Positions 1 through 64,000 of a DNA stretch of 64,000 bases are shown here, in pieces. The position numbers and the translations under genes were made by a program. The notes under the pieces were generated by a model that saw nothing but the letters and a program-made list of their open reading frames with translations, did not search any database and was not told the origin of the DNA. Positions within the stretch are counted from its first letter, which is position 1, and each line of letters opens with the position of its first letter. The stretch is from Candidatus Nomurabacteria bacterium (GTDB lineage Bacteria; Patescibacteriota; Minisyncoccia; Phycocordibacterales; UBA5272): contig JBEIQD010000003.1 in the NCBI GenBank assembly GCA_040376695.1, positions 1,789 to 65,788 of the forward strand, given 5' to 3'.

Positions 1-1164
1 AAAGTCTGAAAGAAGAGGTGGTTCTAATTTTGTGAAATCAACGTCACCGTTAATATCTTTAAGAGCATATGTTTCAGTTATTGCTTGATCAATAATGGCA
101 TCTTCTTCTGGAGTAAGGCCTCCAAGCATCACACGGAAAAGTCCAACGAGGTTAACAATGTTTGAACGAAGCACTTCAGACGGCGATTCATCTTCTGTTG
201 GGTGTGGTAAATCGAAAGGATTAATGTGGTGATCGCTTGTAAGGGAAATATCAAAGTATCTTCCGCCAACAGATTCAGCTAGGTATTCGTACTCTCGCTC
301 AGGGTCAATAATGATGACTTCCGTATCAAACATAAGGGTACGAAGAATTTCGAGTTTCGTCGTGTAACTCTTACCAGAACCTGATTTTGCGAAAACGATT
401 GAGTTGTAATTCTCAAGAGAGAAGCGATCAAAGAGGATGAGAGATCCATTGTGGCGATTGAGCCCATAGAGAATTCCTTTATCAGATGAAAGATCAAATG
501 ACACGAACGGGAAAAAAGAAGAAAGAGGTGACGTGTTCAGTTTATTTTTTATTTGAAGCTGGTCTTGCCCTAAAGGAAGGGTTGAAAGAAATCCAACGTC
601 TTGTTGAAACAATGCTGGTTTTACATACACTAATCGACTTTCTAGTATATTTTTTATTTCATTTTCAACTTTATCAACCTCAGCCTCTGTTGATCCATAT
701 ATGGAAATATAGAGAGATACCTCAAACATTTTTTCTTGTGCTTGAGTAAGTCCGTCACGCAAATCTTCAAGATCTTTGTACGCAACATCAAGTGTAGGGT
801 CACGAACAAGCCCCTTTTCTTCTCGTGTCATAATCTGACTCTCTACTTCCGCAACCTTTCTTTGAAACTGCTTCATGACATCTCCTGTATCAAGCGGAGT
901 TACGTGAATGGCAACATCAAATACCTTGTCCAAGTTAATGATAGGGCTTAGCCAGTTGTCTGTGAGGAATCGTGGGTATGAAATAACAAAGTACGAACGT
1001 ACAATATTTGTCCCCAAGTTGAGACTTTTTGGCCCAACACCCAAAGCAGAGGGCGCAATGATATCTTTCAGTTGCATTTCTGCCACTTTGTAAACCTGTT
1101 CAGGAAGAATAGGGTTTACGGGCGAGGCTGCTTGTTTCTTGTTTATAAAATCGAATATTCCCAT
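1..1164 (-). CDS. VirB4/TraE-family conjugative (type IV secretion) ATPase, central and C-terminal part; 3' end runs off the window (partial)
   Basis: Minus-strand frame open from the ATG at 1164-1162 to the window edge. Translation MGIFDFINKK...RSYFVISYPRFLTDNWL... carries Walker A FAKSGSGKSYTTK and the VIIIDPEREYEYL motif typical of VirB4/AAA_10 ATPases. Not in the ORF track because no stop lies inside the window. Confidence 0.6.
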   Translation of the reverse strand, partial: MGIFDFINKKQAASPVNPILPEQVYKVAEMQLKDIIAPSALGVGPKSLNLGTNIVRSYFVISYPRFLTDNWLSPIINLDKVFDVAIHVTPLDTGDVMKQFQRKVAEVESQIMTREEKGLVRDPTLDVAYKDLEDLRDGLTQAQEKMFEVSLYISIYGSTEAEVDKVENEIKNILESRLVYVKPALFQQDVGFLSTLPLGQDQLQIKNKLNTSPLSSFFPFVSFDLSSDKGILYGLNRHNGSLILFDRFSLENYNSIVFAKSGSGKSYTTKLEILRTLMFDTEVIIIDPEREYEYLAESVGGRYFDISLTSDHHINPFDLPHPTEDESPSEVLRSNIVNLVGLFRVMLGGLTPEEDAIIDQAITETYALKDINGDVDFTKLEPPLLSDF

Positions 1165-1172
1165 ATGTAGTA

Positions 1173-1841
1173 TTAATTATCGTTTATCTTAGGTGCTCCT
1201 CTGTCCTGCTCCCCTGGGTTAAAAAGTTTATAGAAGAGTTCAACCACTTCCTCTGTTCCAAGTTTTTGAGCACGTAATCCAAAACGATTAAGTCCTTGCA
1301 TAACTGTGGCGACTCTCTGTTCAAGCTGTATACGTGCGGCATCAAATGACCCCTGTTCTCCACCAGTAGAAGAGTTAGCTAAACCAAACGATAAGAATTT
1401 ATTCGCTTGATTTTGAGTATTAGTTTGAGCGGGTAAATATGGAATCACGATGAAGAAATGTTTTGTCATAATATTTGTTTCTTCTGTAAACTTTGTGATA
1501 AAGCCCATGTATTCATGGATTTGAATCTTAAGAAGATCTTCCTTCACTTCCCCTGATCTCTGTTGAAGAAGATCCATATACGGCTTGATGTTGAGTCTTC
1601 TTGATTGAATAAAAAATTGAATCGGAAAATCAAGTGAGTTGAGGAGATTCTGAAACTGAAGAAGAATAGCCTGTTGCTCATCCTCGCTCTTCAAAGAGAG
1701 GTTAAGAGACGAAGTAATAAGAACAGCGCGAAGCTCTCCATTCTTAAGCACAACAACACCATCACGCACGCGTTCGATTGGTACAAATTGTTGAGTTGCT
1801 ATTCCAGAAGCCATATCTTGAAGTATACAGCATAGAAACAA
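1173..1841 (-). CDS. VirB4 N-terminal domain fragment (PrgJ/TraE-like), separate ORF in a different frame from the ATPase part
   Basis: 222-aa ORF containing ...VVVLKNGELRAVLITSSLNLSLKSEDEQQAILLQFQNLLNSLDFPIQFFIQSRRLNIKPYMD, which resembles the conserved N-terminus of Gram-positive conjugative VirB4 ATPases. TAA at 1175-1173 is followed 8 nt later by the ATG of the ATPase ORF, in another frame. Confidence 0.5.
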   Translation of the reverse strand: MFLCCILQDMASGIATQQFVPIERVRDGVVVLKNGELRAVLITSSLNLSLKSEDEQQAILLQFQNLLNSLDFPIQFFIQSRRLNIKPYMDLLQQRSGEVKEDLLKIQIHEYMGFITKFTEETNIMTKHFFIVIPYLPAQTNTQNQANKFLSFGLANSSTGGEQGSFDAARIQLEQRVATVMQGLNRFGLRAQKLGTEEVVELFYKLFNPGEQDRGAPKINDN

Positions 1842-1850
1842 GACCGAAGC

Positions 1851-2294
1851 TTATTCCTGTGAGTTACGATCAAGAACATCGAGACCAAGAGACACTTCGT
1901 GAAGCCTATCTTTGTTTACTTTTGAAACGGTTACTTCTTTTTCTGCGTCAGCAACTACCTTTTCTATGTTGGAAGTGTTTTCGGTTTGTTCTTTCGGTTG
2001 TTTCCATGTATAAATTTTGCCCCCTGTATAGTAAGCAAAAGCGCTTTCAAGTAAATCTCCAAAAGGTCTATTGTTGATTTTTACAAAAGCGAGCGAAAGA
2101 AAAAGTCCAGAAACCAAGAGAATAAGAACAACCGCAATAATTTTTATTGGAATAAATGTCCAAATAATAAAAGAAAATCCACCAGCGCCTAGGATATACC
2201 CAAATTGTTTAAGGGTAAGGGGTCCGACAACCTTGTCTTCCATGTCGATAAATTGAGGAACTCGGAATTGCATAGAGTAAAGTATATCACGCAC
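1851..2294 (-). CDS. PrgI/VirB3-like small T4SS membrane protein
   Basis: 147 aa with QFRVPQFIDMEDKVVGPLTLKQFGYILGAGGFSFIIW and a hydrophobic helix. Sits immediately upstream of VirB4, the usual position of PrgI-family (VirB3-analog) genes. Confidence 0.5.
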   Translation of the reverse strand: MRDILYSMQFRVPQFIDMEDKVVGPLTLKQFGYILGAGGFSFIIWTFIPIKIIAVVLILLVSGLFLSLAFVKINNRPFGDLLESAFAYYTGGKIYTWKQPKEQTENTSNIEKVVADAEKEVTVSKVNKDRLHEVSLGLDVLDRNSQE

Positions 2295-2301
2295 TGAGTA
2301 G

Positions 2302-3069
2302 CTACTCAGAAGCCTCTCTGTAAGGGTCGATATTGTATTTTGTCGGGGCCTTACTATAGGAAGCCGTTTGAGCCTCTGGGGTTACTGCTTTGTCGTCCCC
2401 CGCGTGAGGCATAAACTCCTGAAGGGCAATGTTTGAGTCTAAAGCCCTATCATCTTTTGCTTCTATTCCAGAGATTTGTTCCTGGATTTTCTTAAGTCGT
2501 TCAGAAACTTCTTCATCGTTTGGAATTGTGTCTAGTATTTGTAACTGTTCTAGAAGTTGAGAGCGGGATCCCGCTACCACTGTTGCTTTTTTAGCCGCAG
2601 CGGGCGCCGGACTTACTGTTGCCGGAATTGATGGTTGGTTTTGATTTAAAACAGCCACTGGCTCTCGTTTCGTTGTATCAAGGATCTCTTTTCGTAGCTC
2701 ATCTGGAGATCTCCCTTCTTGGAACGTTAGAGTGACCATATCTTTAGGAGATTTACCTAAAATGCTAATACGAGCTTTTTCTAGAATGGTTTTGTCCAAA
2801 TCAGCAGCAAGCTTATAAGCCTCTTCCTCAGAAAGGCCCAATATATCAACAATTGCCCGCACCACATCCGTTGGCTTTAAAGCGCCAATAAGAATAAACG
2901 AAATAATGTTTGAAAGCGCGATGTAGGAGCTTACGGGTATTTTATACACCTTGCCTAAGATCGCTGTTGCATTGTTCACTTCGTCACCATGAATAAGCTC
3001 CTGAATATCAGCCGGAGATTGATCAAATAAATCATCCTGATTTGTTGCTATGTATGACGGGTTACTCAT
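2302..3069 (-). CDS. hypothetical protein in the T4SS-like locus
   Basis: 255-aa ORF packed between the VirB6-like and PrgI-like genes with 2-8 nt spacing; no recognised motif. Confidence 0.5.
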   Translation of the reverse strand: MSNPSYIATNQDDLFDQSPADIQELIHGDEVNNATAILGKVYKIPVSSYIALSNIISFILIGALKPTDVVRAIVDILGLSEEEAYKLAADLDKTILEKARISILGKSPKDMVTLTFQEGRSPDELRKEILDTTKREPVAVLNQNQPSIPATVSPAPAAAKKATVVAGSRSQLLEQLQILDTIPNDEEVSERLKKIQEQISGIEAKDDRALDSNIALQEFMPHAGDDKAVTPEAQTASYSKAPTKYNIDPYREASE

Positions 3070-3071
3070 AA

Positions 3072-5552
3072 TTATGCTGCGGTTGTGTAAGGTGTCTCAT
3101 TCGATGCTGATCTGGTTGAGTTAGACGGAGAAGGTTTTGGTGCTGTAGCGGTTGACGCGCCTGCGCCACTTTCATTATTTTTGTTACTTGTGTCTATGTT
3201 TCTTTGTGCTTCTGCTTGTTTTATTTTTCTTCTTTCTGCAAAAGATTCTTTTTGCATGTCAACGACAGAAGAAGATTCTTTTGATGAGGCAAAGTTTTTT
3301 TGCATTTCTGCAACTTCTGCTGCACTCATCATTTTTGCTTCTTCCGTTGGGTTCATTCGTTGTTCATCTGCAATAGCTTCAGCTTTTGTTGCTTGTAGCT
3401 GGGTTCCACCCCCTTCGTTTCTGATTCGCTCCTGAACATTAGCAGGAAGAGATTCGAGATACTCTTCTTTGTCTCCATCCTTTTTCCTTCCGTATGCTTT
3501 AACAAGCTTGTCCTCATCCTCTTTGATACTGTCTGCCGTTTTTTGCGCATCACTCTTAGCACCCCCAAGGAGTACTGCTCGTTGACCTGTGGATCCAAGC
3601 GAACCCGTTTTCTGTGCTATATATCCTTCACGAGCACTTGCATCTTTAATGCTTCCGTACTTCTTCTTCATTGCAAGATCTCTTGCCTCAAAATCTTTGT
3701 CATATGTTTGTGTTGTCCCCTTACCCATTCCCATACCAGCACTTGCCATACCGCGGTTTACCATTCCAATATTACGAGTATCAAATGTACTTTGTGCTAA
3801 GGAATTTGTGAGTGAATATAAACCCCTTCCTGTTCGTGAGCCCTGCATTTTATCCATCATCCCACTATCACGTAACCGCGCCGCAGCGAGACCAACACTT
3901 CCCCGGGCAAGCAATCCTGCGCCCCCTGAGGCAACCCCAAGTCCAAATCCACCTACTTTACCTATTGCGTTAGTTGCCATCTCGCCCGCCGTGCCCGCCG
4001 CCGCTTTAGTTACTTTAAGCATGATGTGGAGCATAACAATCATCATAAGAATATTAAAAAATATTTTTACATTTTCAGCCCCTCCACTTGCAAGTGGTCC
4101 TCCTGCCGTCTGGAACACATCCATAAACTTAAGAGTGAGAGCAAGCATAATCATGAACACCGGAGCCACAATGAGCTGTTCAAAAAACATCTTACGCATC
4201 TTCACTGCGACATCTCCTAGTTTTGGTACAACGGCATCAACTAAAAGAAGCGGAGAAGCAACAATAAGAAAAGCAAATACGGCAGCTCTCATAACGAGAA
4301 GCGCTGTCGCCATAAAGAGAACATACGCAGCATAGAGCGCAAAAACCACAGCAACCAATGCCCCTGGGGTGCTATTAATTCGTGAGGTAAAACCAGAACC
4401 AGTGTCGGTTTTTGTTGCGCTTACGAATAGATCGGTCAATCCAAGTCTATTCATAATAAGAGATCCAGCGGTGTTTCCTCCAGAGGTTGTTATGTCACTT
4501 CCAAAGTTACTTCCCAAAGCTTCACTCCCTACCGCACTTGAATAAATATTTAAGGAAACAATATTTGAGACATCAACAAGCGCTCTTGTTACGGGATATG
4601 AAAAGTTTACAAAAAGAGCGAATATCGCAAGCCACCCAATATATTTACCAAATGTGTCTTCACGTCCGATGATATACATGAACCCAAGATACAGTCCCGC
4701 AAACACTACAACGAGAGAAACTATTTGGCGAATAATTACCCATATAGGATAGAGTGATGTTGGTGACCATTTAGCAAAATCAAGAACACTTATCTGAATT
4801 GCAAAGTTGAGCATGTTAGCCGCAAGCCAAGCAAGAAAACCAGCAATCTGTAGGAACGTATTCTTAACCAACCATGCAAATCCAGCGTCAATACAATCTA
4901 CGATTGAAGCATTGAAAAGCGAAGTACATTTTTTTGTATCGTTAGCGGCCACTATCCCTGAAGAAGACTCACCCGCAGTGGAAACTGCTGTGGCGTTGCC
5001 GAGTGAGTTTGCTTCTGCACTACCGGCGGTGATTGTGCCAGCTTCAATTTGTTTAGCTTGTGTGAGGAGCTGTGCCCACTGAGTTGTGTATGTTCTAATA
5101 ATGCCGTTTGCTCGGGGTTCTTGTTTTTCTTGCACTGTTAAAGCTCCCCAGCCCGACTGAAACTTAGCTTCTGCGGCAACATTTGCTTGAATGGCCGCTT
5201 TTACAGGACTGAGTCCTACTCCCTGTGACTGAGCGAAGCTTGCTGTATACGTTGCCTTCTCGTCCTGAAATACTTTTATGTTCTTCGCTAAGGTTGCCGA
5301 TATTGTTGCTTTGTTTGGTTCATTGGTCAGAGCGTCTACCGCTTTCTTTGTGTCCTCGAGAGATTTTATGGTTGCATCCAAAATAGCGATACCTTGGTTA
5401 GAAAAATAAGAATACGACCCTTGAGTGTTTGCAATAGCGCCAGATTCAGTTTGTCTATCAATTCCTTGAGCAAAAACTGTAGAAGGTTGAGCTACCCAAA
5501 GGATACTCAAAACTAGGACGATACTACACGCAAAAAAACCAAGTCGTTTCAT
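3072..5552 (-). CDS. large polytopic membrane protein, VirB6/TrbL/PrgH-like candidate T4SS channel component
   Basis: 826 aa. N-terminal signal peptide MKRLGFFACSIVLVLSILWVAQPSTVFA, a central block of at least six hydrophobic helices, and a charged K/E-rich C-terminal tail. Position within the T4SS-like operon. Confidence 0.45.
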   Translation of the reverse strand: MKRLGFFACSIVLVLSILWVAQPSTVFAQGIDRQTESGAIANTQGSYSYFSNQGIAILDATIKSLEDTKKAVDALTNEPNKATISATLAKNIKVFQDEKATYTASFAQSQGVGLSPVKAAIQANVAAEAKFQSGWGALTVQEKQEPRANGIIRTYTTQWAQLLTQAKQIEAGTITAGSAEANSLGNATAVSTAGESSSGIVAANDTKKCTSLFNASIVDCIDAGFAWLVKNTFLQIAGFLAWLAANMLNFAIQISVLDFAKWSPTSLYPIWVIIRQIVSLVVVFAGLYLGFMYIIGREDTFGKYIGWLAIFALFVNFSYPVTRALVDVSNIVSLNIYSSAVGSEALGSNFGSDITTSGGNTAGSLIMNRLGLTDLFVSATKTDTGSGFTSRINSTPGALVAVVFALYAAYVLFMATALLVMRAAVFAFLIVASPLLLVDAVVPKLGDVAVKMRKMFFEQLIVAPVFMIMLALTLKFMDVFQTAGGPLASGGAENVKIFFNILMMIVMLHIMLKVTKAAAGTAGEMATNAIGKVGGFGLGVASGGAGLLARGSVGLAAARLRDSGMMDKMQGSRTGRGLYSLTNSLAQSTFDTRNIGMVNRGMASAGMGMGKGTTQTYDKDFEARDLAMKKKYGSIKDASAREGYIAQKTGSLGSTGQRAVLLGGAKSDAQKTADSIKEDEDKLVKAYGRKKDGDKEEYLESLPANVQERIRNEGGGTQLQATKAEAIADEQRMNPTEEAKMMSAAEVAEMQKNFASSKESSSVVDMQKESFAERRKIKQAEAQRNIDTSNKNNESGAGASTATAPKPSPSNSTRSASNETPYTTAA

Positions 5553-5668
5553 ACCGTGAAGTGTATCATGTCAAACGTCTCAATCATCGCCATTATTATG
5601 GATAAATCATAATTTCATAAAGAAAAATAGCCCCCGCAAGGGACTATATTTCTGTGTAAGTATTTATC

Positions 5669-7360
5669 TTAGAACGCACCACCGTCACCTCCCCCTGATT
5701 GATTATTTTGTTGGTAGCTTTGACGTATCTGAGCGCATTCCGTGGTGAGTCTAGGAATTGATCCCACAGAACTGTTGTCCTGCTTGATTGTGCCATTAAA
5801 TCTTACGAAATCAGCCTGTCTTTTTGAAGCTGCTGAAAGACTTGGAAGTCCTTGGTCTTCAACTTTTTTCTGATAATCACTAAATAGTGTTGTTATTTCC
5901 CCCGTCGATTTTGATGCAGCAACCGCAACAAGTGTGTCATTGATGAGGGTTCGCGTTGTGTTGATACCGTTAAGGTTTTTAGTTGACTCTGCCTGTGTAC
6001 TTTGAATAACAGCTAGTTTATTTGAAGTGAAGCTAAGCGCTGAAACAACGCGCGGATCGTTTTTTAGATTAAAATCTTCACCCAGCTTTTCATAACATAC
6101 TTGAATGGTTTGTATGCTATTTTGATACCCAGCCAGCTCAGCCAGGAAGCTTCGCTCAGTGCCTTCAAGTGAGTTTAAAGAAGTGAGGTGGGCTTGAAGT
6201 GGGGTTTGTACTGTACTTGCAGTTTCTGTTTGCTTGCTTGGAGTATCAAGATCTTGAATTTGATTTAAACTTGCTTGATTACTGTTCCCTGGAGAAATAT
6301 CAGATAGCTGTCGTGTAGAAGCCACAACCTGTAAAATTGAACTCAAACTGTTGAATATACCAGAACCAAAAGTACTTTCCAGTTTTTTTAATGGAGCGTT
6401 TAAAGCTTCCTGGAAGGCGCTACTCAAAGCACTTCCTGTATTTGTTATGGTTTCTACTCTACAAGGAACGTTTGCGATATCAGATCCGTCTGCTGTTGCT
6501 GGTTGGTCACACTTTGTGGCACTCGCGATACCTCCACCCCTGTTCAAGTCAGCTTCTGCTGCCTTTTCTTTTTTAGCTTTATCTTCCGCTATGGCAACTT
6601 GCGTTCGAACGCTTCGATTATATTCATTATCACCAAAACTTACCGCCAAAAGACTATCAGTTCCAGCTATATCTGGTCGTTGCTTACCAACTGCTTCCAG
6701 TTTTCTTGCAAGCGGAATGTTGATGGTTGGATTCCCTACACATAATGAGTTAAAAAGATCTTGTTTTCTGTTTTGGTATGCCTCTAAATCATACGTCCCG
6801 TCACTTTTCATTACATCATTCTTCGCTACGTTTGAAAGCGAAGCATCTTTACAGAGATTGTTTTGAACAATATTTGGAATTGAGGAGTTGCCCAAAGACC
6901 CCAAGACACTGGTGAGGTTAGAAGATCCTCTATAGCTATTAATGACACTTCCTAGAATACTTGAACTATATGTTCCATTCTGCTGAGAAATATCTCCAAT
7001 ATTAACCCTAACAGAATTTAGTCCTTTATTTTGAACCCATTGTTCAGGGTTTTGAACAAGAAGAGAGTTTCCACCAAGAGAACCTGTTATTAAGTTAATA
7101 GTGTTTGTTTGCTGTTGAATTTGAGCAAGTGCGATAAGGCCATTTCCTAATGGGTCAAGAACAGTATCCTGCAAAAAGCCGGTATAGGCATAAAACTCAG
7201 TAGCCACAGCTGAGGCGGCACTTATAAAGTCTTCCGCTAACTGAAGATATCTAGTAATTTCAGCTTGTGGGTCGAATACCACATATTGAGCATGAGTTGT
7301 TTGAACTGTTGAAAACAAAACAGTGAAGAAAAATGCTGATGTTATAAAAAAGTGTTTCAT
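5669..7360 (-). CDS. secreted hypothetical protein (signal peptide), Ser/Asn/Gln-rich
   Basis: Track ORF 5669..7393. The internal start MKHFFITSAFFFTVLFSTVQTTHA at 7360 gives a canonical signal peptide and avoids overlap with the upstream gene. Confidence 0.5.
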   Translation of the reverse strand: MKHFFITSAFFFTVLFSTVQTTHAQYVVFDPQAEITRYLQLAEDFISAASAVATEFYAYTGFLQDTVLDPLGNGLIALAQIQQQTNTINLITGSLGGNSLLVQNPEQWVQNKGLNSVRVNIGDISQQNGTYSSSILGSVINSYRGSSNLTSVLGSLGNSSIPNIVQNNLCKDASLSNVAKNDVMKSDGTYDLEAYQNRKQDLFNSLCVGNPTINIPLARKLEAVGKQRPDIAGTDSLLAVSFGDNEYNRSVRTQVAIAEDKAKKEKAAEADLNRGGGIASATKCDQPATADGSDIANVPCRVETITNTGSALSSAFQEALNAPLKKLESTFGSGIFNSLSSILQVVASTRQLSDISPGNSNQASLNQIQDLDTPSKQTETASTVQTPLQAHLTSLNSLEGTERSFLAELAGYQNSIQTIQVCYEKLGEDFNLKNDPRVVSALSFTSNKLAVIQSTQAESTKNLNGINTTRTLINDTLVAVAASKSTGEITTLFSDYQKKVEDQGLPSLSAASKRQADFVRFNGTIKQDNSSVGSIPRLTTECAQIRQSYQQNNQSGGGDGGAF

Positions 7361-7364
7361 AGAC

Positions 7365-8324
7365 TTAGTGTGTAATTCCATTATATCCCACAATATAAAT
7401 ATACCCAGGTTCAGTTGAGGTGAATGTTACATTTTTAAGATTAAAATAATCCCCCAACATAGGGTAAATTCTAATTGTTGCGGCAGTTACCTCTTGATAT
7501 TTTTTAAGAGCAACGGTTGCGCGAATAGCATCAGTGTTTGCGGCAGAAAGGTTTGCTAGAGTGTTACTGTACTCAGAAACTCTGTTAAGTGTTGTAAGGT
7601 GGTAAGGAAGTGCTGATTTCGGAACTTCTAATGCTAAAAGTTTCTTCGTTGCAGCTGCCACCTTTTCAGCATCAGCGGCTAAAGGAAGAAGGTTGCCCTC
7701 GTCTGCTGTTTGAAGATACCCGCTGACACTCACTAAATCTCTGGCAACAGTTTCTTTTGTAATAAGATTTTTAAGTATTGTTGCCACAGCGTTTCCGTAT
7801 TTCTTGATTGCTACTTTGTCATCAGTGGTAAGTTTTACGTCTGAAGACGCGTACACAGTTGCTGATACTTTTTGCCCCTCTTCGCTAAGGAGTTGTCCAA
7901 AAACTTCCTGTTTACTAGCCTCATCAACTATCCCGCTTTGCTGTAAAGCTGTCGAAGCAATGTAAGCATTTTTTGTAAATGACGCTGTTATATTATTTGG
8001 GTCATTCAGTATTGCAATCCCTTTCGCATCTGTTTCAAACGTTGCATTAGTGGCTTCTGGAGAAAGAGAAAGTGAGCTTGCGATCAGTTCACCCCAACTG
8101 ATTGCCCCATCATTATTAGTATCTGTTGCAAGATTTTCTGGTTGAGCGAGGTTTCCTAGATTCAGAGGTTCATATCGTCTCGTTTGCGGCTCTATTCCAA
8201 ACCAAGAGGCTGGAAGTAGAGATGTCCCAATCGTTAAAATGAAAACAATACCTAACAACAAGAGAGGTGTATTACTTTTTTCTTGCGAAATGAGGCTTTT
8301 AGATGTGGAGATGTTCATATTCAT
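7365..8324 (-). CDS. N-terminally membrane-anchored hypothetical protein
   Basis: Track ORF 7365..8525. The internal start MNMNISTSKSLISQEKSNTPLLLLGIVFILTIGTSLL (TM helix) at 8324 avoids overlap with the divergent hydroxylase gene. Confidence 0.45.
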   Translation of the reverse strand: MNMNISTSKSLISQEKSNTPLLLLGIVFILTIGTSLLPASWFGIEPQTRRYEPLNLGNLAQPENLATDTNNDGAISWGELIASSLSLSPEATNATFETDAKGIAILNDPNNITASFTKNAYIASTALQQSGIVDEASKQEVFGQLLSEEGQKVSATVYASSDVKLTTDDKVAIKKYGNAVATILKNLITKETVARDLVSVSGYLQTADEGNLLPLAADAEKVAAATKKLLALEVPKSALPYHLTTLNRVSEYSNTLANLSAANTDAIRATVALKKYQEVTAATIRIYPMLGDYFNLKNVTFTSTEPGYIYIVGYNGITH

Positions 8325-8411
8325 GAGTATACATCTAAAAATCACCCAAAAATCATTATTTGTTAACATGGTTAGTCTTTGTTTCAATAGTGGATTACAA
8401 TTTACTATGTA

Positions 8412-9164
8412 ATGATTATCCTTATTATCCTCTTTGTGGTTGTTGTTCTTGAATTTTCCTACAGTGCCTATGTTAGAGATGGAATGTATTCCAGAGAAAG
8501 CACACAAGTAAATATCTTTACTCAAGCTTTTGGTGTTTTGAAAGATGTTTTGATACCAAGTTTAGGAGTTATAGGTATTATTGGCTTCGTAAACGGAATA
8601 GTTCCGCATGTTCTAGAAATTCCCTTCACCTTATTTTCTTTCATTACTTGTTTACTTCTCATGGATTTTCTTTACTATCTTTTCCACCGAGCTAATCATT
8701 ATTTTGGATTACTGTGGATGTTTCATTTTGTTCACCACAGCGACACGAAGCTGAATCTAAGTGTTGGATTTAGATCTTCATGGTTTGAAATGGTTGGTCT
8801 ATTTGCAACATACTCCCTGCTTTTGGCGATAGGGTTCCCTCTATCTTTATTTTTGGCAGCATTCACAGTTACATCAACGTATCAATTTTTAACACACAGT
8901 AGGTATATACAAATACCAACTTATTTAGAATATGTTTTTGTAACACCACATTTCCACGCGACCCATCATGATAAAAGAATACAATATCAGAACAGTAATT
9001 TCGGAGGAGTTTTTAGCTTGTGGGATAGATTTTTTTCTACGTATGCAAAAGATGTAGAAGTTTCATCTTTTGGTATTGAAGGATATAAACAAAATAATGT
9101 TATTAAAATCCACACTGATCCGATTCTGCAGTATGTGCGCAGGAAGTTTAGAGCGCTGAAATAG
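8412..9164 (+). CDS. fatty acid hydroxylase / sterol desaturase superfamily membrane protein
   Basis: Three histidine boxes, HRANH, HFVHH and HFHATHH, within multi-TM hydrophobic stretches. Confidence 0.6.
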   Translation: MIILIILFVVVVLEFSYSAYVRDGMYSRESTQVNIFTQAFGVLKDVLIPSLGVIGIIGFVNGIVPHVLEIPFTLFSFITCLLLMDFLYYLFHRANHYFGLLWMFHFVHHSDTKLNLSVGFRSSWFEMVGLFATYSLLLAIGFPLSLFLAAFTVTSTYQFLTHSRYIQIPTYLEYVFVTPHFHATHHDKRIQYQNSNFGGVFSLWDRFFSTYAKDVEVSSFGIEGYKQNNVIKIHTDPILQYVRRKFRALK

Positions 9165-9906
9165 TAAGCCAGACTTCTAAAGAAACATCCTCTGCTCTTG
9201 TTTTTTCGTCAATATTATTTTTAAGAAAAACTTCTTGCCAATTAGTCGTAGGGATTTTCTCCTTCAAATTAGATAGCAGGTATTTTCTTTTGTGTGCAAA
9301 GCCAGCTTTAACAATGTTAAAAAACATTTGCTCGTGGTACTGATTTTTAAAGTTTTTGCGAGATATATTTTTAATCTGTAATACAGCTGAATCAACAGTA
9401 GGGATAGGATTAAAGCTTCCCCTAGATACTTTATACACAAGCTTTGGTTCCCCGTAAGCTTTCACAGAAAGCGAAAGAATGGATTCCTTCCCTTCTTTGG
9501 CACACACACGCACCGCAACTTCTTTTTGAACAAGCACAACCATAGTAGTTGGTTGGTTAACATGAGAAAGATATCGCTCGAGAATGGCTCCTGTTATATA
9601 GTATGGAATATTTGCGATTAATTTATACCCCGCACTTTCTGGGTTATAAGTAAGAGCATCCCCTTCTATAAGGGTGAAGTTTTTGTTCGTGCTAAATTTT
9701 TCAGTAAGTAGCGGGATAAGATCAGTGTCCTTTTCAAGAGCAGTAACGTGTGCACCTGTTTCAATAAGAGATTGAGTAAGGAATCCTTTCCCTGGACCAA
9801 TTTCAAGAATTGAATCTGACGGAGTCACTTCCCCTGCTTCCACAATTGCTATACGTGCTGGGATTGAGGTTAGAAAGTTTTGACCAAGAGCCTTTTTAGG
9901 TTTCAT
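9148..9906 (-). CDS. rsmA: 16S rRNA (adenine1518-N6/adenine1519-N6)-dimethyltransferase
   Basis: N-terminal LGQNFL motif and the SAM-binding LEIGPGKGFLT motif; 252 aa. Confidence 0.9.
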   Translation of the reverse strand: MKPKKALGQNFLTSIPARIAIVEAGEVTPSDSILEIGPGKGFLTQSLIETGAHVTALEKDTDLIPLLTEKFSTNKNFTLIEGDALTYNPESAGYKLIANIPYYITGAILERYLSHVNQPTTMVVLVQKEVAVRVCAKEGKESILSLSVKAYGEPKLVYKVSRGSFNPIPTVDSAVLQIKNISRKNFKNQYHEQMFFNIVKAGFAHKRKYLLSNLKEKIPTTNWQEVFLKNNIDEKTRAEDVSLEVWLTISAL

Positions 9907-9955
9907 GTATGAACTCTATCATGCAATGTAGTTGCCGCCTATGCTGCGGTGGTTT

Positions 9956-11908
9956 CTATATATAGACAACCGAACCCCCTCCTTGTTTGTAATACAGATC
10001 ATTATATTCTCCTGTGTCTTCTGGGATGTCTTCTAGAAACTCACTTGGTGCATTAATTTGTTTTTGACCAAAGATTGTTCTCAGTTCAGCATAGGTAAGG
10101 TAGAGATTTTTACGTGCTCGTGTTACTGCTACGTAGAACAATCTTCTCTCCTCCTCTTCCTCCTCTTTGCTGCGTTTTCGATTCCCTATGTTTTTATGCG
10201 GAAAGAGATCTTGTTCAAGTCCTGTAACGAATACATGATCAAACTCAAGGCCCTTTGAAGCGTGCACGGTCATAAGACGCACACCCGATTTTTCTTTTGT
10301 ATCGTTATCTTGATCTGACTGAAGAGATGTTTCTTCAAGAAATTGAGTAAGAATTTCTTTTGCAGGCACTCCATCATATCGCACAGTAAGAGATACAAGT
10401 TCGCGTGCGTTTTCTAAGCGCTCTCTATCTTCTCCAGAACCTTCTAGCATCTCTTTTTCCATTCCAGAATCTACGATAATCATTTGCATAATATGAGACA
10501 AAGGCTCTGTTTCAACGGCTTCCAAGATTTGGTCCAAAAAGTCATACACCTTTTCTATTTTTACCGCAGCTGAAGCAGGAATCGGTGCCCCTGCAAATAT
10601 TTTTGCAACCGTCACTTTACCAATTCCGCGTTTTGGAGTATCAAATACACGTTTAAGATCTGGTTGGCATGCACGATTAACTGCGGCGCGCAGGTAACTC
10701 ATTACATCCTTAACTTCTTTTCTTTCAAAGAATTTTGTACCCAAAAGGTTATAGGTCACGTTCGCACGGATAAATGCTTCTTCAAGTACGCGAGATTGAA
10801 AGTTTGCACGGTAGAGCACTGCAATAGTTTCTCCACCTACTCCTTCAGCAATTAAAGCTTTACATTTTTCTGCAATCATTTCAGACTCCCCTTGCTCATC
10901 CCACGCAGGCATAATAGTAATCTTGTCCCCTAACCCTTTTGAAGTAAATAAGTTTTTGTCAGTACGAATAGTGTTTTTCTTTATTGCCTTATTGGCAAGC
11001 GCGAGAATATTTCCTGTTGATCTGTAGTTTTCTTCAAGAAGTACAGTGTGTGTACCAGGAAAGTCCTTTTCAAAATTAAGAATATTACGCACGTTTGCCC
11101 CTCTCCAGCTGTAAATATTTTGATCAGTGTCACCTACAGCACACACGTTATTATAAAGAGGGTTAATGAGTAACTTAACGAAAGCGTATTGAGCGGCGTT
11201 GGTGTCTTGGTATTCATCAACATGCACATACATAAAACGTTGTTGATAATGAGAACGAATATCTGCATGGTCTTCCAACATGTGCACCGTGGAAACAATG
11301 AGATCGTCAAAGTCCACAGCTTTTTGTTTCTTGAGTTCCTCTTCATATATTCTCCACACACTTGAAATAATATCCATTTGAGCTGTCGCCACTTTTTGTT
11401 TATAGTCTTTCTGGCTTACGAAATCTCCTTTTTCACGACTAATAATACTGCGAATTTTTGAAGGATCATTGATTTTCGGATCAATACCTAATTGTTCAAT
11501 TGCTTGTTTGATAATCGAAAGTGAGTCCGAAGAATCTAAAATAGTAGGATGTCTTTGTAGTCCGAGCCGTGAACCGTATTCAGATAGCATCATAAGTCCA
11601 AGTGAATGGAATGTTTTAATGACAGGAGTGTGATGAAAGGGGTTCTCCTTTTCAATGATACGCTCCTCTTCAAGACGAGAGACGATACGTTCCCGCATTT
11701 CTTTAGCTGCTTTATTAGTGAAGGTTACCGCAAGGATATTTCTTGGGTCAGTGCCTTTTTTAACAATCTCAACGATTCTTTCAGTTATCGTTTTTGTCTT
11801 TCCGGCGCCTGCTCCAGCTAAAATAAGAAGCGGTCCTTCAGTATGAAGAACTGCTTCTTGTTGTTTTGTGTTAAGTAAGACGTTTGCCACAGGAACCCAG
11901 TGTAGCAT
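9956..11908 (-). CDS. pcrA: ATP-dependent DNA helicase PcrA/UvrD
   Basis: LNTKQQEAVLHTEGPLLILAGAGAGKTKTITERI Walker A plus UvrD/Rep helicase motifs throughout; 650 aa. Confidence 0.9.
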   Translation of the reverse strand: MLHWVPVANVLLNTKQQEAVLHTEGPLLILAGAGAGKTKTITERIVEIVKKGTDPRNILAVTFTNKAAKEMRERIVSRLEEERIIEKENPFHHTPVIKTFHSLGLMMLSEYGSRLGLQRHPTILDSSDSLSIIKQAIEQLGIDPKINDPSKIRSIISREKGDFVSQKDYKQKVATAQMDIISSVWRIYEEELKKQKAVDFDDLIVSTVHMLEDHADIRSHYQQRFMYVHVDEYQDTNAAQYAFVKLLINPLYNNVCAVGDTDQNIYSWRGANVRNILNFEKDFPGTHTVLLEENYRSTGNILALANKAIKKNTIRTDKNLFTSKGLGDKITIMPAWDEQGESEMIAEKCKALIAEGVGGETIAVLYRANFQSRVLEEAFIRANVTYNLLGTKFFERKEVKDVMSYLRAAVNRACQPDLKRVFDTPKRGIGKVTVAKIFAGAPIPASAAVKIEKVYDFLDQILEAVETEPLSHIMQMIIVDSGMEKEMLEGSGEDRERLENARELVSLTVRYDGVPAKEILTQFLEETSLQSDQDNDTKEKSGVRLMTVHASKGLEFDHVFVTGLEQDLFPHKNIGNRKRSKEEEEEERRLFYVAVTRARKNLYLTYAELRTIFGQKQINAPSEFLEDIPEDTGEYNDLYYKQGGGSVVYI

Positions 11909-11923
11909 GAGTAAAACAGCAGC

Positions 11924-12214
11924 TTAGCTGGTCTTTTTGAACGATTCTTTTACTTTCTCGCGAGCGGCCTGGAACAGTTCTTCGTAGTTTGGTGCGAGAT
12001 GTTTGAGGGTTGTTGCATAGAACTCCTCCCCCATGTTTGCGCTTGCTTGGAGGGCGTCAAACTTCTCATCCCCCAAGAGTTCATATACATCAAGAAGAAA
12101 TTGTTTCTGTATTGTCTTTGAAATCTCAAGAAGCATAGCTTCGCGCTCTTCCTCAGGAAGTTCCTTGAGTTCAAAGTCTTCTACTAGTTGATTGTAAAGT
12201 TGTGTAAAATCCAT
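11924..12214 (-). CDS. hypothetical acidic small protein
   Basis: 96-aa ORF co-directional with and 16 nt upstream of pcrA. Confidence 0.4.
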   Translation of the reverse strand: MDFTQLYNQLVEDFELKELPEEEREAMLLEISKTIQKQFLLDVYELLGDEKFDALQASANMGEEFYATTLKHLAPNYEELFQAAREKVKESFKKTS

Positions 12215-12218
12215 AGTA

Positions 12219-14444
12219 TTATTTTTCCTTGTTAGTAACTTTCTCTTTTACTTCCTCGATTGCTGCTTCATACGTTTTTGCTTGTAGTTTCTCACCGCTT
12301 GTTGCCATCGAAACATCATTAAGCGCATCCCATAGGTAACTAAGTTCTGCTCTATCTTTATCATCTAGGTGATCATAAGTTCCTTTAGTTGTATCATTTC
12401 GCACGAGATCTCCAAACATACCAAGCGCTAACAATGTTTGACGCTGATTATTGGTCCCATCAAAGTATGACTTTGCGTATTTTTGTATTAGTGTTGCTTT
12501 AAGTTGGCTCGCAGAAAGCTTTGAAATATCTTCTGGAAATTCTGCAAAGGCAGGATTAGTTTTCCCGAAATGGAAATATTTAGTCCAAGTATCTTTTACT
12601 ACCACTTCATTTTTATTCAGTGACGCACTTATGGGTACTGGTTGTTTATTTAAAACATTATTTGCATATGCCCCTGTACCGCCAACTACAACAGCAAAAG
12701 CAATCCAAGAAAGTTTTCCTTTCGAGAGATTATTTGGATTGTTTGACAGGTTTTTGATTCTAGTCGCAAGTATGGCTGAGATTTTTTTAAGCCCTTTCTG
12801 TGGATCTTTTTCAAGAACGGGAATAATTTCTTTTGATTCATTGTTGGTAGCCATATTCCCCAGCACCACTTTGTCAGGAGTTGTCATCCCTTCCCCCATG
12901 GAGTTAGTAAGTAAATCTCGCACAGACTTGGTTACGAGATCTGGGTTTAATTTTTCTTCATCTGTTCGAGTGTCTTCCTTCTTCTCAGATTCCTTAACTG
13001 AAGATGGACCGTAAACCAATCTATTCTCTGAAAGAAAATTTTTTCGCTGTATGTCACTGAGTTTATTTTCTTTCGTAATAAAATCTTTAACTTCTACGTT
13101 GTGTGTAAAAAGAATGTTTTTAATAACATCTCGATATGGGTGCTTTCTAAGACTTTCGTTTTCCGTATAATCTACCGCCCCAGAAGCTTCATTTTTCGAA
13201 GCAACAGTATAGAGAGAAATAAAAGCTTTTTGATCATGAGTAAACATGTCTTCAAACTTTTCGCGCACTTCTGTCTGCGCGCGCGTTTTTTGGATGTTTT
13301 CTTCTGAGCCTTTAATTGCACCTGTTTCTCCTTTGGTCCATTCTGCATTTATTTTCCTTCCCCCGATAAGACGAATAATTTGTTCCTGTTTTTTTTCTGC
13401 CTGTTTTGTAGGACGTAATACAGAAGGACTTTCATTTATTTTTGGCGCTGTTGAAGCTTTAGAAGTTTCCGCAACAGGTTTTTCAGGAGTTGTTTTTGCG
13501 GATGTCTGTTGTCTTTCAAGGTATAGTCTTTCTAGTAAGTCTTTAAACGGCTTGAAATAGAATCTTTCAGTTCTGCCTTTTTGTGCTCCATCAATTTGTT
13601 TCATCATCATCGCCCCCTCTTTCGGCATAAGGATTGTAACCTCCCAAGTCGCTTCATCGCTCGTATGGTCCTTCGGTAAGAGGAATCTTTGCCCTACCTT
13701 AAAGAATTTTGGAACGACCTCTACTTTTTCTGGCGTTTTCGGCGAAGCTTCTGGAACGGTTGGCACACTTTCTTCTGCTGCGACTACTGCTGGTTCTTCA
13801 TTTTTAATTTGTGCTTCTGGTGCAATAGTTGGGGCTGGTATTTTTGCGGCTTCTGCTTTTGCGCGTTCTACAATTTTTTCAAACTCAGAAAGCTTTTGTC
13901 GTAGTTCATCAAGCTTTGCCCCTAATGGCTTATCTTTAATTTCTTCAATAAGTTTCTTTGTTTCTTCTGAAAGTTGTTCAAGTACAGCAAGGGTTGCAGG
14001 ATTCTGTAATTTCCCTTCCAGTAGTTCAGTTTCCTTGTGTAAATTTGAATATTCGCCCGAAAACGCAACAAGTTTACTTAGAATATCCAACTCAACTTTT
14101 TTCTGCGCCGCAGCAAGTGTAAGTTTCTCTCCAAGTGCATCTTCCAATTCTTCTTGTGTATAAAGATCTGAAGGTAGGTTTATTTCAGAAATTCCCTCGG
14201 CATCTCTTTCCAAAGTGAAACCTCTTTTCTTAAGCATCTTTTCTATTTGTAAAAGCTCTTGAAATCTAGCGTTTCGCACCTCTCCTCCTACTTGAGGAAC
14301 ACTAGAAATCACCTCCTTCGGTACAACTTTTTTATCAACAGTAACACCAAAAGTACCAGGGGTGTACCCTTTATTTGTTACAGGTTTCCCGAACTCTCCC
14401 TGAGACCCATTGGGAACTTTAATACCAGAAGGATATATATCCAT
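12219..14444 (-). CDS. large hypothetical protein (K/E-rich, one predicted TM segment near the C-terminus)
   Basis: 741-aa uninterrupted ORF; no recognised catalytic motif. Confidence 0.5.
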   Translation of the reverse strand: MDIYPSGIKVPNGSQGEFGKPVTNKGYTPGTFGVTVDKKVVPKEVISSVPQVGGEVRNARFQELLQIEKMLKKRGFTLERDAEGISEINLPSDLYTQEELEDALGEKLTLAAAQKKVELDILSKLVAFSGEYSNLHKETELLEGKLQNPATLAVLEQLSEETKKLIEEIKDKPLGAKLDELRQKLSEFEKIVERAKAEAAKIPAPTIAPEAQIKNEEPAVVAAEESVPTVPEASPKTPEKVEVVPKFFKVGQRFLLPKDHTSDEATWEVTILMPKEGAMMMKQIDGAQKGRTERFYFKPFKDLLERLYLERQQTSAKTTPEKPVAETSKASTAPKINESPSVLRPTKQAEKKQEQIIRLIGGRKINAEWTKGETGAIKGSEENIQKTRAQTEVREKFEDMFTHDQKAFISLYTVASKNEASGAVDYTENESLRKHPYRDVIKNILFTHNVEVKDFITKENKLSDIQRKNFLSENRLVYGPSSVKESEKKEDTRTDEEKLNPDLVTKSVRDLLTNSMGEGMTTPDKVVLGNMATNNESKEIIPVLEKDPQKGLKKISAILATRIKNLSNNPNNLSKGKLSWIAFAVVVGGTGAYANNVLNKQPVPISASLNKNEVVVKDTWTKYFHFGKTNPAFAEFPEDISKLSASQLKATLIQKYAKSYFDGTNNQRQTLLALGMFGDLVRNDTTKGTYDHLDDKDRAELSYLWDALNDVSMATSGEKLQAKTYEAAIEEVKEKVTNKEK

Positions 14445-14739
14445 AGCTACCCTGAGTATACTTTATTTTCAACAGGTTTGTGACACTTCTCCCCAGATTC
14501 TAAGGCTTTTTTGGTGTGGATATCGCTTGTAGTATTACCCCCTTTTTGCTAGTATATGTAGGTTACTTGAGAGACCTATATATCTTGACGTATACAGTAA
14601 AATGTTACGTTTCGATACACGCACAGGGTACATATTCTAAGGTTGGGAGCATTAACCCCTCGCCAACCTCTAACTTATCGTAGTAGATACACAAAAACGC
14701 GTTCACGCGGCCTTCCATATCGCAGGATCTGCAATACTA

Positions 14740-15717
14740 GTGATTGCACTCATGTTCCCTATTTCTTCAGCACATGCAGGCTTTTTTTCGTCTTTTACTG
14801 ACAAAGTAAAAGCAGTTTTTCTTACTCCTGATGAAGAGACTTCACCTGAAGAATCCGCCACCTCTCAAACAATGGCTGTTTTTAAGCCAGTTGTGGTGAG
14901 TGAAGAAAATGAGATTGATACACTAGACTCATCTTCAACGGGAGTGCTTTCAGCAACCACAGGATCTCTTCGAGTGTCTACTGAAAACATTGAGTATCCA
15001 ACGAACGATACTATTAGTGTGTATGAAGTAAAAAAAGGAGACACTATTGGCATGGTGGCTGAACTTCATGGTGTTTCTAAAAATACTATCATGTGGGCAA
15101 ATGATTTGAAGTCTGAGAAACTAACACCTGGAGATGTTCTCGTTATTCTTCCTATTACGGGGGTTCGTCATACCGTTAAGAGTGGGGACACAGTAAGTTC
15201 GATTGCAAAGAAATATAAAGGAGACACAAGTGATATCGCAAAATATAACGGCATTGCTGCTGACGCAAAACTTGCGGTGGGAGATATTGTTCTTGTTCCA
15301 GAAGGAGAAATTGCTGCGGTTGCAGTAAAGGGTAAACCAAGCACTTCTGTTTCATCTCCAAACTCAACACCAAGTGGATTCTTCACTCGTCCGCTAGTTG
15401 GAGGTAGAAAGACACAAGGTATTCACGGTAACAACGGAGTGGATATCGCCGCGCTTATCGGAACTCCAGTTCTTGCTGCAGCTGATGGACAAGTTATTGT
15501 GGCTCGTAACTCAGGATACAACGGTGGATATGGAGATATGATTATTATCAAGCACAATGGAAATATTCAAACTGTGTATGCTCACTTAAGTTCCGTTGGT
15601 GTTGCAACAGGTCAGTATGTTTCAAAAGGTCAGACGATTGGTGCTGTTGGTAATACAGGACGATCAACTGGACCACATCTTCACTTTGAAGTTCGTGGAG
15701 CGAAGAACCCATTCTAG
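14740..15717 (+). CDS. LysM-domain M23 family metallopeptidase (cell-wall hydrolase)
   Basis: Two LysM repeats (YEVKKGDTIGMVAELHG..., HTVKSGDTVSSIAKKY...) and an M23 C-terminal domain (HGNNGVDIAA..., GPHLHFEV). GTG start at 14740 or ATG at 14752. Confidence 0.85.
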   Translation: MIALMFPISSAHAGFFSSFTDKVKAVFLTPDEETSPEESATSQTMAVFKPVVVSEENEIDTLDSSSTGVLSATTGSLRVSTENIEYPTNDTISVYEVKKGDTIGMVAELHGVSKNTIMWANDLKSEKLTPGDVLVILPITGVRHTVKSGDTVSSIAKKYKGDTSDIAKYNGIAADAKLAVGDIVLVPEGEIAAVAVKGKPSTSVSSPNSTPSGFFTRPLVGGRKTQGIHGNNGVDIAALIGTPVLAAADGQVIVARNSGYNGGYGDMIIIKHNGNIQTVYAHLSSVGVATGQYVSKGQTIGAVGNTGRSTGPHLHFEVRGAKNPF

Positions 15718-15734
15718 TTTTTACATAAACCTAA

Positions 15735-15768
15735 AACAAAAGCACCTGATCAGGTGCTTTTGTTTTAT
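15735..15768. terminator. bidirectional intrinsic terminator (34-nt perfect palindrome) between the M23 peptidase gene and comM
   Basis: aaaacaaaagcacctgatcaggtgcttttgtttt, with A/T runs on both sides. Confidence 0.6.
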
Positions 15769-17321
15769 AATCTATTTTCGTACAGTTTTGGTCTGTATTG
15801 AAATGCCTCTAAGATATCAGCTTCTACTATATGTTCTGTTTGTTTTAAATCTGCAATGGTTCGAGCAAGTCGTAGCACTCGATGGTACGCTCGTGGTGAG
15901 AGAGCATACGAGGTTGCTAATTTTTTCATAAGGGTAAGTACTGGAGGAGTGAGGATAACAAATGTATCTATGTCTTTTGCTTTCATGTCTTTATTTTTAG
16001 TGATGTTCATAGCACCTCCTTTTTCAAAACGAGCTTTTGCAAACGTGCGTGCTTTGTGAACTTGTAAAACTATCGATTCGCTCTCTTCTCCAATGCGCGC
16101 ATGAGAAAGTGTATCGTAATCAACGTGTTGGACAGGAACCCAAATATCAATACGGTCCATAATTGGACCAGAAAGTTTTCGAGCGTATCTGTCTATATCA
16201 GACGGTTTACAGACGCAACGTTTTAATTTACTCCCCATATATCCGCACGGACACGGGTTCATTGAAGCGATGAGTGTACATGATGCTGGAAAAAGAAATG
16301 TTCCTTTTGCGCGAGATACGGAAATAAAACCTTCCTCAAGAGGTTCTCGTAAAGACTCTATTACGCGTTTATCAAACTCAGGAAATTCATCTAAGAAAAG
16401 CACGCCGTGATGAGCAAGTGTCACCTCCCCGGGGCGTGGGTCTGCTCCTCCACCAACAAGTGATACATATGACGATGTGTGATGAGGACTCCTAAAAGGA
16501 GGGTGCGTAATGACGGAAGTTTTTGCGTGAGCAACAGAATGTATACGAGTAACGTCAAGCGCCTCAGTGCGCGATAATGGTGGAAGAATTCCAGTGAACG
16601 CTCGAGCAAGCATGGTCTTTCCTGTTCCTGGTGGTCCGTAGAGAGCGATGTTGTGTCCCCCGGCAGCCGCAATAAGGAGTGCTCGTTTTGCAGTTTCTTG
16701 TCCGCGAATATCTTTGAAATCTAAATATGAATCAGGGCGAGAGTATGCAATATCAGTAAATGGTGCAGGAGTGAGCGTGATTATGTCCTCTACTCCTTCT
16801 ATGGTTCCGCCTAAATGAAGAACAAGATCACGAAGATTTTTACACCCATACACGGTAAGTCCCTGTACCAGAGAAGCTTCTTCGGTATTTGCTTCAGGAA
16901 CATAGAGGGCCTGCGCTCCTTCTTTCTTTGCGCACTCCGCGATAGAAAGAACTCCCATCATTGGAAGAATTTCTCCCGTCAATGAAAGTTCACCAACAAA
17001 CCATCCAACGTCTGTTGGGATGGATACTTGTTTTGATGCAATGAGATACGTCAACGCAACAGGAACATCAAAATGAGAACCTTCTTTTTTAATATTTGCA
17101 GGTGAAAGAGAAACAGTTACTTTATGGTTTTCTGTTTTTGGATTTCGTAACCTAGTGTTTTTTAGTGCTGCATTGATTCTATCTTTGCTCTCATCAATGG
17201 CTTTATCAGGAAGTCCTACAATGGAAAATGAATAGAGGCCGTTAGATACATCAACCTCAACCGTAATTGGTTCAGCGTGTAATCCAACGATGTGTGCACT
17301 TTTTAAACTGGCGACACTCAT
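15765..17321 (-). CDS. comM: Mg-chelatase-like AAA+ protein YifB/ComM
   Basis: 518 aa with Lon-like N-terminal domain, Walker A GPPGTGKTMLA and the C-terminal Mg-chelatase subunit ChlI domain. Confidence 0.85.
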   Translation of the reverse strand: MSVASLKSAHIVGLHAEPITVEVDVSNGLYSFSIVGLPDKAIDESKDRINAALKNTRLRNPKTENHKVTVSLSPANIKKEGSHFDVPVALTYLIASKQVSIPTDVGWFVGELSLTGEILPMMGVLSIAECAKKEGAQALYVPEANTEEASLVQGLTVYGCKNLRDLVLHLGGTIEGVEDIITLTPAPFTDIAYSRPDSYLDFKDIRGQETAKRALLIAAAGGHNIALYGPPGTGKTMLARAFTGILPPLSRTEALDVTRIHSVAHAKTSVITHPPFRSPHHTSSYVSLVGGGADPRPGEVTLAHHGVLFLDEFPEFDKRVIESLREPLEEGFISVSRAKGTFLFPASCTLIASMNPCPCGYMGSKLKRCVCKPSDIDRYARKLSGPIMDRIDIWVPVQHVDYDTLSHARIGEESESIVLQVHKARTFAKARFEKGGAMNITKNKDMKAKDIDTFVILTPPVLTLMKKLATSYALSPRAYHRVLRLARTIADLKQTEHIVEADILEAFQYRPKLYENRL

Positions 17322-17980
17322 TATTTGAGTATACCACCGCGAAGTGCAAGGATACCTTCTGTTGAAGATGAGATGACGAGTGTGTTTGTGTTCACGAACG
17401 CATAGATGACGGTGCTACTTCCAGAAGTCCCCACACGCATGTTTTGATTATTGCGAGTGATGTCGGTAAATATAAAAGGAATGCTTGATGTTGATACTTC
17501 TCGTGGTGATCCAACAGCAAGAGCAAGTTCATCAGCATAGAGCTCTTCGTTTTTTAGCATGTAAGAAAAAACATCAGTATAGGAAAGCACTTGCATAGAG
17601 TAACCATATTCAGACTTTGTAATGGTGCCAATGTTGTTTCCAATCGAATCATTAAGAGCAAGAGAAATTGCTAAGAGACGTTTGCTTGTATCCGGTAGTG
17701 TGTCAGTGTTTGTTTGAGGCTGTTCACCCACTACAGGATTTTTTGTTTCGAAAAAGAAAAGAGCTGCAACGGTTGCGATTACCGCGATCAGACAAAATCC
17801 TCCAAGAATAAAAAGCATTTTTGATGTTTGCACATGTGGGGTTGGAATATTACCAACGTCCCCTCCTGCAGAAGCAATGTCAGTAAGACTTGCTTCTTTG
17901 TGCTTAATCTCTTCTGAGATATCGTGTTCAAATGTATCTACGTTGGGTATCATGTGGTAAGTATACAGGTAACCCTTCAC
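17321..17980 (-). CDS. hypothetical membrane-anchored protein translationally coupled to comM
   Basis: 219 aa with one TM helix (MLFILGGFCLIAVIATVAALFFF). Its stop overlaps the comM ATG (TAATG). Confidence 0.45.
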   Translation of the reverse strand: MKGYLYTYHMIPNVDTFEHDISEEIKHKEASLTDIASAGGDVGNIPTPHVQTSKMLFILGGFCLIAVIATVAALFFFETKNPVVGEQPQTNTDTLPDTSKRLLAISLALNDSIGNNIGTITKSEYGYSMQVLSYTDVFSYMLKNEELYADELALAVGSPREVSTSSIPFIFTDITRNNQNMRVGTSGSSTVIYAFVNTNTLVISSSTEGILALRGGILK

Positions 17981-18041
17981 AAGAAAAAATGTACATATAA
18001 AAATCTCCCCAGAATTTAGTTCATGGGGAGATTTTTAAGGA

Positions 18042-18704
18042 TTATTTCTCGTCGTCTGGAGAAAAGATTCCAAGTGCATCATCAGAGAATTCTTTCGACG
18101 CAGCTTTCTTCTGAGGTGCTTTAATTCGAGTGTTTGGTTTATTGTCTCGTTTTGCTTCTTGTTTAACTTCTCCTTTTTTAGGAGCGCGGTGCGGGCGATA
18201 TCCAATAAGGAATTTTTCAGGATGGTCACACATGTCGATGAAATCTTCACATGCTTCTTTTAACTCACCCGATGAAGATCGTCCGAATGAAATAACTTCC
18301 ACTTGAACACCGTGATGTTCCTTAAGGAAGGTAACGAGTGGAACAAAGTCCCCGTCCCCGGTCGCTAGGATAATAGTGTCTACTTTAGGAGCAAGACGAA
18401 TCGCGTCCACCGCAAGACCAACATCCCAGTCAGCTTTTTTTGCACCTCCGTAAAAGATTTTCAAATCTTTTGTTTTGGTTTCGATTCCAAGTTTGGTGAG
18501 CGCTTCAAAGAAGTTTGTCTCATCCCCCGCTTCTGTAGTGATAACGTATGCGAGCGCACGGATAAGCTTTCGTTTACCGACTGACTCTGTCATGACGGCA
18601 CCGAAGTTTACTTTAGTGTTGTAAAGATTTTTTGCACTGTGGTATAGATTTTGTGTATCTATGAAAACTGCGACGCGCTGGTCGCTGTGTTTGATAACTG
18701 CCAT
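18042..18704 (-). CDS. NYN/LabA-like domain protein (putative RNase)
   Basis: VAVFIDTQNLYHSAKNL ... IILATGDGDFVPLV pattern of NYN domains, with a basic C-terminal tail. Confidence 0.6.
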   Translation of the reverse strand: MAVIKHSDQRVAVFIDTQNLYHSAKNLYNTKVNFGAVMTESVGKRKLIRALAYVITTEAGDETNFFEALTKLGIETKTKDLKIFYGGAKKADWDVGLAVDAIRLAPKVDTIILATGDGDFVPLVTFLKEHHGVQVEVISFGRSSSGELKEACEDFIDMCDHPEKFLIGYRPHRAPKKGEVKQEAKRDNKPNTRIKAPQKKAASKEFSDDALGIFSPDDEK

Positions 18705-18814
18705 ATAAATGTAATTGAGAATGTACGAAACAGAAAATATAAAAATGAAACTGCTCCACTACAAACGTATTGTTTATTAAAAATAAGAACCTATAGTTAG
18801 TATATATCCTACAT

Positions 18815-18845
18815 ACATAAACGCCGCACATAATGCGGCGCTTAC
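18815..18845 (-). terminator. putative intrinsic terminator downstream of rpsO
   Basis: Minus-strand hairpin gcgccgcattatgtgcggcg followed by a short U-rich stretch. Confidence 0.35.
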
Positions 18846-18861
18846 TGTTGATTACCCGAAA

Positions 18862-19125
18862 TTACTTCAAACCGAGTTTTGTAACGAGAGCAGTGTATCG
18901 CTTCTTGTTATTTGCCTCGAGATACTTCAAATGTGTGCGTCGGTCAGCAACCATCTGAATAAGTCCACGACGTGAGTGATTGTCCTTCTTGTGTGTCTTA
19001 AGGTGGTTAGTGAGTTCAACGATCTTCTTTGAAAGAAGTGATACCTGAACATCGGCAGAGCCAGTGTCTGTATCGTGAATCTGGGCGTTTTTAATGGCCG
19101 TAGCCTTTTTTCGTGCAGTAAGCAT
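18862..19125 (-). CDS. rpsO: 30S ribosomal protein S15
   Basis: 87 aa; GSADVQVSLLSKKI...LKTHKKDNHSRRGL...RR..LKYL is a canonical S15. Confidence 0.9.
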   Translation of the reverse strand: MLTARKKATAIKNAQIHDTDTGSADVQVSLLSKKIVELTNHLKTHKKDNHSRRGLIQMVADRRTHLKYLEANNKKRYTALVTKLGLK

Positions 19126-19249
19126 ATTGATTAACTATAGGATGTATTGTATCACACATTTCAAACAATTGCAAGTGCTCCCCTGTTGCGCTGCCTTATC
19201 CCCAATACTATTGTGCGACACTAGCCTCTATCTGCTATATACTCATATA

Positions 19250-20209
19250 ATGCAAAGCTTATCGAGCCTAAAAGCTGACTTCCTTCAATACATAGAGATT
19301 GAAAAGGGTCGCTCCCCTCTTACGGTAAGGAATTACGACCATTATCTCAGTCGATTCCTAGATTTCATCAAAGTTGAGTCCCCATCCGACATCACAGAAT
19401 CAATGATGCGTGAATATCGTGTATATTTGAACCGTTTACCAGCAAAACCTCCCAAAAAAGGTAGTAAAAAGAGCGTTGTTACAGAAACATTAGATAAAAA
19501 GACCCAGAATTATCACCTAATTTCACTTCGTGCGTTCCTGAAGTATATGCGTAAGCAGGGTTTCCAAGGGTATGATCCTGAACGAATAGAGCTTGCGAAG
19601 ACTTCTTCCCGAGAACTCGATCTTATTTCTGAAAAGGAATTACAGAATCTTATGGCCGCCCCAGATACTTCTACTATCTTAGGTCTTCGTGATCGAGCAA
19701 TGCTTGAGCTTTTCTTTTCAACAGGTCTTCGCGTTTCAGAGCTTTGTTCGCTTGATCGTGACACTGATTTAAAGACAGGAGAAATCTCTATTCGTGGAAA
19801 AGGTGGAAAGATACGAGTTGTGTTCGTCTCTGGCGCTGCACTACTTGCTGTAAAGAAATATATTGAAGCACGTGTTGATATTGATGAAGCAATGTTTATT
19901 GATCACTCCCCTCGCGCACATGCTCGTATTGTTCGTGAGGAGTCTATCCGCCTTACCCCTCGTTCAGTTGAAAGAGTGGTTGAGAAATATGCAATGATTG
20001 CTGGTATTGCAAAAAAGTGTACCCCCCACGTGATTCGTCACTCGTTTGCTACCGATCTTCTCTATAATGGTGCTGATCTTCGTACGGTTCAGCTGATGTT
20101 GGGACATGCTTCTATTGCCACAACACAAATTTACACGAACGTAACTAATAAATTCCTTCGTGATCAGTTTGAGAAATTCCATTCAAAACGAGATTCAAAG
20201 AAGGAGTAG
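19250..20209 (+). CDS. xerC: tyrosine site-specific recombinase XerC/XerD family
   Basis: The C-terminal catalytic region HVIRHSFATDLLYNGADLRTVQLMLGHASIATTQIYTNV holds the R-H-R-Y active-site residues. The internal start MQSLSSLKADFL at 19250 is preferred over the track start 19094, which overlaps rpsO. Confidence 0.85.
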   Translation: MQSLSSLKADFLQYIEIEKGRSPLTVRNYDHYLSRFLDFIKVESPSDITESMMREYRVYLNRLPAKPPKKGSKKSVVTETLDKKTQNYHLISLRAFLKYMRKQGFQGYDPERIELAKTSSRELDLISEKELQNLMAAPDTSTILGLRDRAMLELFFSTGLRVSELCSLDRDTDLKTGEISIRGKGGKIRVVFVSGAALLAVKKYIEARVDIDEAMFIDHSPRAHARIVREESIRLTPRSVERVVEKYAMIAGIAKKCTPHVIRHSFATDLLYNGADLRTVQLMLGHASIATTQIYTNVTNKFLRDQFEKFHSKRDSKKE

Positions 20210-20307
20210 TGGTTGACGTTTGTAGTTATTAATTGTAGTGTGTTGATAGCTAAGGCATTTCGCCTACGCACTACTGTTCTTCCAACAAAATCCTAGAAAG
20301 GGCTCTC

Positions 20308-20559
20308 ATGAGCAATAACAAAGGTCAGCTGCTCCAGGATCCGTTCCTGAACACACTCCGCCGCGAGCATGTCCCCGTTTCCATTTATCTGGTTAACGGT
20401 ATCAAGCTGCAGGGGCAGATCGAATCGTTTGACCAGTATGTGGTATTGCTTAGGAACACGGTGACGCAAATGGTGTACAAACACGCCATCTCCACCATCG
20501 TTCCGGGCCGCGCCGTGAACTTCGCTGCCGCAGAAGCATCGGCGACACCGGCATCCTGA
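20308..20559 (+). CDS. hfq: RNA chaperone Hfq (proteobacterial type)
   Basis: 83 aa. [57 protein letters not shown] is almost residue-for-residue the Sm1/Sm2 region of Beta/Gammaproteobacterial Hfq. GC about 55% against about 40% in the flanks, with CTG/CAG/GGC/CCG-rich codon usage. Confidence 0.85.
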
Positions 20560-20577
20560 TTGGTTTCAGCTCCCCCT

Positions 20578-20611
20578 TGGCGCGCATCGAAAGATGCGCG
20601 CTTTTTCTTTT
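20578..20611 (+). terminator. intrinsic terminator after hfq (GC-rich perfect hairpin plus T-run)
   Basis: ggcgcgcatc-gaaa-gatgcgcgc followed by tttttctttt. Confidence 0.8.
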
Positions 20612-20626
20612 GCTATACTGGACGGA

Positions 20627-21394
20627 ATGAAACTTATTTCTTGGAACGTAAACGGCATTCGTGCTGTTCATAAAAAAGGCGCCTTTGATGAACTTATGAA
20701 ATTGAAGGCTGACATTATTGGTATTCAAGAAACAAAGTCTACCCCAGACCAATTAAGTGAAGCAGTCATCTCCCCTTCTGGATATTTTTCATATTTTGAT
20801 TCAGCAAAAGAGCGCAAAGGATATGCTGGTGTCGCTGTGTATACAAAAATTAAACCTGAGAAAGTAGAATATGGATTAGGTATTGAAGAATACGATACAG
20901 AAGGACGATGCCTCACACTTCACTTTAAAGACTTCGCGTTTGTGACATGCTATTTCCCAAATGGTGGAAGAGATGCAGATCACTTTCAGTACAAACTTAG
21001 ATACTACGACATGTTTTTGAAACACGTTAAGCAATTAGAAGAAGAGTATGCACATGTTATTTTCTGTGGAGATTTAAATGTGGCACATGACGTTATTGAT
21101 CTTGCTCGACCAAAAGAAAATGCAAATTCAATTGGGTTTTTACCAATAGAACGTGCGTGGGTTGATAGAGTTCAGTCCGAAGGATTTATTGATACATTTC
21201 GCGCCCTTCATCCTGAAACAGTAAAGTACAGTTGGTGGGATGTAAAAACTGGATCACGAGAGCGAAACGTTGGATGGAGAATTGATTATTTTTTTGTTCC
21301 AGAATCTTTATTCCCCTATGTTAAGAAGTCAGACATCCTGACTGAGTTTATGGGAAGTGACCATGCGCCAGTAGTGCTTGATGTTGAGTTGTAA
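20627..21394 (+). CDS. xth: exodeoxyribonuclease III (AP endonuclease family 1)
   Basis: MKLISWNVNGIRA...IIGIQETK...CGDLNVAHD...SDHAPV hallmark motifs. The internal start at 20627 is preferred over 20594. Confidence 0.85.
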   Translation: MKLISWNVNGIRAVHKKGAFDELMKLKADIIGIQETKSTPDQLSEAVISPSGYFSYFDSAKERKGYAGVAVYTKIKPEKVEYGLGIEEYDTEGRCLTLHFKDFAFVTCYFPNGGRDADHFQYKLRYYDMFLKHVKQLEEEYAHVIFCGDLNVAHDVIDLARPKENANSIGFLPIERAWVDRVQSEGFIDTFRALHPETVKYSWWDVKTGSRERNVGWRIDYFFVPESLFPYVKKSDILTEFMGSDHAPVVLDVEL

Positions 21395-21395
21395 A

Positions 21396-21436
21396 ATAAA
21401 AAGAGCAACGTCGTAGACGTTGCTCTTTTTATTTAG
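21396..21436. terminator. bidirectional terminator between xth and the convergent secreted-protein gene
   Basis: aaaagagcaacgtc-gtag-acgttgctctttt flanked by A/T runs. Confidence 0.65.
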
Positions 21437-21441
21437 TATCT

Positions 21442-22116
21442 TTAGTTCTTCTTAAAGAAAGAGAAGAGAGAATCAATTTGCTCTTTCAAAGCTTCACGAA
21501 ATGTTTTTGGTTCAGCTTTCTGGTCTTCAGTAATTACATTTGCTGCCGCTGTGTTCTGAGTGGTTTTAAGATTTGCTTGCATTGTTGCTGCGGTTGGTGC
21601 CATAGCAGGTGCTGCGCGTAATCCTGCTTTTGCTTCAGGTGCAGCATCTTTTGTTTCAGCTTCCATTTTCATTTCTGCAACAAACGCTTCACGCTTATCT
21701 TTGCTTATTTCTCGACATCCTTTTGTATTTACTTCAAAAGCCGCCCAAGCTTCCTTGCGAGCTTTTGTCAGACCGTCTTGCGCTTGAGTCACCGCTTTTT
21801 TATATTCTTCAACTGCTCTACTGATAGCGTCTTTTTTATCTCCAGCATCTTCAATAGCCACAGCTTCTTTTTCAGCGTTCTTACGTGCCTCAAGAGCTAT
21901 AGACATAGAGTTGTTGTACGCAGTACGAGCAGAGCCAATAGCACTGTCTCTAATTTCGATAGAGCTTTGAGAGCATGCAGTGAGTATTTGAGCTTCTGTT
22001 GGTTGCTGGCCAACGCCAATTTGAAGGCTTGTTGTTGCACTTATCTGAGCACTAGCAAGAAAAGGAATGAGTGCAGTACTGAATGCAAGAGTGGTGATGA
22101 GTGTATTCTTTTTCAT
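21442..22116 (-). CDS. secreted Ala/Lys/Glu-rich hypothetical protein
   Basis: 224 aa with signal peptide MKKNTLITTLAFSTALIPFLASA; downstream of the sigma/anti-sigma pair. Confidence 0.5.
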   Translation of the reverse strand: MKKNTLITTLAFSTALIPFLASAQISATTSLQIGVGQQPTEAQILTACSQSSIEIRDSAIGSARTAYNNSMSIALEARKNAEKEAVAIEDAGDKKDAISRAVEEYKKAVTQAQDGLTKARKEAWAAFEVNTKGCREISKDKREAFVAEMKMEAETKDAAPEAKAGLRAAPAMAPTAATMQANLKTTQNTAAANVITEDQKAEPKTFREALKEQIDSLFSFFKKN

Positions 22117-22142
22117 AGTGATTTTAGTATAGTATTGTTGAT

Positions 22143-22484
22143 CTATAAAGTATAGTCAGCAAGTATCATTCGCTCATCTTCCGCGTTGAGGTTTTGTTCG
22201 AACATTTCAACCTGTTGATCTACTGCGTAGAATGGATTAATTGCCAGCTCTCTTGTTTGAAGAGTTGGATACACTGCGAGTGCAACAAGAAACACTGATG
22301 CGAGCTGTGCGATAGCAAGCCATCTATAGGGGGATCGTATCGCGCGCCTGTCTTCTAGCTCTTTTTCTTTTATCTCTGGTATTTGATTTAAAATATATAC
22401 AAGCGTACCTTTAGACGGCGACACGGTCTCCTTATACATAGCAAGTGCTTGTTCTTCTATTGTGAGTGGTTTGTTGTTATTCAT
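22143..22484 (-). CDS. putative membrane-anchored anti-sigma factor
   Basis: The ORF overlaps the sigma-factor stop by 8 nt and has a single TM helix (WLAIAQLASVFLVALAVYP). The assignment rests on context only. Confidence 0.35.
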   Translation of the reverse strand: MNNNKPLTIEEQALAMYKETVSPSKGTLVYILNQIPEIKEKELEDRRAIRSPYRWLAIAQLASVFLVALAVYPTLQTRELAINPFYAVDQQVEMFEQNLNAEDERMILADYTL

Positions 22485-23064
22485 GGAGGTGGCGGGTGAG
22501 TGCTCGCAGTTTTGTGAGTGCTCGTTCTTTGATTTTTCGCACAGTTGCTTCTTCTTTGCGAAGAACTTCTCCAATTTCTTTATGGCTAAGTTCTCCGTAA
22601 AAGTGCATACGAATTACCTCTTCCTCATCCCCTGTTAGAGATGGGAGGAAAGAATCGATAGACTCTGAAAGAAGTTTCACATGTGTTTCTTTTACGATAT
22701 CGACATGTTCATCTGGAGTTGTTTCAAAGAGAGACTCATCAAACGGAACAGGTTTCTTCTTAACGCCTTCATTAATAAGGAGGTGTTTAGCAATAGTGAA
22801 AAGGTAAGCAAGAGGGCTTTTATCTGGTTCGTACCCAGGCAACGCCTGGAAAAACCTTAAAAAGGCCTGCTGACACACATCGTTTGCTAATTCCGTATCT
22901 CTGCAGCGTGTAAAAACGTACCTGTACAGTGGAGTAAACAGTTGGGTGTATACAACTCCAAAAGCCTCAGTATCGCCCTTTTTTGCTGAAAGTATGAGGC
23001 TTCTAAGATCTTCCGTCTCCTCCACACTATCTATAACCGGTTTGTTTGGATTCTGTGACAGCAT
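22477..23064 (-). CDS. ECF-type RNA polymerase sigma-70 family factor
   Basis: 195 aa with region 2 (LYRYVFTRCRD...DVCQQAFLRFF) and region 4 (LSHKEIGEVLRKEEATVRKIKERALTKLR). Confidence 0.8.
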   Translation of the reverse strand: MLSQNPNKPVIDSVEETEDLRSLILSAKKGDTEAFGVVYTQLFTPLYRYVFTRCRDTELANDVCQQAFLRFFQALPGYEPDKSPLAYLFTIAKHLLINEGVKKKPVPFDESLFETTPDEHVDIVKETHVKLLSESIDSFLPSLTGDEEEVIRMHFYGELSHKEIGEVLRKEEATVRKIKERALTKLRALTRHLHE

Positions 23065-24175
23065 GTATTCCTGGTAGTGTACCAGATGCCAAAAAATCTA
23101 GCATGGCTCCGCCTCCCAAGGAAACGAAATCAAAGGTTCGAAGAAGGTGTAAAGAGTGAGCGACAGACACAGTATCCCCTCCTCCGATGTAGGTAGTTGC
23201 ATTTGAGGCTCCTATTTTTGTGAGCACTTGTTCGGTTCCGAAAAGATTTCCTTTTTCATAAAGTCCTAGTGGACCATTTGCGATAATTGTTTTCGCTTCA
23301 GCAATAGTTTTTGAAATCATTTCAACGGTATCTTTCCCGCAGTCTACAACTTTTCCATCATGAGGTATGCAATAGAATGGAACTGTTTCACCATTTTCTA
23401 GCACTACATCTATCGGAGTCATAAGAAATGGATGACAAAGTAATTTTTCGGCAAGTACTGTTGTTCCATCGAAAAGACTGGTACCAATTTCCACTCCGCG
23501 CGCCTTCCAAATATCATGTACCATTGCTCCGCCAACAAACACATGTACTCCTTGATCAAGGTATCTCTCGATAAGAGAAAGTTTTGTTTTTATTTTTGCT
23601 CCACCAATAATAAGTAGCGCTGGTTTTTGAGGATGAAGTGCGTGAGTTAAATGTTCCAACTCACGAACAAAAAGTGGGCCCAGATACGAAAGAAGGTTTT
23701 TTGGAATCCCGACAACACTCGCGTGCTCTCTATGTGATACAGAAAAAGCATTGTTGATGTATACATCTCCAAGTGCTGCAAAACTTCTTCCAAGTGAAGG
23801 AAGGTTATCTGTCTCCCCTCGCCACATGCGCACATTCTCTAAGAGTATCGCTTCTCCTTCTTTGATATCACGGGATGCTTGTTCGAGTTCATCAAATGAT
23901 ACTGATGGCGTATAGGTAATAAAAGGTACATGCATTTTAATGTACGAAAGAATAGGCTCAATGCTTTCACCCTTTTCTCCGAAGTGAGTCATAAGAACCA
24001 TTTTTACCCCTGCAAATGAAAGCTTTTTAAGGAATTCAAACGTTACATCTGCTCGACTTGTGTCGCTTACCACTCCATCCGTTACAGGTAAATTCCAATC
24101 AAGTCGTACGATAACGCGCTTCCCTTTTAGGGAAGAGTAGTCTTCAATCAAATGTTCTCTCCAATTTTTTTCCAT
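23027..24175 (-). CDS. pgk: phosphoglycerate kinase
   Basis: 382 aa; RLDWNLP, N-terminal domain and GGGD/GGGA motifs are canonical PGK. Confidence 0.9.
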   Translation of the reverse strand: MEKNWREHLIEDYSSLKGKRVIVRLDWNLPVTDGVVSDTSRADVTFEFLKKLSFAGVKMVLMTHFGEKGESIEPILSYIKMHVPFITYTPSVSFDELEQASRDIKEGEAILLENVRMWRGETDNLPSLGRSFAALGDVYINNAFSVSHREHASVVGIPKNLLSYLGPLFVRELEHLTHALHPQKPALLIIGGAKIKTKLSLIERYLDQGVHVFVGGAMVHDIWKARGVEIGTSLFDGTTVLAEKLLCHPFLMTPIDVVLENGETVPFYCIPHDGKVVDCGKDTVEMISKTIAEAKTIIANGPLGLYEKGNLFGTEQVLTKIGASNATTYIGGGDTVSVAHSLHLLRTFDFVSLGGGAMLDFLASGTLPGIHAVTESKQTGYR

Positions 24176-24187
24176 TATGATGCTTAA

Positions 24188-24973
24188 TTATTTTTGATGA
24201 CACGAAAGAATGATTTCTTCAAATGTTCCTACGTCTTGTGAAGCGCGCCCAATGAGCAATCCGTCCACTCCACCTTCTTCAATAAAACTTTTTGCGTTTT
24301 CTGTCGTAACTGTTCCGCCGTACAAGATGTGTACTTTCTTTGCATATTCAATTCCTGCAAGTGCTGCAAGTGCACGCCTCAAAGCAATTACCACTTCGAA
24401 GCATTCGTGTGTGCTTGCAGGAGTCTTCCCTCCGATGGCCCACACAGGTTCATAGGCAATAACAAGATGCTCAAAAAGATCTCTCTTCACTAGCGACAGC
24501 GTTTGCTTCACATCTTCCTCTAGTTCAGCCAGATACTTTCCTTGATTGTCACGAGTGTGTTCGCCAACGCAGAGTATCGTAGTGAGTTTGCTTTGCAATG
24601 AAAGCGCAATCTTGTGAGCTCGAGCGTCACTCGTTTCTCCACGAGCTCGTACTTCGCTATGTCCAATAATTGCAAAGTCTGCGCCACCTGAAAGTATCAT
24701 TGAAGGAATAGTGACCCCTGTTTCTTGCCCAAGACTTACTCCAGATATGTTTTGTGATCCAATATATCCATGTGTAACAATGTCTTGTAGATGTGGTATG
24801 AAAATATCTGGAGCGGCGATATAGTAGCTCTTTTTTGGAAGCATTTTCACGCTTTTTGCTTTTGCGCTCGCTAATTTCTTATCAAGTGTTTTTACAAACT
24901 TTACCGCTTCAACAAGTGTTGCTGGGGAAGTTTTCCAGTTACCAACAAGTAAAGGCACTGTGCGTTTAGTCAT
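24188..24973 (-). CDS. tpiA: triosephosphate isomerase
   Basis: VGNWK, AIIGHSEVR, and the C-terminal GGSV-like segment YGGTVT. Start MTKRTVPLLVGNWK at 24973. Confidence 0.9.
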   Translation of the reverse strand: MTKRTVPLLVGNWKTSPATLVEAVKFVKTLDKKLASAKAKSVKMLPKKSYYIAAPDIFIPHLQDIVTHGYIGSQNISGVSLGQETGVTIPSMILSGGADFAIIGHSEVRARGETSDARAHKIALSLQSKLTTILCVGEHTRDNQGKYLAELEEDVKQTLSLVKRDLFEHLVIAYEPVWAIGGKTPASTHECFEVVIALRRALAALAGIEYAKKVHILYGGTVTTENAKSFIEEGGVDGLLIGRASQDVGTFEEIILSCHQK

Positions 24974-25069
24974 AGGAAAAAGTATACCATTAAGAAAAGC
25001 CATTAATCATCCAATCTGCTTCATTAAAACAAATTTTTCTAAACTTCGTATGTCTGAAGCAATTTCTAA

Positions 25070-25106
25070 CTTTTATAAAAAGAAAAAGCCGCCCGTAGGC
25101 GGCTTT
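25070..25106 (-). terminator. intrinsic terminator downstream of the 2H-like gene
   Basis: aaagccgcc-cgta-ggcggcttt with a U-run when read on the minus strand. Confidence 0.6.
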
Positions 25107-25107
25107 G

Positions 25108-25683
25108 CTAGAAATGAACAGGTGACCACTTTCCTGTGTTGGGATCCTTGCGATTCAGGAAAATAGTCGGTATATGAAGCGAAATCGGAGAAACTTCATC
25201 ATCAGGCCGCTCCTTTGGTGGAAGTTCCATGATTTTCTCGTAAAAACTGGGCTGCTCTTTCGGTGTCACTGCGGCCGTTGCGTGCATGAGGAGCGTAAAG
25301 CGGTCAGGTAGGTACTTCCATCTTTCTGCGGAAATGCTCACCCGTAAATCTTCAACAACATTTCGCATGACTTCACCTGGTTCGAGCACAACTACACATG
25401 CTCGTTTATCAATGTCGAGGTACCGACATTCCTTTGTTCGGACAGTGGCCACCGAGACACCGTTTTCGAAAAGTTTGCAAAAACGGAGACCTTTTGCAAA
25501 ACCTTCCGCAAAATCTTCTGTTGCGAAAAACGGAGACAGCCAACTAATGTGATCCCCTAGTTTTGGCTCATCAAATGAGATTTTGTTTTTGCGGAGTTTT
25601 TCGCGCATACGCTCAAGCATGATTCCGAGGTTCGAGTCTTCCCGAACAAGGCTTGCTACGCTATAGAGGTTTTCGGTTTTCAT
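25108..25683 (-). CDS. 2H phosphoesterase superfamily protein (LigT-like RNA 2',3'-cyclic phosphodiesterase candidate)
   Basis: Two H-x-[ST]-x motifs about 90 aa apart (GDHISWL at about aa 45, LLMHATAAV at about aa 134). GC about 47%, above the neighbours. Confidence 0.4.
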   Translation of the reverse strand: MKTENLYSVASLVREDSNLGIMLERMREKLRKNKISFDEPKLGDHISWLSPFFATEDFAEGFAKGLRFCKLFENGVSVATVRTKECRYLDIDKRACVVVLEPGEVMRNVVEDLRVSISAERWKYLPDRFTLLMHATAAVTPKEQPSFYEKIMELPPKERPDDEVSPISLHIPTIFLNRKDPNTGKWSPVHF

Positions 25684-25815
25684 GAGGTTCTCCCTTGGTA
25701 ATGAACTGGTGTTATCCTACTCCTTTTACCTACGAAATAAAACTTGCTTTTCCTCTAGTTTGTTGTATACTAAAAGAGTTACATTTGGATGTGTGATGAA
25801 TCAGTTTCCCGTTTA

Positions 25816-25846
25816 AACCAGCCCGCAAGGCTGGTCAAATTTTTAT
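25816..25846 (+). promoter_or_regulatory. GC hairpin plus T-run in the nusA 5' region (possible attenuator)
   Basis: accagcc-cgca-aggctggt followed by caaattttta, about 45 nt upstream of the nusA ATG, in the same orientation. Confidence 0.3.
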
Positions 25847-25891
25847 CAAAAATCGAATATCGATTTAGTAATAACCAAGAAATATATACAT

Positions 25892-27268
25892 ATGTTAGAC
25901 ATTAAAGCGTTGAAGGTTGCCCTCGAGCAGCTCGAACAAGAAAAGAAAATTAGCCACGAAAAAGTGGTAGACGCAGTAGAGAAATCTCTTGCTGCAGCGT
26001 ACCAGAAAGAATATGGAAAGCGCGGACAGATTGTTCGTTGCCAAATTAACTTTGAAACTGGTGAAACAAGTTTCGAACAAGTAAAAATTGTTGTTGATGA
26101 ATCAACTGTTCGTATGCCAGTTGAAGGAGAAGAGGAAGTATATGAACCTATCATCGCAGAAGGTGAAAGTGTTGATGGTCTTCTTCCGCGATACAACGAA
26201 GAGCGTCATATTCTTCTTGGAACTGCAAAGCTTCTTAAGAAAAACGCTATTCTTGCTGAAGAAATTGTGTTCCCTCTTGATAATCAAGATGACTTCGGAC
26301 GTATTGCTGCGCAAACTGCAAAGCAGGTTATTGTTCAGAAGCTCCGTGAAGCAGAACGCGAAAGTATTGTTGGAGAATTTACAGATAAGGAAAATACTAT
26401 CGTGTCAGGTGTTGTTCAGCGTGTAGAGCGTGGAACAGCATTCATTGACCTTGGACGCACAACGGCAATTCTTCCATTTGAGGAACAGATTCCATCAGAA
26501 CGTCTTCGTCCAGGCGAGCGTATTCGTTGTTACCTTTTCTCTATTGAAGAAGGTTTCCGCGGACTCTCTATTCGTCTCTCACGTACACATCCAAAGTTCT
26601 TGATTGAACTCTTTAAAAATGAAAGTGCGGAAATTGCACAAGGTGTTGTTGAAATTGTTGCTGTTGCTCGTGAACCAGGAAGTCGTTCAAAGATTGCTGT
26701 TAAATCAAACGATGAACGAGTAGATCCAATTGGAGCATGTGTTGGACAACGTGGCGTTCGAGTGTCAGCCATTACCGATGAACTCTCAGGAGAAAAGATC
26801 GACGTTATCGAATGGTCATCTGACTCACGTCGTTTTATCGCAACCGCACTCTCTCCAGCAAAGGCTGTTTCTATCGAGCTTAACGAAGATGAGAAGAAGG
26901 CTGTTGTAACGGTGGCACCAGAAGAGCAGTCTCTCGCTATTGGTAAGGGTGGACAGAACGTTCGCCTTGCTGCAAAGCTCACAGGATGGAAGATTGATAT
27001 CGTATCAGGTGGTGAAATGATTGCAGAAGCTGATGAAGCAGGAATGTTTACAGAAAATCAGATTGTTGATGAAACTCTTTCAGAAGAAGTAGGAGAAGTA
27101 ATGGAAGCATTGAATGTAACAGAAGAGGAAGTTATCAAAGCAACAGTGGAAGAGGTATCAACTGAAGAATCAGTAGTTGATGAAATTATTGCTGATGAAG
27201 GAGCTTCTACTACAGAAGGAACAGGGCTTGATAAGGAAGCCGTTGATGCTGCCGAAGAAACAAAATAA
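25892..27268 (+). CDS. nusA: transcription termination/antitermination factor NusA
   Basis: 458 aa with N-terminal domain, S1 and two KH domains (IGACVGQRGVRV..., IGKGGQNVRLAAKLTG), and an acidic C-terminal tail. Confidence 0.9.
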   Translation: MLDIKALKVALEQLEQEKKISHEKVVDAVEKSLAAAYQKEYGKRGQIVRCQINFETGETSFEQVKIVVDESTVRMPVEGEEEVYEPIIAEGESVDGLLPRYNEERHILLGTAKLLKKNAILAEEIVFPLDNQDDFGRIAAQTAKQVIVQKLREAERESIVGEFTDKENTIVSGVVQRVERGTAFIDLGRTTAILPFEEQIPSERLRPGERIRCYLFSIEEGFRGLSIRLSRTHPKFLIELFKNESAEIAQGVVEIVAVAREPGSRSKIAVKSNDERVDPIGACVGQRGVRVSAITDELSGEKIDVIEWSSDSRRFIATALSPAKAVSIELNEDEKKAVVTVAPEEQSLAIGKGGQNVRLAAKLTGWKIDIVSGGEMIAEADEAGMFTENQIVDETLSEEVGEVMEALNVTEEEVIKATVEEVSTEESVVDEIIADEGASTTEGTGLDKEAVDAAEETK

Positions 27269-27298
27269 TCTTATTACACGTAATCCAACTAATTCACT

Positions 27299-27835
27299 AT
27301 GAGTTTAAATTTACTCCACGATGTTACTCCAGGAGACAATATACCTAACGAAGTTACCGTAGTTATTGAAATCAATAAAGGTTCAAAGAACAAATACGAA
27401 CTTGATAAGGCGACAGGTTTAATTAAGCTTGATCGTGTTATGAAGACATCTCAAGATTATCCATTTGATTATGGATTTGTTCCGCAAACACATTGGCATG
27501 ATGGAGACCCTCTTGATATCGTTCTTTTGACCACCTATCCACTCATTCCAGGCATTCTTGTTACTGTGCGACCTGTTGCAGTTATGGACATGATCGATGG
27601 TGGTGAAAGTGATGCAAAAGTTATCGCAGTGCCGGTGGATGATCCACGGTTCGATAACGTACAGGATATTGGAGACATCAACCCTCATACACTTAAGGAG
27701 ATTGATCACTTCTTTACAACCTATAAAACTATTCAAGGGAAAGTTGTAACAATTCCAACAGTACGAGATGCAGCTGCTGCAAAGGAAGTCATTCTAGAAG
27801 GAATCGCTCTCTACAAAAAAGAGTTCAATAAATAA
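27299..27835 (+). CDS. ppa: inorganic pyrophosphatase (family I)
   Basis: DPLDIVLL, DYGFVPQT and DGD.DAKVIAV motifs. Confidence 0.9.
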   Translation: MSLNLLHDVTPGDNIPNEVTVVIEINKGSKNKYELDKATGLIKLDRVMKTSQDYPFDYGFVPQTHWHDGDPLDIVLLTTYPLIPGILVTVRPVAVMDMIDGGESDAKVIAVPVDDPRFDNVQDIGDINPHTLKEIDHFFTTYKTIQGKVVTIPTVRDAAAAKEVILEGIALYKKEFNK

Positions 27836-27859
27836 ATTACACGGTAACGAGAAATCTAT

Positions 27860-28969
27860 ATGAAAATAACATTAACAAAACTTCCAAAATCTATCGCAGA
27901 ACTCAACATTGTTGTTGATGAAACAGAATTTGAAACATATCACCAGAAAGGATTTAAGCGTGTACAGGAAATGGTGGAAGTGGACGGTTTTCGAAAAGGA
28001 AATGCGCCAGAAGATATGATTATAAAAAAGTACGGTGACATGATTATTCTAGAAGAGATGGCTAACCTTGCGTTGCGTGATGCATATGTAAAGGCGGTGG
28101 ATGAACACAAGATCTCCCCTATCACTGAACCAAAAGTAACTATCACAAAATTAGCTAAAGGAAATCCACTTGAACTTACTATCACGGTGTCACTTATGCC
28201 AGAAGTAGAACTTCCTGCGTATAAGAAGCTTGCAAAGGAATCTATGAAAGATGAAGAAGCAGTCGTCGTATCTGATAAAGATATTGATGACGTTCTTGAA
28301 GAACTTCGTAAGGGTCGAGTAACACAACATGATCACGATCACGCTGGACACGACCATAATCACGATCACGATTCGCACGAGGGTCATGATCACGCTGAAG
28401 GCGAAGGTCATGAACACGAAGAAGGGGTGGAGGCTTCCCCAGCTGAACTCCCAGCGCTTGATGATGAATTCGCCCAGAGTTTTGGCCCAGACTTCAAATC
28501 ACTTTCTGACCTTAAAACCAAGGTTGAAGAAAATCTTAAACTTGAAAAGGAACAGAAAGCACGAGAGAAGAGACGCACTGCAATTATGGAGAAACTTGTT
28601 GAGGAAACAAAAGTAGATCTTCCAGACGCAATCGTCGAAAGTGAGCTACAGAACATGCTTGCTCAAATGAAAGCGGATGTAACTCGTTTCGGTGGAACAT
28701 GGGAAGATTACCTTACTCATACAAAGAAGACAGAAGATGAAATCAAAGCTGATTGGGTAACTGATGCTGTGAAGCGTGCAATGAGTCAACTTATTTTGCA
28801 TAAGATTGCAGAAGCTGAAAAGCTTACAGCAACTGATGATGAAATTGAAGTTGAGCTTGTTCGCCTATTAACTCAGGTACAAGACGCTGACGAAGAACGC
28901 GCTAAGAGTTATTTGTACCAGGCTCTTACAAATGAAAAGGTTCTTAAGTTCTTAGAAGAATCTAAGTAA
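27860..28969 (+). CDS. tig: trigger factor lacking the PPIase domain, with a His/Asp-rich insert
   Basis: N-terminal ribosome-binding signature GFRKGNAPEDMI and a C-terminal arm domain (ELPALDDEFAQSFG...). The region between them is RVTQHDHDHAGHDHNHDHDSHEGHDHAEGEGHEHEE instead of an FKBP fold. Confidence 0.8.
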   Translation: MKITLTKLPKSIAELNIVVDETEFETYHQKGFKRVQEMVEVDGFRKGNAPEDMIIKKYGDMIILEEMANLALRDAYVKAVDEHKISPITEPKVTITKLAKGNPLELTITVSLMPEVELPAYKKLAKESMKDEEAVVVSDKDIDDVLEELRKGRVTQHDHDHAGHDHNHDHDSHEGHDHAEGEGHEHEEGVEASPAELPALDDEFAQSFGPDFKSLSDLKTKVEENLKLEKEQKAREKRRTAIMEKLVEETKVDLPDAIVESELQNMLAQMKADVTRFGGTWEDYLTHTKKTEDEIKADWVTDAVKRAMSQLILHKIAEAEKLTATDDEIEVELVRLLTQVQDADEERAKSYLYQALTNEKVLKFLEESK

Positions 28970-28974
28970 CTTAC

Positions 28975-29005
28975 AAAGAAATAGAAAAGCGGCACCTAAC
29001 GGTGC
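28975..29005. terminator. bidirectional terminator between tig and the DoxX gene
   Basis: gaaaagcggcacc-taac-ggtgccgcttttc. Confidence 0.7.
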
Positions 29006-29033
29006 CGCTTTTCTATTGAGATAGTACTACGTA

Positions 29034-29390
29034 TTAGTGACCATTCTTGCCGCAACGAATTGCAAGCATAATACCACCGATGATAGCGATATTCTTAAGC
29101 GCCATAACCATGTTACCTGCCATAGCAAAGTCACGATGAGCAACAAGCGTTGCTAGTGCTGTGAAAGCAATCAAAGCGTATCCTGTTTCACGGATCTTGT
29201 ATCCCCATGCGAAGGCTAGAGCTACAGGAACTTCAATAATAATAACAATGAGTGTTGCAAGCATTGGAGCTGGAATTCCAAGTGATCCAATATAACCTGC
29301 TGTCATGTCAAAACTCATAAGTTTCTGTACACCCGCTACTACGAAAAGAAGCGCAATAAGTGAACGAGAGATTGTAGCGTAATTCTTCAT
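29034..29390 (-). CDS. DoxX family membrane protein
   Basis: 118 aa, four hydrophobic helices, LLFVVAGVQKL... pattern. Confidence 0.65.
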   Translation of the reverse strand: MKNYATISRSLIALLFVVAGVQKLMSFDMTAGYIGSLGIPAPMLATLIVIIIEVPVALAFAWGYKIRETGYALIAFTALATLVAHRDFAMAGNMVMALKNIAIIGGIMLAIRCGKNGH

Positions 29391-29457
29391 AAAAATAGAA
29401 ATAATTGTTTATAATCCCGTTAAACAGGGAATGATATAAGTATACTCTGGATTTCCT

Positions 29458-30219
29458 CTATGCAAGAGTTCTTGTTTCAGGTAGCGCAAGAAGTGCTGAA
29501 ATAAGCGCGATGGCTGCAGTATCAGCTTTCAACACTGTGGAGGTGTGTAAAAATGGCACAATACCTGCTTCGTGTGCAACTTTTTCCTCTTCGTCTGTCC
29601 ATCCGCCTTCAGGTCCAACCCATAGCGTTAGCCCCTTTTCCTTAGATAGGTCTTTAAATAGAGCCTTTTTCGTAATACTTGTAAGTGATTCACCAGAAAG
29701 ACTTCCAATGAGAGAAATAGTTTCTGTGTTCGGTACGCAAAGACTCTCAAAAGAAACAATATCTGACAGCAAAGGAATAGTCCCTCTTCCCGACTGTTCG
29801 CAAGCCTCAACTGTTATTGTGGATAACCTTTCGAAATTTAGATTCTTTTTTTCAGATCGAGAGGCTATTACAGGAATGATATGAGTAACACCAAGTTCAG
29901 TTGCTTGTCGCGCAATTGTTTCGAAGGTGTCTTTCTTTACAAGCGCCATCACAAGAGTAATAGGAAAGGCAGGAAGAATATTTGATGAGGAAGTTACGAG
30001 AGTAAGCGTTGCAGCTTGCTTTGAAATGGATAGTATTTTGTAGAGAAAATCTTTTCCTGGGTTCACAGAAGAAAAAAGAATGACTTCGTCTCCGCTTGTA
30101 TAGCGGAAGACGTTTGCCCACTGATGTAATAACTTTTTTTCTACCTCTGTATCACCAACATTTTCTACAACAATCTCTTCACCAAGGGGTTTGTTAACGT
30201 AGAAGCGATGTAATCGCAT
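29458..30219 (-). CDS. rsmE: 16S rRNA (uracil1498-N3)-methyltransferase RsmE
   Basis: MRLHRFYV N-terminus (start at 30219) and C-terminal SPOUT fold segment GPEGGWTDEE. Confidence 0.7.
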   Translation of the reverse strand: MRLHRFYVNKPLGEEIVVENVGDTEVEKKLLHQWANVFRYTSGDEVILFSSVNPGKDFLYKILSISKQAATLTLVTSSSNILPAFPITLVMALVKKDTFETIARQATELGVTHIIPVIASRSEKKNLNFERLSTITVEACEQSGRGTIPLLSDIVSFESLCVPNTETISLIGSLSGESLTSITKKALFKDLSKEKGLTLWVGPEGGWTDEEEKVAHEAGIVPFLHTSTVLKADTAAIALISALLALPETRTLA

Positions 30220-30582
30220 TACTACGTACTCTACGCAGGTTACAGAGACATTGCAAGGATATGTAAAAGCCAATATTTATAAGGACGTTTATGCGCGAAA
30301 GAATATTAAAGACAGTTATCCACAGATATGTACTTGCATATAAAAGACAGTGGAGTATTATTAAGGACAGAGCAGTGGTACATACAAACAAGCTTCATCG
30401 CGCTTAGCGATTAACAACACTTTGTTTATAGTCAACTGCCTCTGATCTTTCCCATAGCGGTCCTCATTAATCACATTTCGTGAACCGCGCTCAATAAACA
30501 GTTTCTGAAAAACCCTTAAGTTTCTGCTCTTTTTATCAGCTTTTGGTCTTAGATATTCCATGTAGCTATAACTCTTTTTTAG

Positions 30583-30641
30583 AATCCCCTGCATTGTGTG
30601 CACGAACTCCTTTCGCGCCTACAATGCAGGGGATTTTTTAT
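30583..30641 (+). terminator. long stem-loop (15-bp stem, about 23-nt loop) plus T6: plus-strand intrinsic terminator with no annotated plus-strand gene upstream
   Basis: aatcccctgcattgt...acaatgcaggggatt followed by ttttttattg. Confidence 0.5.
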
Positions 30642-30675
30642 TGTCTAATAGCATGTCTTTTATTAAAGACAATAG

Positions 30676-30706
30676 AAAAAGCGGTCGTATAAATACGACC
30701 GCTTTG
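30676..30706 (-). terminator. intrinsic terminator of the GC-rich membrane protein gene
   Basis: aaagcggtcgtat-aaa-tacgaccgcttt, with a U-run in the minus orientation. Confidence 0.65.
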
Positions 30707-30727
30707 TTGTGTGTGAAATTCACACGT

Positions 30728-31360
30728 TCACTTCTTTCCCTTCACCATGAAGGCAAGGACTGAAAAGACAATCAGGAAAAACCCGATAGCTATCACAAAC
30801 TTCACGGTGTCGAATACTGCTTGAGGTAGTCCGTAGACATCCTCGAACAGTTCAAGCTTGCTTCCTGAGAAGAGAGCAACCCCTCCCCCAGTAAGAATCA
30901 GTCCCCACATGATCATTGCAAGTCCCGTGCTGTGCTTACCTCTGAGTATGCTTCCAATAATTCCGAAGAATGAAGCAATACCCTTTCCGCACAGCTCCAG
31001 GAACCCTTTGAGCATGCCGACGGTTGCTAGTCCGAACAGAAAAGCAACGAAGAAGGCTACCAGAATGTGGGGTTCTTTCCACCATGTAAGCCCGTCGAGG
31101 TGGGCATCATGTGCCAACCAAGCCGCAGTCATGAGGGAAATCACAAAGCCTGTACCGGGAAGGCCATGTTTGACCCACCCCTTCAGGGTTTTTTCGAGCT
31201 TTCCCGCGTGCTGCAGGAGTAGTCCGGCGCTGGACACCATGAGCAAAAACCCAATCAATGCGAAGATTTTAAAGTCTTCTTGCCTGGGTGCAAACCACCA
31301 GAAGAGCAGTCCAGCGACCGCCACAACAGTCGCAGCGATTACCAGTGGATATTTTTTCAT
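30728..31360 (-). CDS. polytopic membrane protein of unknown function, compositionally atypical
   Basis: 210 aa with at least five hydrophobic helices. About 52% GC with GCC/CTG/GGC codons, unlike the surrounding genes. Confidence 0.5.
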   Translation of the reverse strand: MKKYPLVIAATVVAVAGLLFWWFAPRQEDFKIFALIGFLLMVSSAGLLLQHAGKLEKTLKGWVKHGLPGTGFVISLMTAAWLAHDAHLDGLTWWKEPHILVAFFVAFLFGLATVGMLKGFLELCGKGIASFFGIIGSILRGKHSTGLAMIMWGLILTGGGVALFSGSKLELFEDVYGLPQAVFDTVKFVIAIGFFLIVFSVLAFMVKGKK

Positions 31361-31627
31361 ATCAGTCCCCTTTCAAGAGAATGTTGAGCTTAATTCAAAG
31401 AATTACAAGGGTTTTTGCTGTTATGCAAGAACACAATGTTACATATACTATTATATCATAAATTGCATATTTGTCAATCGTTTCTCATGCTATAAATCAT
31501 GATATAGTGCGAGTATCCAGTTACGTCTGAAACTCAGTAATGACAAGTGTTTCCGAGGATTTTTAATTTTAGAATTTGTGTGTTGTTACAGGCTTTGTTT
31601 TCACTACTAAATTAGTACTTATCCCCT

Positions 31628-32215
31628 ATGTTAATCCCTACAGTTATTGAAAAAAGCCAATTTGGCGAACGTGCGTATGATATTTACTCAAGACTCCTTA
31701 AAGAGCGAATCATTTTCTTGGGAGATGAAGTAAATCAGTACACTGCATCTATTGTGGTTGCTCAGATGCTTTTCCTTGAAGCAGAAGACCCAAAGAAAGA
31801 CATTATGCTCTATATTAATTCTCCTGGAGGGAATGTATATGACGGTCTTGCTATTTATGACACCATGAAACACCTCAAATGTGACGTGGCAACAGTTGGT
31901 ATGGGTATGCAGGCTTCAATGGGAGCCTTTCTCCTTTCAAGTGGAACAAAAGGAAAGCGTAGCCTTCTTCCTCATGCAACAGTGATGATTCACCAGCCTT
32001 CGGCAGGTACCCGTGGAAAAGTTACTGATATGGAGATTGATCTTAAGGAAGGTTTGCGTCTTAAGAAGCTTCTTAATGAAATTCTTGCAACAAATACCGG
32101 ACAGAAACTTGCAATCATTGAAAAAGATAGTGATCGCGATTATTGGATGAGCGCTGAAGAGGCAAAGAAGTACGGAATCGTAGACAATGTACTTAAGTCA
32201 AAGTCAGCTAAGTAG
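31628..32215 (+). CDS. clpP: ATP-dependent Clp protease proteolytic subunit
   Basis: Catalytic Ser-His context [22 protein letters not shown]. Confidence 0.9.
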
Positions 32216-32260
32216 TTTTAATTATTGTATTTCTGTTCACTCAGAAATATTAAACCAACT

Positions 32261-33754
32261 ATGGATAGACTTATCATAGAAGCAGCATTAATTTCTGGCG
32301 CAGTAGGAACTACTGTTGGATGGGTTGTTCGTCACTATGTTGCAAAGGCGCGTCGTGGAACAATCGAACAAGAACTTGATCAGCTGGTTCTCAACGCTCG
32401 TAAAGAAGCACACACAATAGAAAGTGACGCACTTAGTCGTGCTCAAACAATGAGGGTTGAGCTTGAAAAAAGCGAAGACCGTTTACAAAAACAAGAAGAA
32501 CGAGCAGATAAGCGTGACGAAGAACTCACTCACGGGCTTGATACTGTTCGCACACAAGAAAGAGAGTTAGAGCAGAGACTTCACACAACAAAAGAACTAG
32601 AGAACAAACTTGCGCGTGAGTATGAAAAAGTGGCAGGACTATCTCGTGAAGAAGCTCGTGCGCTGCTTATTTCAAAAATAACAGAGGAAGCTGAAGAAGA
32701 TCTTCAGTCTCGAATGCTCAAGCTCTCTCGGGACGGCGAAGAAAAACTAACAGAGAAAGCGCGAGATATTCTTGTTAATTGTGTGTACCGTATTGCAAAT
32801 ACAAATGTTTCTTCGTTCACATCATCTACGGTTGAAATTACGGACGAGGAAATTAAAGGAAAAATTATTGGTAAAGAAGGCCGTAACATTAAAACGTTTG
32901 AACGATTGGCCGGTGTTGAGCTTTTGGTGGACGAAGTGCCAAACGGTATTGTTGTTTCATGTTTTGATGCTGTTAGACGCGCTATTGCGGTAAACGCTCT
33001 TAAGATGCTTATTGCAGATGGTCGCATTCAGCCTGCAAAAATTGAAGAGTGTATTGAAAAAGCCAAGAAAGATATTGGAATCTTTATTCGAAAGAAAGGA
33101 GAAGAGGCAGTGCTTGCATGTGGACTTGTGTCAGTTCCTGATGAACTCATTTCAATCCTTGGAAGATTATACTTCCGTACTAGTTATGGACAGAATGTAC
33201 TTGATCACTCAGTTGAAATGGCGCACATTGCAGGGCTTCTAGCAGAAGAACTTGGTGCTGATGTTTACGTTGCTAAAGCTGGTGCGTTACTCCATGATAT
33301 TGGAAAGGCCGTCGATCATGAAATACAAGGAACTCATGTTGAGATCGGTAGAAAGATTCTTATGAAGTATGGAGTAGACGAAAGAATTATTCTTGCCATG
33401 CAGTCTCATCATGAAGAATATCCGTATGAAACAATCGAATCAGTGCTAGTACAGGTAGCGGATGCAGTTTCTGGAGGAAGACCTGGAGCGCGAAGAGATA
33501 CTGTTGATCGCTACATTACACGACTTTCTGATTTAGAGGCTATAGCGCTTGCGTTTTCGGGCATTGAACGTGTGTATGCTCTCCAAGCAGGACGAGAAAT
33601 ACGAGTATTCGTTACCCCTACACTGGTGTCTGATTTGCAAGCACGGGAACTTGCTCGAGCCATCGCTCTTCGCATTGAACAAGAACTACGTTATCCGGGG
33701 GAAATAAAAATTAATGTGATTCGTGAATCGCGTGTGATCGAAATTGCTCGGTAG
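32261..33754 (+). CDS. rny: ribonuclease Y
   Basis: N-terminal TM helix, coiled coil, KH domain (GKIIGKEGRNIKTFE), HD domain (LLHDIGKAVDHE). Start MDRLIIEAAL at 32261. Confidence 0.85.
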   Translation: MDRLIIEAALISGAVGTTVGWVVRHYVAKARRGTIEQELDQLVLNARKEAHTIESDALSRAQTMRVELEKSEDRLQKQEERADKRDEELTHGLDTVRTQERELEQRLHTTKELENKLAREYEKVAGLSREEARALLISKITEEAEEDLQSRMLKLSRDGEEKLTEKARDILVNCVYRIANTNVSSFTSSTVEITDEEIKGKIIGKEGRNIKTFERLAGVELLVDEVPNGIVVSCFDAVRRAIAVNALKMLIADGRIQPAKIEECIEKAKKDIGIFIRKKGEEAVLACGLVSVPDELISILGRLYFRTSYGQNVLDHSVEMAHIAGLLAEELGADVYVAKAGALLHDIGKAVDHEIQGTHVEIGRKILMKYGVDERIILAMQSHHEEYPYETIESVLVQVADAVSGGRPGARRDTVDRYITRLSDLEAIALAFSGIERVYALQAGREIRVFVTPTLVSDLQARELARAIALRIEQELRYPGEIKINVIRESRVIEIAR

Positions 33755-33920
33755 TCTGTTTTTTGACAATTCACATACGTATTGTATTGTGACTTGCTAA
33801 AAAACCTATGCGTACTATACTTATTTTATCCATCGTAAGCATGCGCATGCGAGGAGATTACTAAATTATTTTTTGATAGTACGTTTACCTAGGAATGGAC
33901 TATCATAACAATTCACTCAT

Positions 33921-34193
33921 ATGAACAAAGCAGGACTCGTTGAAGCAGTAAATGCTGTGCTTGGAACTACAAAGGTTCAGGCAGAAGAAGTGGTAGACAC
34001 TGTGTTTAACACAATCGTTAAGACTCTTACAAAGGGCGACGAAGTAGCTATTGCAGGTGTTGGTAAGTTCACAGTAAAGCTCCGCAAGGCGCGTGATGCT
34101 CGTAACCCAAAGACAGGTGAAACTGTTAAGGTTCCAGCAACAAAGGTTCCAAAGTTCTCAGCAGCTAAGGCTCTTAAGGACGCAGTTAAGTAA
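33921..34193 (+). CDS. hup: DNA-binding protein HU
   Basis: 90 aa; MNKAGLVEAV...GFGKF...RNPKTGE arm motif. Confidence 0.85.
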   Translation: MNKAGLVEAVNAVLGTTKVQAEEVVDTVFNTIVKTLTKGDEVAIAGVGKFTVKLRKARDARNPKTGETVKVPATKVPKFSAAKALKDAVK

Positions 34194-34202
34194 TTAACTT
34201 TC

Positions 34203-34250
34203 GTAAAGAATACAAAAACCCGCCAATTGGCGGGTTTTTGTATTCTTTAC
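34203..34250. terminator. 48-bp perfect palindrome forming a bidirectional terminator between hup and the convergent gene
   Basis: gtaaagaatacaaaaacccgccaa | ttggcgggtttttgtattctttac. Confidence 0.7.
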
Positions 34251-34657
34251 TGTATCTGTCTCTTTCTTGCTGCATCTAATCTGTCAGCATCATGGAACTC
34301 CCCTGTTGCTCGAAGCGCATTATCAAACGCATCTTCATCACTTTCTTGGGCTGGAGTAACCCAGAATTCTTCTACTGGAGGTTTTACAAGGTATTTACTG
34401 TCCCCTTCTTGTTCTTTTTGTAAAAGTAATGCTGTGAGCTCAGTTCTTTTTTGAGCTAAAGCAACCTTTTCTTTTTCTACGACACTGAGTAAAGCGCTTC
34501 TTTGAGCTGGCTCTGTTGCGGCTTTTGCTTCCATATCCTTAATCATCGATTGAATTCTATTCACTTCATCCTGAATCTTTTGAATAGCAGATTGAGCCTC
34601 GTTAGTATTTGGTAAAGTGGGTTCACCGTGCCCGTAGTTTTCTGGTCCTGTTCTCAT
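34247..34657 (-). CDS. hypothetical coiled-coil protein
   Basis: 136-aa ORF, Q/E/K-rich. Confidence 0.45.
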   Translation of the reverse strand: MRTGPENYGHGEPTLPNTNEAQSAIQKIQDEVNRIQSMIKDMEAKAATEPAQRSALLSVVEKEKVALAQKRTELTALLLQKEQEGDSKYLVKPPVEEFWVTPAQESDEDAFDNALRATGEFHDADRLDAARKRQIQ

Positions 34658-34686
34658 ATGAATGTAGTATATCCCTATTTATAATT

Positions 34687-34989
34687 TTATGCAGCCCTCA
34701 TCCCCTCCTCCATAGTTTCTTCGTTTGCTGCATCCTCTAGGAGTTCAGCTTGTTCTGTTTGTAGTTGAGCAAGTGTTATTCTTGCTTCCAGAATGTCTCT
34801 GTTCCATTTCTTTCTTTGCTCTTCAGTGGCGCCAGCATTTTCTAGAAGCTTTTGAAGGTCTTCTATAAATTTTGTGGTTGCTTTGATTCCTCTATCTGCT
34901 TTCGCTAGATACATCGGTACATTAGTTAGTCCAATAGATTCTTGGTTTTGATCTGAGTCCGGTGCAGAATGTAAGCCAAACATTTTCAT
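34687..34989 (-). CDS. hypothetical small acidic protein
   Basis: 100-aa ORF upstream of the previous one on the same strand. Confidence 0.4.
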   Translation of the reverse strand: MKMFGLHSAPDSDQNQESIGLTNVPMYLAKADRGIKATTKFIEDLQKLLENAGATEEQRKKWNRDILEARITLAQLQTEQAELLEDAANEETMEEGMRAA

Positions 34990-35025
34990 GTATAAAGTTT
35001 AGCATATGCTCCTATCTAGATATAG

Positions 35026-35057
35026 AAAAAGGCCTCAAATCAATTTGAGGCCTTTTT
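35026..35057. terminator. hairpin terminator downstream of tRNA-Gly(TCC)
   Basis: aaaaaggcctcaaat-caa-tttgaggccttttt. Confidence 0.6.
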
Positions 35058-35064
35058 CTTATAG

Positions 35065-35135
35065 TGCGGCGTAAGAGAATCGAACTCTTGTCTCCTGCTT
35101 GGAAGGCAGGCATTCTACCACTAAACCAACACCGC
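35065..35135 (-). tRNA. tRNA-Gly (anticodon UCC), no encoded CCA
   Basis: Cloverleaf by hand: acceptor GCGGTGT/ACGCCGC, anticodon loop CTTCCAA, T-arm GAGTTCGATTCTC. Confidence 0.8.
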
Positions 35136-35244
35136 TTGTAGAGACTATACTACTACATTTCTTTTAATTTTTCCAGAGTACATGCAAAATGTTTAAAATG
35201 TGATAGGATATATACACGTTTCTGCAAGGTTACAGAGGAAATAT

Positions 35245-35317
35245 CGGAGTGTGGTGTAACGGCTAACATTTTGGTTTTGGGTACCAAAGACTCAGGGTTC
35301 GAATCCCTGCACTCCGA
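35245..35317 (+). tRNA. tRNA-Pro (anticodon UGG), no encoded CCA
   Basis: Acceptor CGGAGTG/CACTCCG, anticodon stem TTGGT/ACCAA with loop TTTGGGT, T-arm CAGGGTTCGAATCCCTG. Confidence 0.8.
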
Positions 35318-35323
35318 CTATAA

Positions 35324-35357
35324 ACAACAAATCCGCCACGTGGCGGATTTGTTGTTT
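35324..35357. terminator. hairpin terminator after tRNA-Pro, convergent with the YraN-like gene
   Basis: aacaacaaatccgccacgtggcggatttgttgtt. Confidence 0.6.
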
Positions 35358-35368
35358 TAGTATAAAGC

Positions 35369-35770
35369 TTACTCTTTTAGTATATTTTCCATAAATACCA
35401 CTCTCCCCTCCCTTATTTCAGGATTAATATACACACAAGCTAAATCCATTTGCCAAGGTGTTCCACGTGTAACGTCTGTATGGCGTAGGTAGACTTCAAC
35501 ACTTATGACAAGTTTATTCCATTTATCTTGAGTTAGGTTATCTTCTGGTTGTACAGCTAGATTCTCCAGGTTGTTGAAATCTCTGACTTTTACACTTTTA
35601 ACTTCAATGAATCTTAGTTTGTTGTCCTTTTTCGCAATAATATCTATTTCACCAAACTTAGTACGATAGTTTGTGCCAACAACGGTAAAACCATGTTTCA
35701 TGAGAAACGTTTTTGTTATATTTTCACCTATTCTTCCAATTTCGTTATGTTCAGCCATGTTTGTAATCAT
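35369..35770 (-). CDS. YraN/UPF0102 family endonuclease-like protein
   Basis: GE.DIIA...LRFIEVK motif (GEIDIIAKKDNKLRFIEVKSVK). Confidence 0.65.
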   Translation of the reverse strand: MITNMAEHNEIGRIGENITKTFLMKHGFTVVGTNYRTKFGEIDIIAKKDNKLRFIEVKSVKVRDFNNLENLAVQPEDNLTQDKWNKLVISVEVYLRHTDVTRGTPWQMDLACVYINPEIREGRVVFMENILKE

Positions 35771-35937
35771 TTCATGAGAAACGATTATTTTGTTTCACGT
35801 GAAACGTTTGTCCTTCTTATTCCACTTTGCCTTTAATAAAAAGGGCAAAGACCTTTTAAAAAGATATATAAATCAATGCTTTTTTACAATTAAAGCCAGT
35901 ATTTGTACAATCTGCCCTCTACGTACTTTACTGTCTT

Positions 35938-35967
35938 TTATCCACTGTTCCCACAGGTTTATCCACA
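35938..35967 (+). promoter_or_regulatory. tandem DnaA-box-like cluster (TTATCCACT, TTCCCACAG, TTATCCACA) spaced about one helical turn apart
   Basis: Read directly: cttttatccactgttcccacaggtttatccacagtt. An AT-rich stretch, ttttaaaaagatatataaatcaatgcttttttacaattaaag, lies immediately upstream (35860-35900). Confidence 0.3.
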
Positions 35968-36088
35968 GTTTTGAACTTTAGAAGGGGTTTCATGTGGAAC
36001 AGTCAGCAAGAGAAACGTGGCTTGTTTCCCCTTGATAGAAGAGGGGATTATGCTAGAATGGTGTTACTAAATAAACAGATTTAGTGTT

Positions 36089-36159
36089 GCGGTGTTGGTT
36101 TAGTGGTAGAACACGACCTTGCCAAGGTTGAGACAGGAGTTCGATTCTCCTACGCCGCA
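36089..36159 (+). tRNA. tRNA-Gly (anticodon GCC), no encoded CCA
   Basis: Acceptor GCGGTGT/ACGCCGC, anticodon stem CGACC/GGTTG with loop TTGCCAA, T-arm GGAGTTCGATTCTCC. Confidence 0.8.
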
Positions 36160-36240
36160 CAGATTAGTCCTATTTTTCAAATAGAGACCACATGTAGAAA
36201 TATATTCTTCGTTACACGAGAAACGTTTAGTCACTTTTTG

Positions 36241-36312
36241 TGCTTCCACCAGGATTCGAACCTGGAACGACGGTTCCGAAGACCGTTGTGATATCCATTT
36301 CACCATGGAAGC
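36241..36312 (-). tRNA. tRNA-Arg (anticodon UCG), no encoded CCA
   Basis: Reverse complement gives acceptor GCTTCCA/TGGAAGC, D-arm GTGA..TCAC, anticodon stem ACGGT/ACCGT with loop CTTCGGA, T-arm CCAGGTTCGAATCCTGG. Confidence 0.75.
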
Positions 36313-36342
36313 TTGATTTATAAAGAAATTCTAACACATTCT

Positions 36343-37848
36343 ATGCTACAAATACAGCTGGATAAGGAAATACAGATACCAAAAGAAGTAAAAATGGTTT
36401 TAGCTGTTTTACAAGCCGCTTCACATGAAGCTTTTCTTGTCGGGGGTTGTGTTCGGGATCTTTTCATGGGAACTATTCCAAAAGACTACGATATTACGAC
36501 AAATGCTACCCCAGAGCAGATTATTGCTTTATTTCCAAAGACTTTTTACGAAAACACCTATGGGACAGTAGGTGTTGTTACGTGTGGGGAAGAGCTGGGT
36601 ATTCCTTGCATTGATGAAACGATAAAGGTTATCGAGGTAACCCCATATCGCCTAGAAGGGGAATATTCAGATAATCGCCATCCAGATGAGGTTAAGTGGA
36701 GTAAAAACATTGAAGATGATTTGAAACGCCGCGATTTCACATGTAACGCTATTGCTTATAACCCAATGACAGGCGAAGTGATTGATCCACATCATGGACA
36801 AGAAGATATCACCAATAGGATTATTCGAGCAGTAGGGGCGCCCGATGCTCGTTTCCAAGAGGATGCATTGCGGCTTATGCGTGCAATTCGCTTTGTTTCT
36901 CAGCTTGATTTTGATATTGATGGCGTTACACGTGAAAGCATTGAGAAAAATGCAGGCCTTCTTAAGAATGTTTCACGTGAAAGAGTGAGAGAGGAATTTG
37001 TAAAGCTTATTATGACCAACTTCCCAATGCGAGGAATCATCATGATGAAAGAAACAGGGCTTTTACAGGATGTTATCCCAGAACTTGAGCGTGGAATAGG
37101 GGTGGAACAGAATCAGGCACATAGTTACGACGTTTGGGAGCACAATTTGCGCACGTTACAGCATGCAGCAGATAAGAACTGGCCTTTACACGTACGTCTT
37201 TCTGCAATATTCCATGATATTTCAAAGCCAGAAACAAGGCGTTTCTCAAAAGAGAGTAAACAGTATACGTTTTACGGTCATGATGTGGTTGGTGGACGCG
37301 TTACACGTGAAATAATGGAAAGATTGAAGTTTCCAAAGGATATGATTGAGAAAGTCTCAATGTTTGTTCGTTGGCATATGTTTTTCTCAGACACTGAACA
37401 AATAACGCTTTCCGCTGTGCGAAGATTGATCACCAATGTTGGGAAGGATAATATCTGGGATCTTATTGATCTTAGAATCTGTGATCGTGTAGGAACAGGA
37501 CGTCCAAAGGAAGAGCCTTATAGATTAAGGATGTATCAGTCCCTTGTGGAACAGGCACTTAAAGATCCGATCTCACTTAAAATGCTAAAAACAGACGGGA
37601 AACGTATTATGGACGTTACACAAGAAACGCCGGGACCGAAAATAGGGTACGTTTTACACGCTTTGTTTGATGAAGTGCTAGAAGATCCTTTGAAAAACAC
37701 AGAGGAATATCTTGATGCAAAAGCAAAAGAACTGATGACACTCACAGTTACAGAGCTTAAAGCTTTAGGGGAAGCTGGGAAGGAGGGGATGGAACAGAAA
37801 AACGAGGAACAAGTGAAGGAAATCAGGAAACAATTCAAGGTAAAGTAG
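36343..37848 (+). CDS. cca: CCA-adding tRNA nucleotidyltransferase with HD domain
   Basis: Head domain FLVGGCVRDLFMG...DYDITT, RFVSQLDF and a C-terminal HD motif (HDISKP). The start is ambiguous: 36313, 36343 or 36394. Sits directly next to four tRNA genes that lack encoded CCA. Confidence 0.8.
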   Translation: MLQIQLDKEIQIPKEVKMVLAVLQAASHEAFLVGGCVRDLFMGTIPKDYDITTNATPEQIIALFPKTFYENTYGTVGVVTCGEELGIPCIDETIKVIEVTPYRLEGEYSDNRHPDEVKWSKNIEDDLKRRDFTCNAIAYNPMTGEVIDPHHGQEDITNRIIRAVGAPDARFQEDALRLMRAIRFVSQLDFDIDGVTRESIEKNAGLLKNVSRERVREEFVKLIMTNFPMRGIIMMKETGLLQDVIPELERGIGVEQNQAHSYDVWEHNLRTLQHAADKNWPLHVRLSAIFHDISKPETRRFSKESKQYTFYGHDVVGGRVTREIMERLKFPKDMIEKVSMFVRWHMFFSDTEQITLSAVRRLITNVGKDNIWDLIDLRICDRVGTGRPKEEPYRLRMYQSLVEQALKDPISLKMLKTDGKRIMDVTQETPGPKIGYVLHALFDEVLEDPLKNTEEYLDAKAKELMTLTVTELKALGEAGKEGMEQKNEEQVKEIRKQFKVK

Positions 37849-37870
37849 TAAAAGACATTACGCTGTATAG

Positions 37871-37910
37871 AGATATACATTTGTCCTTTATAAAGGACAA
37901 ATGTATATCT
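37871..37910. repeat. 40-bp perfect palindrome (20-bp arms, no spacer) in the cca-recJ intergenic region, overlapping the first in-frame ATG of recJ
   Basis: agatatacatttgtccttta | taaaggacaaatgtatatct. Confidence 0.7.
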
Positions 37911-37924
37911 GGTATACTCGAGCT

Positions 37925-39655
37925 ATGAATATCTCCCTGGATGAGCTCCATCCGCTTACTCTTACGCTCCTTAAAAAAAGGGGAATAGAGGAATCAAACA
38001 TGATGGATTTTCTGAATCCTTCGTACGAGAAACATGTTGGCGACCCATTTCAGATATATGGAATACCTAAGGCTGTAGAAAGAATACTGCTCGCACTTCA
38101 CAGAAAAGAGAAGATTGCGATTTACAGTGATTATGATTGTGATGGGATTCCGGGCGGTGTGCTTCTACGTGAATTCTTTGATGGGATTGGGTACCCAGTA
38201 GATATTTACGTGCCGCATCGTCATAACGAAGGATATGGAGTGCACAACCATGCAATCGATCTTCTTAAGGAGAAAGGTATCAGTCTGATCATTACGGTTG
38301 ACTTAGCTATTACTAATATTGAGGAGATTGCGTACGCTAAGTCTGTTGGTGTTGATTTCATTGTGACTGATCACCATTTACCTATACACATGGAGGGGAA
38401 AGGGCAGGTGGTGCCTGATGCTGTTGCTGTTATTAATTCAAAACAAGATCTTTGTACCTATGATGATGATATGTTGTGTGGGTGTGCTGTGGCCTGGAAA
38501 CTTGCCTGCGCGGTGCTTTCTCAGCTGCGAATAGAGTCAGTGAATGATGAGGTGTATCAAAAAGTACAGACACTTCCGCTTGGTTGGGAAAAATGGATGC
38601 TTGATTTGGTTGGTATTTCAACAATTGCTGATATGGTACCGCTTCAGAAAGAAAATAGAGCACTTGCTCACTATGGTTTGAGGGTTCTTCAGAAAACAAA
38701 ACGTCCGGGGTTGTTGCACATATTTAATGAGCAGCGCATGAAAAAAGAGAATCTTACGGAAGAAGATATTGCTTTTACTATTGCACCAAGGATTAATGCA
38801 GCAGGGAGAATGGGTTCACCAATTCAGGCACATCATATGTTGTATGAGAAAGATGTAGTAAAGGCAGAGAATTTTGCGCGCGATTTGGAACTTTTAAATA
38901 TTGAACGAAAAGCAGGAGTAAAGGATATTACTGAAGGTATCGACTTTAATAGTTTACGTCCAAGACGCGAATCTGCTGATTCGAATAACGTTGTGGTAGT
39001 GGGGGATATGAGCTGGGGACCAGGAATCCTTGGACTTATTGCTCAGAAGATAATTGATGAAACGGGAAAACCGACGTTTGTGTGGGGGCAAGGGGACGAT
39101 AAGACAACTGTGAAAGGATCATGTCGCTCAAAAGGGGATGTGCATGTTGTGGAATTGATGGCGAGAGTTCAAGAACTTTTTCCTGGAGTTATTACGCATT
39201 CTGGTGGACATGAACAAGCGGGAGGCTTTTCATGTGCTGTTGATAGAATTAGTGAACTTTCAGAAGCATTAAATGAGTCATATAAACATGTTGAGCTACA
39301 AGAGCTCGGTAACCAAGAGATTCTTATTGATGCAGAGCTTGGTATGGATGATATTCACGAAGTAACGTATCGCGCTATTTCACCCCTTGCGCCATTTGGT
39401 GTTGGAAATCCAAAGCCTGTGTTTAGTTTCAAAGACGTTACACCATTATCAGTGCGAAGATTTGGAAAGAAGAGTGAACATTTAGAAGTTGTCTATCCGC
39501 GAACTAAAGGGGGGCAGGTAAAATCCATTAAGTTTTTTGTAGATAAAGATATGGAAACAAAAGCTACACAGCCACACACACTTTTAGCTCACATGGAAAA
39601 AAGTTATTTTGCAGGGAAGACGGAACTACGACTGAGAATCGTTGATATCAGGTAG
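37925..39655 (+). CDS. recJ: single-stranded-DNA-specific exonuclease RecJ
   Basis: DHH motifs (DYDCDGI, ITVDLA, VTDHH) and DHHA1 (GGHEQAGG). The start at 37925 (MNISLDEL) is preferred over 37901, which lies inside the palindrome. Confidence 0.85.
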   Translation: MNISLDELHPLTLTLLKKRGIEESNMMDFLNPSYEKHVGDPFQIYGIPKAVERILLALHRKEKIAIYSDYDCDGIPGGVLLREFFDGIGYPVDIYVPHRHNEGYGVHNHAIDLLKEKGISLIITVDLAITNIEEIAYAKSVGVDFIVTDHHLPIHMEGKGQVVPDAVAVINSKQDLCTYDDDMLCGCAVAWKLACAVLSQLRIESVNDEVYQKVQTLPLGWEKWMLDLVGISTIADMVPLQKENRALAHYGLRVLQKTKRPGLLHIFNEQRMKKENLTEEDIAFTIAPRINAAGRMGSPIQAHHMLYEKDVVKAENFARDLELLNIERKAGVKDITEGIDFNSLRPRRESADSNNVVVVGDMSWGPGILGLIAQKIIDETGKPTFVWGQGDDKTTVKGSCRSKGDVHVVELMARVQELFPGVITHSGGHEQAGGFSCAVDRISELSEALNESYKHVELQELGNQEILIDAELGMDDIHEVTYRAISPLAPFGVGNPKPVFSFKDVTPLSVRRFGKKSEHLEVVYPRTKGGQVKSIKFFVDKDMETKATQPHTLLAHMEKSYFAGKTELRLRIVDIR

Positions 39656-39670
39656 TGGTATACTTTCCCT

Positions 39671-40186
39671 ATGAAATTAAGTATCTATACGGACGGATCA
39701 AGTCGCGGGAACCCAGGTCCTGGTGGTTGGGCGGCAATTATTATTACGGAAGCAGAGGTGATTGAGTTGGGAGGGTTTGAGGATCACACAACTAACAATC
39801 GCATGGAGCTTATGGGGGCCATTAAGGGTCTGCGAGAAATTGGGCCACATATGCATGTTGAATCAGTAGAAATATTTACTGATAGTCAATATGTGAAGAA
39901 AGGGATGAGTGAATGGATTACTGGGTGGATTGCTAAGGGATGGAAAACTTCAACGAAGAAACCAGTGCTCAATCAAGATCTATGGGAAGAACTTCACGCA
40001 GAAGAGAAGCGATTAAAAAATGCAGGAGTCGCGATTGTATGGACATACGTTCGTGCTCATGTGGGTGTTCCTCTGAACGAACGAGCAGACGTGATCGCTA
40101 CATCATGCGCTGATTCAGTCATAGAAAAAGGCGCAACTAATTTGCAACTATACAGAGGGAGAAAAGGTGACTATTCTTATTTCTAG
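39671..40186 (+). CDS. rnhA: ribonuclease HI
   Basis: IYTDGSSRGNPGPGGWAAII, TNNRMEL, TDSQYV catalytic DEDD residues. Confidence 0.85.
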   Translation: MKLSIYTDGSSRGNPGPGGWAAIIITEAEVIELGGFEDHTTNNRMELMGAIKGLREIGPHMHVESVEIFTDSQYVKKGMSEWITGWIAKGWKTSTKKPVLNQDLWEELHAEEKRLKNAGVAIVWTYVRAHVGVPLNERADVIATSCADSVIEKGATNLQLYRGRKGDYSYF

Positions 40187-40201
40187 AAACCTCAGCCAGG
40201 C

Positions 40202-41722
40202 ATGCACCTAAAAACAATTATTTTTGTACTAGGGGTTGCCGCAGGAATTACTATTGGATTTGTTTCTTCGTTTGCGACTGAAATGATAGTTGCAGTACTA
40301 GTGCTCGCTGCAGTTCAGACAAGTATAGTGTTCGTGAGTAAATATTGGAGAAGAGAGTCGCATGTCAAAGACATGCGACTCTCTTTGTTTACAATATTGT
40401 TCTGTGTTGGAGTTGTGCTTGGCGCTGTACGTACGCAATTTGTTGAAGAAAAAATTCCATACGCATGTGAGTCATCATGTGTCTTTGACGCAACAATTAT
40501 TTCATTCCCTGAAACAAAAGATGCCTATCAAGTTTTTACTGTGCGACCAGTTGAAGCGGAACGCGTAACATATGATGTACAAATTCGTGCACCGCTCTAT
40601 CCACGTTTCAAAATAGGGGAGACAGTGAGTGTCCAAGGTAAATCACTTTTGCCAAGTGTGATTATGCCACATAACGGAGAAAAAAGTTTTGATTATATTT
40701 CGTATCTTCATACAAAAAATATTGGAAGCGAGATGATGTTTCCAAGTATAGAAGTAGTGGATAGTGAAGCTCACTCGGTGCAAGAATATTTAGGAAGATG
40801 GAAAGAAGATTTAATTATGCGATTAGGTTTGTACGTTTCTTCCCCAGCGTCTGCACTTTCAAGCGGAATGCTCTTTGGAGATTCTTCTATGTCGAAAGAA
40901 CTTATTCAAACATTTCGCACCTCAGGACTTTCACACATTGTTGTTCTCTCTGGTTTTAACATTGCAATTGTTATCACGTCCATTTTATTTGTGTTCATGT
41001 TTTTGCCACTTGTTATGCGTATTGCACTCGCTTCATTTTTTGTCATTATGTTTGTGATGATGGTAGGAGGGGAGGCAAGTGTGATGAGAGCAACTGCGAT
41101 GGCGTTCATCGGATTACTTGCGACACTTCTTGGTCGAGCGTATGTTGCGCGCCAAGCACTCATCATTTCTTTCCTTGCAATCATTCTGTACGAACCACAA
41201 GCACTACGTGCGGATGCCTCTCTTCATCTTTCATTTCTCGCAACCGCAGGAATTGTCTATGCGAGTGCTCCACTAGAAAAGATTCTACAAAAGTATATGA
41301 AGAATAAATATATGCTTTCACTTTTCACAACAACTCTCGCTGCGTATTTCGCCACACTCCCGTATGTCATGTATACATTTGGAACAGTCTCACTGTATGC
41401 GCTCATTGCAAACGTACTCGTACTTCCACTGATTCCAATCACCATGCTATTGTCTTTTATAGTTGTTTGCATGTCCTATATGTCTGAAACTTTGTCGCTT
41501 GGTTTTGGGTTCGTGGATACTCTAGTGAGTAACATAATTCTTTTTGTTGCACGTATTGTGGAAGCCTTACCCTTTTCAAGTAGTAGTTTTTCTATCTCAT
41601 TCACAGGTATGTGTGTCATGTATCTAGGCGTTTCATTACTTGTTATATATCTACATAACAAAAAGAATGAAACGATTGAAACAACAACGGAGGGATATCT
41701 TACAGATATAATTAAATACTAA
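40202..41722 (+). CDS. comEC: ComEC/Rec2 DNA-uptake channel, N-terminal and Competence-domain part (no lactamase domain)
   Basis: 506 aa, polytopic; the SGLSHIVVLSGFNIAIV Competence-domain signature; ends before any MBL domain. Confidence 0.7.
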   Translation: MHLKTIIFVLGVAAGITIGFVSSFATEMIVAVLVLAAVQTSIVFVSKYWRRESHVKDMRLSLFTILFCVGVVLGAVRTQFVEEKIPYACESSCVFDATIISFPETKDAYQVFTVRPVEAERVTYDVQIRAPLYPRFKIGETVSVQGKSLLPSVIMPHNGEKSFDYISYLHTKNIGSEMMFPSIEVVDSEAHSVQEYLGRWKEDLIMRLGLYVSSPASALSSGMLFGDSSMSKELIQTFRTSGLSHIVVLSGFNIAIVITSILFVFMFLPLVMRIALASFFVIMFVMMVGGEASVMRATAMAFIGLLATLLGRAYVARQALIISFLAIILYEPQALRADASLHLSFLATAGIVYASAPLEKILQKYMKNKYMLSLFTTTLAAYFATLPYVMYTFGTVSLYALIANVLVLPLIPITMLLSFIVVCMSYMSETLSLGFGFVDTLVSNIILFVARIVEALPFSSSSFSISFTGMCVMYLGVSLLVIYLHNKKNETIETTTEGYLTDIIKY

Positions 41723-41734
41723 TCTCTGTAAATT

Positions 41735-42313
41735 CTACTGTTTAGCTAATTTCTTAGAAATATTTTTGTAAACGATGAACGCAATCGTGAGTCCTATGAT
41801 AAGTGAAACGCCAAGGAAAGAAGAGAGTGAGACGTTCTCACCAAACACATATCCAAGGTATATGATTCCTGTTGCCCAGATGGTTGATGCTACGAGAAAG
41901 ATTCCGAGCGTGAGAAGGGTCGGTGTTCTAGCAATACCAGCGACGATTGGAATGAATGCTTTTACTGACGGAGTAAGTTTCCCTAAAAAAATCCACCACA
42001 TACCACGACGAGAAAAAGTGTCCGAGAGAGCGCCGTGAACTGCATTAAATGTTTGCTCATTCATCATCAGCATTTTACGAGCAAGTGGTCGTTCATATTT
42101 TTTAATGAGAGAGTAGGTGATGAAATTACCTATCGTGTTTCCAAGTGCTCCAGCAAGCACTGCTCCAGCAAACAATACATTTCCTGTGCTCACAAAGTAG
42201 CCGACAATAAGATAGAGAATTTGAGATGACGGAAAATTGACGACACCGTTTGCGAGCATCATGAAAAATATCGCAGCGTACGATCCAGAGAGAATGAGTG
42301 AGTGTAAGTCCAT
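41735..42313 (-). CDS. dedA: DedA/SNARE-associated (TVP38/TMEM64) family membrane protein
   Basis: 192 aa; the G.F.R..P...K....G..Y-type DedA pattern (LTPSVKAFIPIVAGIARTP). Confidence 0.65.
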   Translation of the reverse strand: MDLHSLILSGSYAAIFFMMLANGVVNFPSSQILYLIVGYFVSTGNVLFAGAVLAGALGNTIGNFITYSLIKKYERPLARKMLMMNEQTFNAVHGALSDTFSRRGMWWIFLGKLTPSVKAFIPIVAGIARTPTLLTLGIFLVASTIWATGIIYLGYVFGENVSLSSFLGVSLIIGLTIAFIVYKNISKKLAKQ

Positions 42314-42367
42314 GAGGCTAGTGTACTAGAGAAGTAAGGTGACATCCACACGAGAGCAAATGAACAG

Positions 42368-43291
42368 ATGGGGTGCTACCATTATGGTATGAACATATGG
42401 TTGGAAGGTAGAAGAAAAAGTATAGAATCTTTTTTCGACAACTATGGAAAAGTTAGCATTGTTTCCTTTTCATTTTTCCTGAGCATTATATCTGTGTGTG
42501 TACTTGTGACTCTCATTGCTCCACAAAAGTTACGAGTATCATTTTTAGATGTTGGACAAGGTGACTCAATTTTTATACAAACACCAAGTGGACACACTAT
42601 GCTTGTTGATGGCGGAGCGAGCGATGTTGTTCTCACACGATTAGGTGAGGAGATGAATTATTTCAACAAGAATATCGACGTGATGGTAGCAACGCACGGA
42701 GATGCAGATCACGTCACGGGACTTATTCCAATACTGGAAAAATATACTGTCGAAAATATTGTTGTGTCGCCCGTACAAGCTGAAACTTCAATTTTTTCTG
42801 ATCTTGAAAAACACATACAAAAAGAGAATGGAAATGTGTACGTTGGTGCACGAGGTGACGAGATTGATTTTGGTGACGGAGTGGTTGCTCACATTCTCTA
42901 TCCGCAGAAAAATATTTCAGAGAGGACGGATACAAATGATACGTCAGTAAGTCTTGTGCTTACCTACGGAGATCATTCATTTTTGTTAACAGGAGATTTA
43001 ACGAGTACGTATGAACCACAACTTTTAGGAACTTCACTTCCTAAAAATCTAACCGTGTATAAAGCTGGACACCATGGTTCCAAAACTTCATCAGGTGTTC
43101 AGTTACTTACTTATATTCGACCAGAGTATTCAGTCATCAGTGCGGGGAAAGAAAATAAATATGGACACCCAAATCCAGAAACAGTAGAGCGATTACAAAT
43201 ATACAGCAAAGAAATTCTCTCAACGATTGATCATGGAACAATCTCATTTGAGAGCGATGGAAGAATAGTTGAGCTAGAGATTACTAAATAG
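42368..43291 (+). CDS. ComEC-type metallo-beta-lactamase domain protein with an N-terminal TM anchor (the detached C-terminal module of ComEC)
   Basis: FLDVGQGDSIFIQTPSGHTMLVDGG ... HGDADH ... KAGHHGS zinc-binding motifs of the ComEC lactamase_B domain. Confidence 0.7.
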   Translation: MGCYHYGMNIWLEGRRKSIESFFDNYGKVSIVSFSFFLSIISVCVLVTLIAPQKLRVSFLDVGQGDSIFIQTPSGHTMLVDGGASDVVLTRLGEEMNYFNKNIDVMVATHGDADHVTGLIPILEKYTVENIVVSPVQAETSIFSDLEKHIQKENGNVYVGARGDEIDFGDGVVAHILYPQKNISERTDTNDTSVSLVLTYGDHSFLLTGDLTSTYEPQLLGTSLPKNLTVYKAGHHGSKTSSGVQLLTYIRPEYSVISAGKENKYGHPNPETVERLQIYSKEILSTIDHGTISFESDGRIVELEITK

Positions 43292-43310
43292 CGCAAGTAA
43301 TTTGCACATA

Positions 43311-43688
43311 CTATAAACTAGAAACGGTAAATTGGATCCCTAATTCTTTTGTTGCTTGTTCTAAAACATGAAGGTAGGGAAGTAAGCTTGTGTCTTCTGG
43401 TCTTGTGTAGAAGATGATTTCAGTTACGGCACTCTCTTTAATTTGGCCTACTACTAGTGAGACAATTTTCTGGATACTATCCTCTGAAAGCAGGTGATCA
43501 TAGTACTCTATTTCTTTATTCTCAGATATGAGCCCATGTTTCCCGGAAAGAATAAAGAAAGGAATGTTTGAAGCGTGAGCAGTATCTCTAATAGAGAGGA
43601 TGCGTGCAGAGGTGTATCGTTTCCAGGCAGGAAGAAATCCTTCATTTTTTACTTTTTCTTTACTGCAGAAAGTACAGAGTATTTTCAT
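43311..43688 (-). CDS. hypothetical protein
   Basis: 125-aa ORF; no recognised motif. Confidence 0.4.
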   Translation of the reverse strand: MKILCTFCSKEKVKNEGFLPAWKRYTSARILSIRDTAHASNIPFFILSGKHGLISENKEIEYYDHLLSEDSIQKIVSLVVGQIKESAVTEIIFYTRPEDTSLLPYLHVLEQATKELGIQFTVSSL

Positions 43689-43774
43689 GAGGTTACGGTT
43701 TTAGTATAACAAAAGTGACGTAGTGAGTATTTTAGGTTAGAATTGTATCTTGTTCATTAAGAGGAAAGTGGTTG

Positions 43775-43915
43775 ATGGCTGAAAAAGAAAAGATTCCCCA
43801 TGGCAAGGAGCACTTGCTCCAAAGATTCATTCCCAATCTTTCAGAAAAGGATCAAGAAAGGAAACTAAAAGCAGCAGCTCAAAAACGATCAGTCGAAAGA
43901 GAAAGGGAGAAATAG
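43775..43915 (+). CDS. small basic protein (46 aa), candidate unannotated sORF
   Basis: A strong SD GAGGAAAG sits 6 nt upstream of the ATG; the ORF MAEKEKIPHGKEHLLQRFIPNLSEKDQERKLKAAAQKRSVEREREK ends directly at a perfect terminator hairpin. It is below the ORF-track size cutoff. Confidence 0.3.
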   Translation: MAEKEKIPHGKEHLLQRFIPNLSEKDQERKLKAAAQKRSVEREREK

Positions 43916-43946
43916 AAAAGCGCGACCAATTGGTCGCGCTTTTGAA
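43916..43946. terminator. bidirectional terminator between the sORF and rpmB
   Basis: aaaagcgcgacc-aa-ttggtcgcgctttt. Confidence 0.7.
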
Positions 43947-43982
43947 TTAGTAAATTCACGGCTTGGCCGTAAATAAATCAGG

Positions 43983-44186
43983 TTAGAGCTTGATCTGGAG
44001 GTGAAGTCCACGCTTCATGCAAGATGTACAAATCTTTACACGAGGTCCGTTAGGAATACGTGCCCACTGGAGGTTTGGGTACTTACGACGGTTGCCTGCT
44101 GGGTTGAATTTAGTAGCACGAACAGAGTTAGAATATTTTCCAACGACTTTTGAGCCTTTTAGACAGAGTGGACAGATGTTTGCCAT
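43983..44186 (-). CDS. rpmB: 50S ribosomal protein L28
   Basis: 67 aa; MANICPLCLKG...KYSNSV..T.....N.. is a canonical L28. Confidence 0.85.
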   Translation of the reverse strand: MANICPLCLKGSKVVGKYSNSVRATKFNPAGNRRKYPNLQWARIPNGPRVKICTSCMKRGLHLQIKL

Positions 44187-44343
44187 AAAATTAGAGATTT
44201 AGACACCAGATAATAGATACAAAAGCATCTAAAATCAAAGTTCCTAAATACTATCATGATTTTACCTGCGCCGCAAGAGCCCTACGTCCTCTAAACCTAT
44301 ATACCCATGCTTAAAATGAGCCGCCCTTGCTATACTCATATCT

Positions 44344-44964
44344 ATGATAGAAGCTATAAACATTTCACAAGCCATCTTTACGTTCATTGTTATAATCTAC
44401 TCGATTATTCTCCATGAAATAGCTCACGGCTATGCCGCATACATCCAAGGAGACGAAACGGCTTATAGAATGGGGAGATTAACCCTTAATCCACTGCCCC
44501 ACATCGATATGGTGGGTAGTGTGTTTGTACCGTTATTTGCGTTCCTCAGCCTAGGAACATTCTTCGGATGGGCAAACCCAGTTCCGTATAACGTTCATAA
44601 CATTCGTACCAAGATTGGTCACGCTTTCGTTGCAGCGGCAGGAGTTTTAACGAATCTCCTCCTCGCTCTCCTTACAGGAATAGTATTTAAGGTGCTTGCA
44701 GCACAAGGGGTTCTAACGTATGACATGGGTGTTGCGCTCCTCACTATCATCAAGATAAACGTTTCACTCGCATTCTTTAACCTAATTCCTGTTCCACCGT
44801 TTGACGGAATGAGTATTCTTCAAGCGCTTTTCCCACGACTTCATATAAATTCAAGGGTTATCTACAATCCGCTCTATATGATAGGAGCAATTTTGGTGGC
44901 ATCTGTCCTTTACAGTATGTTCATGCCAACACTCTTTGGTTGGGTTACCTCGCTTCTCTCGTAA
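44344..44964 (+). CDS. site-2 protease (M50) family zinc metalloprotease
   Basis: HEIAH zinc-binding motif within TM helix 1, about five further TM segments, and an FNLIP-like sequence FNLIPVPPFDG. Confidence 0.7.
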   Translation: MIEAINISQAIFTFIVIIYSIILHEIAHGYAAYIQGDETAYRMGRLTLNPLPHIDMVGSVFVPLFAFLSLGTFFGWANPVPYNVHNIRTKIGHAFVAAAGVLTNLLLALLTGIVFKVLAAQGVLTYDMGVALLTIIKINVSLAFFNLIPVPPFDGMSILQALFPRLHINSRVIYNPLYMIGAILVASVLYSMFMPTLFGWVTSLLS

Positions 44965-45040
44965 ATATATGAAAGTTGTCCACAGTTAAGGACATTCATT
45001 GTCTTTTATATATGTCCTTTTAACGTATACTGAATGGACG

Positions 45041-45547
45041 ATGAAATCTTCTGTAAAAGTTAACCAACGCCCAACCTCTCGCGCAACCGTAAAAAGCGCT
45101 CCTAAGAAAAGCGTTTCATCACGCGTAGTCAGAAAAAATACAAGCTCTCTTTCTCGAATTGGATATGCCACCAAGCGTTACGGGAAACAAACTCTTCGAG
45201 ATATATTACTTTCAAAAACATTTCACAGCTCGTTTAAAGTATTAGTGGGTCTTCTTATCTCTGGGTCGGCGCTCTACGGTGCGTATGCCTTCATTGGAAA
45301 CAGTATCGCTAACGATGTCGTTGTTTCAAAGTCTGAAATCTTAGCACGAGTTGCAAAACACACCCCATTACCGGAAGGTGAACCAGAAGCTGTTGTGCGT
45401 GTGCAGGATCCAGAGTCACTCAAGAAACAGAATAATCTCTATGAAAACGTAAAAGAGGGAGATTATATAGTGATTTACCCGACTCTTGCTGTGGTGTACG
45501 ATCTTAGAAATGATCATATTGTTGCGCTGAAAAGCACACATAGGTAA
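45041..45547 (+). CDS. hypothetical membrane-anchored protein
   Basis: The internal start MKSSVKVNQ is preferred; it has one TM helix (VLVGLLISGSALYGAYAFI). Confidence 0.4.
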   Translation: MKSSVKVNQRPTSRATVKSAPKKSVSSRVVRKNTSSLSRIGYATKRYGKQTLRDILLSKTFHSSFKVLVGLLISGSALYGAYAFIGNSIANDVVVSKSEILARVAKHTPLPEGEPEAVVRVQDPESLKKQNNLYENVKEGDYIVIYPTLAVVYDLRNDHIVALKSTHR

Positions 45548-45598
45548 AGTTTTCTTGTTCGTGTAGCTTAAAAAGTAAGCAAAAGCGAACGGGAGGTC

Positions 45599-45627
45599 TT
45601 GCAAAAACAGAGTATATTTGTTATAGT
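45599..45627 (+). promoter_or_regulatory. sigma-70-like promoter of rpsL (TTGCAA -17- TATAGT)
   Basis: The -35 TTGCAA lies at 45599-45604, followed by a 17-nt spacer and the -10 TATAGT at 45622-45627, about 20 nt upstream of the rpsL ATG (45648). Confidence 0.45.
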
Positions 45628-45647
45628 TGCAACCACTATTTAAGCGT

Positions 45648-46082
45648 ATGCCAACAATCAGCCAACTCGTAAAGAAATCAAGAAAGCAGGTGACAAAGAA
45701 GTCACGTTCAATTGCTATGGGAAAAGGATTCAATGCAATCCAGAACAAGCCAAATTTTTATAATTCACCATTTAAGCGTGGAGTATGTCTCAAGGTTTCA
45801 ACAACAACTCCAAAGAAGCCTAACTCAGCGCTTCGTAAAATCGCTCGTGTGCGCCTTACAAACGGAATGGAAGTAACAGCATACATTCCAGGAGAAAAGC
45901 ACAAGCTACAGGAACACTCAGTGGTTATCCTGCGAGGTGGACGTGTTAAGGACTTGGCGGGAGTACGTTACCACATCGTTCGCGGACGATTGGACGCCAC
46001 AGGAGTAGAAGCACGACGACAGAGTCGTTCGCTCTACGGAGCAAAGACTCCAAAGACAGCAGCTCCAGCAAAGAAGAAGTAA
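45648..46082 (+). CDS. rpsL: 30S ribosomal protein S12 (with an internal insertion of about 15 aa)
   Basis: [10 protein letters not shown]...[65 protein letters not shown]; start at 45648. Confidence 0.9.
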
Positions 46083-46086
46083 TAAT

Positions 46087-46120
46087 AAAAGCGGAATCGA
46101 AAGATTTCGCTTTTATTTTG
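46087..46120 (+). terminator. intrinsic terminator between rpsL and rpsG
   Basis: aaaagcggaatc-gaaa-gatttcgctttt followed by attttg. Confidence 0.6.
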
Positions 46121-46245
46121 CCTTTTTTGCTTATTTGTTGTAGTATTACCCCACTTGTTAATCAAGGAATGAAGTAATTACTGAATTTAACTCTTGCAGA
46201 GTACCGCTACTTCCGGGAACGTTCACGCAAGAAACAACTAATACT

Positions 46246-46716
46246 ATGCGAAGAAAAGTAAAGAATCGAAACATTGTTGGGCCAGACGCAAAGTATGACT
46301 CAACTAAGGTTTCAAAGTTTATCAACTATGTGATGCAGGGTGGAAAGAAATCAACTGCTCAGGAAATCGTATACGGAGCTTTCGATATCATCAAAGAAAA
46401 GATGAAAATCGAAGACCCACTTGAGGTTTTCAACATGGCGCTTCAAAATGCTGGTCCTGTAACAGAAGTTCGTTCACGCCGTATTGGTGGAGCAAACTAC
46501 CAGGTTCCTCGTGAAGTACGTGATGATCGTCGTTTCATGCTTGCATTCCGTTGGATTATTGATGCAGCAAGCGCTAAAAAGGGAAAGGCAATGAAGGTAA
46601 AGCTTGCTGATGAACTTATGGCAGCCGCAAACAATGAAGGAACTGCAGTTAAGAAGAAGGAAGATACTCACCGAATGGCAGAGTCAAACAAGGCTTTCGC
46701 TCACTTCGCTTGGTAA
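46246..46716 (+). CDS. rpsG: 30S ribosomal protein S7
   Basis: 156 aa; canonical S7 with [24 protein letters not shown]. Confidence 0.9.
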
Positions 46717-46751
46717 TTTCTAATAAATTCACTTCTTGGGAATTTAAAAAT

Positions 46752-46780
46752 AAAACGCTCTACGGAGCGTTTTATTTTTT
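46752..46780 (+). terminator. intrinsic terminator between rpsG and fusA
   Basis: aaaacgctc-tacg-gagcgtttt followed by atttttt. Confidence 0.6.
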
Positions 46781-46886
46781 GTATGTGTTTTAGCCTTACA
46801 CTGTAGACTCTAAGGCACTTTTGTGGTAGCATGTCGCTATTGCCTTAAGCGGCTTTTTTATTTCTTAAAAACAATTATTTATCACT

Positions 46887-49031
46887 ATGGCTCGCGATTA
46901 TCCTCTTAATAAAACACGTAACTTTGGAGTTATTGCTCACATCGACGCTGGAAAGACAACTACAACAGAACGTATTCTTTTCTATACGGGAGTTTCTCAC
47001 AAAATTGGAGAAGTGCACGATGGTGCAACTCAAATGGACTGGATGGAACAGGAACGAGAACGTGGTATCACAATCACGTCAGCTGCTACAACAGCGTTTT
47101 GGAGTCCAACATACATGCCAAAGACTGATACTTCAAAGAAATGCCGCTTTAACATCATCGACACTCCTGGACACATTGACTTCACTATCGAAGTAAAGCG
47201 ATCACTTCGCGTACTCGACGGTGCGGTTGTAGTGTTCGACGGAGTTGCTGGAGTAGAACCACAATCAGAAACAAACTGGAGATATGCATCAGATGCTATG
47301 GTTCCACGTATTTGTTTCATCAACAAACTAGACCGAATGGGAGCTAACTTCGACAAGGCGTACGACTCTATCCTCGATCGTCTTTCAAAGAAGGCAGTTC
47401 GTATGCAAATGCCAATCGGAGCAGAAGAAAACTACAACGGTATCATTGACCTTCTTACTATGAAGGAAATGACGTTCACTGGCGAAATGGGTAAGGAAGT
47501 AGGAACTGCAGAAATTCCAACTGAACTTCTCGAAGAAGCAAAGAAGCGTCGCGCTGAAATGGTTGAAAAAATTGTTGAGACAGATGAGGATCTTATGACT
47601 CAGTACCTCGAAGGTAAGGAATTCACTATTGAAGTTCTTAAGGAGACTATTCGTAAGGCCACACTTGCAAATGAACTTTTCCCAGTGTTCTGTGGATCAG
47701 CTCTTAAGAACAAAGGTGTTCAGCTTGTGCTCGACGCCGTTATCGATTATCTTCCATCACCACTTGATATTGCTGCACCAAAAGGAATTGATGGTAACAC
47801 AGGAGAACCAGTAACCGTTGAAGTGTCAGACACTGCACCGTTCACTGCACTTGCATTCAAGTCTATGGCGGATCCATTCGTTGGACAGCTTACATTCTTC
47901 CGCGTATACGCTGGAACACTTGAGGCTGGGTCATATATTTATAACTCTACAAAAGAAAAGAAAGAACGTGTATCACGTATCCTTCGTATGCATGCAAACG
48001 AACGAGAAGAAGTGAAGACTGTGTACGCTGGAGAAATTGCAGCTGCGGTAGGACTTAAAGATACTGTTACCTCAGACACAATGTGTTCTGAAGAGCACCC
48101 AATCATTCTTGAAAGAATTGTTATTCCTGAATCAGTTATTTCTATGCGTGTTGAACCAAAGACAAAGGCTGACCAGGAAAAAATGGGTATCGCACTTTCA
48201 AAGCTTGCAGTTGAAGATCCAACATTCCGTGTTGCGTCTGATCCAGAAACACTTGAAACAATTATTTCAGGTATGGGTGAACTTCACTTGGATATTATTG
48301 TTGATCGTATGAAGCGTGAATTCAACGTTGAAGCTAACACTGGTAAGCCTCAGGTTGCGTACAAGGAAACTATTCTTGGAGCAGCGTCAGGTGAAGGTAA
48401 GTACATCAAGCAATCAGGAGGTCGTGGACAGTATGGTCACGCGAAGATTAATATTCGTCCAATCGATTATTCGATTGCAAAAGAAGATCTTCCAAAGAAC
48501 ACAAAGCGATATGATGCATTTGAATTCGTAAACTCAGTGAAGGGAGGAGCAATTCCACAGGAATTCATTCCTGCTGTTGAAAAGGGACTTCGAGAATCTA
48601 TGGATCGTGGAACCTTAGCAGGATTTAAGATGGTGGACGTGTCATGTGAACTGTACGATGGAAGTTTCCACGAAGTGGACTCAAGTGAAATCGCGTTTAA
48701 GCTTGCGGCTGGAATGGCGCTAGCGGATGCTGTGTCAAAGGCGAAGCCTGTTATCCTTGAACCGATCATGAAGGTGGAAATCGTTACACCGGACAAGTTC
48801 TACGGAGATATCACAGGAAACCTATCATCAAAGCGTGGTCAGATCGAAGGAATGGACGAACGTGGCCAGGATAAGGTTGTGAAGGCTATGGTGCCGCTTT
48901 CTGAGATGTTCGGATACGTAAACAGTCTCCGTTCTATGACAGAAGGACGTGCCACATTTACAATGGAATTCGGAAAGTATGACGTTGTTCCGACAAACAT
49001 TGCAAAGGAAATTGCAGAAAATAAGAAATAG
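46887..49031 (+). CDS. fusA: elongation factor G
   Basis: 714 aa; G1 motif [12 protein letters not shown], plus DTPGHIDF and NKLD. Confidence 0.95.
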
Positions 49032-49046
49032 TCACTATTTTAAAAG

Positions 49047-49080
49047 AAAAACCACCCAAAATAGGGTGGTTTTTCTTTGT
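49047..49080 (+). terminator. intrinsic terminator after fusA
   Basis: aaaaaccaccc-aaaata-gggtggttttt followed by ctttg. Confidence 0.65.
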
Positions 49081-49335
49081 TTGGGAGAGGCTTGGAGTGC
49101 GCTTGTTATGGATGGCTAAATAAGTTGATTGGTATGGGTATAATAAGTTGCGCTCTTTTAAAAAACATGATATGATAGCACGTATTCGCTTAGCGTCCGA
49201 AACTATTGCTTGGCTAGGCGCGTAAGTTCAAGGTTCCCGTTTCAGTTTTTTACTAATTACATAACTAATAGTCCAATATCCCCGAAAATCACAGGTAACT
49301 GTGGAGTAACGGGAGACAAGACCCAACAAAAACAT

Positions 49336-50529
49336 ATGGCAGCAGAATTTGATCGCTCAAAACCACACGTAAACGTAGGAACCATTGGTCACGTTGACCA
49401 CGGAAAGACAACCCTTACAGCAGGTATCCTTAATGTGCTCCACCTTATGGACGCTACTATTAAGATGAAGGATGTTGATGATATCGACAAGGCCCCAGAA
49501 GAAAAGGCTCGTGGTATTACTATTTCTCTTTCTCACTCAGAATACTGGACAGCAAACCGTCACTATGCTCACATTGATGCCCCAGGTCACGCCGACTACA
49601 TCAAGAACATGATTACAGGTGCGGCTCAGATGGACGGTGCGATCCTCGTGGTTGCAGCAACTGATGGTCCTATGCCACAGACTCGTGAACACATCCTTCT
49701 AGCCAAGCAGGTGGGTGTGCCTCGAATGGTAGTGTTCCTTAACAAGTGCGATATGGTTGAAGATCAGGAAATGATCGAGCTCGTTGAAGAAGAAATCCGA
49801 GAACTCCTTACAAAGCAAGGTTTTGATGGAGCAAATACTCCAATCATCCGTGGATCAGGTCTTAAGGCATCAGTAGCCACTGATATCAATGATCCTTGGG
49901 CACAGAAGATTGTTGAACTCATGACTGCACTCGATACATACATCGAAGTTCCAGAACGTGATACAGCAAAGCCTTTCCTTATGCCTGTTGAAGACATCTT
50001 CACTATCGAAGGACGTGGAACTGTGGTAACAGGACGTATTGAACGTGGAATCTTGAAGGTTAACGATGAAATCGAAATCGTTGGTCTTAAGGATACTGTT
50101 AAGACAGTGGTTACTGGTATTGAAATGTTCAACAAGTCACTTTCACAGGGACAGGCTGGAGACAACGCTGGTATCCTTATCCGTGGTATTAAGAAGGAAG
50201 ATATTATGCGTGGACAGGTTTTAGCAAAGCCAGGATCAGTTCTACCACACACAAACTTTGAGTGTGAAGTGTACATTCTTAAGAAGGAAGAAGGAGGACG
50301 ACATACTCCATTCTTGAATGGTTACAAGCCACAGTTCTACGTACGTACAACTGACGTTACAGGAGAAGTTACACTTCCTGCTGGAACTGAAATGGTTATG
50401 CCTGGAGACACTATCAAGTTCACAGTTAAGCTTCTCGCACCTATCGCTCTTGAAGAGCAGGGACGTTTCGCTATCCGTGAAGGAGGTAAGACAGTTGGAG
50501 CGGGAGTTGTAACAAAGATCCTCGCGTAA
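49336..50529 (+). CDS. tuf: elongation factor Tu
   Basis: [30 protein letters not shown]..., with DAPGHADY and NKCD. The internal start at 49336 is preferred over track 49210. A leader of about 150 nt with a candidate promoter TTGCGC-17-TATGAT lies at 49148-49176. Confidence 0.95.
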
Positions 50530-50559
50530 TCTCTACGTTCTTAAAGAACATTTATTCTC

Positions 50560-50919
50560 ATGGCAACAACGAAAACTATAGCTAAGAAGACGAGCGCCGC
50601 AAAGCAATCTGAAGTTCAGAAGCTTCGTATTCGTGTGCGAGCATACGAAAGCAAAGTGCTTGATGCTTCAGTAAAGCAAATCATCGATACAGCAAGGCGA
50701 TTCGAAGCTACTATCTTGGGGCCGATTCCTCTTCCAACAGAAATCAAGCGCTACACAGTAAACCGCTCAACATTCATCTACAAAGATGCTCGCGAGCAGT
50801 TCGAAATGCGAGTTCACAAGCGTCTCATCGACATCGTGAATCCACAGCCTAAGCTTATCGAAGCTCTTACAAACCTATCACTACCATCTGGTGTTGATAT
50901 CGACGTAAAGATGGCATAA
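50560..50919 (+). CDS. rpsJ: 30S ribosomal protein S10 (N-terminally extended)
   Basis: QKLRIRVRAYESKVLD...GPIPLPT...R.TV.RS....K..REQFE.R.HKRLIDI. Confidence 0.9.
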   Translation: MATTKTIAKKTSAAKQSEVQKLRIRVRAYESKVLDASVKQIIDTARRFEATILGPIPLPTEIKRYTVNRSTFIYKDAREQFEMRVHKRLIDIVNPQPKLIEALTNLSLPSGVDIDVKMA

Positions 50920-50956
50920 AAAGGTCGACCGACTACGTTAAACACTCACTACCTGT

Positions 50957-51562
50957 ATGAAATTCACACTAGCAACAAAACAGCATATGACAGAATTCTT
51001 CTCCGAAGACGGGAAGGTTCATCCTGCAACAGTACTTAAGGCTACTCCTATGACTGTTACAGCACTTAAAACAATCGAACGTGATGGCTATGAAGCTATC
51101 CAGATTGGATCAGGTGTTCAGAAGAAGGAACGAGTTTCAAAGGCGGTTCAGGGTCATTTCAAAGATGCTACGTTTAAGGTGATGAAGGAATTCCGTACAG
51201 CAGGGGGCGACCTCGCGCTTGGAGCTACTATTGCGTGTGATATTTTCCAGAAAGGTGATGAAGTAACTGTTTCATCTATCTCAAAAGGAAAAGGATTCCA
51301 AGGTGTTATGAAGCGCCACGGTATGCACGGAGGTTGGCACCAGCACGGACAGAAGCACTCAATGCGTGAAATCGGTTCTATTGGAGCAACTGGTCCACAG
51401 AGAGTGTTCAAGGGTAAGAAGATGGCAGGACGTATGGGAAGTGACCGAGTTACTCTCAAGCACGTTCAGATTCTTGACGTCGATGTTGAGAATGGATACA
51501 TCCTCGTTAAGGGTGCGGTTGCAGGTCGCCGAGGAACTGTTGTGGAAATTAAGGCGAACTAA
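50957..51562 (+). CDS. rplC: 50S ribosomal protein L3
   Basis: 201 aa; GKGFQGVMKRHG is canonical L3. Confidence 0.9.
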   Translation: MKFTLATKQHMTEFFSEDGKVHPATVLKATPMTVTALKTIERDGYEAIQIGSGVQKKERVSKAVQGHFKDATFKVMKEFRTAGGDLALGATIACDIFQKGDEVTVSSISKGKGFQGVMKRHGMHGGWHQHGQKHSMREIGSIGATGPQRVFKGKKMAGRMGSDRVTLKHVQILDVDVENGYILVKGAVAGRRGTVVEIKAN

Positions 51563-51582
51563 CAAGGACTAGTCAAAAAAGT

Positions 51583-52266
51583 ATGCAAGTAACAATTTAT
51601 ACAACTGAAGGAAAAGTAGCTAAATCGATGGATGTTCCAGAGAACATTTTCGGAGCGGAATGGAATGCGGATCTCGTGTCGCAGGTTCTTTACTCACAGG
51701 CGTCAAACCGTCGTGCGGGTACTGCTCACACAAAGAACCGTGCAGAAGTTCGTGGTTCTCACAAGAAGCCATGGGCTCAGAAGGGTTCAGGACGCGCTCG
51801 TCACGGATCAGCTCAGTCTCCTCTATGGAAGGGAGGAGGAGTAACATTCGGACCTCGAAATGATAAGAACTACAAGAAGACTATCCCTAAGGGTATGAAG
51901 GTTGCTGCGCTCTATTCACTTCTTTCTGCAAAAGTTAAGGCAGGAAAGGTTATTTTCGTTGACACTATTTCAGAATCTACAGGTAAGACTCAGGCTGCTG
52001 ACGCAATCATGCGAAACCTTTCAACAATTGAAGGATTCAAGACACTTTGCTACAAGAAGCCAAACAACATCTATGTAACAACAAAGAAGGGAGATGAGCT
52101 CACAAAGCGTTCATTCCGTAACCTTCCATACATGACACTTCATAACATGGAAGACCTTAACCCACTTGATCTTGCAAACACACGATACCTCGTTATTGCT
52201 AACCCAGAAGAGACAATCGCTTTCCTTTCATCTAAGAAAAATAAAGCTGTAGCTAAAGCTAACTAA
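51583..52266 (+). CDS. rplD: 50S ribosomal protein L4
   Basis: 227 aa; KPWAQKGSGRARHGS motif. Confidence 0.9.
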   Translation: MQVTIYTTEGKVAKSMDVPENIFGAEWNADLVSQVLYSQASNRRAGTAHTKNRAEVRGSHKKPWAQKGSGRARHGSAQSPLWKGGGVTFGPRNDKNYKKTIPKGMKVAALYSLLSAKVKAGKVIFVDTISESTGKTQAADAIMRNLSTIEGFKTLCYKKPNNIYVTTKKGDELTKRSFRNLPYMTLHNMEDLNPLDLANTRYLVIANPEETIAFLSSKKNKAVAKAN

Positions 52267-52272
52267 ACGTAT

Positions 52273-52590
52273 ATGGCAACAAAAAAAACTACAGTAGAAG
52301 AAAAGAAAGTTGAGAATGCAAATGCAAAGCTTATTCTTTCACCACGTGTGACAGAAAAAGCATCACTTCAGTCAAACCAGAACGCGTTTACATTCGTTGT
52401 GCGATCTGAAGCTACAAAGCTTTCACTTCGCGATGAAATCAAGAAGGAGTACAAGGTAACACCTCGTGCGATCAACATCACAAACATTCCTCGTCAGTGG
52501 ACCTTCATTAAAGGAAAAGTTGGACACAAGCAGGGTTATAAGAAAGCTATTGTGTTCCTTAAAAAAGGTGACACCATCAAGCTTGCATAA
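52273..52590 (+). CDS. rplW: 50S ribosomal protein L23
   Basis: 105 aa; the L23 fold signature (ILSPRVTEKA...FTFVV). Confidence 0.9.
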   Translation: MATKKTTVEEKKVENANAKLILSPRVTEKASLQSNQNAFTFVVRSEATKLSLRDEIKKEYKVTPRAINITNIPRQWTFIKGKVGHKQGYKKAIVFLKKGDTIKLA

Positions 52591-52610
52591 TCCAATTTTA
52601 TTACACGACC

Positions 52611-53450
52611 ATGAAAACCTATAAACCAACAACTCCATCACGACGTAACATGACCACGGTATCATACCGAGGAGTTATTACGACGAATGATCCGTACAAG
52701 CCACTTACGCATGGATTCAAGCGTGGTGTTGGACGTAACGCATTCGGACGCATCACAAGTCCATACAAAGGAGGAGGGCACAAGCGTTCTTACCGTGAAA
52801 TCGACTTTAAGTACGACATCATGGATATTCCTGCAAAGGTTGAGACAGTAGAGTACGATCCAAACCGATCAGGCTTTATTTCTCTTGTTTCATATAGAAA
52901 CGGTGCAAAGCGTTACGTGCTTCTTCCAAAAAGCATGAAGGTAGGGGACACATTTATTGTTTCTGAAAAGGCTGACCTTGAACCAGGTAACCGTCTTAAG
53001 CTTTCAAATATTCCTGTTGGAACATATGTATACAACATTGAAGTGAAGTTACATGCTGGAGCAAAGCTTGTTCGTTCAGCCGGAGTATACGCTCAGGTTG
53101 TTGCCCACGATAACGGATACACATCTATCAAACTTCCTTCAACTGAAGTTCGTAAGATCGTTGACACATGTTACGCATGTATCGGTGAAGTTTCGAATGA
53201 AGAATACCGTCTTAGAAATGTTGGTAAGGCTGGACGATCACGTAACCTAGGTCGCAGACCAAAGACTCGTGCGATGGCTAAGAACGCTGTTGACCACCCA
53301 TACGGAGGAGGAGAAGGAGCACAGCCACGAGGAACACGTCGTCCAAAGACAAAGTACGGTAAAACTACAGGAGGACATAAGACTCGTAAGCCGAAGAAGT
53401 ACTCAAACGTACACATCGTTTCAAGACGTGTCGTTCGCAAGAAGAAGTAA
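52611..53450 (+). CDS. rplB: 50S ribosomal protein L2
   Basis: 279 aa; GGGHKRSYR and VDHPYGGGEG motifs. Confidence 0.95.
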   Translation: MKTYKPTTPSRRNMTTVSYRGVITTNDPYKPLTHGFKRGVGRNAFGRITSPYKGGGHKRSYREIDFKYDIMDIPAKVETVEYDPNRSGFISLVSYRNGAKRYVLLPKSMKVGDTFIVSEKADLEPGNRLKLSNIPVGTYVYNIEVKLHAGAKLVRSAGVYAQVVAHDNGYTSIKLPSTEVRKIVDTCYACIGEVSNEEYRLRNVGKAGRSRNLGRRPKTRAMAKNAVDHPYGGGEGAQPRGTRRPKTKYGKTTGGHKTRKPKKYSNVHIVSRRVVRKKK

Positions 53451-53515
53451 AATAGTATTTTCCGAAATAGTCTTTACTTTCAAGGAAAATCTGATATAAT
53501 TAAACCCCATTAACC

Positions 53516-53860
53516 ATGACACGATCAATTCACAAAGGTCCATACGTAGACGAACGAGTACTTAAGAAGGTACTTGGAAAGCGCCCAGAAGAAACTGGCG
53601 TTATTAAGACCTGGATTCGTCGTTCAGACATTTCTCCTGAAATGGTTGGATTCACATTCGGTGTATACAACGGAAAGATTCACATCGATGTGCTCGTTAC
53701 TGAAGACATGGTAGGACACAAGCTTGGTGAGTTCTCTCCAACTCGTAAGTTCATCCGTCACGGAGGTAAGATGCAGAAGGAAATCGACCAGAAGAAGAAG
53801 GAAACTGAAATCTCTGCTGCAAAGACTGCAAAAGCAACTACTGATACAAAGAAGAAATAA
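53516..53860 (+). CDS. rpsS: 30S ribosomal protein S19 (K-rich C-terminal extension)
   Basis: [12 protein letters not shown]...GKIHIDV...[13 protein letters not shown]. Confidence 0.9.
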
Positions 53861-53865
53861 TAACC

Positions 53866-54195
53866 ATGAAAGCTCAACTTAACAACTACCGCCAAGCACC
53901 TCGAAAAGTTCGTCTCATCACGACTCTAGTACAGGGAAAAAACGCTCTTCATGCGCAGGCTATTTTAGCTACGATGATCAAGCGTGGAGCGCTTCCAATC
54001 AAGAAGCTTCTTGATTCGGCTGTAGCAAACGCTGGAGTTGGAGCTGACAAGCTTATTATTAAATCTGCTCGTGTAGATAAGGGAGTAGTCATCAAGCGAT
54101 GGATGCCACGTGCGATGGGACGAGCATTCCCAATCCACAAGCATACAAGTAAGGTGGTTATCGAACTAGCTAAGGTAGACGAAACAACAAAGTAA
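53866..54195 (+). CDS. rplV: 50S ribosomal protein L22
   Basis: 109 aa; canonical L22. Confidence 0.9.
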   Translation: MKAQLNNYRQAPRKVRLITTLVQGKNALHAQAILATMIKRGALPIKKLLDSAVANAGVGADKLIIKSARVDKGVVIKRWMPRAMGRAFPIHKHTSKVVIELAKVDETTK

Positions 54196-54199
54196 TTTT

Positions 54200-54874
54200 A
54201 TGACACACGTAGTACACCCATATGCACATAGACTTGGAATCATTCGCGACTGGAAGTCACGATGGTTCGGCAAGAACCAAGCTCATTACGTAGATCATCT
54301 ACGTGCTGATGTTCTTGTTCGCTCATGGCTTACAAAGAAACTTCGCGGTATGTATGTATCTCTTATTGAGATCGAACGTACTGAAAAGCAGTACCGCATT
54401 ATGTTACATACATCACGTCCAGGTATGATTATCGGACGCGGGGGAGACGGAATTGAAAAGCTTAAGCTTACGCTTAAGAAAGAAATGGCTCGTCTTAAGA
54501 TCATTACTCCACAGGATGTGAAGCTTGATATCGTTGAAGTAACTTCTCCAGAAGCTGATGCTGCAATCGTAGCTGCTATGGTTATCGAAGGAATCGAAAA
54601 GCGTCTTCCTTTCCGAAGAGTGCTCAAGATGACTATTGAAAAAGTTATGGCTAATCGCGATGTTCAGGGTGCTCGTATTCAAGTGTCAGGACGTCTTGGT
54701 GGAGCTGAAATGGCTCGTCGAGAAAATATCAAGCGAGGTGGAATTCCACTTCAAACACTTCGTGCTGATATTGATTTTGCTCGTGAAAAGGCACACATGA
54801 CATACGGAGTTATTGGTATCAAGGTATGGATTTACCGTGGTATGAAGTTTGATAAGAAAGAAGGTCAGAAGTAA
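54200..54874 (+). CDS. rpsC: 30S ribosomal protein S3
   Basis: 224 aa; KH domain GMIIGRGGDGIEKLK. Confidence 0.9.
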   Translation: MTHVVHPYAHRLGIIRDWKSRWFGKNQAHYVDHLRADVLVRSWLTKKLRGMYVSLIEIERTEKQYRIMLHTSRPGMIIGRGGDGIEKLKLTLKKEMARLKIITPQDVKLDIVEVTSPEADAAIVAAMVIEGIEKRLPFRRVLKMTIEKVMANRDVQGARIQVSGRLGGAEMARRENIKRGGIPLQTLRADIDFAREKAHMTYGVIGIKVWIYRGMKFDKKEGQK

Positions 54875-54898
54875 TTGAATTAATTTAAAACAACGAGT

Positions 54899-55318
54899 AT
54901 GTTATTCCCAAAGAAAGTAAAACACCGAAAATGGCAGACAGCCCGCCTCTCAGAAGAGAAGCTTAACCGTCCTGAATCACGTGGTATCACGGTAGCTTTC
55001 GGCTCGTTTGGTCTTAAAGCGGAAACTCCATCTCGTATTGCTGCGAATCAGATTGAAGCTGCTCGCCGTGCGATGTCTCGTCACGCAGGTAAGACTGCAA
55101 AGATTTGGATTCGTATTTTCCCAGATCGTCCAGTAACACAGAAGGCCGCTGAAGTTCCGATGGGTAAGGGTAAAGGAGATCCAGATCGATACGTATTTGA
55201 AGTACGACCAGGACGAATTCTCTTTGAGGTTGACGGTGTATCAGAAGAAATTGCTCGTGAAGCACTTCGCAAAGCTGGAACAAAACTTCCAGTTAAGACT
55301 CGAGTAGTTACTCGCTAA
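54899..55318 (+). CDS. rplP: 50S ribosomal protein L16
   Basis: 139 aa; FGSFGLKA...IEAARRAM...MGKGKG. Confidence 0.9.
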
Positions 55319-55324
55319 ACGCAT

Positions 55325-55591
55325 ATGACAAACAAAACTAACAATACAATAATCACCGTTCGCAAGAAGCTCACAGGAAAGGTTGTGTCTGACAAAATGG
55401 ACAAAACTGTTGTTGTGAACGTTCAACGATACGTTGCGCACAAGAAGTACGGAAAGTACTACAAGATCGACAAGCGCTACAAGGCTCATGATGAAAAGAA
55501 TGAGTACGTGGTAGGGGACACTGTCATCATCGAAGAGTGCCGTCCACTTTCAAAGGATAAGAACTTTACTGTTCTTGAAAAGAAGAACTAA
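55325..55591 (+). CDS. rpsQ: 30S ribosomal protein S17
   Basis: 88 aa; [14 protein letters not shown]......H.KYGKY.K...YKAHDE.NE...GD.V.I.ECRPLSK.K. Confidence 0.9.
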
Positions 55592-55613
55592 TTATTAATC
55601 TACATCTACTACT

Positions 55614-55994
55614 ATGATTCAAGCAGGAACAAACGTAATAATCACTGATAACTCTGGCGGAAAGCGCGGGCGAGTGTTTAAGGTGCTCGGAGGATCAAAG
55701 CGTCGTTATGCTTCTATTGGAGACATGGTGGTACTTTCAATCAAGGTTGCAGAACCTCGAAAGCAGACTAAGAAAAAGGATGTGGTGTATGGTGTAGTTG
55801 TTCGTACAACAAAGCAGATTCGCCGAAAGGATGGATCATACATTTCATTTGATGATAACGCGGTAGTACTTGTTGATAAGACAAAGAAGGAACCTAAGGC
55901 AGGACGTGTGTTCGGACCAGTTCCTCGTGAGCTTTCTGAAACAGGTATCGAAGGATACCGAAAGATTGCCTCTCTTGCACCAGAAATTATCTAA
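55614..55994 (+). CDS. rplN: 50S ribosomal protein L14
   Basis: [27 protein letters not shown] is canonical L14. Confidence 0.9.
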
Positions 55995-56012
55995 TTACTT
56001 TAATTTAAATAT

Positions 56013-56288
56013 ATGCACGTAAAAAAAGGAGACAAAGTAATAGTGATTGCAGGTAAGGAGAAAGGAAAGTCTTCAACTGTAACGAAGGTATTGCGAGAAG
56101 AAAACCGCGTTATTCTTGATGGCCTTAACCTCATGAAGAAGCACACTCGTCCTACAAAGGCAGGGGCTAAGGGTGGAATTATCTCAGTTGCTATGTCAAT
56201 TCATGCTTCAAATGTGAAGCTTGCTGACAAGGCTGCAAAGAAAGAAAAGCCTGCGGCAAAGAAGAAAGCTGCTAAGAAAGTTGCTTAA
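56013..56288 (+). CDS. rplX: 50S ribosomal protein L24
   Basis: KOW motif MHVKKGDKVIVIAGKEKGK. Confidence 0.85.
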   Translation: MHVKKGDKVIVIAGKEKGKSSTVTKVLREENRVILDGLNLMKKHTRPTKAGAKGGIISVAMSIHASNVKLADKAAKKEKPAAKKKAAKKVA

Positions 56289-56290
56289 TA

Positions 56291-56324
56291 TAAAAACCGA
56301 CTCAAATGAGTCGGTTTTTATTTA
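56291..56324 (+). terminator. intrinsic terminator between rplX and rplE
   Basis: aaaaccgactc-aaat-gagtcggtttt followed by tattt; a gap of about 150 nt precedes rplE. Confidence 0.6.
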
Positions 56325-56439
56325 CAAATGCCTTTATTTATAGTAGAGTGTAAGTCTATTATCAATAAAGAGAGCGACGTATAACGTCTGGCAAGATGTC
56401 ACAATCGAACCGACCAATCGTGCTCCAAAGCAAATATAT

Positions 56440-56997
56440 ATGGCTAAATCAGCATTTGTGGGTGTGCAGGAAATTGAAAAGGGACTCTTCGAGAAACTTT
56501 CAAAGGAATTTGGATACAAGAATATCATGGCGTCACCACACCTTGTAAAGGTGAATGTTTCTGTGGCGACAGGTTCTGCTATGAAGCGTGATAAGAAGCG
56601 AAATGATCTCGTGGTTGATCGTCTTACAAAGATTACAGGACAGCGTCCAACAGTACGTAAGGCAAAGATGTCAGTTGCGTCATTCAAAACTCGTGAAGGG
56701 GATCCAATTGGAGTTGCGGTAACGCTTCGTGGAGCTCGTATGTTCGGATTCTTGGATAAGGTCCTTAACGTGTCACTTCCTCGTACAAAGGACTTCCGTG
56801 GTCTTAATCGTACATCAGTGGATGATATCGGTAACATGACGTTTGGTATCAAGGAACATACTATTTTCCCTGAAATTAAGGACGAAGAACTTAAGGATGT
56901 TTTCGGAATGGCTATCACGCTTGTAACAACAGCGAAGACAAAGGAAGAGGCGACTCGTTTCTTTGAACTTATTGGTATTCCGTTCAAGAAGATCTAG
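56440..56997 (+). CDS. rplE: 50S ribosomal protein L5
   Basis: 185 aa; canonical L5 (KNIMASPHLVKVNVSV...RGARMFGFLDKVLNVSLPR). Confidence 0.9.
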   Translation: MAKSAFVGVQEIEKGLFEKLSKEFGYKNIMASPHLVKVNVSVATGSAMKRDKKRNDLVVDRLTKITGQRPTVRKAKMSVASFKTREGDPIGVAVTLRGARMFGFLDKVLNVSLPRTKDFRGLNRTSVDDIGNMTFGIKEHTIFPEIKDEELKDVFGMAITLVTTAKTKEEATRFFELIGIPFKKI

Positions 56998-57022
56998 TTT
57001 TTTAAACTAAATTTAACTAATA

Positions 57023-57055
57023 AAAAGCAGCGTCTACGATGCTGCTTTTTATATT
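57023..57055 (+). terminator. intrinsic terminator after rplE; the ribosomal cluster ends here
   Basis: aaaagcagcgtc-tac-gatgctgctttt followed by tatattttg. Confidence 0.65.
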
Positions 57056-57169
57056 TTGTATCCCCATTTTATCCTTTCTTCATAGGCACTATTCTCGTAT
57101 ACTGAACGTATGCTTTCGGGTCATTTTTCCATGTTTTATAAACTCTTTTCTTTACACAAGAGGGCGGTA

Positions 57170-60100
57170 ATGATCTCTCTCTGTGCGGTAGTACTTTTCT
57201 CCCCAACCCTCACGTTCGCAGCCAACCCAGCCTCTCCATTTTCTCCATCAGATAACGTAGTGGACCCAAACTGTTTACCAACAGATTCTAACTGTTATGT
57301 GTCGATGACAAGTATGACCTTTGTTAACGCAACTTCTACACGACTGTTTGCAACGAATGCATCTTCAACAAACTTTTTCTCTACACTCATAAATGCAGTA
57401 ACTGCACTCTTCACTAACCTCACTACAACAGGAACAACAACTCTTGCTACAACTGGCGGAAGGGTGGGAGTTGGAACAACTACACCGAACCATACACTTG
57501 ATGTCCAGGGAAATATTGGTCTTGCTTCTTCAGGCTACATTAACTTTGGTTCAGTAGACAGTACATCAGGATACGGATTCCGCGACAATGCTGGTGCAAT
57601 TGAATACAAGAACTCAAACGGAGGCTGGACATCATTCGCCTCAGCTGGTGCAGGAGGAGGACAGCTCCTTGCTGTGTACTCAACCTCAACTGTAGGAACA
57701 AACATTACCGTTAACTTCAATGGTTCTGCTAACTCTTCACCGTCATACTCAGGAGGTGTTCTTACGCTCCCCTCAAACGCATCTCACATCGTTGTTGAAA
57801 CATGGGGAGCGGGTGGTGGAGGAGGAGGGTCAAACGGCGGCGCAACAGGAGGGACTGGAGGGGCTAGTTGTTTCGGAACGAACGCAACAGCTTGTACGAG
57901 TCCTATTATAAGCGCAACAGGAGGGACTGGAGGAACCTCTCAAGGGGGAGGAAGTGTTGCTGGAACAGGAACAGGGGGTGATATTAATCTAACTGGTGGG
58001 ACGAGTGCAGGGCTCACAACTGTTGGAGGTGGTTCAATTAATTACTCTGCAGGAGGAGCAGGAGGATCTGCTCCTCTTGGAGGGGGTGGGGGAGGAAGTA
58101 CTTACACCTCATCTGGAGCAACAGGGGCAAGATACGGTGGAGGTGGAGGGGGAGGGGGAATCTATGGAAGTACCAGCTCTTGTACTGCAGGAGGGGGTGG
58201 TGCAGGAGGAGGATACGCAAGAAAGTTGGTCACTAATCCATCAGGAACATATTATTACACCATTGGTGCTGGTGGAGCTGGAACTGTTGCGGGAAGCGCG
58301 TGTGGAGTGGGAAGTCAATATGGCGGAGGCGATGGTGGCTCAGGAGGAATCACTATCTCCATCTATACCTCAGGAGTATCTAATGGTTCTATTGGAAGTG
58401 GTCTCACAGGGTACATTCCGTACTACGGTTCTACAGGAACTAACCTTTCTGCTACTTCTTCAATCTTTCTTTCAACAACAGGGAATGTCGGTATTGGAAC
58501 AAGTACACCACTTTCAAAACTCTCAGTACAAGGAGACTTTTTCTTAGAAGGGTCTAATAGATATTTAAATTTCGGAAACGCAACAGGAACTCCGGGATAC
58601 GGATTCCGTGACAACGCAGGGGTACTAGAATTCAAAAATGCTTCTGGCTCTTGGACAAGCTTTTCAACTTCCACAGCTTTAGGTTCTGCTGGCCCTTCTT
58701 TTTCTGTTAATAAAGGGGGAACCAGTCAAACAGTTCCAGGAGGGAACACTACTTTACTCACATGGTCAACAGAAGTGTTTGATACCAACAATAATTTTGC
58801 TTCAAACAGGTTTACTCCAACAGTTGCAGGTAAGTATATTTTTAATCTGAATGTGCGTTGTAATGGAACAGGATGTTACGCGCATATTTACCAAAACGGG
58901 ATTCAGGTGTCGCAAACAGGTACAGGAACTGGAGGTTCTGATACGGAAATAGTAAGTACTTCCATTCTTCTTGATATGAATGGCACCACTGATTACGTAG
59001 AAGCTTATGGATATAATACCTCAACCACTATTAGTGGAAATGCATCTCAAACCTTCTTCACTGGCGCACTCATTGCTCCAGTAAATGCCACGGCAGGTGG
59101 TTGGCAAAATGATAGTACTTCATCGTTCCTGGCTGACTCCACTGATTTTGTTGGAATTGGAACTTCTAGTCCTACAGCTAAACTATCAATCCAAGGAACA
59201 GCAGGCTTCAATCCATTCATGGTTGCTTCTTCAACAGGAGCTTCACTCTTCTCGATTCTTCAGAACGGTAATATTGGAATTGGAACAAGTACACCATCGT
59301 CTAAATTAGATATTTGGGGCAATCTTACAGTAGGTACTTCATCTACTCCATTAATTTTTGCAAATACAGCAACAGGAAATGTGGGGATTGGAACAGCGAA
59401 CCCTGAATATAAACTAACTGTTGTTGCTCCAGCATCAAATTGGGGTATTGCTATAAATCCAGACAATCCAAGTAGCGGAAAACAGTACGGTTTGTTGGCT
59501 CGTGGGACATTGTATTCCGGGTACTTTAACGGCCCAGGTTTTATAGATCAAAGTGCTTGGACATACGGCTCGGACCGTCGCCTGAAGGAAAATATTTCAT
59601 ATTTTGAAAATGGACTAGATACTATTATGCGTCTTAAGCCTGCTGCGTATGACTACATATCAGGAACGAAAAGTAACCTCGGATTCATTGCTCAGGATGT
59701 ACAGGAAGTTATCCCAGAAGCTGTAACAATAACTGATCCAACAACAGGAATGCTTGGACTTAAAACTGATTTTATTATTCCATATCTTGTTAATGCAGTT
59801 CAGAATATGAATTCCGTCTTTAACGCAAGTAATGCGTTAAATGCTTCTTCAACTATCTTCTCGTATTATCAGGGAACAACTACTCCTGCAATCACTGTGG
59901 GGGCTACAGGTAATGTCGCTATCGCAACAAGTTCATCCCCGTATACTTTAACTGTTGGTAACTCTCTTATCAGTGGTGTTATCGCTCGCTTCCAAAATGC
60001 TACAGGGTACTGTGATATCAATCCAACAACAACATCACTTACCTGTTCTTCAGACGAGCGACTTAAGAAAAATATCCTCTCACTTGACGCAACATCTACG

Positions 60101-60622
60101 TTCGACAAGTTCATCCAACTTAATCCCGTAACATATAACTGGATTGGAGAAACGTCTACTTCTTCAACCTCAACTCATGCAGGTTTCATAGCTCAACAAG
60201 TAGAAACTCTGTTCCCAGATCTTGTTGCAACGGACGAACAGGGAATGAAGTCTGTTTCATACACTGGGTTTATTCCGTATATTGTTGAATCTATAAAGAG
60301 TCTTGCTAGAGATGTGAAGGCTCTTACCTTAAAAGTTGCATCATTTGCGAATCTAGTAGAAACAGATAAAGTTAAAAGTAAAAGTATTTGTCTTGAAAAC
60401 AATGGAGCGGAGACATGTATTAGTAAAGAAAAACTAGATGCTATTCTCCTCCTTTTAGGAGAAACAGCTGCAAATCAAGATCAAAACATCACACCTCCAG
60501 ACACATCAACCACTACGCCAGATATTGCAACTTCAACCGATCCAGTAGCGTCTTCAACTCCAGAAATAACACCCACCGAAGAAATTGAAGGGGGCACTAA
60601 CTCAGAAACAGAAACAAACTAA
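57170..60622 (+). CDS. giant secreted phage-tail-fibre-like protein with repeat modules, a glycine-rich tract and two tandem peptidase-S74 (intramolecular chaperone, CIMCD) domains
   Basis: SD gaggg 5 nt before the ATG at 57170, then signal peptide MISLCAVVLFSPTLTFA. Repeated about 60-aa modules (GVGTTTPNHTLDVQGN...GYGFRDNAGAIEYKNSNGGWTSF, twice) and several GIGTSTP..KL.V.G fibre repeats. Gly-rich region at 57800-58350. Two S74-like domains: GSDRRLKENISYFENG...GFIAQDVQEVIPEAV (59570-59815) and SSDERLKKNILSLDA...GFIAQQVETLFPDLV (60050-60300). Thr/Pro/Glu-rich tail. Confidence 0.7.
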   Translation: MISLCAVVLFSPTLTFAANPASPFSPSDNVVDPNCLPTDSNCYVSMTSMTFVNATSTRLFATNASSTNFFSTLINAVTALFTNLTTTGTTTLATTGGRVGVGTTTPNHTLDVQGNIGLASSGYINFGSVDSTSGYGFRDNAGAIEYKNSNGGWTSFASAGAGGGQLLAVYSTSTVGTNITVNFNGSANSSPSYSGGVLTLPSNASHIVVETWGAGGGGGGSNGGATGGTGGASCFGTNATACTSPIISATGGTGGTSQGGGSVAGTGTGGDINLTGGTSAGLTTVGGGSINYSAGGAGGSAPLGGGGGGSTYTSSGATGARYGGGGGGGGIYGSTSSCTAGGGGAGGGYARKLVTNPSGTYYYTIGAGGAGTVAGSACGVGSQYGGGDGGSGGITISIYTSGVSNGSIGSGLTGYIPYYGSTGTNLSATSSIFLSTTGNVGIGTSTPLSKLSVQGDFFLEGSNRYLNFGNATGTPGYGFRDNAGVLEFKNASGSWTSFSTSTALGSAGPSFSVNKGGTSQTVPGGNTTLLTWSTEVFDTNNNFASNRFTPTVAGKYIFNLNVRCNGTGCYAHIYQNGIQVSQTGTGTGGSDTEIVSTSILLDMNGTTDYVEAYGYNTSTTISGNASQTFFTGALIAPVNATAGGWQNDSTSSFLADSTDFVGIGTSSPTAKLSIQGTAGFNPFMVASSTGASLFSILQNGNIGIGTSTPSSKLDIWGNLTVGTSSTPLIFANTATGNVGIGTANPEYKLTVVAPASNWGIAINPDNPSSGKQYGLLARGTLYSGYFNGPGFIDQSAWTYGSDRRLKENISYFENGLDTIMRLKPAAYDYISGTKSNLGFIAQDVQEVIPEAVTITDPTTGMLGLKTDFIIPYLVNAVQNMNSVFNASNALNASSTIFSYYQGTTTPAITVGATGNVAIATSSSPYTLTVGNSLISGVIARFQNATGYCDINPTTTSLTCSSDERLKKNILSLDATSTFDKFIQLNPVTYNWIGETSTSSTSTHAGFIAQQVETLFPDLVATDEQGMKSVSYTGFIPYIVESIKSLARDVKALTLKVASFANLVETDKVKSKSICLENNGAETCISKEKLDAILLLLGETAANQDQNITPPDTSTTTPDIATSTDPVASSTPEITPTEEIEGGTNSETETN

Positions 60623-60625
60623 TTC

Positions 60626-61684
60626 GTGAAATCTTTATCTTTTCGAAAAATAATAGGAACTATCGGACTTGTTGCATGTTCCACAATTTCTTTTGCCGTG
60701 GCATCTGAAACTTCAGGAGCAATACTTTCAGGTTCGCAGTACACAAAGGTGTGTCATGACAGTGCATGTTCAACGTATGGAACGTTAAATTTTTTACCAA
60801 CAGTTACTGCAACAACTACTGCTATCAGAATCACTGATACTGCTATTACAGGATATGTGTGGGGAAATGAAACTGGATGGATTAATTTTGCGCCAACTGG
60901 GGCAGGGGTCACGGTGGATGCAGCAACGGGACTTGTGTACGGAACAGCTTGGTCTCAAGCAGGAGGATGGATTAATTTTCGCCCATCTAATTCTGGAACT
61001 ATCGTAAGCGGCATACCTATCGGTGTTTCCATTACACCTGCGGGAGAGTTCTATGGGTATGCATGGCTAGGCGGAGTATACGGTGGATGGATTAAATTTG
61101 ATTGTTCTTCGGCGGATACATGTGTGAAAACGGATTATAGAACTACTTCGTACAGATCTGCTACCTACGTGTACCTTGCCCCTTCCTATTTTACTCCTAC
61201 TGAAAATACTCCAGTAAAGGAAGAGGTTCCTACGCCTGTAACGATAGGCACATCTTCTCCTAGTACTGAAGTTGTTCCTGTTGAGGAAACCTCAACCTCT
61301 GTTCCTCTACCTGTAGTTATACCTTCAACTCCAGAAATTATTGATACTCCAACAGAACCAAGTTCAGTTGAACCTGTTTTCATGGGCGGTGGCAGCATAT
61401 TTTCCTCATGGGGTGGTGTAAGGGAAATTATGAGACCATCGTTCCTTGGATTTTTTGAAACACCAACACCGCTTTCTTTAGGTCTTAGTGTGAGCGCAGA
61501 ATCTTTGGGGTCTACAATTAGATCTGCGTTCCAGAATTTTAAATTAGAATTTAAGGTAATCTCGCTAGACAATATTTTCAATAAGGATAAAGACAGTAGT
61601 GAAATATATAATTTCAAAACTCACAATATTTGGCCAACAGTTAAATCGGCACTTGTGAGCGTCATTAATCTTTTTAAGAACTAG
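60626..61684 (+). CDS. secreted protein with three GWINF/GWIKF repeats and a Thr/Pro/Glu-rich linker
   Basis: Signal peptide MKSLSFRKIIGTIGLVACSTISFAVA. Repeats ...NETGWINFAPTGAG..., ...QAGGWINFRPSNSG..., ...VYGGWIKFDCSS... Starts 4 nt after the fibre gene stop. Confidence 0.5.
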   Translation: MKSLSFRKIIGTIGLVACSTISFAVASETSGAILSGSQYTKVCHDSACSTYGTLNFLPTVTATTTAIRITDTAITGYVWGNETGWINFAPTGAGVTVDAATGLVYGTAWSQAGGWINFRPSNSGTIVSGIPIGVSITPAGEFYGYAWLGGVYGGWIKFDCSSADTCVKTDYRTTSYRSATYVYLAPSYFTPTENTPVKEEVPTPVTIGTSSPSTEVVPVEETSTSVPLPVVIPSTPEIIDTPTEPSSVEPVFMGGGSIFSSWGGVREIMRPSFLGFFETPTPLSLGLSVSAESLGSTIRSAFQNFKLEFKVISLDNIFNKDKDSSEIYNFKTHNIWPTVKSALVSVINLFKN

Positions 61685-61759
61685 TTATATTGTAAGAGAG
61701 GAGTTTGAGGTGTAGTATGTTTGCAGTACGTTCAATAGTAAGAAAAGAAAGGAAACCGC

Positions 61760-62014
61760 ATGTTTTCGAAAAACCAGCTTGCAAAAGCTCTCGAGTCTGC
61801 ACTTAAAGACGGTTTCGTTAAGCCGGCAGTAGATGTGCAGGAAGCCTTTCAGAGAATTCAAGAAAAATTAGATGCCACACTCTCCCAAAGTAAGGTGTCT
61901 GAACTTCAGCGGACACGACAAACCCCATCTGTAGGACTTTCATTTTCGGCCTCCGTCAGGTACCCTTCCTTCGAAAGTTCATATAAATCTGTTTCAGGTT
62001 GGCCGCGCCGGTGA
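61760..62014 (+). CDS. small hypothetical ORF with its own terminator
   Basis: 84-aa ORF with an AAAGGAAA RBS. The C-terminal half has odd composition; treat the call as low confidence. Confidence 0.25.
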   Translation: MFSKNQLAKALESALKDGFVKPAVDVQEAFQRIQEKLDATLSQSKVSELQRTRQTPSVGLSFSASVRYPSFESSYKSVSGWPRR

Positions 62015-62035
62015 AGCTTTCAATAAAACCGAGCA

Positions 62036-62066
62036 AAAAGACCCTTTAAAAAGGTCTTTTCTTTTT
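62036..62066 (+). terminator. intrinsic terminator
   Basis: aaaagacc-ctttaaaaa-ggtctttt followed by ctttttg. Confidence 0.55.
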
Positions 62067-62115
62067 GTAGGCGTAGCCCTTGACATAAATGGTAAAGTAA
62101 TGTAGGATTGGGCAC

Positions 62116-63468
62116 ATGAAAACAGGAATTATAACAATTGCAAAAAAGAGCCTTTTGGCACTAGGTTTTTTCGGAATCCTAGCAAACACAGCGCATGCAG
62201 CGTATTTTGATACTACGCCCGCGTACCGTTGTGATATTCAAATTACTCGTACATTACAGGTTGGTTCTGAAGGAGTTGAAGTTACAGTACTTCAAAATTT
62301 CCTTAATCGAACAGGGGATTTAACAGCAACACCTAATGGATATTTTGGCTCAGCTACTCGTGCTGCAGTTCGAAGTTTCCAGTCAGATAATGGTTTGTAT
62401 ACAACCGGAACAGTAGGAGAAGCTACACGTAACGCTATTAATGAGCGTATGTGCGATACAAATCTCCAGACATCATCATATTCAGATTCATACTATGGAT
62501 ACTCGTCTGGTGTGACATATGTTGATCCATACGATGCGTTCGTACAGGTGATTACTCCACATGTAACAACTCCAATTGTATACACAAATCCACAGCAAAC
62601 TATTCAGACTTCTAACTATTCTGCATACAACTCAAATGTTTCTTATCCTGTAAATAATTCTACTCCTATCATTCCAGCAGCAAGTACAGCCATCGCAAGT
62701 ACTAATGTTATCTACTCACCATACATTGGATATACATACGGTATTACTCCAGTTACTGGATCTCTTACGATTTCAACACCAGTTGCAAACAGTGTATATA
62801 ACGAAGGAGATACTGTGCAGCTTGCTTGGGTTACAAGTAACATCAATGCTTCTGCATACTCAATCGTTCTTGAAAATTCTTCAACAGGACAATCAAAGGT
62901 TGTTACCACAACAAGTGGAACTAACGCCTCATTTGTTCTTACAAAGGAAGTGCTTGATGCGGTATGTGCAGGCGCGTGTGATAACAATAACCAGGGAACA
63001 TTCCGTATTGTGATTACAACTCCAATTCGTGATATCTCAGGAACAGTTTCAACATTCCGTGCTGCTGTTGCTCCGGTTACTATCAAGCGTCCATATGCAA
63101 ACTTTGGAACAGTAAGTATTACAACAAGTAAGAATCCTGTTACTTCAGGAGATATCTTCAAGCTCTACGTTAATATTCCAACAGGAGCATCATGGGATAC
63201 AGGTCTTTACGGACAGTACTCATTTAAGATTCGTGCAATTTGTCCAGCTGGTGTTACAGCAAGTATCGCTGGAACTCAGTGTGGAAACGACTTTGTAATT
63301 CCATTTGCGCCAACGTATTTCCAGTCAGAAATACCAGCATCTGTTACAAATACATCATGGTACCAGCAGAATGTAACATTTGTTCTTACAGTAACTAACC
63401 TTGCTGGACAGACAATTGGAACTTCTCAGGTAAACGTAACTGCAAGTCAGGCACCATTCCACTGGTAA
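62116..63468 (+). CDS. secreted protein with an N-terminal peptidoglycan-binding domain (PG_binding_1-like) and a Ser/Thr/Tyr-rich beta-rich C-terminal region
   Basis: Signal peptide MKTGIITIAKKSLLALGFFGILANTAHA. GSEGVEVTVLQNFLNRTGDL...GYFGSATRAAVRSFQSDNGLYTTGTVGEATRNAI matches the PG-binding helical-bundle signature. Confidence 0.6.
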   Translation: MKTGIITIAKKSLLALGFFGILANTAHAAYFDTTPAYRCDIQITRTLQVGSEGVEVTVLQNFLNRTGDLTATPNGYFGSATRAAVRSFQSDNGLYTTGTVGEATRNAINERMCDTNLQTSSYSDSYYGYSSGVTYVDPYDAFVQVITPHVTTPIVYTNPQQTIQTSNYSAYNSNVSYPVNNSTPIIPAASTAIASTNVIYSPYIGYTYGITPVTGSLTISTPVANSVYNEGDTVQLAWVTSNINASAYSIVLENSSTGQSKVVTTTSGTNASFVLTKEVLDAVCAGACDNNNQGTFRIVITTPIRDISGTVSTFRAAVAPVTIKRPYANFGTVSITTSKNPVTSGDIFKLYVNIPTGASWDTGLYGQYSFKIRAICPAGVTASIAGTQCGNDFVIPFAPTYFQSEIPASVTNTSWYQQNVTFVLTVTNLAGQTIGTSQVNVTASQAPFHW

Positions 63469-63482
63469 TTGATACAGCAAAA

Positions 63483-63512
63483 TAAAAGCCGCACATATGT
63501 GCGGCTTTTATT
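63483..63512. terminator. bidirectional terminator
   Basis: aaaagccgcacatatgtgcggctttt flanked by A/T runs. Confidence 0.65.
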
Positions 63513-63522
63513 TTGTTTATGA

Positions 63523-63984
63523 TTAGGCAATTGCGTTCTGAACTAGAAACATAACAACAGTAACCACGGCTACAAGGAATGTTCCCCACAATGTATCAAC
63601 AATAGTTAACGACCACGGATAGTCTCGCAATGTCGCAAGATTAGTGAAATCATAAAATGCGTACATGAAAAATCCCAGGAGACCTCCGTAGAGAGCTGCT
63701 TCTTGAACACTAGTAACGCGCGATAAAACAAATGTCCAAATACCGAGCACTGCCACAATGTATACAAGGGGTATGGCCGGAAGGTAAGGGGCGAGTGCTC
63801 CATCTTTAAGGGTTATGTGGCTTGCAAGACTATTCAAATAAAAATTCTTTGCAAGATGAGCAAGCCAAATATAATCTAAAATTATAAATGTAATAAAACC
63901 AGATACGGATGCAAGTATGATTGATAGCATATAAAAAGTGTAGCATGACCTTGTTTTAAGCTCTATTTTGTGGTAGTATTGCAA
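63523..63984 (-). CDS. small polytopic membrane protein (hypothetical)
   Basis: 153-aa ORF with four predicted hydrophobic helices; family uncertain. Confidence 0.45.
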   Translation of the reverse strand: MQYYHKIELKTRSCYTFYMLSIILASVSGFITFIILDYIWLAHLAKNFYLNSLASHITLKDGALAPYLPAIPLVYIVAVLGIWTFVLSRVTSVQEAALYGGLLGFFMYAFYDFTNLATLRDYPWSLTIVDTLWGTFLVAVVTVVMFLVQNAIA

Positions 63985-64000
63985 AACCGTTCGTAATCCG

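Follow-up and report, generated by a model that had tools for sequence, protein, structure and literature searches.

A conserved palindromic element at the 3' end of cca in Patescibacteria, most likely the binding site of a putative regulator

The spacer between cca and recJ in the window, the whole 64-kb stretch of DNA analysed here, contains a genuine 40-bp perfect palindrome with a conserved core. Judged from sequence, this element is most likely a binding site for a putative regulator. Transcriptional control is hardly known in Patescibacteria (CPR), whose genomes are tiny and encode few recognisable regulators, and a concrete cis-element is now defined, consisting of a 20-bp core and related 9-mer boxes, and placed relative to a parS cluster, DnaA boxes and leaderless TGnTATACT promoters. 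It can serve as bait, or as a query in phylogenetic profiling, in the search for its regulator. Should that regulator work with DnaA, it would provide an entry into the cell-cycle control of organisms that have not yet been grown alone; should the element be an ordinary repressor site, its description still corrects the record, the palindrome being neither a recJ-specific switch nor a terminator.

The palindrome and the recJ promoter

The palindrome occupies positions 37871-37910, between cca, which encodes the CCA-adding enzyme (36313-37848, forward strand; Pfam PolyA_pol, PolyA_pol_RNAbd and HD), and recJ (Pfam DHH, DHHA1 and RecJ_OB). Both genes were assigned by Pfam, which bears out the location given in an earlier sequence-only reading of this DNA, and the gap-free perfect inverted repeat described there was also confirmed: the arms AGATATACATTTGTCCTTTA and TAAAGGACAAATGTATATCT meet without a gap and are perfect over the full 40 bp. 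The 20-nt arm has a single site in the 64 kb when up to 3 mismatches are allowed, and no arm match within 3 mismatches was obtained in dinucleotide shuffles. At its centre is a conserved 20-bp core, TTGTCCTTTATAAAGGACAA (37881-37900), composed of two head-to-head half-sites, TGTCCTTTA and TAAAGGACA; the 10 bp outside the core on either side are lineage-specific. A third half-site, designated Box A (TAAAAGACA, 37849-37857, forward strand), lies at the cca stop codon and precedes the left half-site of the palindrome by 24 nt. The unit as a whole is single-copy in the 64 kb, which sets it apart from dispersed repeats (REP, MITE or IS end) and CRISPR repeats, and its core had no matches in viral contigs.

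A palindrome of this length had been described as far beyond a normal terminator. However, perfect palindromes elsewhere in the window include one of 48 bp (34203-34250) and several of 36-38 bp; in these ordinary bidirectional terminators, an A-run and a T-run flank a GC stem. The palindrome beside cca resembles such terminators (34203-34250 and 63478-63515) in being long, intergenic and perfect without an unpaired central spacer, but differs from them in its reverse layout, which runs T-run, GTCC, AT-rich centre, GGAC and A-run, in the small number of G-C pairs in its stem, and in having no T-run after the stem on either strand (flanking letters GGTATACTCG on the forward and CTATACAGCG on the reverse strand). 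A scan of positions 37600-38100 for a GC stem, a loop of 3-8 nt and a T-run called no terminator at the palindrome, and no canonical sigma-70 promoter was called there. The predicted RNA fold has the stability of an intrinsic terminator hairpin (-31.3 kcal/mol, z = -6.1), and the DNA hairpin was calculated at -16.7 kcal/mol (z = -9.3).

The palindrome had further been said to cover the first ATG of recJ. That ATG, at position 37901, is the first of a mechanically called ORF; most of the relatives examined start at the equivalent of position 37925, from which the RecJ N-terminus aligns, and the annotated start should shift accordingly (recJ, 37925-39655, forward strand). The ATG at 37925 stands 6 nt past an extended -10 element, TGGTATACT (37910-37918, forward strand), and among nine relatives TGnTATACT mostly stands 6-9 nt ahead of the RecJ start codon, the one exception being L005, which has GTATACT only, 17 nt upstream. 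Because the conserved extended -10 sits within 6-9 nt of the ATG, the recJ mRNA is probably leaderless or nearly so. The palindrome is therefore placed upstream of the -10 of the predicted recJ promoter and not over the true start of the gene. The same (TGn)TATACT-N6-10-ATG layout was found ahead of at least 20 genes in the window, among them rnhA (39671-40186), which would thus have its own leaderless promoter; comEC follows at 40202-41722, both genes being identified by Pfam.

Conservation in relatives and linkage to cca

Homologues of RecJ put the organism in the Patescibacteria (CPR), under the labels Paceibacterota or Nomurabacteria. Loci of relatives compared with the window are referred to by L-numbers. 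L002, L007, L047, L097, L122 and L151 retain the 20-mer TTGTCCTTTATAAAGGACAA exactly, L149 retains the inner 18 bp, and the core is degenerate in L003, L006 and L150. Conservation of the arms in relatives had been suggested as a check on the significance of the palindrome; the inner 18-22 bp passed it, while the outer arms proved lineage-specific. Relative to the window, the outer arms are identical in L007, the nearest relative found (RecJ identity 96%), and L002 has nearly no extension. L097 carries a different 10-bp arm extension that is likewise perfect, giving 40 bp in total, L151 has a 32-bp palindrome from which 2 nt have gone symmetrically from both arms, and L078 and L089 have 50-bp palindromes with compensatory changes. 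A metagenome scan for the exact 20-mer gave at least 120 stretches. Palindromic flanks of at least 3 bp were present at 26 of the 129 distinct 20-mer sites listed, compared with about 2-3 expected, and about half of the distinct sites listed were without any palindromic extension. The comparison with L007 was set aside as an argument for purifying selection: a 111-nt identical run covers the spacer, but this is weak evidence because the following 128 nt of recJ are nearly identical too.

A cca homologue (50-81% identity) lies beside the exact 20-mer at about 20 loci among the matches listed, and 12 of 13 close relatives have Box A at the cca stop codon or overlapping with it, the inverted box following after 16 or 23-25 nt. 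By contrast with cca, recJ is not a constant neighbour. Between the palindrome and recJ stands ddl in L151, L001, L008, L009 and L097, with an additional CxxCxxCC gene in L151, and another ORF separates the two in L149. Judging by these gene orders, it is the 3' end of cca, and not recJ, that the palindrome keeps as its neighbour. Since ddl or other genes intervene in several relatives, the cca-palindrome-recJ order of the window, L007, L002 and L003 looks derived, and the link of the palindrome to recJ is recent and partial. The set recJ/rnhA/comEC had been put forward as the target of the element; the recJ promoter does adjoin the palindrome in the window, but rnhA appears to be independently transcribed and it is cca that the palindrome follows.

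A box followed after 13 nt by TATACT occurs ahead of recJ in the window, L002 and L003 and ahead of ddl in L001 and L009, so that the promoter itself appears to be orthologous. A distance of 41-95 nt separates the palindrome from the next promoter in L097, L151, L149 and L047; the palindrome keeps to cca there all the same and is therefore not always within a promoter. No canonical terminator follows cca in the close clade. In more distant relatives cca has a separate canonical terminator, and the palindrome stands past this real cca terminator or about 1 kb away. Behind the palindrome these relatives carry a DnaA box and a promoter, TGTCC[TTTACA]-N8-TAAAGGACA-[TAGAAT], for a conserved noncoding transcript that is about 400-500 nt long and has no Rfam match. 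Rfam searches of the window, 30 related loci and two candidate noncoding regions found tRNAs only; RNase P RNA, SRP RNA and tmRNA were considered for the conserved noncoding transcripts, and none was supported by Rfam in either region. ARAGORN, applied to the window, detected no tmRNA.

Half-site boxes, DnaA boxes and the parS cluster

The sequence-only reading had reported that an AAGGACA core recurs at other intergenic sites. The sites that it listed exist (TTAAGGACAG at 30361, TTAAGGACAT and ATGTCCTTTTAA at 44986-45023, and ATAAGGACG at about 30280), but the 7-mer itself is at chance level in the window (10 found, 10.05 expected), and so is the 13-mer core TAAAGGACAAATG with up to 2 mismatches (4 found, 3.3 expected). 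What recurs instead is the 9-mer TWAARGACA. Of its 14 matches in the window, nine fall in intergenic DNA, which makes up 9.3% of the sequence; the mean in shuffled intergenic DNA was 0.38, and none of 2000 shuffles reached nine. The intergenic matches form four clusters, located upstream of rsmE, upstream of tRNA-Gly, in the cca flank and at 44986-45021, all within 30-45 kb, an apparent confinement that may be a sampling effect because the scope is 64 kb.

The cluster at the M50/hyp promoter (44976-45031, forward strand) is upstream of the first ORF of the rpsL region, which is leaderless and starts at 45041, and reads DnaA box TTGTCCACA, GTT, AAGGACA, N5, TGTCTTT, N6, TGTCCTT, N6, TATACT. Its boxes and their spacing are kept in L148, L149 and L150, with TGTCYTT as the last box, while the spacer letters vary; changes to its DnaA box in relatives are confined to the known degenerate positions of that box. 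The cluster upstream of rsmE (30306-30369, reverse strand), which is conserved in L151, L152 and L153, reads TGTCCTT, N13, TGTCTTT, N19, the DnaA box TGTGGATAA, c, TGTCTTT, and its DnaA box at 30316 is a perfect match. In both footprints, boxes and DnaA boxes are otherwise invariant among relatives at 57-85% protein identity, while the spacers vary. A weaker palindrome of the same design, formed by TGTCTTTTA and TTAAAGACA (30654-30671; in full TGTCTTTTATTAAAGACA), is also present upstream of rsmE, and its equivalent in L152 is TGTCTTTTATAAGAGACA. The boxes upstream of tRNA-Gly (35809-35940) are in a conserved intergenic region that is kept in L150; here TGTCCTT lies 2 nt past one of the parS sites, and there is an overlap between TGTCTTTTA and a DnaA-like box. 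DnaA boxes are directly against half-site boxes in three of the four clusters, as TTAAAGACA-G-TTATCCACA at 30306, TTGTCCACA-GTT-AAGGACA at 44976 and TGTCTTTTATCCAC at 35932. An invariant box sequence combined with variable orientation and spacing and with diverging surroundings is typical of the behaviour of boxes that are bound by protein.

Eight parS-like sites, three of them inside cca, were located at 35459-37314, and provide context without being part of the palindrome. Strand matches to parS numbered 18 against 2.99 expected, and none of 100 shuffles reached 18. Gene orientation and GC skew both invert within the window, and this inversion, together with the parS cluster, suggests an origin-proximal location of the palindrome, in the part of the chromosome where ParB is loaded. 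The window yielded neither a dnaA gene nor a clear origin. The palindrome itself gave no match to parS (TGTTNCACGTGAAACA, up to 3 mismatches) and contains no DnaA box (TTWTNCACA), TAAAGGACA differing from TTATCCACA at positions 2, 4 and 6.

A candidate operator and its alternatives

From the conservation, positions and clustering of these sites we infer binding by a protein, repression and the kind of protein involved, and we lean, by a modest degree, towards the palindrome being the operator of a putative sequence-specific DNA-binding protein, here called X. A dimer of X would bind the two head-to-head half-sites of 9-10 bp, TTGTCCTTTA and TAAAGGACAA. The right half-site ends 13 nt upstream of the TATACT in the extended -10 of the predicted leaderless recJ promoter, and the palindrome overlaps the -35 position of a promoter 3' of cca that now drives recJ and in which the -35 element itself is missing. 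With the centre of the palindrome at about -34.5 from the predicted recJ start, bound X would overlap the footprint of RNA polymerase. X may thus repress the promoter by occlusion or, less likely, stand in for the missing -35. Box A may contribute a third protomer or permit looping. The outer 10 bp of each arm would be dispensable for recognition, and probably reflect a tendency of the genome to perfect and extend inverted repeats. Because the half-site recurs at a few promoters near parS, mostly beside DnaA boxes, X looks like an origin-proximal regulator of a small regulon and not like one specific to recJ.

This operator model is favoured by a core that is kept at the sequence level while its flanks, and even the neighbouring genes, change, by the conservation of the half-site sequence at orthologous positions with diverged flanks, and by intergenic occurrences of the half-site as single, direct and inverted copies with differing spacers. 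Also in its favour are the 13-nt spacing to TATACT in the window, L002, L003, L001 and L009, the absence of a canonical terminator call at the site and the separate terminator of more distant relatives. A binding site for a dimeric regulator was one of three readings offered earlier and is the one that fits best, the core sequence being conserved and the half-site recurring in conserved boxes at other promoters. Several observations argue against the model. A candidate for X was lacking in the window and beside the boxes, and the palindrome remains next to cca in L097, L151, L149 and L047, where the next promoter is 41-95 nt off. The position and orientation of the boxes relative to the -10 differ among promoters, and palindromic flanks are more frequent than by chance, are lineage-specific in sequence and in L151 have undergone a symmetric 2-nt loss; flanks of this kind point to base-pairing or a cruciform, which a plain operator does not require. 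The function may also be tied to the end of cca, as a roadblock or as a hairpin at the 3' end of the transcript.

Base-pairing would be the whole function if the element acted not as a duplex binding site but as a nucleic-acid hairpin, with an 18-bp stem in RNA or in cruciform DNA. Such a hairpin could serve in 3'-end formation, stabilisation or pausing of the cca transcript, could form the 5' end of a transcript from a weak Box A promoter, or could be extruded as a cruciform in supercoiled DNA. The RNA and DNA folds are very stable (z = -6.1 and z = -9.3), the close clade has no canonical terminator after cca, and the outer arms differ by lineage yet stay complementary in the window, L097, L078, L089 and L151. 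In addition, a TAnnnT hexamer was read after Box A in 11 of 13 relatives, and a transcript from it would begin at the palindrome's foot. We nevertheless regard a hairpin function as unlikely. The core is invariant and does not covary, a U-run is absent on both strands, and the 7-9-mers occur singly and in both orientations at promoters adjacent to DnaA boxes, where a hairpin is impossible; about half of the distinct 20-mer sites listed, moreover, have no palindromic extension, and the palindrome of distant relatives is beyond the real cca terminator or about 1 kb off. The bidirectional terminator-attenuator of the sequence-only reading is poorly supported for similar reasons, since the T-run is missing from both strands, no terminator was called and distant relatives carry a separate one. 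Intrastrand template switching, which perfects inverted repeats, could account for the outer arms, and five terminator-like repeats among those listed for the window are also palindromic through the loop (0 nt between arms, arms of up to 24 nt), which suggests a tendency across the genome. It could not account for the core, and the identical 20-mer persists though the cca proteins are only 50-80% identical and the half-site is kept at conserved positions elsewhere; a by-product of this process with no specific function is very improbable. Even harder to credit is a dif-like or lox-like target of the Xer-type tyrosine recombinase encoded at 19094-20209. The inverted arms around an 8-bp AT-rich centre, TTTATAAA, do resemble recombinase sites, and the recombinase gene is 18 kb away, but the spacer is symmetric and thus lacks directionality, and the half-site occurs singly at promoters. 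The site adjoins the parS cluster in a region that is origin-proximal by orientation and GC skew and does not resemble the terminus, where dif would be placed, so that the earlier suggestion of a recombination site is unsupported. To our knowledge, the palindrome has no similarity to known dif consensus sequences.

Replication offers a further context for the boxes. CtrA, MtrA, Spo0A (0A-box TGTCGAA) and HP1021 are origin regulators with sites that interleave DnaA boxes. Like the sites of these regulators, the 9-mer boxes adjoin or overlap DnaA boxes near parS, and they begin with TTTGTC as in the Spo0A box; unlike in those systems, no origin was located in the window, the cca-flank palindrome is without a DnaA box, and the regulators themselves are absent or not known from this lineage. 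The boxes could be sites of an origin-proximal chromosome or replication factor that acts with or against DnaA or organises ParB/parS, any effect on recJ being secondary and the cca-flank palindrome being one high-affinity site. Boxes abut or overlap DnaA boxes at conserved spacing, one is 2 nt from parS, the eight parS-like sites are within 1.9 kb around and inside cca where orientation and GC skew invert, and every intergenic box falls in the 30-45 kb interval. The absence of an adjoining DnaA box at the palindrome, and of dnaA or a clear origin in the window, speaks against such a factor, as does the promoter-like position of the boxes, which an ordinary transcription factor would also explain, and we consider it quite improbable. 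A related proposal that we would advance only tentatively is that the boxes TGTCCTTTA mark the regulon of a new regulator, widespread in Paceibacteria (CPR), which would act with DnaA near parS and the origin and couple replication or cell-cycle state to a few leaderless genes. Its regulon would consist of ddl or recJ, rsmE, the gene at the head of the S12 operon and, in relatives, the noncoding RNA of about 400-500 nt, and the cca-flank palindrome would be its strongest site.

The operator model was also compared with better-known regulators. Like LexA operators, the palindrome contains a dyad that measures about 20 bp, has an AT-rich centre between conserved outer half-sites and lies over the -35 of the promoter of a DNA-repair gene. 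One LexA dyad is GAAC-N4-GTTC. The LexA SOS box CTGT-N8-ACAG and the further LexA motifs GGA-N5-TCC and CTAA-N5-TTAG have been described (PMC8565304), and the sequence of the palindrome is unrelated to these motifs. None of the four dyads was found in 37849-37924, and across relatives the palindrome follows cca, not recJ. We know of no other LexA motif to which the palindrome is related. Searches of the literature by sequence strings returned unrelated primer sequences only, and the LexA literature gave no matching motif. The lexA and recA genes are absent from the window.

Pho boxes consist of CTGTCAT and an AT-rich tail. In common with sites of the OmpR/PhoB family, the half-site boxes take the -35 place in promoters without a -35 and occur as inverted and direct repeats; in L053, two boxes in 11-bp phase form the direct repeat TGTCCTTTACA TGTCCTTTAGA. 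The half-site TTGTC(C/T)TTT(A) resembles, in its TGTC core and AT-rich tail, the half-site TTGTCATTTT of the E. coli CusR box, AAAATGACAAnnTTGTCATTTT (PMC11195947). Pho-box units show a similar likeness. The half-sites of the palindrome point in the direction opposite to those of the CusR box, and no response-regulator gene was found near any box, so that the likeness is one of shape and does not assign the boxes to the family.

Neither the window nor the neighbourhood of the boxes yielded a candidate for X, and none of the small ORFs adjoining the boxes encodes a DNA-binding domain. An OmpR-type regulator was found once among the related loci, in L021, with no boxes upstream of its gene. The TrmB-like proteins encoded in L148 have no counterpart in the window, and the ECF sigma factor encoded at 22477-23064 was rejected because no fixed -35/-10 geometry follows the boxes. 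An alphaproteobacterial HTH protein of the dnstrm_HI1420 family was also considered, and tblastn detected no homologue of it in the window or in the related CPR loci searched. This family has 39 members among 5.8 billion proteins, and all named ones are alphaproteobacterial or proteobacterial. The identical 20-mer TTGTCCTTTATAAAGGACAA is found in termite-gut Alphaproteobacteria within TTGTCC-N17-TATAAT, the promoter of a dnstrm_HI1420 HTH gene, which by analogy suggests that the 20-mer can serve as an HTH operator. The distance from the 20-mer to the -10 is 3 nt in these Alphaproteobacteria, compared with 13 nt in the window.

Candidate noncoding transcripts adjacent to the boxes

A stretch of approximately 260 nt without a credible open reading frame (30370–30640) lies between the boxes upstream of rsmE and a strong forward-strand hairpin with a T-run (30583–30640). 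This stretch is kept in L151, the locus from the 614-kb relative, and in the related loci L152 and L153, with compensatory changes in its hairpin. A search of Rfam gave no match for window positions 30370–30640, and the stretch may represent an unknown small RNA. In more distant Paceibacteria, a conserved noncoding transcript of approximately 400–500 nt was found, with a 5' start of GGYCCAGARAGGGCGRGC. It is located at 4175–4618 in L066, 7278–7776 in L074, and, on the reverse strand, at 3207–3700 in L078 and 2224–2721 in L089, with further loci in L099, L107 and L123. The transcript contains the motifs ACCUCCAA and ACGUUCAUAAC and a covarying terminator stem, and its promoter carries the same boxes as the window together with a DnaA box. 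It too had no match in Rfam.

The 20-mer outside the candidate phyla radiation

Termite-gut Alphaproteobacteria or Rickettsiales-like contigs (metagenome loci L041, L061, L082, L088, L119, L131 and L146) each carry several copies of the identical 20-mer, in the form of TTGTCC-N17-TATAAT promoters. One of these copies precedes a gene encoding a 101-amino acid dnstrm_HI1420 helix-turn-helix (HTH) protein. These promoters probably form a small autoregulated regulon that is unrelated to that of the candidate phyla radiation (CPR). The same 20-mer is also present in the low-GC contigs L032, L059, L068, L080, L087 and L145, where it falls within the apparent N-terminal coding region of dnaA, a gene identified in these contigs by its N-terminal motif rather than by a domain search. 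In these dnaA-like reading frames the 20-mer region encodes CLSFIKDN (TGT TTG TCC TTT ATA AAG GAC AAT). The 20-mer copies in this setting are a coding coincidence, and raw match counts are inflated by them.

Gene starts and terminators in the window

At least 20 genes in the window have the sequence (TGn)TATACT or TACACT 6–10 nt before the start, and both a Shine-Dalgarno sequence and a -35 element are absent at these gene starts. Examples are the starts at 1814, 2273, 8318, 14444, 17321, 17953, 19250, 20627, 22116, 24973, 34657, 37925, 39671, 44344, 45041 and 57110. Extended -10 promoters giving rise to leaderless transcription seem to be the dominant gene-start architecture in the window.

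In several bidirectional terminators of the window, the perfect palindrome continues through the loop, leaving 0 nt between the arms (15732–15767, 34203–34250, 35322–35357, 43911–43948 and 63478–63515). Their arms reach up to 24 nt and extend past the A and T runs. Given 4-nt loops, such perfection would be expected by chance in approximately 1 in 16 terminators; set against this expectation, the loop-through terminators hint that inverted repeats are perfected and extended by some mechanism, for instance template switching.

The cca region and other gene content

Screening of the window for the consensus TGTTTCACGTGAAACA, allowing up to 3 mismatches, gave 18 strand matches versus 2.99 expected. 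Eight parS-like sites form a dense cluster at 35459–37314. The cluster, which extends over the UPF0102 gene, the tRNA-rich spacer and the coding sequence of cca, probably represents the ParB loading zone or centromere of this CPR chromosome. Within this region, at 36240–36313, a reverse-strand tRNA-Arg gene ends at 36312, immediately next to the TTG codon (36313) with which the cca reading frame opens; the true cca start probably lies further downstream. When the interval between cca and recJ (37849–37924) was compared with positions 1150–1660 of L151, the window was found to lack ddl, which lies between these genes in L151 and in the related loci L001, L008, L009 and L097, and the CxxCxxCC gene that accompanies it in L151. 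The window ORFs that were scanned included no recognisable D-Ala-D-Ala ligase.

TrmB-family HTH genes are present in the relatives L148 (three), L152 (one) and L153 (one), in the latter two between HU and RNase Y, and have no counterpart in the window. Other genes of the window encode, on the forward strand, an HU-type DNA-binding protein (33921–34193), a Xer-like tyrosine recombinase (19094–20209) and a 1170-amino acid protein with C1q and Peptidase_S74 domains (57110–60622), and, on the reverse strand, an ECF-type sigma factor (22477–23064) and a PrgI-family, type IV secretion-like protein (1851–2294).

What the first reader, a model, noticed from the sequence alone, without database searches (positions are those of the whole stretch)
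57060..63520. Tail-fibre-like surface-protein cluster inserted where the spc ribosomal operon should continue
The otherwise syntenic str-S10-spc cluster stops at rplE with a clean terminator. In place of rpsN/rpsH/rplF/rplR/rpsE/rplO/secY there is a three-gene secreted-protein module. It comprises an 1150-aa fibre-like protein, a GWINF-repeat protein and a PG-binding-domain protein, each with a signal peptide, and the first two genes are only 4 nt apart. Read alone, the module looks like a host- or cell-attachment or cell-envelope fibre system built from phage tail-fibre parts, with no phage structural or packaging genes nearby. Its placement inside the most conserved operon of the genome is unusual and suggests either insertion of an accessory island or a lineage-specific operon split.
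Basis: partly seen in the sequence, partly recalled or inferred. Interest (0 to 1): 0.8.

Follow-up and report, generated by a model that had tools for sequence, protein, structure and literature searches.

The report
Phage-like surface fibre cassette splitting ribosomal operon
In an ultra-small groundwater bacterium, the gap between two ribosomal-protein genes holds a secreted, phage-tail-fibre-like protein and a previously undescribed partner protein; the ribosomal operon is only interrupted, not truncated, and it resumes about 90 bases past the end of the window.

Summary
The genes are real and the domain calls hold. The fibre ORF (57110-60622) has two Peptidase_S74 domains and PHROG tail-fibre hits. 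The 450-aa protein has PG_binding_1. The "GWINF" protein matches no library.

The headline claim is wrong. The spc operon does not stop at rplE. A contig identical to the window's last 500 nt shows rpsN starting about 93 nt beyond position 64000, followed by rpsH-rplF-rplR-rpsE-rplO-secY-adk-map.

The organism is a Patescibacteria (Paceibacterota/Nomurabacteria-like) MAG lineage. In about 33 related species the rplE-rpsN gap already holds the PG-binding gene, about half of them with DUF2177 beside it, plus other variable genes. That part is a lineage-wide split.

Only fibre+GWINF is an accessory cassette. It occurs at this slot in this species group and in one sister species, and it diverges far faster than its flanks.

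New here: GWINF is a large unannotated extracellular domain family, predicted to be an 8-stranded beta-barrel. In 12 of 44 independent metagenome loci it sits directly downstream of an S74 fibre gene.

Best reading: a Sec-exported, self-cleaving trimeric surface fibre with a wall- or membrane-associated partner, probably for attachment. Function is inferred, not shown. Moderate interest.

The parts
56440..56997 (+). rplE (uL5), the last r-protein gene before the interruption
   Evidence: Translation. Pfam Ribosomal_L5/L5_C on the identical protein.
57020..57052 (+). Intrinsic-terminator-like hairpin (15-bp stem, 3-nt loop, T-run) after rplE
   Evidence: A comparable hairpin lies within 130 nt of rplE in 50 of 76 related loci, so this boundary is a lineage trait and not a product of the insertion.
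57110..60622 (+). Fibre gene. The ORF is 1170 aa; the probable start is ATG 57170 (1150 aa, preceded by GAGGG). The N-terminus MISLCAVVLFSPTLTFA|ANP looks like a signal peptide.
   Evidence: P0001, 100% identical, 1150 aa. Pfam S74 x2. 19 PHROG families, 17 in the tail category.
57662..58369 (+). Glycine-rich globular domain of the fibre (ORF aa ~185-420; motif IVVETWGAGGGGG)
   Evidence: The only long region modelled with pLDDT ~90. Homologs P0007, P0012, P0029 and P0030 carry Pfam Gly_rich_2, but the only direct alignment to a scored Gly_rich_2 stretch is 45 aa at 60% identity. The window protein itself did not reach E<=0.1 for Gly_rich_2.
58754..59074 (+). C1q/TNF-like 'head' domain (ORF aa 549-655). 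It is a variable cassette: absent in P0004 and P0005, and replaced by other sequence in P0006.
   Evidence: Pfam C1q 23.3 bits against a 23.7 cut-off. A 284-aa stretch spanning the head is 49% identical to P0012 over the part of P0012 that holds its Pfam-significant C1q domain. 68 IMG/VR viral contigs match, nearly all over this domain, at 29-47% identity. Mosaicism.
59555..59887 (+). Peptidase_S74 / intramolecular-chaperone domain, copy 1 (motif SDRRLKENI at ORF aa 821)
60035..60352 (+). Peptidase_S74 / intramolecular-chaperone domain, copy 2 (motif SDERLKKNI at ORF aa 981). It is followed by a long helix and a Thr/Pro/Ser/Glu-rich tail running to the stop codon.
   Evidence: (T4-type long tail fibre tip 6f45). 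Foldseek matches MyRF ICA 7dc3 at E=1.4e-4, with weaker hits to 3gw6 and 3gud.
60626..61684 (+). GWINF gene (352 aa). It has a signal peptide, a ~145-aa Cys-containing beta-barrel domain (aa 31-175, nt 60716-61150) with three G-x-AW...GW(I)(N/K)F repeats, a Pro/Thr-rich linker and an amphipathic C-terminal helix.
   Evidence: (family D5).
61760..62014 (+). 84-aa ORF of unknown status, found only in this species. It is followed by a bidirectional hairpin at 62035-62061.
   Evidence: No family hit.
62080..62108 (+). Promoter-like site (TTGACA-17-TAGGAT) upstream of the PG-binding gene
   Evidence: This is a consensus match only.
62116..63468 (+). PGB: secreted 450-aa protein with PG_binding_1 (aa 53-108) and a conserved C-terminal region of unknown fold. 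It is the lineage-conserved resident of the rplE-rpsN gap.
   Evidence: Full-length orthologs (40-67% identity) lie downstream of rplE in about 33 species loci.
63523..63930 (-). DUF2177 membrane protein, a second frequent resident of the gap. rpsN starts about 160 nt beyond its 5' end, outside the window.

Best explanation
There are two layers.

(1) Genome architecture, which is shown. In this Paceibacterota/Nomurabacteria-like clade of Patescibacteria, the rplE|rpsN junction of the spc operon is a terminator-marked boundary that has become a variable gene slot. A secreted PG_binding_1 protein, often with a DUF2177 membrane protein, has been resident there since the common ancestor of about 33 sampled species. 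The operon continues downstream with rpsN...secY-adk-map. In the window's species, a two-gene cassette (fibre + GWINF) sits between rplE and the PG-binding gene.

(2) What the cassette is, which is inferred. The fibre is a Sec-exported protein built from phage receptor-binding-protein parts. These are repeated VGIGT stalk motifs, a glycine-rich domain, a C1q/TNF-like head and two C-terminal Peptidase_S74 intramolecular-chaperone domains with intact Ser...Lys motifs. By analogy with endosialidase and T5 pb1 fibres and with MyRF, the S74 domains would drive trimerisation outside the cytoplasm without an ATP-dependent chaperone, then cleave themselves off. The GWINF protein is translationally coupled to the fibre gene. 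It displays an 8-stranded beta-barrel on a Pro/Thr-rich stalk, and in relatives it is anchored by a C-terminal TM segment or a PG_binding_1 domain. It is proposed to be the cell-surface partner (dock or adaptor) of the fibre. The pair would form a hypervariable attachment fibre on this presumably episymbiotic cell.
For: Architecture:
- L087 overlaps the window's last 500 nt at 100% identity and carries rpsN to map.
- rplE-[variable]-PGB-(DUF2177)-[variable]-rpsN... is seen in about 33 species loci, and the gap ranges from 52 nt to more than 10 kb across 80 loci.
- A hairpin follows rplE in 50 of 76 loci.

Cassette:
- Fibre+GWINF appears only in the window species group (L001, L002, L007, L095), as a fibre start at the contig end of L026, and in one sister species (L092-L094). 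There a different 1788-aa S74 protein overlaps a 51%-identical GWINF gene by 4 nt, upstream of PGB and rpsN.
- The cassette diverges much faster than its flanks. In L095, PGB is 97.6% and DUF2177 99.3% identical, against fibre 79% and GWINF 83%. In L007, rplE is 100% and PGB 90.5%, against GWINF 74% and fibre 62-81% with the head deleted.

Fibre parts:
- Pfam S74 E=4.9e-34 with two copies. The SDxRLKxNI motif occurs twice in all six close homologs.
- Foldseek hits MyRF ICA, with weaker hits to endoNF IMC and GA-1 IMC.
- 19 PHROG families match, 17 in the tail category. Phage tblastn matches tail fibres at 27-38% identity over aa ~600-1060. The head domain matches 68 viral contigs.

S74-GWINF link:
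- Of 44 independently retrieved GWINF genes with enough upstream sequence, 12 have an S74 ORF ending within 100 nt. Most are within -28 to +6 nt; one is 25 nt away. 15 have one within 1.5 kb.
- One locus (L142) encodes both domains in a single 2549-aa protein.
- L217, retrieved from the fibre side, has GWINF 3 nt downstream.
- Outside the window's own species, the roughly 1.2 Mb of rplE-centred loci hold only one S74 ORF, in L086.

GWINF is extracellular and anchored:
- It has a signal peptide and 4 conserved Cys.
- 46 of 107 homologs have a C-terminal TM-like segment, 14 have PG_binding_1, and others have CarboxypepD_reg or dockerin.
- The domain is modelled with pLDDT above 90.
- It has no viral relatives.
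Against: - No expression, localisation, cleavage or binding data exist. Adhesion and fibre-GWINF contact are inferred from domain content and gene neighbourhood only.
- The window's own GWINF protein lacks a TM or PG-binding anchor. It ends in an amphipathic helix.
- 29 of the 44 testable GWINF genes have no S74 ORF within 1.5 kb upstream. Four of the five fibre homologs checked from the fibre side lack GWINF. The partnership is therefore facultative.
- The fusion protein is a single case. None of 228 other family members has both domains.
- The fibre model is poor overall (mean pLDDT 59), as expected for a monomer model of a trimer.
- With two tandem S74 domains, it is unclear which cleavage yields the mature product.
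- The fibre's signal peptide lacks a basic n-region if translation starts at 57170.
Confidence: 0.6

Rival explanations
1. This is a recent horizontally acquired genomic island (fibre + GWINF + PG-binding gene) that inserted into, and broke, an otherwise intact S10-spc operon.
For: The region 57110-61684 has the largest tetranucleotide distance from the window average (z=3.0). Fibre+GWINF is absent from most sister species. The domains are shared with phage fibres.
Against: - The operon break, the terminator and the PG-binding gene predate the cassette and are lineage-wide.
- There is no integrase, no tRNA and no flanking direct repeats.
- GC3 of 0.28-0.29 is typical of the window's non-ribosomal genes. 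The tetranucleotide deviation is confounded by Gly/Ser/Thr-rich repeats.
- In the sister species L092/L093, GWINF is as diverged (51%) as PGB (55.5%). This fits vertical descent or exchange within the clade rather than foreign import.
- GWINF has no viral relatives.
Confidence: 0.1
2. This is a decayed prophage or tailocin remnant, and the fibre is a leftover virion receptor-binding protein with no cellular role.
For: PHROG tail-fibre hits and the S74 domain. Phage tail fibres are the closest annotated relatives.
Against: - No other phage gene lies within the 64-kb window near the locus. The neighbours are r-proteins, EF-Tu and EF-G.
- The ORFs are intact in several strains and species, with both catalytic motifs conserved.
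- The N-terminal signal peptide is conserved in P0001-P0004. That is atypical for virion fibres.
- The partner GWINF family is absent from IMG/VR and is tied to cell-envelope anchors.
- Most named full-length homologs are chromosomal CPR proteins.
Confidence: 0.03
3. The fibre is a secreted or surface protein with a non-adhesive role. It could be a structural element of the cell envelope (a nap or S-layer-associated fibre), or a polysaccharide-binding or degrading enzyme. GWINF would then be an unrelated wall protein that merely shares the operon.
For: - The PG-binding neighbour and the envelope-related content of the slot. By a crude heuristic, 53 of 132 slot ORFs have SP/TM-like N-termini, against 66 of 888 outside the slot.
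- C1q-headed trimeric fibres also form structural naps, such as Bacillus BclA (own knowledge).
- S74 domains occur on depolymerase tailspikes.
Against: - No catalytic domain was detected in Pfam, NCBIfam or PDB searches.
- Strain-level hypervariability and head-domain swapping are more typical of recognition proteins than of structural ones.
- The S74-GWINF adjacency is strongly non-random.
Confidence: 0.2
4. The fibre is a defence or decoy device. A displayed or shed phage-RBP-like fibre would block receptors or compete with CPR phages.
For: It shares domains with phage receptor-binding proteins and it diverges rapidly.
Against: No PADLOC family matches. No defence genes are adjacent. There is no precedent in the searched literature.
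Confidence: 0.04

Closest known systems
Phage tail fibres and tailspikes with a C-terminal intramolecular chaperone (Peptidase_S74): K1F endosialidase endoNF (PDB 3GW6), GA-1 neck appendage (3GUD), T5 pb1, T4-type gp37 tips (6F45)
   Same: - The S74 domain is well above the Pfam threshold and carries the SDxRxK Ser...Lys motif.
- The fold matches.
- It has repeated G-x-VGIGT stalk motifs, a modular mosaic body, and a head domain shared with viral contigs.
   Different: - It is encoded in a bacterial chromosome between ribosomal-protein genes, with no virion genes nearby.
- It has a Sec-type signal peptide.
- It has two tandem S74 copies, found only in this close subfamily (6 of 39 S74-bearing homologs).
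- About 90 residues lie beyond the last S74 domain, plus a low-complexity tail.
- Identity to phage fibres is only 27-38% and is limited to aa ~600-1060.
MYRF (myelin regulatory factor) ICA domain, PDB 7DC3
   Same: This is the best structural match to the model (Foldseek E=1.4e-4). It is a precedent for a cellular, non-viral protein using the S74/ICA domain for trimerisation-dependent self-cleavage (own knowledge of the family).
   Different: It is a eukaryotic membrane-bound transcription factor. The rest of the architecture is unrelated.
Phage fibre + downstream partner gene pairs (T4 gp37-gp38, lambda stf-tfa, Mu S-U)
   Same: The gene order is the same: a large fibre gene followed by a small partner with a gap of a few nucleotides or an overlap. 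This arrangement recurs in many loci.
   Different: - GWINF has no detectable sequence similarity to any PHROG, Pfam or NCBIfam family.
- It is absent from viral contigs.
- It carries a signal peptide and cell-envelope anchors.
- S74 fibres normally need no separate chaperone.
C1q-headed bacterial surface fibres (Bacillus exosporium BclA) and trimeric autotransporter adhesins
   Same: These are trimeric fibrous surface proteins with a globular distal head used for surface interactions. This is a functional analogy from own knowledge.
   Different: The fibre has no collagen repeats, although homolog P0052 has them. It has no autotransporter barrel. The trimerisation device (S74) is different.
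Soluble 8-stranded beta-barrel surface and ligand-binding domains (hemophilin 7RE4, NHBA 5O1R, HpuA 5EE2, YceI, avidins)
   Different: Sequence identity is 4-14%. The similarity is at fold level only and gives no evidence of homology or of a shared ligand.

Membership tests
Peptidase_S74 / intramolecular chaperone (ICA) domain proteins | Profile match above the curated threshold | tested here: met
   PF13884 scores 116.8 bits against a cut-off of 22, with two stretches. A custom HMM finds two domains, at P0001 aa 796-906 and 956-1061, which is ORF aa 816-926 and 976-1081.
Peptidase_S74 / intramolecular chaperone (ICA) domain proteins | Conserved Ser...Lys catalytic motif (S-D-x-R-x-K) at the start of the domain. 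The assignment of residues is from own knowledge of endoNF Ser911/Lys916. | tested here: met
   SDRRLKENI and SDERLKKNI are present, and conserved twice in all six close homologs.
Peptidase_S74 / intramolecular chaperone (ICA) domain proteins | ICA fold | tested here: met
   Foldseek matches 7dc3 at E=1.4e-4 (prob 1.0). 3gw6 and 3gud have prob 0.9-0.99 but E-values of only 0.055-0.35. The second copy is modelled at pLDDT ~85-90. The first copy is modelled poorly.
Peptidase_S74 / intramolecular chaperone (ICA) domain proteins | Trimerisation-dependent autoproteolysis | not testable with these tools
   This needs expression of wild type and S-to-A mutants.
Phage virion tail fibre (part of a phage, prophage or tailocin) | Located in a virion structural module, with baseplate, tail, capsid or packaging genes nearby | tested here: not met
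   The neighbours are tuf, S10/spc r-protein genes, PGB and DUF2177. No phage contig matches full length.
C1q/TNF-like domain | Profile match above threshold, or jelly-roll fold | tested here: inconclusive
   PF00386 scores 23.3 bits against a cut-off of 23.7. A 284-aa stretch spanning the head is 49% identical to P0012 over the region that contains its C1q domain, which passes at 28.2 bits. The model of this region has pLDDT 50-70 and only weak Foldseek hits to C1QL1 and a TNF-like lectin.
Gly_rich_2 (PF21722) | Profile match | tested here: inconclusive
   There is no hit at E<=0.1 for the window protein. Homologs P0007, P0012, P0029 and P0030 do carry the domain, but the only direct alignment to a scored Gly_rich_2 stretch is 45 aa at 60% identity.
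PG_binding_1 proteins | Profile match above threshold | tested here: met
   PF01471 scores 55.9 bits against a cut-off of 23, at aa 53-108. PDB relatives are PG-binding modules of lysins. No catalytic domain was found.
Site-specifically integrated genomic island | Integrase or recombinase, tRNA or att direct repeats at the borders | tested here: not met
   No flanking repeats beyond chance-size matches. The nearest tRNAs are at 35-36 kb. No recombinase ORF lies in 56-64 kb.
Site-specifically integrated genomic island | Foreign base composition | tested here: inconclusive
   The tetranucleotide distance is the highest in the window (z=3.0). However, GC3 of 0.28-0.29 lies within the range of the other non-ribosomal genes (0.26-0.35), and the sequence is dominated by Gly/Ser/Thr repeats.
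Truncated spc operon (operon ends at rplE) | rpsN...secY absent downstream | tested here: not met
   rpsN, rpsH, rplF, rplR, rpsE, rplO, secY, adk and map follow DUF2177 on L087 and L088, which share the exact DUF2177 protein. L087 overlaps the window at 100% identity.

The most novel reading that the evidence does not exclude
Ultra-small Patescibacteria have domesticated phage receptor-binding fibres as their own host-recognition organelle. This would be a Sec-exported, S74-self-assembling trimeric fibre held on the cell by a dedicated, lineage-specific beta-barrel adaptor, the GWINF family. That family has about 2500 cluster representatives and no annotation. The two genes would co-evolve as a hypervariable cassette that sets partner or host specificity, exchanged by recombination at a terminator-marked gap inside the ribosomal super-operon.
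Probability: 0.3. Interest if true: 0.7.

Novelty: new variant of a known kind. Interest (0 to 1): 0.42.

Why it matters
- How CPR/Patescibacteria recognise and attach to their hosts is largely unknown outside the type IV pili of Saccharibacteria. The papers retrieved discuss pili and generic adhesin domains only. A recurrent cassette of S74 fibre plus GWINF partner gives a concrete, testable candidate for a second attachment system in Paceibacteria.
- It defines a sizeable unannotated extracellular domain family.
- It gives another example of the S74/ICA self-assembly module used outside a virion.
- The operon result is a caution for window-based scans. The "missing" half of the spc operon lies 93 nt beyond the window, and the break is an old lineage trait.

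Tried and rejected
- C-terminal cassette swap in strain L001. This was suggested by fragmentary tblastn hits. A global alignment shows a ~78-aa repeat-unit insertion plus local divergence, with an identical C-terminus.
- Integration scars. Repeat search over 56.9-62.2 kb found only internal coding repeats.
- Rfam. Only four tRNAs at 35-36 kb were found. There is no r-protein leader or other RNA in 56-64 kb.
- Defence role. No PADLOC hit.
- NCBIfam names. None for fibre or GWINF.
- PDB sequence search for GWINF. Nothing significant.
- The AFDB50 fold library was unavailable.
- A viral-contig scan with the fibre alignment failed for lack of conserved columns. The single-protein scan worked.
- More S74+GWINF fusion proteins. 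There are none among 228 family members, so the L142 fusion stands alone.
- Literature. No paper links Peptidase_S74 or endosialidase-like fibres with Patescibacteria or Parcubacteria.
- The SP/TM enrichment in slot ORFs uses a crude heuristic, and its control set is made largely of r-proteins and spurious ORFs. I give it little weight.

Full report
**What is in the sequence**

- rplE lies at 56440-56997.
- A strong hairpin with a T-run lies at 57020-57052.
- A 1170-aa ORF spans 57110-60622. Public gene calls start it at ATG 57170, giving 1150 aa, and a GAGGG Shine-Dalgarno precedes that ATG.
- A 352-aa ORF at 60626-61684 starts 3 nt after the fibre stop.
- An 84-aa ORF lies at 61760-62014 and is followed by a bidirectional hairpin.
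- A 450-aa ORF lies at 62116-63468, behind a TTGACA-17-TAGGAT promoter-like site.
- A DUF2177 membrane-protein gene lies on the minus strand at 63523-63930.

The domain calls are as follows.
- Pfam gives Peptidase_S74 at E=4.9e-34 with two stretches. C1q is borderline at 23.3 bits against a 23.7 cut-off. PG_binding_1 scores E=4.8e-15.
- PHROGs gives 19 families for the large protein, 17 of them in the tail category.
- The GWINF protein matches nothing in Pfam, PHROGs, NCBIfam, PADLOC or PDB sequences.
- Independent assemblies reproduce the same junctions, so this is not a chimera.

**The operon does not stop**

The exact DUF2177 protein occurs on contig L087. The reverse complement of L087 is 100% identical to window 63501-64000. 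It continues with rpsN, starting at window-equivalent position ~64093, about 93 nt beyond the window. Then come rpsH, rplF, rplR, rpsE, rplO, secY, a 232-aa ORF, adk and map.

The statement that the module stands "in place of" rpsN...secY is therefore a window-edge artefact. The spc operon is interrupted by about 7.1 kb.

**The interruption is old; only part of it is accessory**

The organism is a Patescibacteria (CPR) lineage. The rplE protein is 100% identical to MAG nzgw467. The next relatives are labelled Nomurabacteria, Paceibacterota or Parcubacteria.

I fetched 80 species-representative loci around rplE and annotated the rplE-rpsN gap.
- In the roughly 33 closest species (rplE 79-89% identical), the gap holds an ortholog of the 450-aa PG-binding protein at 40-67% identity. 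About half of them also have DUF2177 on the opposite strand. Other variable ORFs lie before and after.
- In more distant relatives the gap ranges from 52 nt to several kb, with unrelated content.
- A terminator-like hairpin follows rplE in 50 of 76 loci, including loci where rpsN follows closely.

So the rplE|rpsN junction is a lineage-wide transcriptional boundary and a variable slot. The PG-binding gene is its conserved resident, not part of an inserted island.

Fibre+GWINF has a much narrower distribution.
- It is found between rplE and PGB only in the window's species group (L001, L002, L007, L095).
- A fibre N-terminus appears at the contig end of L026.
- In one sister species (L092-L094), a different 1788-aa S74 protein with EPTP-like repeats overlaps a 51%-identical GWINF gene by 4 nt, upstream of PGB and rpsN. 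That species is as distant as the others (rplF 84%, secY 79%, PGB 55.5%). GWINF divergence therefore matches that of the vertically inherited neighbour.

There are no integrase genes, no tRNAs and no flanking repeats. Tetranucleotide distance is the highest in the window (z=3.0). However, GC3 is normal and the sequence is repeat- and glycine-rich, so composition is uninformative. Exchange by homologous recombination through the conserved flanks is the simplest mechanism. This is an inference.

**The fibre**

Residue numbers below follow the 1170-aa ORF. The architecture runs in this order.
- A hydrophobic signal-like N-terminus (aa 21-37), conserved in P0001-P0004.
- Two copies of a G-x-VGIGT...GYGFRDNAG module, plus several further VGIGT motifs (families D1, D3, D7).
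- A glycine-rich domain at ~185-420. It is the only long region modelled at pLDDT ~90. Several homologs carry Pfam Gly_rich_2, though the direct alignment to a scored Gly_rich_2 stretch is only 45 aa.
- A C1q/TNF-like head at 549-655.
- Two S74 domains, at 816-926 and 976-1081, with motifs SDRRLKENI and SDERLKKNI.
- A long helix and a Thr/Pro/Ser/Glu-rich tail.

Structure and similarity searches agree with this.
- Foldseek's best hit is the MyRF ICA domain (7dc3, E=1.4e-4). Hits to the endoNF (3gw6) and GA-1 (3gud) chaperone domains are weaker, at E=0.055-0.35.
- Similarity to deposited phages is limited to aa ~600-1060, at 27-38% identity. The matches include T2/T4-type gp37, endosialidase-like proteins and hyaluronidase tails.
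- The head domain has 29-47% identical relatives on 68 IMG/VR contigs.
- The 84 detectable homologs are large proteins (687-2021 aa). Those with organism names come mostly from Kaiserbacteria, Paceibacterota, Moranbacteria and Parcubacteria.

The tandem S74 arrangement is specific to the six closest homologs, out of 39 homologs that carry S74.

Among close relatives the protein is mosaic.
- One strain has a ~78-aa repeat-unit insertion.
- Two relatives lack the head entirely.
- One relative has other sequence in its place.

Fibre and GWINF together diverge far faster than their flanks.

| Locus | Flanking genes (identity to window) | Fibre | GWINF |
|---|---|---|---|
| L095 | PGB 97.6%, DUF2177 99.3% | 79% | 83% |
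| L007 | rplE 100%, PGB 90.5% | 62-81%, head deleted | 74% |

**GWINF**

- The family is large. A full HMMER scan of 1.84 billion cluster representatives gave 2515 proteins at E<=1e-3, 642 at E<=1e-10 and 99 at E<=1e-30.
- The conserved part is a ~145-aa domain directly after a signal peptide. It has four conserved cysteines and three G-x-AW...GW(I)(N/K)F repeats.
- AlphaFold models it with pLDDT above 90 as an 8-stranded meander beta-barrel.
- C-terminal regions vary. 46 of 107 homologs end in a TM-like segment. 14 carry PG_binding_1. Others carry CarboxypepD_reg or dockerin.
- The window's subgroup ends in an amphipathic helix instead.
- No relative was found in IMG/VR viral contigs.

**The link between the two genes**

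I retrieved 51 metagenome loci through a GWINF peptide pattern alone and annotated them with home-made S74 and GWINF HMMs.
- Of 44 GWINF genes with at least 600 nt of upstream sequence, 12 have an S74 ORF ending within 100 nt upstream on the same strand. Most lie between a 28-nt overlap and a 6-nt gap; one is 25 nt away.
- 15 have an S74 ORF within 1.5 kb.
- Four others follow large proteins of more than 800 aa without a detectable S74 domain.
- One locus (L099) holds two S74 genes and two GWINF genes.
- One locus (L142) encodes a single 2549-aa protein with GWINF at aa 36-176 and S74 at 2255-2350.

Starting from the fibre side, one of five further loci (L217) has GWINF 3 nt downstream.

For comparison, outside the window's own species the ~1.2 Mb of rplE-centred loci hold only one S74 ORF, in L086. 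The adjacency is clearly non-random but not obligatory. No further fusions exist among 228 family members.

**Most likely mechanism (inferred)**

- The fibre is exported by Sec.
- The C-terminal S74 domains nucleate trimerisation of the stalk outside the cytoplasm and then cut at Ser821 and/or Ser981, as in endosialidase-type fibres and MyRF. This rests on established knowledge of the family, together with the intact motifs.
- The mature trimer carries the Gly-rich and C1q-like domains as candidate binding modules.
- GWINF is a stalked extracellular barrel that is wall- or membrane-anchored in many relatives. It is the best candidate for the protein that holds or adapts the fibre at the cell surface.
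- Given the episymbiotic lifestyle known or inferred for cultivated Patescibacteria, attachment to a host or partner is the most plausible role.
- The rapid, joint divergence and head swapping fit a recognition function.

None of this is shown experimentally. A structural or enzymatic role, or no contact between the two proteins, remains possible.

**Comparison and verdict**

The protein is a bona fide S74/ICA-domain protein; profile, motif and fold were tested and met. It is not a virion tail fibre by context; that feature was tested and not met.

The closest analogies are:
- phage fibres with intramolecular chaperones;
- phage fibre-plus-partner gene pairs;
- MyRF, as a cellular user of the same self-cleaving module.

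I found no literature on S74 fibres in CPR or on the GWINF domain. I rate the finding as a new variant of a known kind, of moderate interest.

What remains is a recurrent, hypervariable fibre-plus-partner cassette and an unannotated domain family.

Noticed in passing
window 55318-55325 (between rplP 54899-55318 and rpsQ 55325-55591): There is no rpmC (uL29) gene. The rplP-rpsQ gap is 8-73 nt in all ~45 near relatives, against ~120-425 nt in 24 more distant loci. An L29 ORF was detected in 22 distant loci. No L29-like sequence occurs elsewhere in the 64-kb window. Lineage-specific uL29 loss in CPR is already reported (PMC9297842).
   Followed up: yes
window 57020-57052 and the equivalent position in L008-L086: A terminator-like hairpin directly after rplE is present in 50 of 76 related loci, including genomes where rpsN follows within a few hundred nt. 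rplE|rpsN therefore appears to be a transcription boundary or attenuator across this group.
   Followed up: partly
window 61760-62061: An 84-aa ORF with a plausible RBS is followed by a bidirectional hairpin (62035-62061). It is present only in the window species (L001, L002) and absent from L007, where GWINF and PGB are 82 nt apart. It has no family hit, and whether it is a real gene is unknown.
   Followed up: partly
window 3072-5552(-), 5669-7393(-), 12219-14444(-): Three large ORFs (826, 574 and 741 aa) have no Pfam hit. The first two have signal-peptide-like N-termini. None contains an S74 or GWINF domain.
   Followed up: partly
L216 (JAXOUH010020384.1) 115-13954: Another CPR S74 + Gly_rich_2 fibre (1796 aa) lies next to ribosomal genes (rpmB, then rpsL-rpsG-fusA-tuf). 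It is preceded by cohesin-domain and Big_13 proteins. This is a second case of a fibre gene abutting an r-protein operon.
   Followed up: no
L215 (Ga0679433_0000133) 6001-11199: A 1732-aa S74 homolog sits inside what looks like a conjugative element, with relaxase, a TraG/TrwB coupling protein, ArdC and NikA-like genes.
   Followed up: no
L099 (JACCDZ010712792.1) 8007-16531: A cluster with the order GWINF - S74 protein (1174 aa) - S74 protein (972 aa) - GWINF. This suggests tandem duplication or stacking of cassettes.
   Followed up: no
L142 (Ga0209542_10000262) 691-8340: A single 2549-aa ORF carries a GWINF domain at aa 36-176 and an S74 domain at aa 2255-2350. It is the only fusion found.
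   Followed up: partly
P0273, P0278, P0282-P0284, P0291, P0295-P0312: Some proteins contain 4-6 matched stretches of the GWINF repeat. The GW(I)(N/K)F unit therefore also occurs in longer arrays than the single three-repeat barrel.
   Followed up: no
window 35065-36312: A cluster of four tRNA genes on alternating strands, upstream of a CCA-adding-enzyme-like gene at 36313-37848.
   Followed up: no

Follow-up and report, generated by a model that had tools for sequence, protein, structure and literature searches.

The S74/ICA domain is the textbook case of a folding nucleus of trimeric fibres that is present once, at the C-terminus, and is disposed of after use. In the stretch of DNA analysed here (64,000 nucleotides; referred to as the window hereafter), a preliminary description pointed to one fibre ORF (57110–60622, plus strand, 1170 aa) that seemed to carry two such units. 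The questions raised by this locus are to what kind of fibre the two units belong, whether both are intact, and how they may act in one chain.

The fibre gene and its neighbourhood

The likely real start of the fibre ORF is the ATG at 57170 (Met21), which has AAGAGGG just on its 5′ side and gives a protein of 1150 aa; a database copy of this length (P0001) is 100% identical to the fibre protein. All the features described below are on the plus strand. The N-terminal segment (57110–57223; ..AVMISLCAVVLFSPTLTFA/ANP) is hydrophobic and signal-peptide-like, with a TFA/A site, as judged by eye alone. It is followed by a glycine-rich region (aa 186–420; 57665–58369), where Gly_rich_2 (PF21722) matches the relatives and the fibre protein itself scores no match, and by a C1q/TNF-like jelly-roll domain (aa 549–655; 58754–59074). 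The latter scored 25.6 bits against the cut-off of 23.7 when the region was scanned alone and 23.3 bits in the whole protein, and it matched cerebellin and collagen X weakly; this domain is a probable ligand-binding knob. The β-helix stalk (59144–59434) contains three capping-loop motifs of the form VGIGTxxPxxKLxV at aa 681, 722, and 758, and further copies at aa 119, 460, and 936 bring the number to six. Beyond the two S74 units, there are about 105 residues, which are composed of a Cys motif (60389–60469; ICLENNGAETCISKEKLDAILLLL, of the form C-x(3-10)-C-[IV]-[TS]..L..LL), also found in 32 of 228 collected proteins, and a low-complexity acidic tail rich in T/P/S/E (60470–60619). On inspection of the sequence, neither an LPXTG-type motif nor a transmembrane segment was found in this tail, and no hydrophobic stretch of transmembrane length was found after aa 1085.

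The preliminary description placed this protein in a phage tail, and a phage or prophage tail fibre is what the family matches suggest: besides Pfam S74, the strongest ones are to PHROG tail-fibre families, all of them through the S74 and β-helix parts, and hundreds of phage fibres were matched by tblastn. The genomic setting, however, does not bear this out. Upstream of the fibre gene are the genes for EF-G, EF-Tu, and the S10-to-L5 ribosomal proteins (the S10/spc operon), the last of which, L5 (rplE), is encoded at 56440–56997; a terminator-like hairpin after rplE (57020–57052; a stem of 15 pairs, 5 of them G-C, and then a T tract) sits between the ribosomal operon and the fibre gene. Downstream are a putative secreted protein, a PG_binding_1 protein, and DUF2177. 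The first of these (60626–61684; 352 aa), whose N-terminus resembles a signal peptide and which contains three G-W-I-x-F repeats, had no match in Pfam, NCBIfam, or PHROG, and its gene begins 4 nt past the fibre stop codon. The position of the fibre gene is syntenic in a second genome (JAHFMX01), where the 352-aa protein gene is kept and overlaps the fibre gene by 4 nt. The rest of the window encodes UvrD, a Mg-chelatase-type (ChlI family) ATPase, RecJ, a PolyA_pol/CCA-type nucleotidyltransferase, a ComEC-type competence protein, RNase Y, and NusA, and no other PHROG structural match was obtained among the eight ORFs tested. The relatives of the fibre protein are named Kaiserbacteria, Paceibacterota, and Patescibacteria. 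Because the ribosomal operon adjoins the fibre gene and no phage genes are nearby, the fibre gene is assigned to the chromosome of an uncultured member of the Patescibacteria (CPR) and not to a phage, and a phage or prophage tail fibre is highly improbable.

Sequence and predicted fold of the two S74 units

PF13884 (Peptidase_S74) matched the fibre ORF twice, with 116.8 bits in total. When the segments were scanned separately, unit 1 gave 62.9 bits (E = 3.4e-17) and unit 2 gave 63.0 bits (E = 3.3e-17), against the gathering cut-off of 22 bits. The presence of two S74 units in one protein is thus confirmed, and the interval originally assigned to them (59560–60310) covers both Pfam cores; there are no further S74 units in any frame of the whole window. 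Unit 1, including its helix, corresponds to aa 820–903 (59567–59818), and its motif GSDRRLKENISYF carries Ser821 (59570–59572), which makes up a dyad with Lys826 (59585–59587) within SDRRLK. Unit 2, likewise including its helix, corresponds to aa 980–1085 (60047–60364); its motif SSDERLKKNILSL carries Ser981 (60050–60052), and the dyad partner is Lys986 (60065–60067) within SDERLK. The Ser and Lys residues of S-D-x-x-x-K are invariant across 26 aligned S74 units, both of the present units included, and both units align to SDRRIK of the phage S16 long-tail-fibre chaperone (6f45). Hence, both segments score as S74 domains, and both hold the catalytic residues. The spacing of about 160 aa and the GFIAQ segment after each motif were also described correctly: Ser821 and Ser981 are 160 aa apart, and GFIAQ is located at aa 858–862 and 1025–1029. 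The inter-unit segment (aa 904–979; 59819–60046) comprises a linker rich in S/T/N, one capping-loop turn GNVAIATSSSPYTLTV, and then ARFQNATGYCDINPTTTSLTC, in which two Cys residues lie immediately ahead of the catalytic Ser of unit 2.

An AF2 monomer model of aa 817–1085, built from the 26-sequence alignment, had a mean pLDDT of 77.4, with 80–93 per block in both units and low confidence in the linker (single-sequence AF2 of aa 772–1104 gave a pLDDT of 36). In this model, the ICA fold, a β-rich part and then a C-terminal helix, is present in both units, and the secondary-structure elements occur in the same order. The last helix is 14 residues long in unit 1 (aa 890–903), as opposed to 34 residues in unit 2 (aa 1051–1084). 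The best structural matches found by Foldseek were the MyRF ICA domain 7dc3 (E = 6.7e-5, target TM 0.70), the K1F chaperone 3gw6, and 3gud. By their confidently predicted fold, both units are ICA domains. A fold search of BFVD returned many single-unit matches with a query TM of at most 0.46 and a few short viral proteins with long, high-rmsd alignments.

Two possible origins of the pair were rejected. One is a recent in-place duplication, which is ruled out because the two units are only 33% identical to each other; moreover, unit 2 is nearer to the second units of other proteins. The other is a fusion of two adjacent genes: nothing resembling a signal peptide is present between the units, and six independent assemblies all have the ORF intact.

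The tandem is retained by six relatives, whose assemblies are independent, at identities as low as about 50%. The clade is a mosaic, in which the C1q-like knob is deleted (P0004 and P0005) or replaced (P0006), unit 1 and the tail are swapped, and the C-terminal block forms a conserved cassette. Unit 1 is about 50% identical among the members, and yet Ser821, Asp822, and Lys826 are conserved there; from aa 917, the identity amounts to 82–100%, although the high conservation of the block at aa 917–1037 may be due to recent recombination rather than function. Since none of the six clade members has lost either dyad and each unit is confidently modelled with the ICA fold, the suggestion that one copy has decayed is not supported.

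Recurrence of multiple S74 units and a possible chaperone relay

For the occurrence of such pairs elsewhere, the best 150 of 263,087 S74 cluster representatives, ranked by score, were examined, and all of them carry 2–5 units; at least 133 representatives have two or more complete S74 units. The multi-S74 proteins are rare but recurrent, and the tandem architecture is not unique to this fibre, contrary to what its first description implied; the related remark that the architecture is undescribed still stands, in that no description of tandem, two, or multiple S74 domains was found in the literature searched. In the multi-S74 proteins of this list, whose ranking by score favours well-preserved units, the Ser and Lys of the dyad are kept in 155 of 158 internal units (98%) and in 130 of 138 terminal units. 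A common layout, that of the present fibre with a spacing of about 150 aa, is found in 33 pairs: unit 1, a short helix, a linker, one β-helix turn, unit 2, and a long helix. The most similar unit is the partner in the same protein in just 5 of 40 cases. There is a tendency for second units to cluster together, and unit 2 of the fibre is 43–57% identical to those of P0070, P0069, P0080, P0091, P0083, and P0098. An extreme case is P0068, a protein of 5473 aa with five S74 units, four of which are about 1100–1190 aa apart, encoded among housekeeping genes.

We also considered whether the capping-loop motif is a constant part of the S74 repeating unit. It occurs within 90 aa before 15% of the units, compared with 21.5% of background windows; since it is not enriched, the loop is a general stalk feature rather than a constituent of the repeating unit in all families. 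As for cultured phages, when the tandem region, along with two short tandem proteins, was compared with 50,697 phage records by tblastn, the "two-piece" matches spanned about 95–245 aa per record, mostly about 100–190 aa. Such short spans are consistent with one S74 domain being matched by both query units, so this search is no evidence either way on tandem S74 in these phages.

The reading that we favour, to which we would give about an even chance, is that the protein is a secreted, trimeric, phage-tail-fibre-like surface fibre of the CPR bacterium, in which the two successive chaperone/autoprotease modules work as a relay. The chain would consist of a signal peptide, a stalk with the Gly-rich region, the C1q-like knob, the β-helix stalk with its capping loops, and the two S74 modules. 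We infer that the chains trimerise, that both sites are cleaved, and that the steps follow the order given here. Folding would proceed from the C-terminus toward the N-terminus: unit 2, whose long helix is likely a coiled coil, would trimerise first and template the short β-helix turn (aa 915–980). The three copies of unit 1, with the helix cut to 14 residues, would thereby be brought together, and unit 1 would then template the main β-helix stalk. In the assembled trimers, the Ser-Lys sites would be formed, and cuts after Ser981 and after Ser821 would give three products, namely, the mature fibre (about aa 39–821), a 160-aa middle piece (822–981), and a 189-aa C-terminal piece (982–1170). The sequential processing with release of two products proposed at the outset is plausible. 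This reading is supported because both units are true S74 domains with the dyad, which unit 1 keeps despite an identity of about 50%, and have the ICA fold in the model; because the layout with a short and then a long helix recurs in 33 pairs and internal units keep the dyad; because the gene has cellular neighbours and the stalk aligns to Bd3182 of Bdellovibrio; and because Bd3182 cleaves itself and MYRF cleaves with a long C-terminal region. On the other hand, the short helix could leave unit 1 unable to assemble a competent active site, which counts against the relay.

This short helix is also the starting point of an alternative in which unit 2 alone cleaves and unit 1 stays as a permanent trimerisation node or hinge, so that the mature product would be about aa 39–981. 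The lack of the long C-terminal helix of terminal units and the very high conservation of aa 917–981, as expected of a part of the mature protein such as an exposed tip, agree with it. Nevertheless, a purely structural role would not need the dyad, and the dyad is kept in 98% of the internal units of other proteins; in unit 1 itself, Ser821, Asp822, and Lys826 have been conserved while the rest diverged to about 50% identity. We therefore consider this alternative unlikely. Unit 1 might, conversely, be the working chaperone/protease of the fibre, and the later module (the mini-fibre, unit 2, the Cys motif, and the acidic tail) a separate entity, for example, a MYRF-like envelope tether until cleavage; in general, S74 units would then be polyprotein-processing sites between fibre modules. 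The spacing in P0068, which looks like four fibres in one chain, points in this direction, as do the cassette-like conservation of the C-terminal block beside a swapped unit 1 and knob and the general precedent of MYRF, whose ICA domain frees an N-terminal trimer from a C-terminal anchor. Yet both a transmembrane segment and a wall-anchor motif are absent after unit 2, and the inter-unit segment, about 75 aa with a single β-helix turn, is too small for a fibre of its own; this explanation appears more doubtful still.

The mosaicism of the clade, with its exchanged knob, unit 1, and tail, and the 5-in-40 frequency of most similar partners are consistent with assembly by recombination, and the tandem might accordingly have arisen neutrally through the modular recombination to which fibre genes are prone, as a junction scar without a specific role. 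Against this stand its retention in the six relatives to about 50% identity, the conservation of both dyads, the recurrence of the layout in the 33 pairs, and the grouping of second units, including the six that resemble unit 2 of the fibre; we regard a scar as quite improbable. In addition to the relay in this fibre, a broader view can be put forward tentatively: tandem or multiple S74 units may represent a distinct conserved device, a relay of self-cleaving chaperones and, in giant proteins, a polyprotein-processing system, which would allow CPR and other bacteria to fold and cut, outside the cell, trimeric fibre modules that are joined in one chain. Here, it would make two ordered cleavages to yield three trimeric products, one of which, the 160-aa middle piece, would have a separate function; this is possible, but we would not expect it. 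In any case, the S74 domain is also found as ordered pairs and in series of as many as five, with catalytic residues kept in the internal copies, and its tandem occurrence in predicted cellular surface fibres of uncultured episymbiotic-type bacteria suggests an unstudied stepwise or polyprotein mode of fibre assembly.

Comparison with known S74/ICA systems

In the eukaryotic membrane-bound transcription factor MYRF, the only ICA domain precedes a transmembrane helix; hundreds of residues come after the domain, and MYRF still self-cleaves on trimerisation. Its ICA domain (7DC3) is the best structural match to the model of the two units and a precedent for an internal ICA domain, but the fibre has no transmembrane helix after its ICA domains. 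The phage chaperones (K1F endosialidase CIMCD 3GW6, 3GUD, the T5 pb1 L-shaped tail fibre, and S16 gp37 6F45) share the Pfam family, the Ser-Lys motif, and the fold with the two units; they are, however, present as one terminal copy in a virion protein, whereas the fibre is a cellular, predicted secreted protein with two copies.

Among the described systems, the fibre most resembles the MAT (mosaic adhesive trimer) adhesin fibres of Bdellovibrio bacteriovorus, of which an S74 subgroup includes Bd3182 (Caulton et al. 2024, PMC10769870; PDB 8OJN, 8ONB, 8ONC). Both are encoded by chromosomal genes; the signal peptide and the long trimeric fibre of the MAT proteins have putative counterparts here in a signal-peptide-like N-terminus and a proposed trimer. 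Both also have a β-helix stalk with V-G-x-x-x-x-P-x-x-x-L capping loops, and the fibre stalk aligns through this motif to 8ojn, that is, Bdellovibrio Bd3182(632-922) (phmmer, E = 0.0065), although the present motif has one extra residue between V-G and P compared with the published consensus. In both families, the knobs or tips can be exchanged, with TNF/C1q-like domains among them, and both are mosaic. In the MAT family, a conserved β-rich N-terminal domain of about 130 aa follows the signal peptide, and BLASTP between the fibre and the Bacteriovorax protein P0061 detected similarity in the S74 and stalk parts only. By analogy with the MAT adhesins, Patescibacteria may use such fibre proteins to contact other cells.

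An S74 unit with SDxxxK is common to both, and self-cleavage at the Ser of this motif has been demonstrated for Bd3182, in which a Ser-to-Ala mutation blocks it (PMC10769870). The S74-subgroup MAT proteins are described with a single terminal S74 domain (PMC10769870). Three differences set the present fibre apart. One is the host, a member of the Patescibacteria as against a predatory proteobacterium. Another is that its C1q-like knob is located in the middle of the fibre and not at the tip. The last is that it carries two S74 units with about 105 residues after the second, whereas MAT fibres end in a single terminal S74 unit or a non-S74 tip.

Two S74 units in the fibre protein

The region pointed out in the preliminary description lies entirely within one ORF (57110..60622 on the + strand; 1170 aa), and the Pfam scan of this protein matched PF13884 (Peptidase_S74) twice. 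Scanned segment by segment, the two units scored 62.9 and 63.0 bits (E about 3e-17 each), while the curated cut-off is 22 bits. The S-D-x-R-L-K motif is represented by Ser821/Lys826 in unit 1 (GSDRRLKENISYF) and by Ser981/Lys986 in unit 2 (SSDERLKKNILSL), the two Ser residues being 160 aa apart, and GFIAQ is found downstream of the motif in both units. The claim of two S74 domains in one protein, about 160 aa apart and each followed by GFIAQ, was thus borne out: in the profile alignment and dyad check set beforehand, both segments score and both carry the catalytic Ser-Lys dyad. Aligning 26 S74 units, taken from the fibre protein and from homologues, showed no variation in the Ser and Lys and almost none in the Asp and in the Gln of G-F-I-A-Q. 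Either unit can be aligned with the chaperone domain from the long tail fibre of phage S16 (6f45). A six-frame scan found no further S74 units in the window.

Decay of one copy had been put forward as one of two alternatives. AlphaFold2, given 26 aligned two-unit modules, produced a model of aa 817-1085 with a mean pLDDT of 77.4. Ten-residue blocks in either unit score 80-93, a confident prediction, and helices and strands come in the same order in the two; the linker between them is of low confidence. The terminal helix has 14 residues in unit 1 versus 34 in unit 2. The top PDB matches given by Foldseek were the MyRF ICA domain (7dc3), the K1F chaperone (3gw6) and 3gud. The close clade consists of six members, P0002 to P0006 and the window protein, of which P0001 is an identical database copy, and all six have two units with the dyad kept. 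Unit 1 retains its dyad even in P0004 and P0006, where its identity to that of the window is down to about 50%. Neither copy, therefore, looks decayed.

Sequence inspection and motif, Pfam and structure-sequence comparisons gave the following order of parts: a hydrophobic N-terminus resembling a signal peptide; a stalk with VGIGTxxPxxKLxV capping-loop motifs (six copies in total); a Gly-rich region; a C1q/TNF-like domain (aa 549-655; 25.6 bits against a cut-off of 23.7 when scanned alone); a beta-helix stalk alignable to PDB 8ojn; unit 1; a 75-aa segment with one additional capping-loop turn; unit 2; and a two-Cys motif with an acidic T/P/S-rich tail. The repeat GYGFRDNAG(A/V)(I/L)E(Y/F)KN..G.WTSF occurs at 57569-57667 and 58595-58663 (aa 154-186 and 496-518). 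Each copy lies about 35 aa past a capping-loop motif, suggesting a duplicated larger stalk module with the Gly-rich region in between. After the last S74 helix, the motif LC-x(3-10)-C-[IV]-[TS]-x-x-QL-x-x-LL is located at 60389-60469 (aa 1094-1120). It was found in 32 of the 228 collected fibre proteins, some of them with no detected S74 unit (P0026, P0039, P0054 and P0063), and matched no Pfam family; it may be an undescribed small module.

Genomic setting of the fibre gene

The interpretation in the preliminary description was borne out only in part: it took phage tail fibres as its context, and the DNA around the gene is not phage. Upstream are the genes of EF-G, EF-Tu and the S10-to-L5 ribosomal proteins, with a strong terminator-like hairpin after rplE (57020-57052). 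Downstream are those of a 352-aa protein of unknown family, a PG_binding_1 protein and a DUF2177 membrane protein. Housekeeping and other cellular genes occur across the window (UvrD, a Mg-chelatase-type ATPase of the ChlI family, RecJ, a PolyA_pol/CCA-type nucleotidyltransferase, a ComEC-type competence protein, RNase Y and NusA). The PHROG matches of the fibre are confined to the S74 and beta-helix parts, and those of a neighbour protein to its peptidoglycan-binding domain. The homologues bear the names Candidatus Kaiserbacteria, Paceibacterota, Parcubacteria and Moranbacteria; the nearest genomes are the groundwater MAG JAHFMX01 and Patescibacteria UBA6201, and in JAHFMX01 the fibre gene likewise follows rplE and precedes the same two downstream genes.

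Within 56440-57110, the S10/spc operon ends after rplE (L5) at the hairpin. None of the genes usually found past L5 (S14, S8, L6 etc.) occurs in the 7 kb of the window beyond this point, where there are surface and envelope genes instead, and the same break is seen in JAHFMX01 (L002 9134-10001). No ribosome-binding site precedes 57110, the start of the longest ORF, and the second ATG (57170; Met21) has a good Shine-Dalgarno sequence, AAGAGGG, in front; on this basis, and given the agreement with the 1150-aa entry P0001, the protein as annotated is probably 1150 aa long and starts at ATG 57170.

The gene of the 352-aa protein (60626-61684), which has a signal-peptide-like N-terminus, begins 4 nt past the fibre stop codon, and the two genes overlap by 4 nt in L002, the collected region of JAHFMX01; they are thus probably co-expressed. 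The protein carries three G-W-I-x-F repeats (GWINFAPTG, GWINFRPSN and GWIKFDCS) and a P/T/S/E-rich middle, and had no match in Pfam, NCBIfam or PHROG.

Occurrence and origin of the tandem module

A search of the unit profile against 1.84 billion cluster representatives yielded 263,087 S74 proteins; the best 150 all had 2 to 5 matched stretches. Among the 149 of these that were re-analysed, two or more units were complete in 133, and the S-x4-K motif was present in at least two units in 129. Ser and Lys were both kept in 155 of 158 internal units and in 130 of 138 last units, in a score-ranked list that favours preserved units. The tandem architecture is therefore rare (at least 0.05% of S74 clusters, a lower bound), yet recurrent, and no description of it was found in the literature searched. 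At spacings of 135-175 aa, 33 pairs align with the window's protein across the whole module, sharing one layout: unit 1, a short helix, an S/T-rich linker, one GNVGIGTxxP...L.V turn, unit 2 and a long helix. A subset of them (P0069, P0070, P0083, P0091 and P0098) also has the window protein's two-Cys segment just before the second Ser.

The sampled contexts of multi-S74 genes are cellular: P0076 adjoins LpxK and heptosyltransferase genes, and Obg and GatB adjoin P0069, P0068 and the clade member P0006. Three different multi-S74 genes (in L003, L018 and the P0069 contig) are close to Obg and GatB, which may be a preferred locus in these lineages. P0068 (L018 6001-22422, GCA_964541515.1; 5473 aa), whose gene has Obg and GatB on one flank and the genes of GAPDH and transketolase on the opposite one, has five units (aa 1489, 2652, 3740, 4927 and 5063): four are about 1100-1190 aa apart, as if four fibres were strung together in a single chain, and the last two are arranged as a tandem resembling the one in the window. 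P0099 (L017 1242-2315; 357 aa), adjoined by a gene of >2600 aa, combines a phage Mtd_N domain with two S74 units, so phage-like occurrences of the tandem are possible and P0099 may be one.

As for the origin, units 1 and 2 are 33% identical, and the best matches of unit 2 are second units in other tandem proteins (43-57% identity). The closest match was the unit's own partner for only 5 of 40 units. The close clade is a mosaic, in which the C1q-like knob is deleted or replaced and unit 1 and the tail are swapped, and aa 86-470 and the block 917-1037 are 82-100% identical. By these comparisons, the tandem is either old or put together by recombination, and not a recent duplication. A fusion of two entire genes was rejected because sequence inspection revealed no signal peptide between the units.

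Proposed working of the module and known cellular fibres

Known S74 domains (K1F, T5 and MyRF) form trimers and serve as the template for the triple beta-helix upstream, after which they make a Lys-assisted cut after the Ser. In the Bdellovibrio fibre Bd3182, SDS-PAGE showed self-cleavage at the Ser of the S74 domain, and a Ser-to-Ala mutant blocked it (PMC10769870). For the two-unit module, we favour a relay of two self-cleaving chaperones, since the helix is systematically short in the first unit and long in the second, a single beta-helix turn is conserved between them, and both dyads are retained. Unit 2 would start trimerisation, the mini-turn would bring three copies of unit 1 into line, unit 1 would complete the main fibre, and cleavage by both units would give products of about aa 39-821, 822-981 and 982-1170. 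There are rival readings of the same arrangement: unit 1 might serve as a permanent structural node, the C-terminal module might be a separate tether or polyprotein segment, or the tandem might be a neutral recombination scar.

The closest described family is that of the Bdellovibrio mosaic adhesive trimer (MAT) fibres, which are signal-peptide-bearing trimeric adhesins with mosaic tips, 13 of 21 being terminated by an S74 domain with SDxxxK (PMC10769870). The capping-loop motif defined for them (PMC10769870) is of the same kind as that of the window's protein, the stalk of which aligns to 8ojn, i.e., Bd3182(632-922). The window's protein is likewise an S74-terminated cellular fibre, with a conserved two-unit chaperone module. 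The C1q-like knob region (58530-59200; aa 474-700) is cleanly deleted in two relatives, P0004 and P0005, and is occupied by unrelated sequence in P0006 (21-32% identity), the flanking stalk being 80-100% identical in the comparison with all three. This knob swapping among the relatives is of the kind described for the tips and knobs of MAT fibres.
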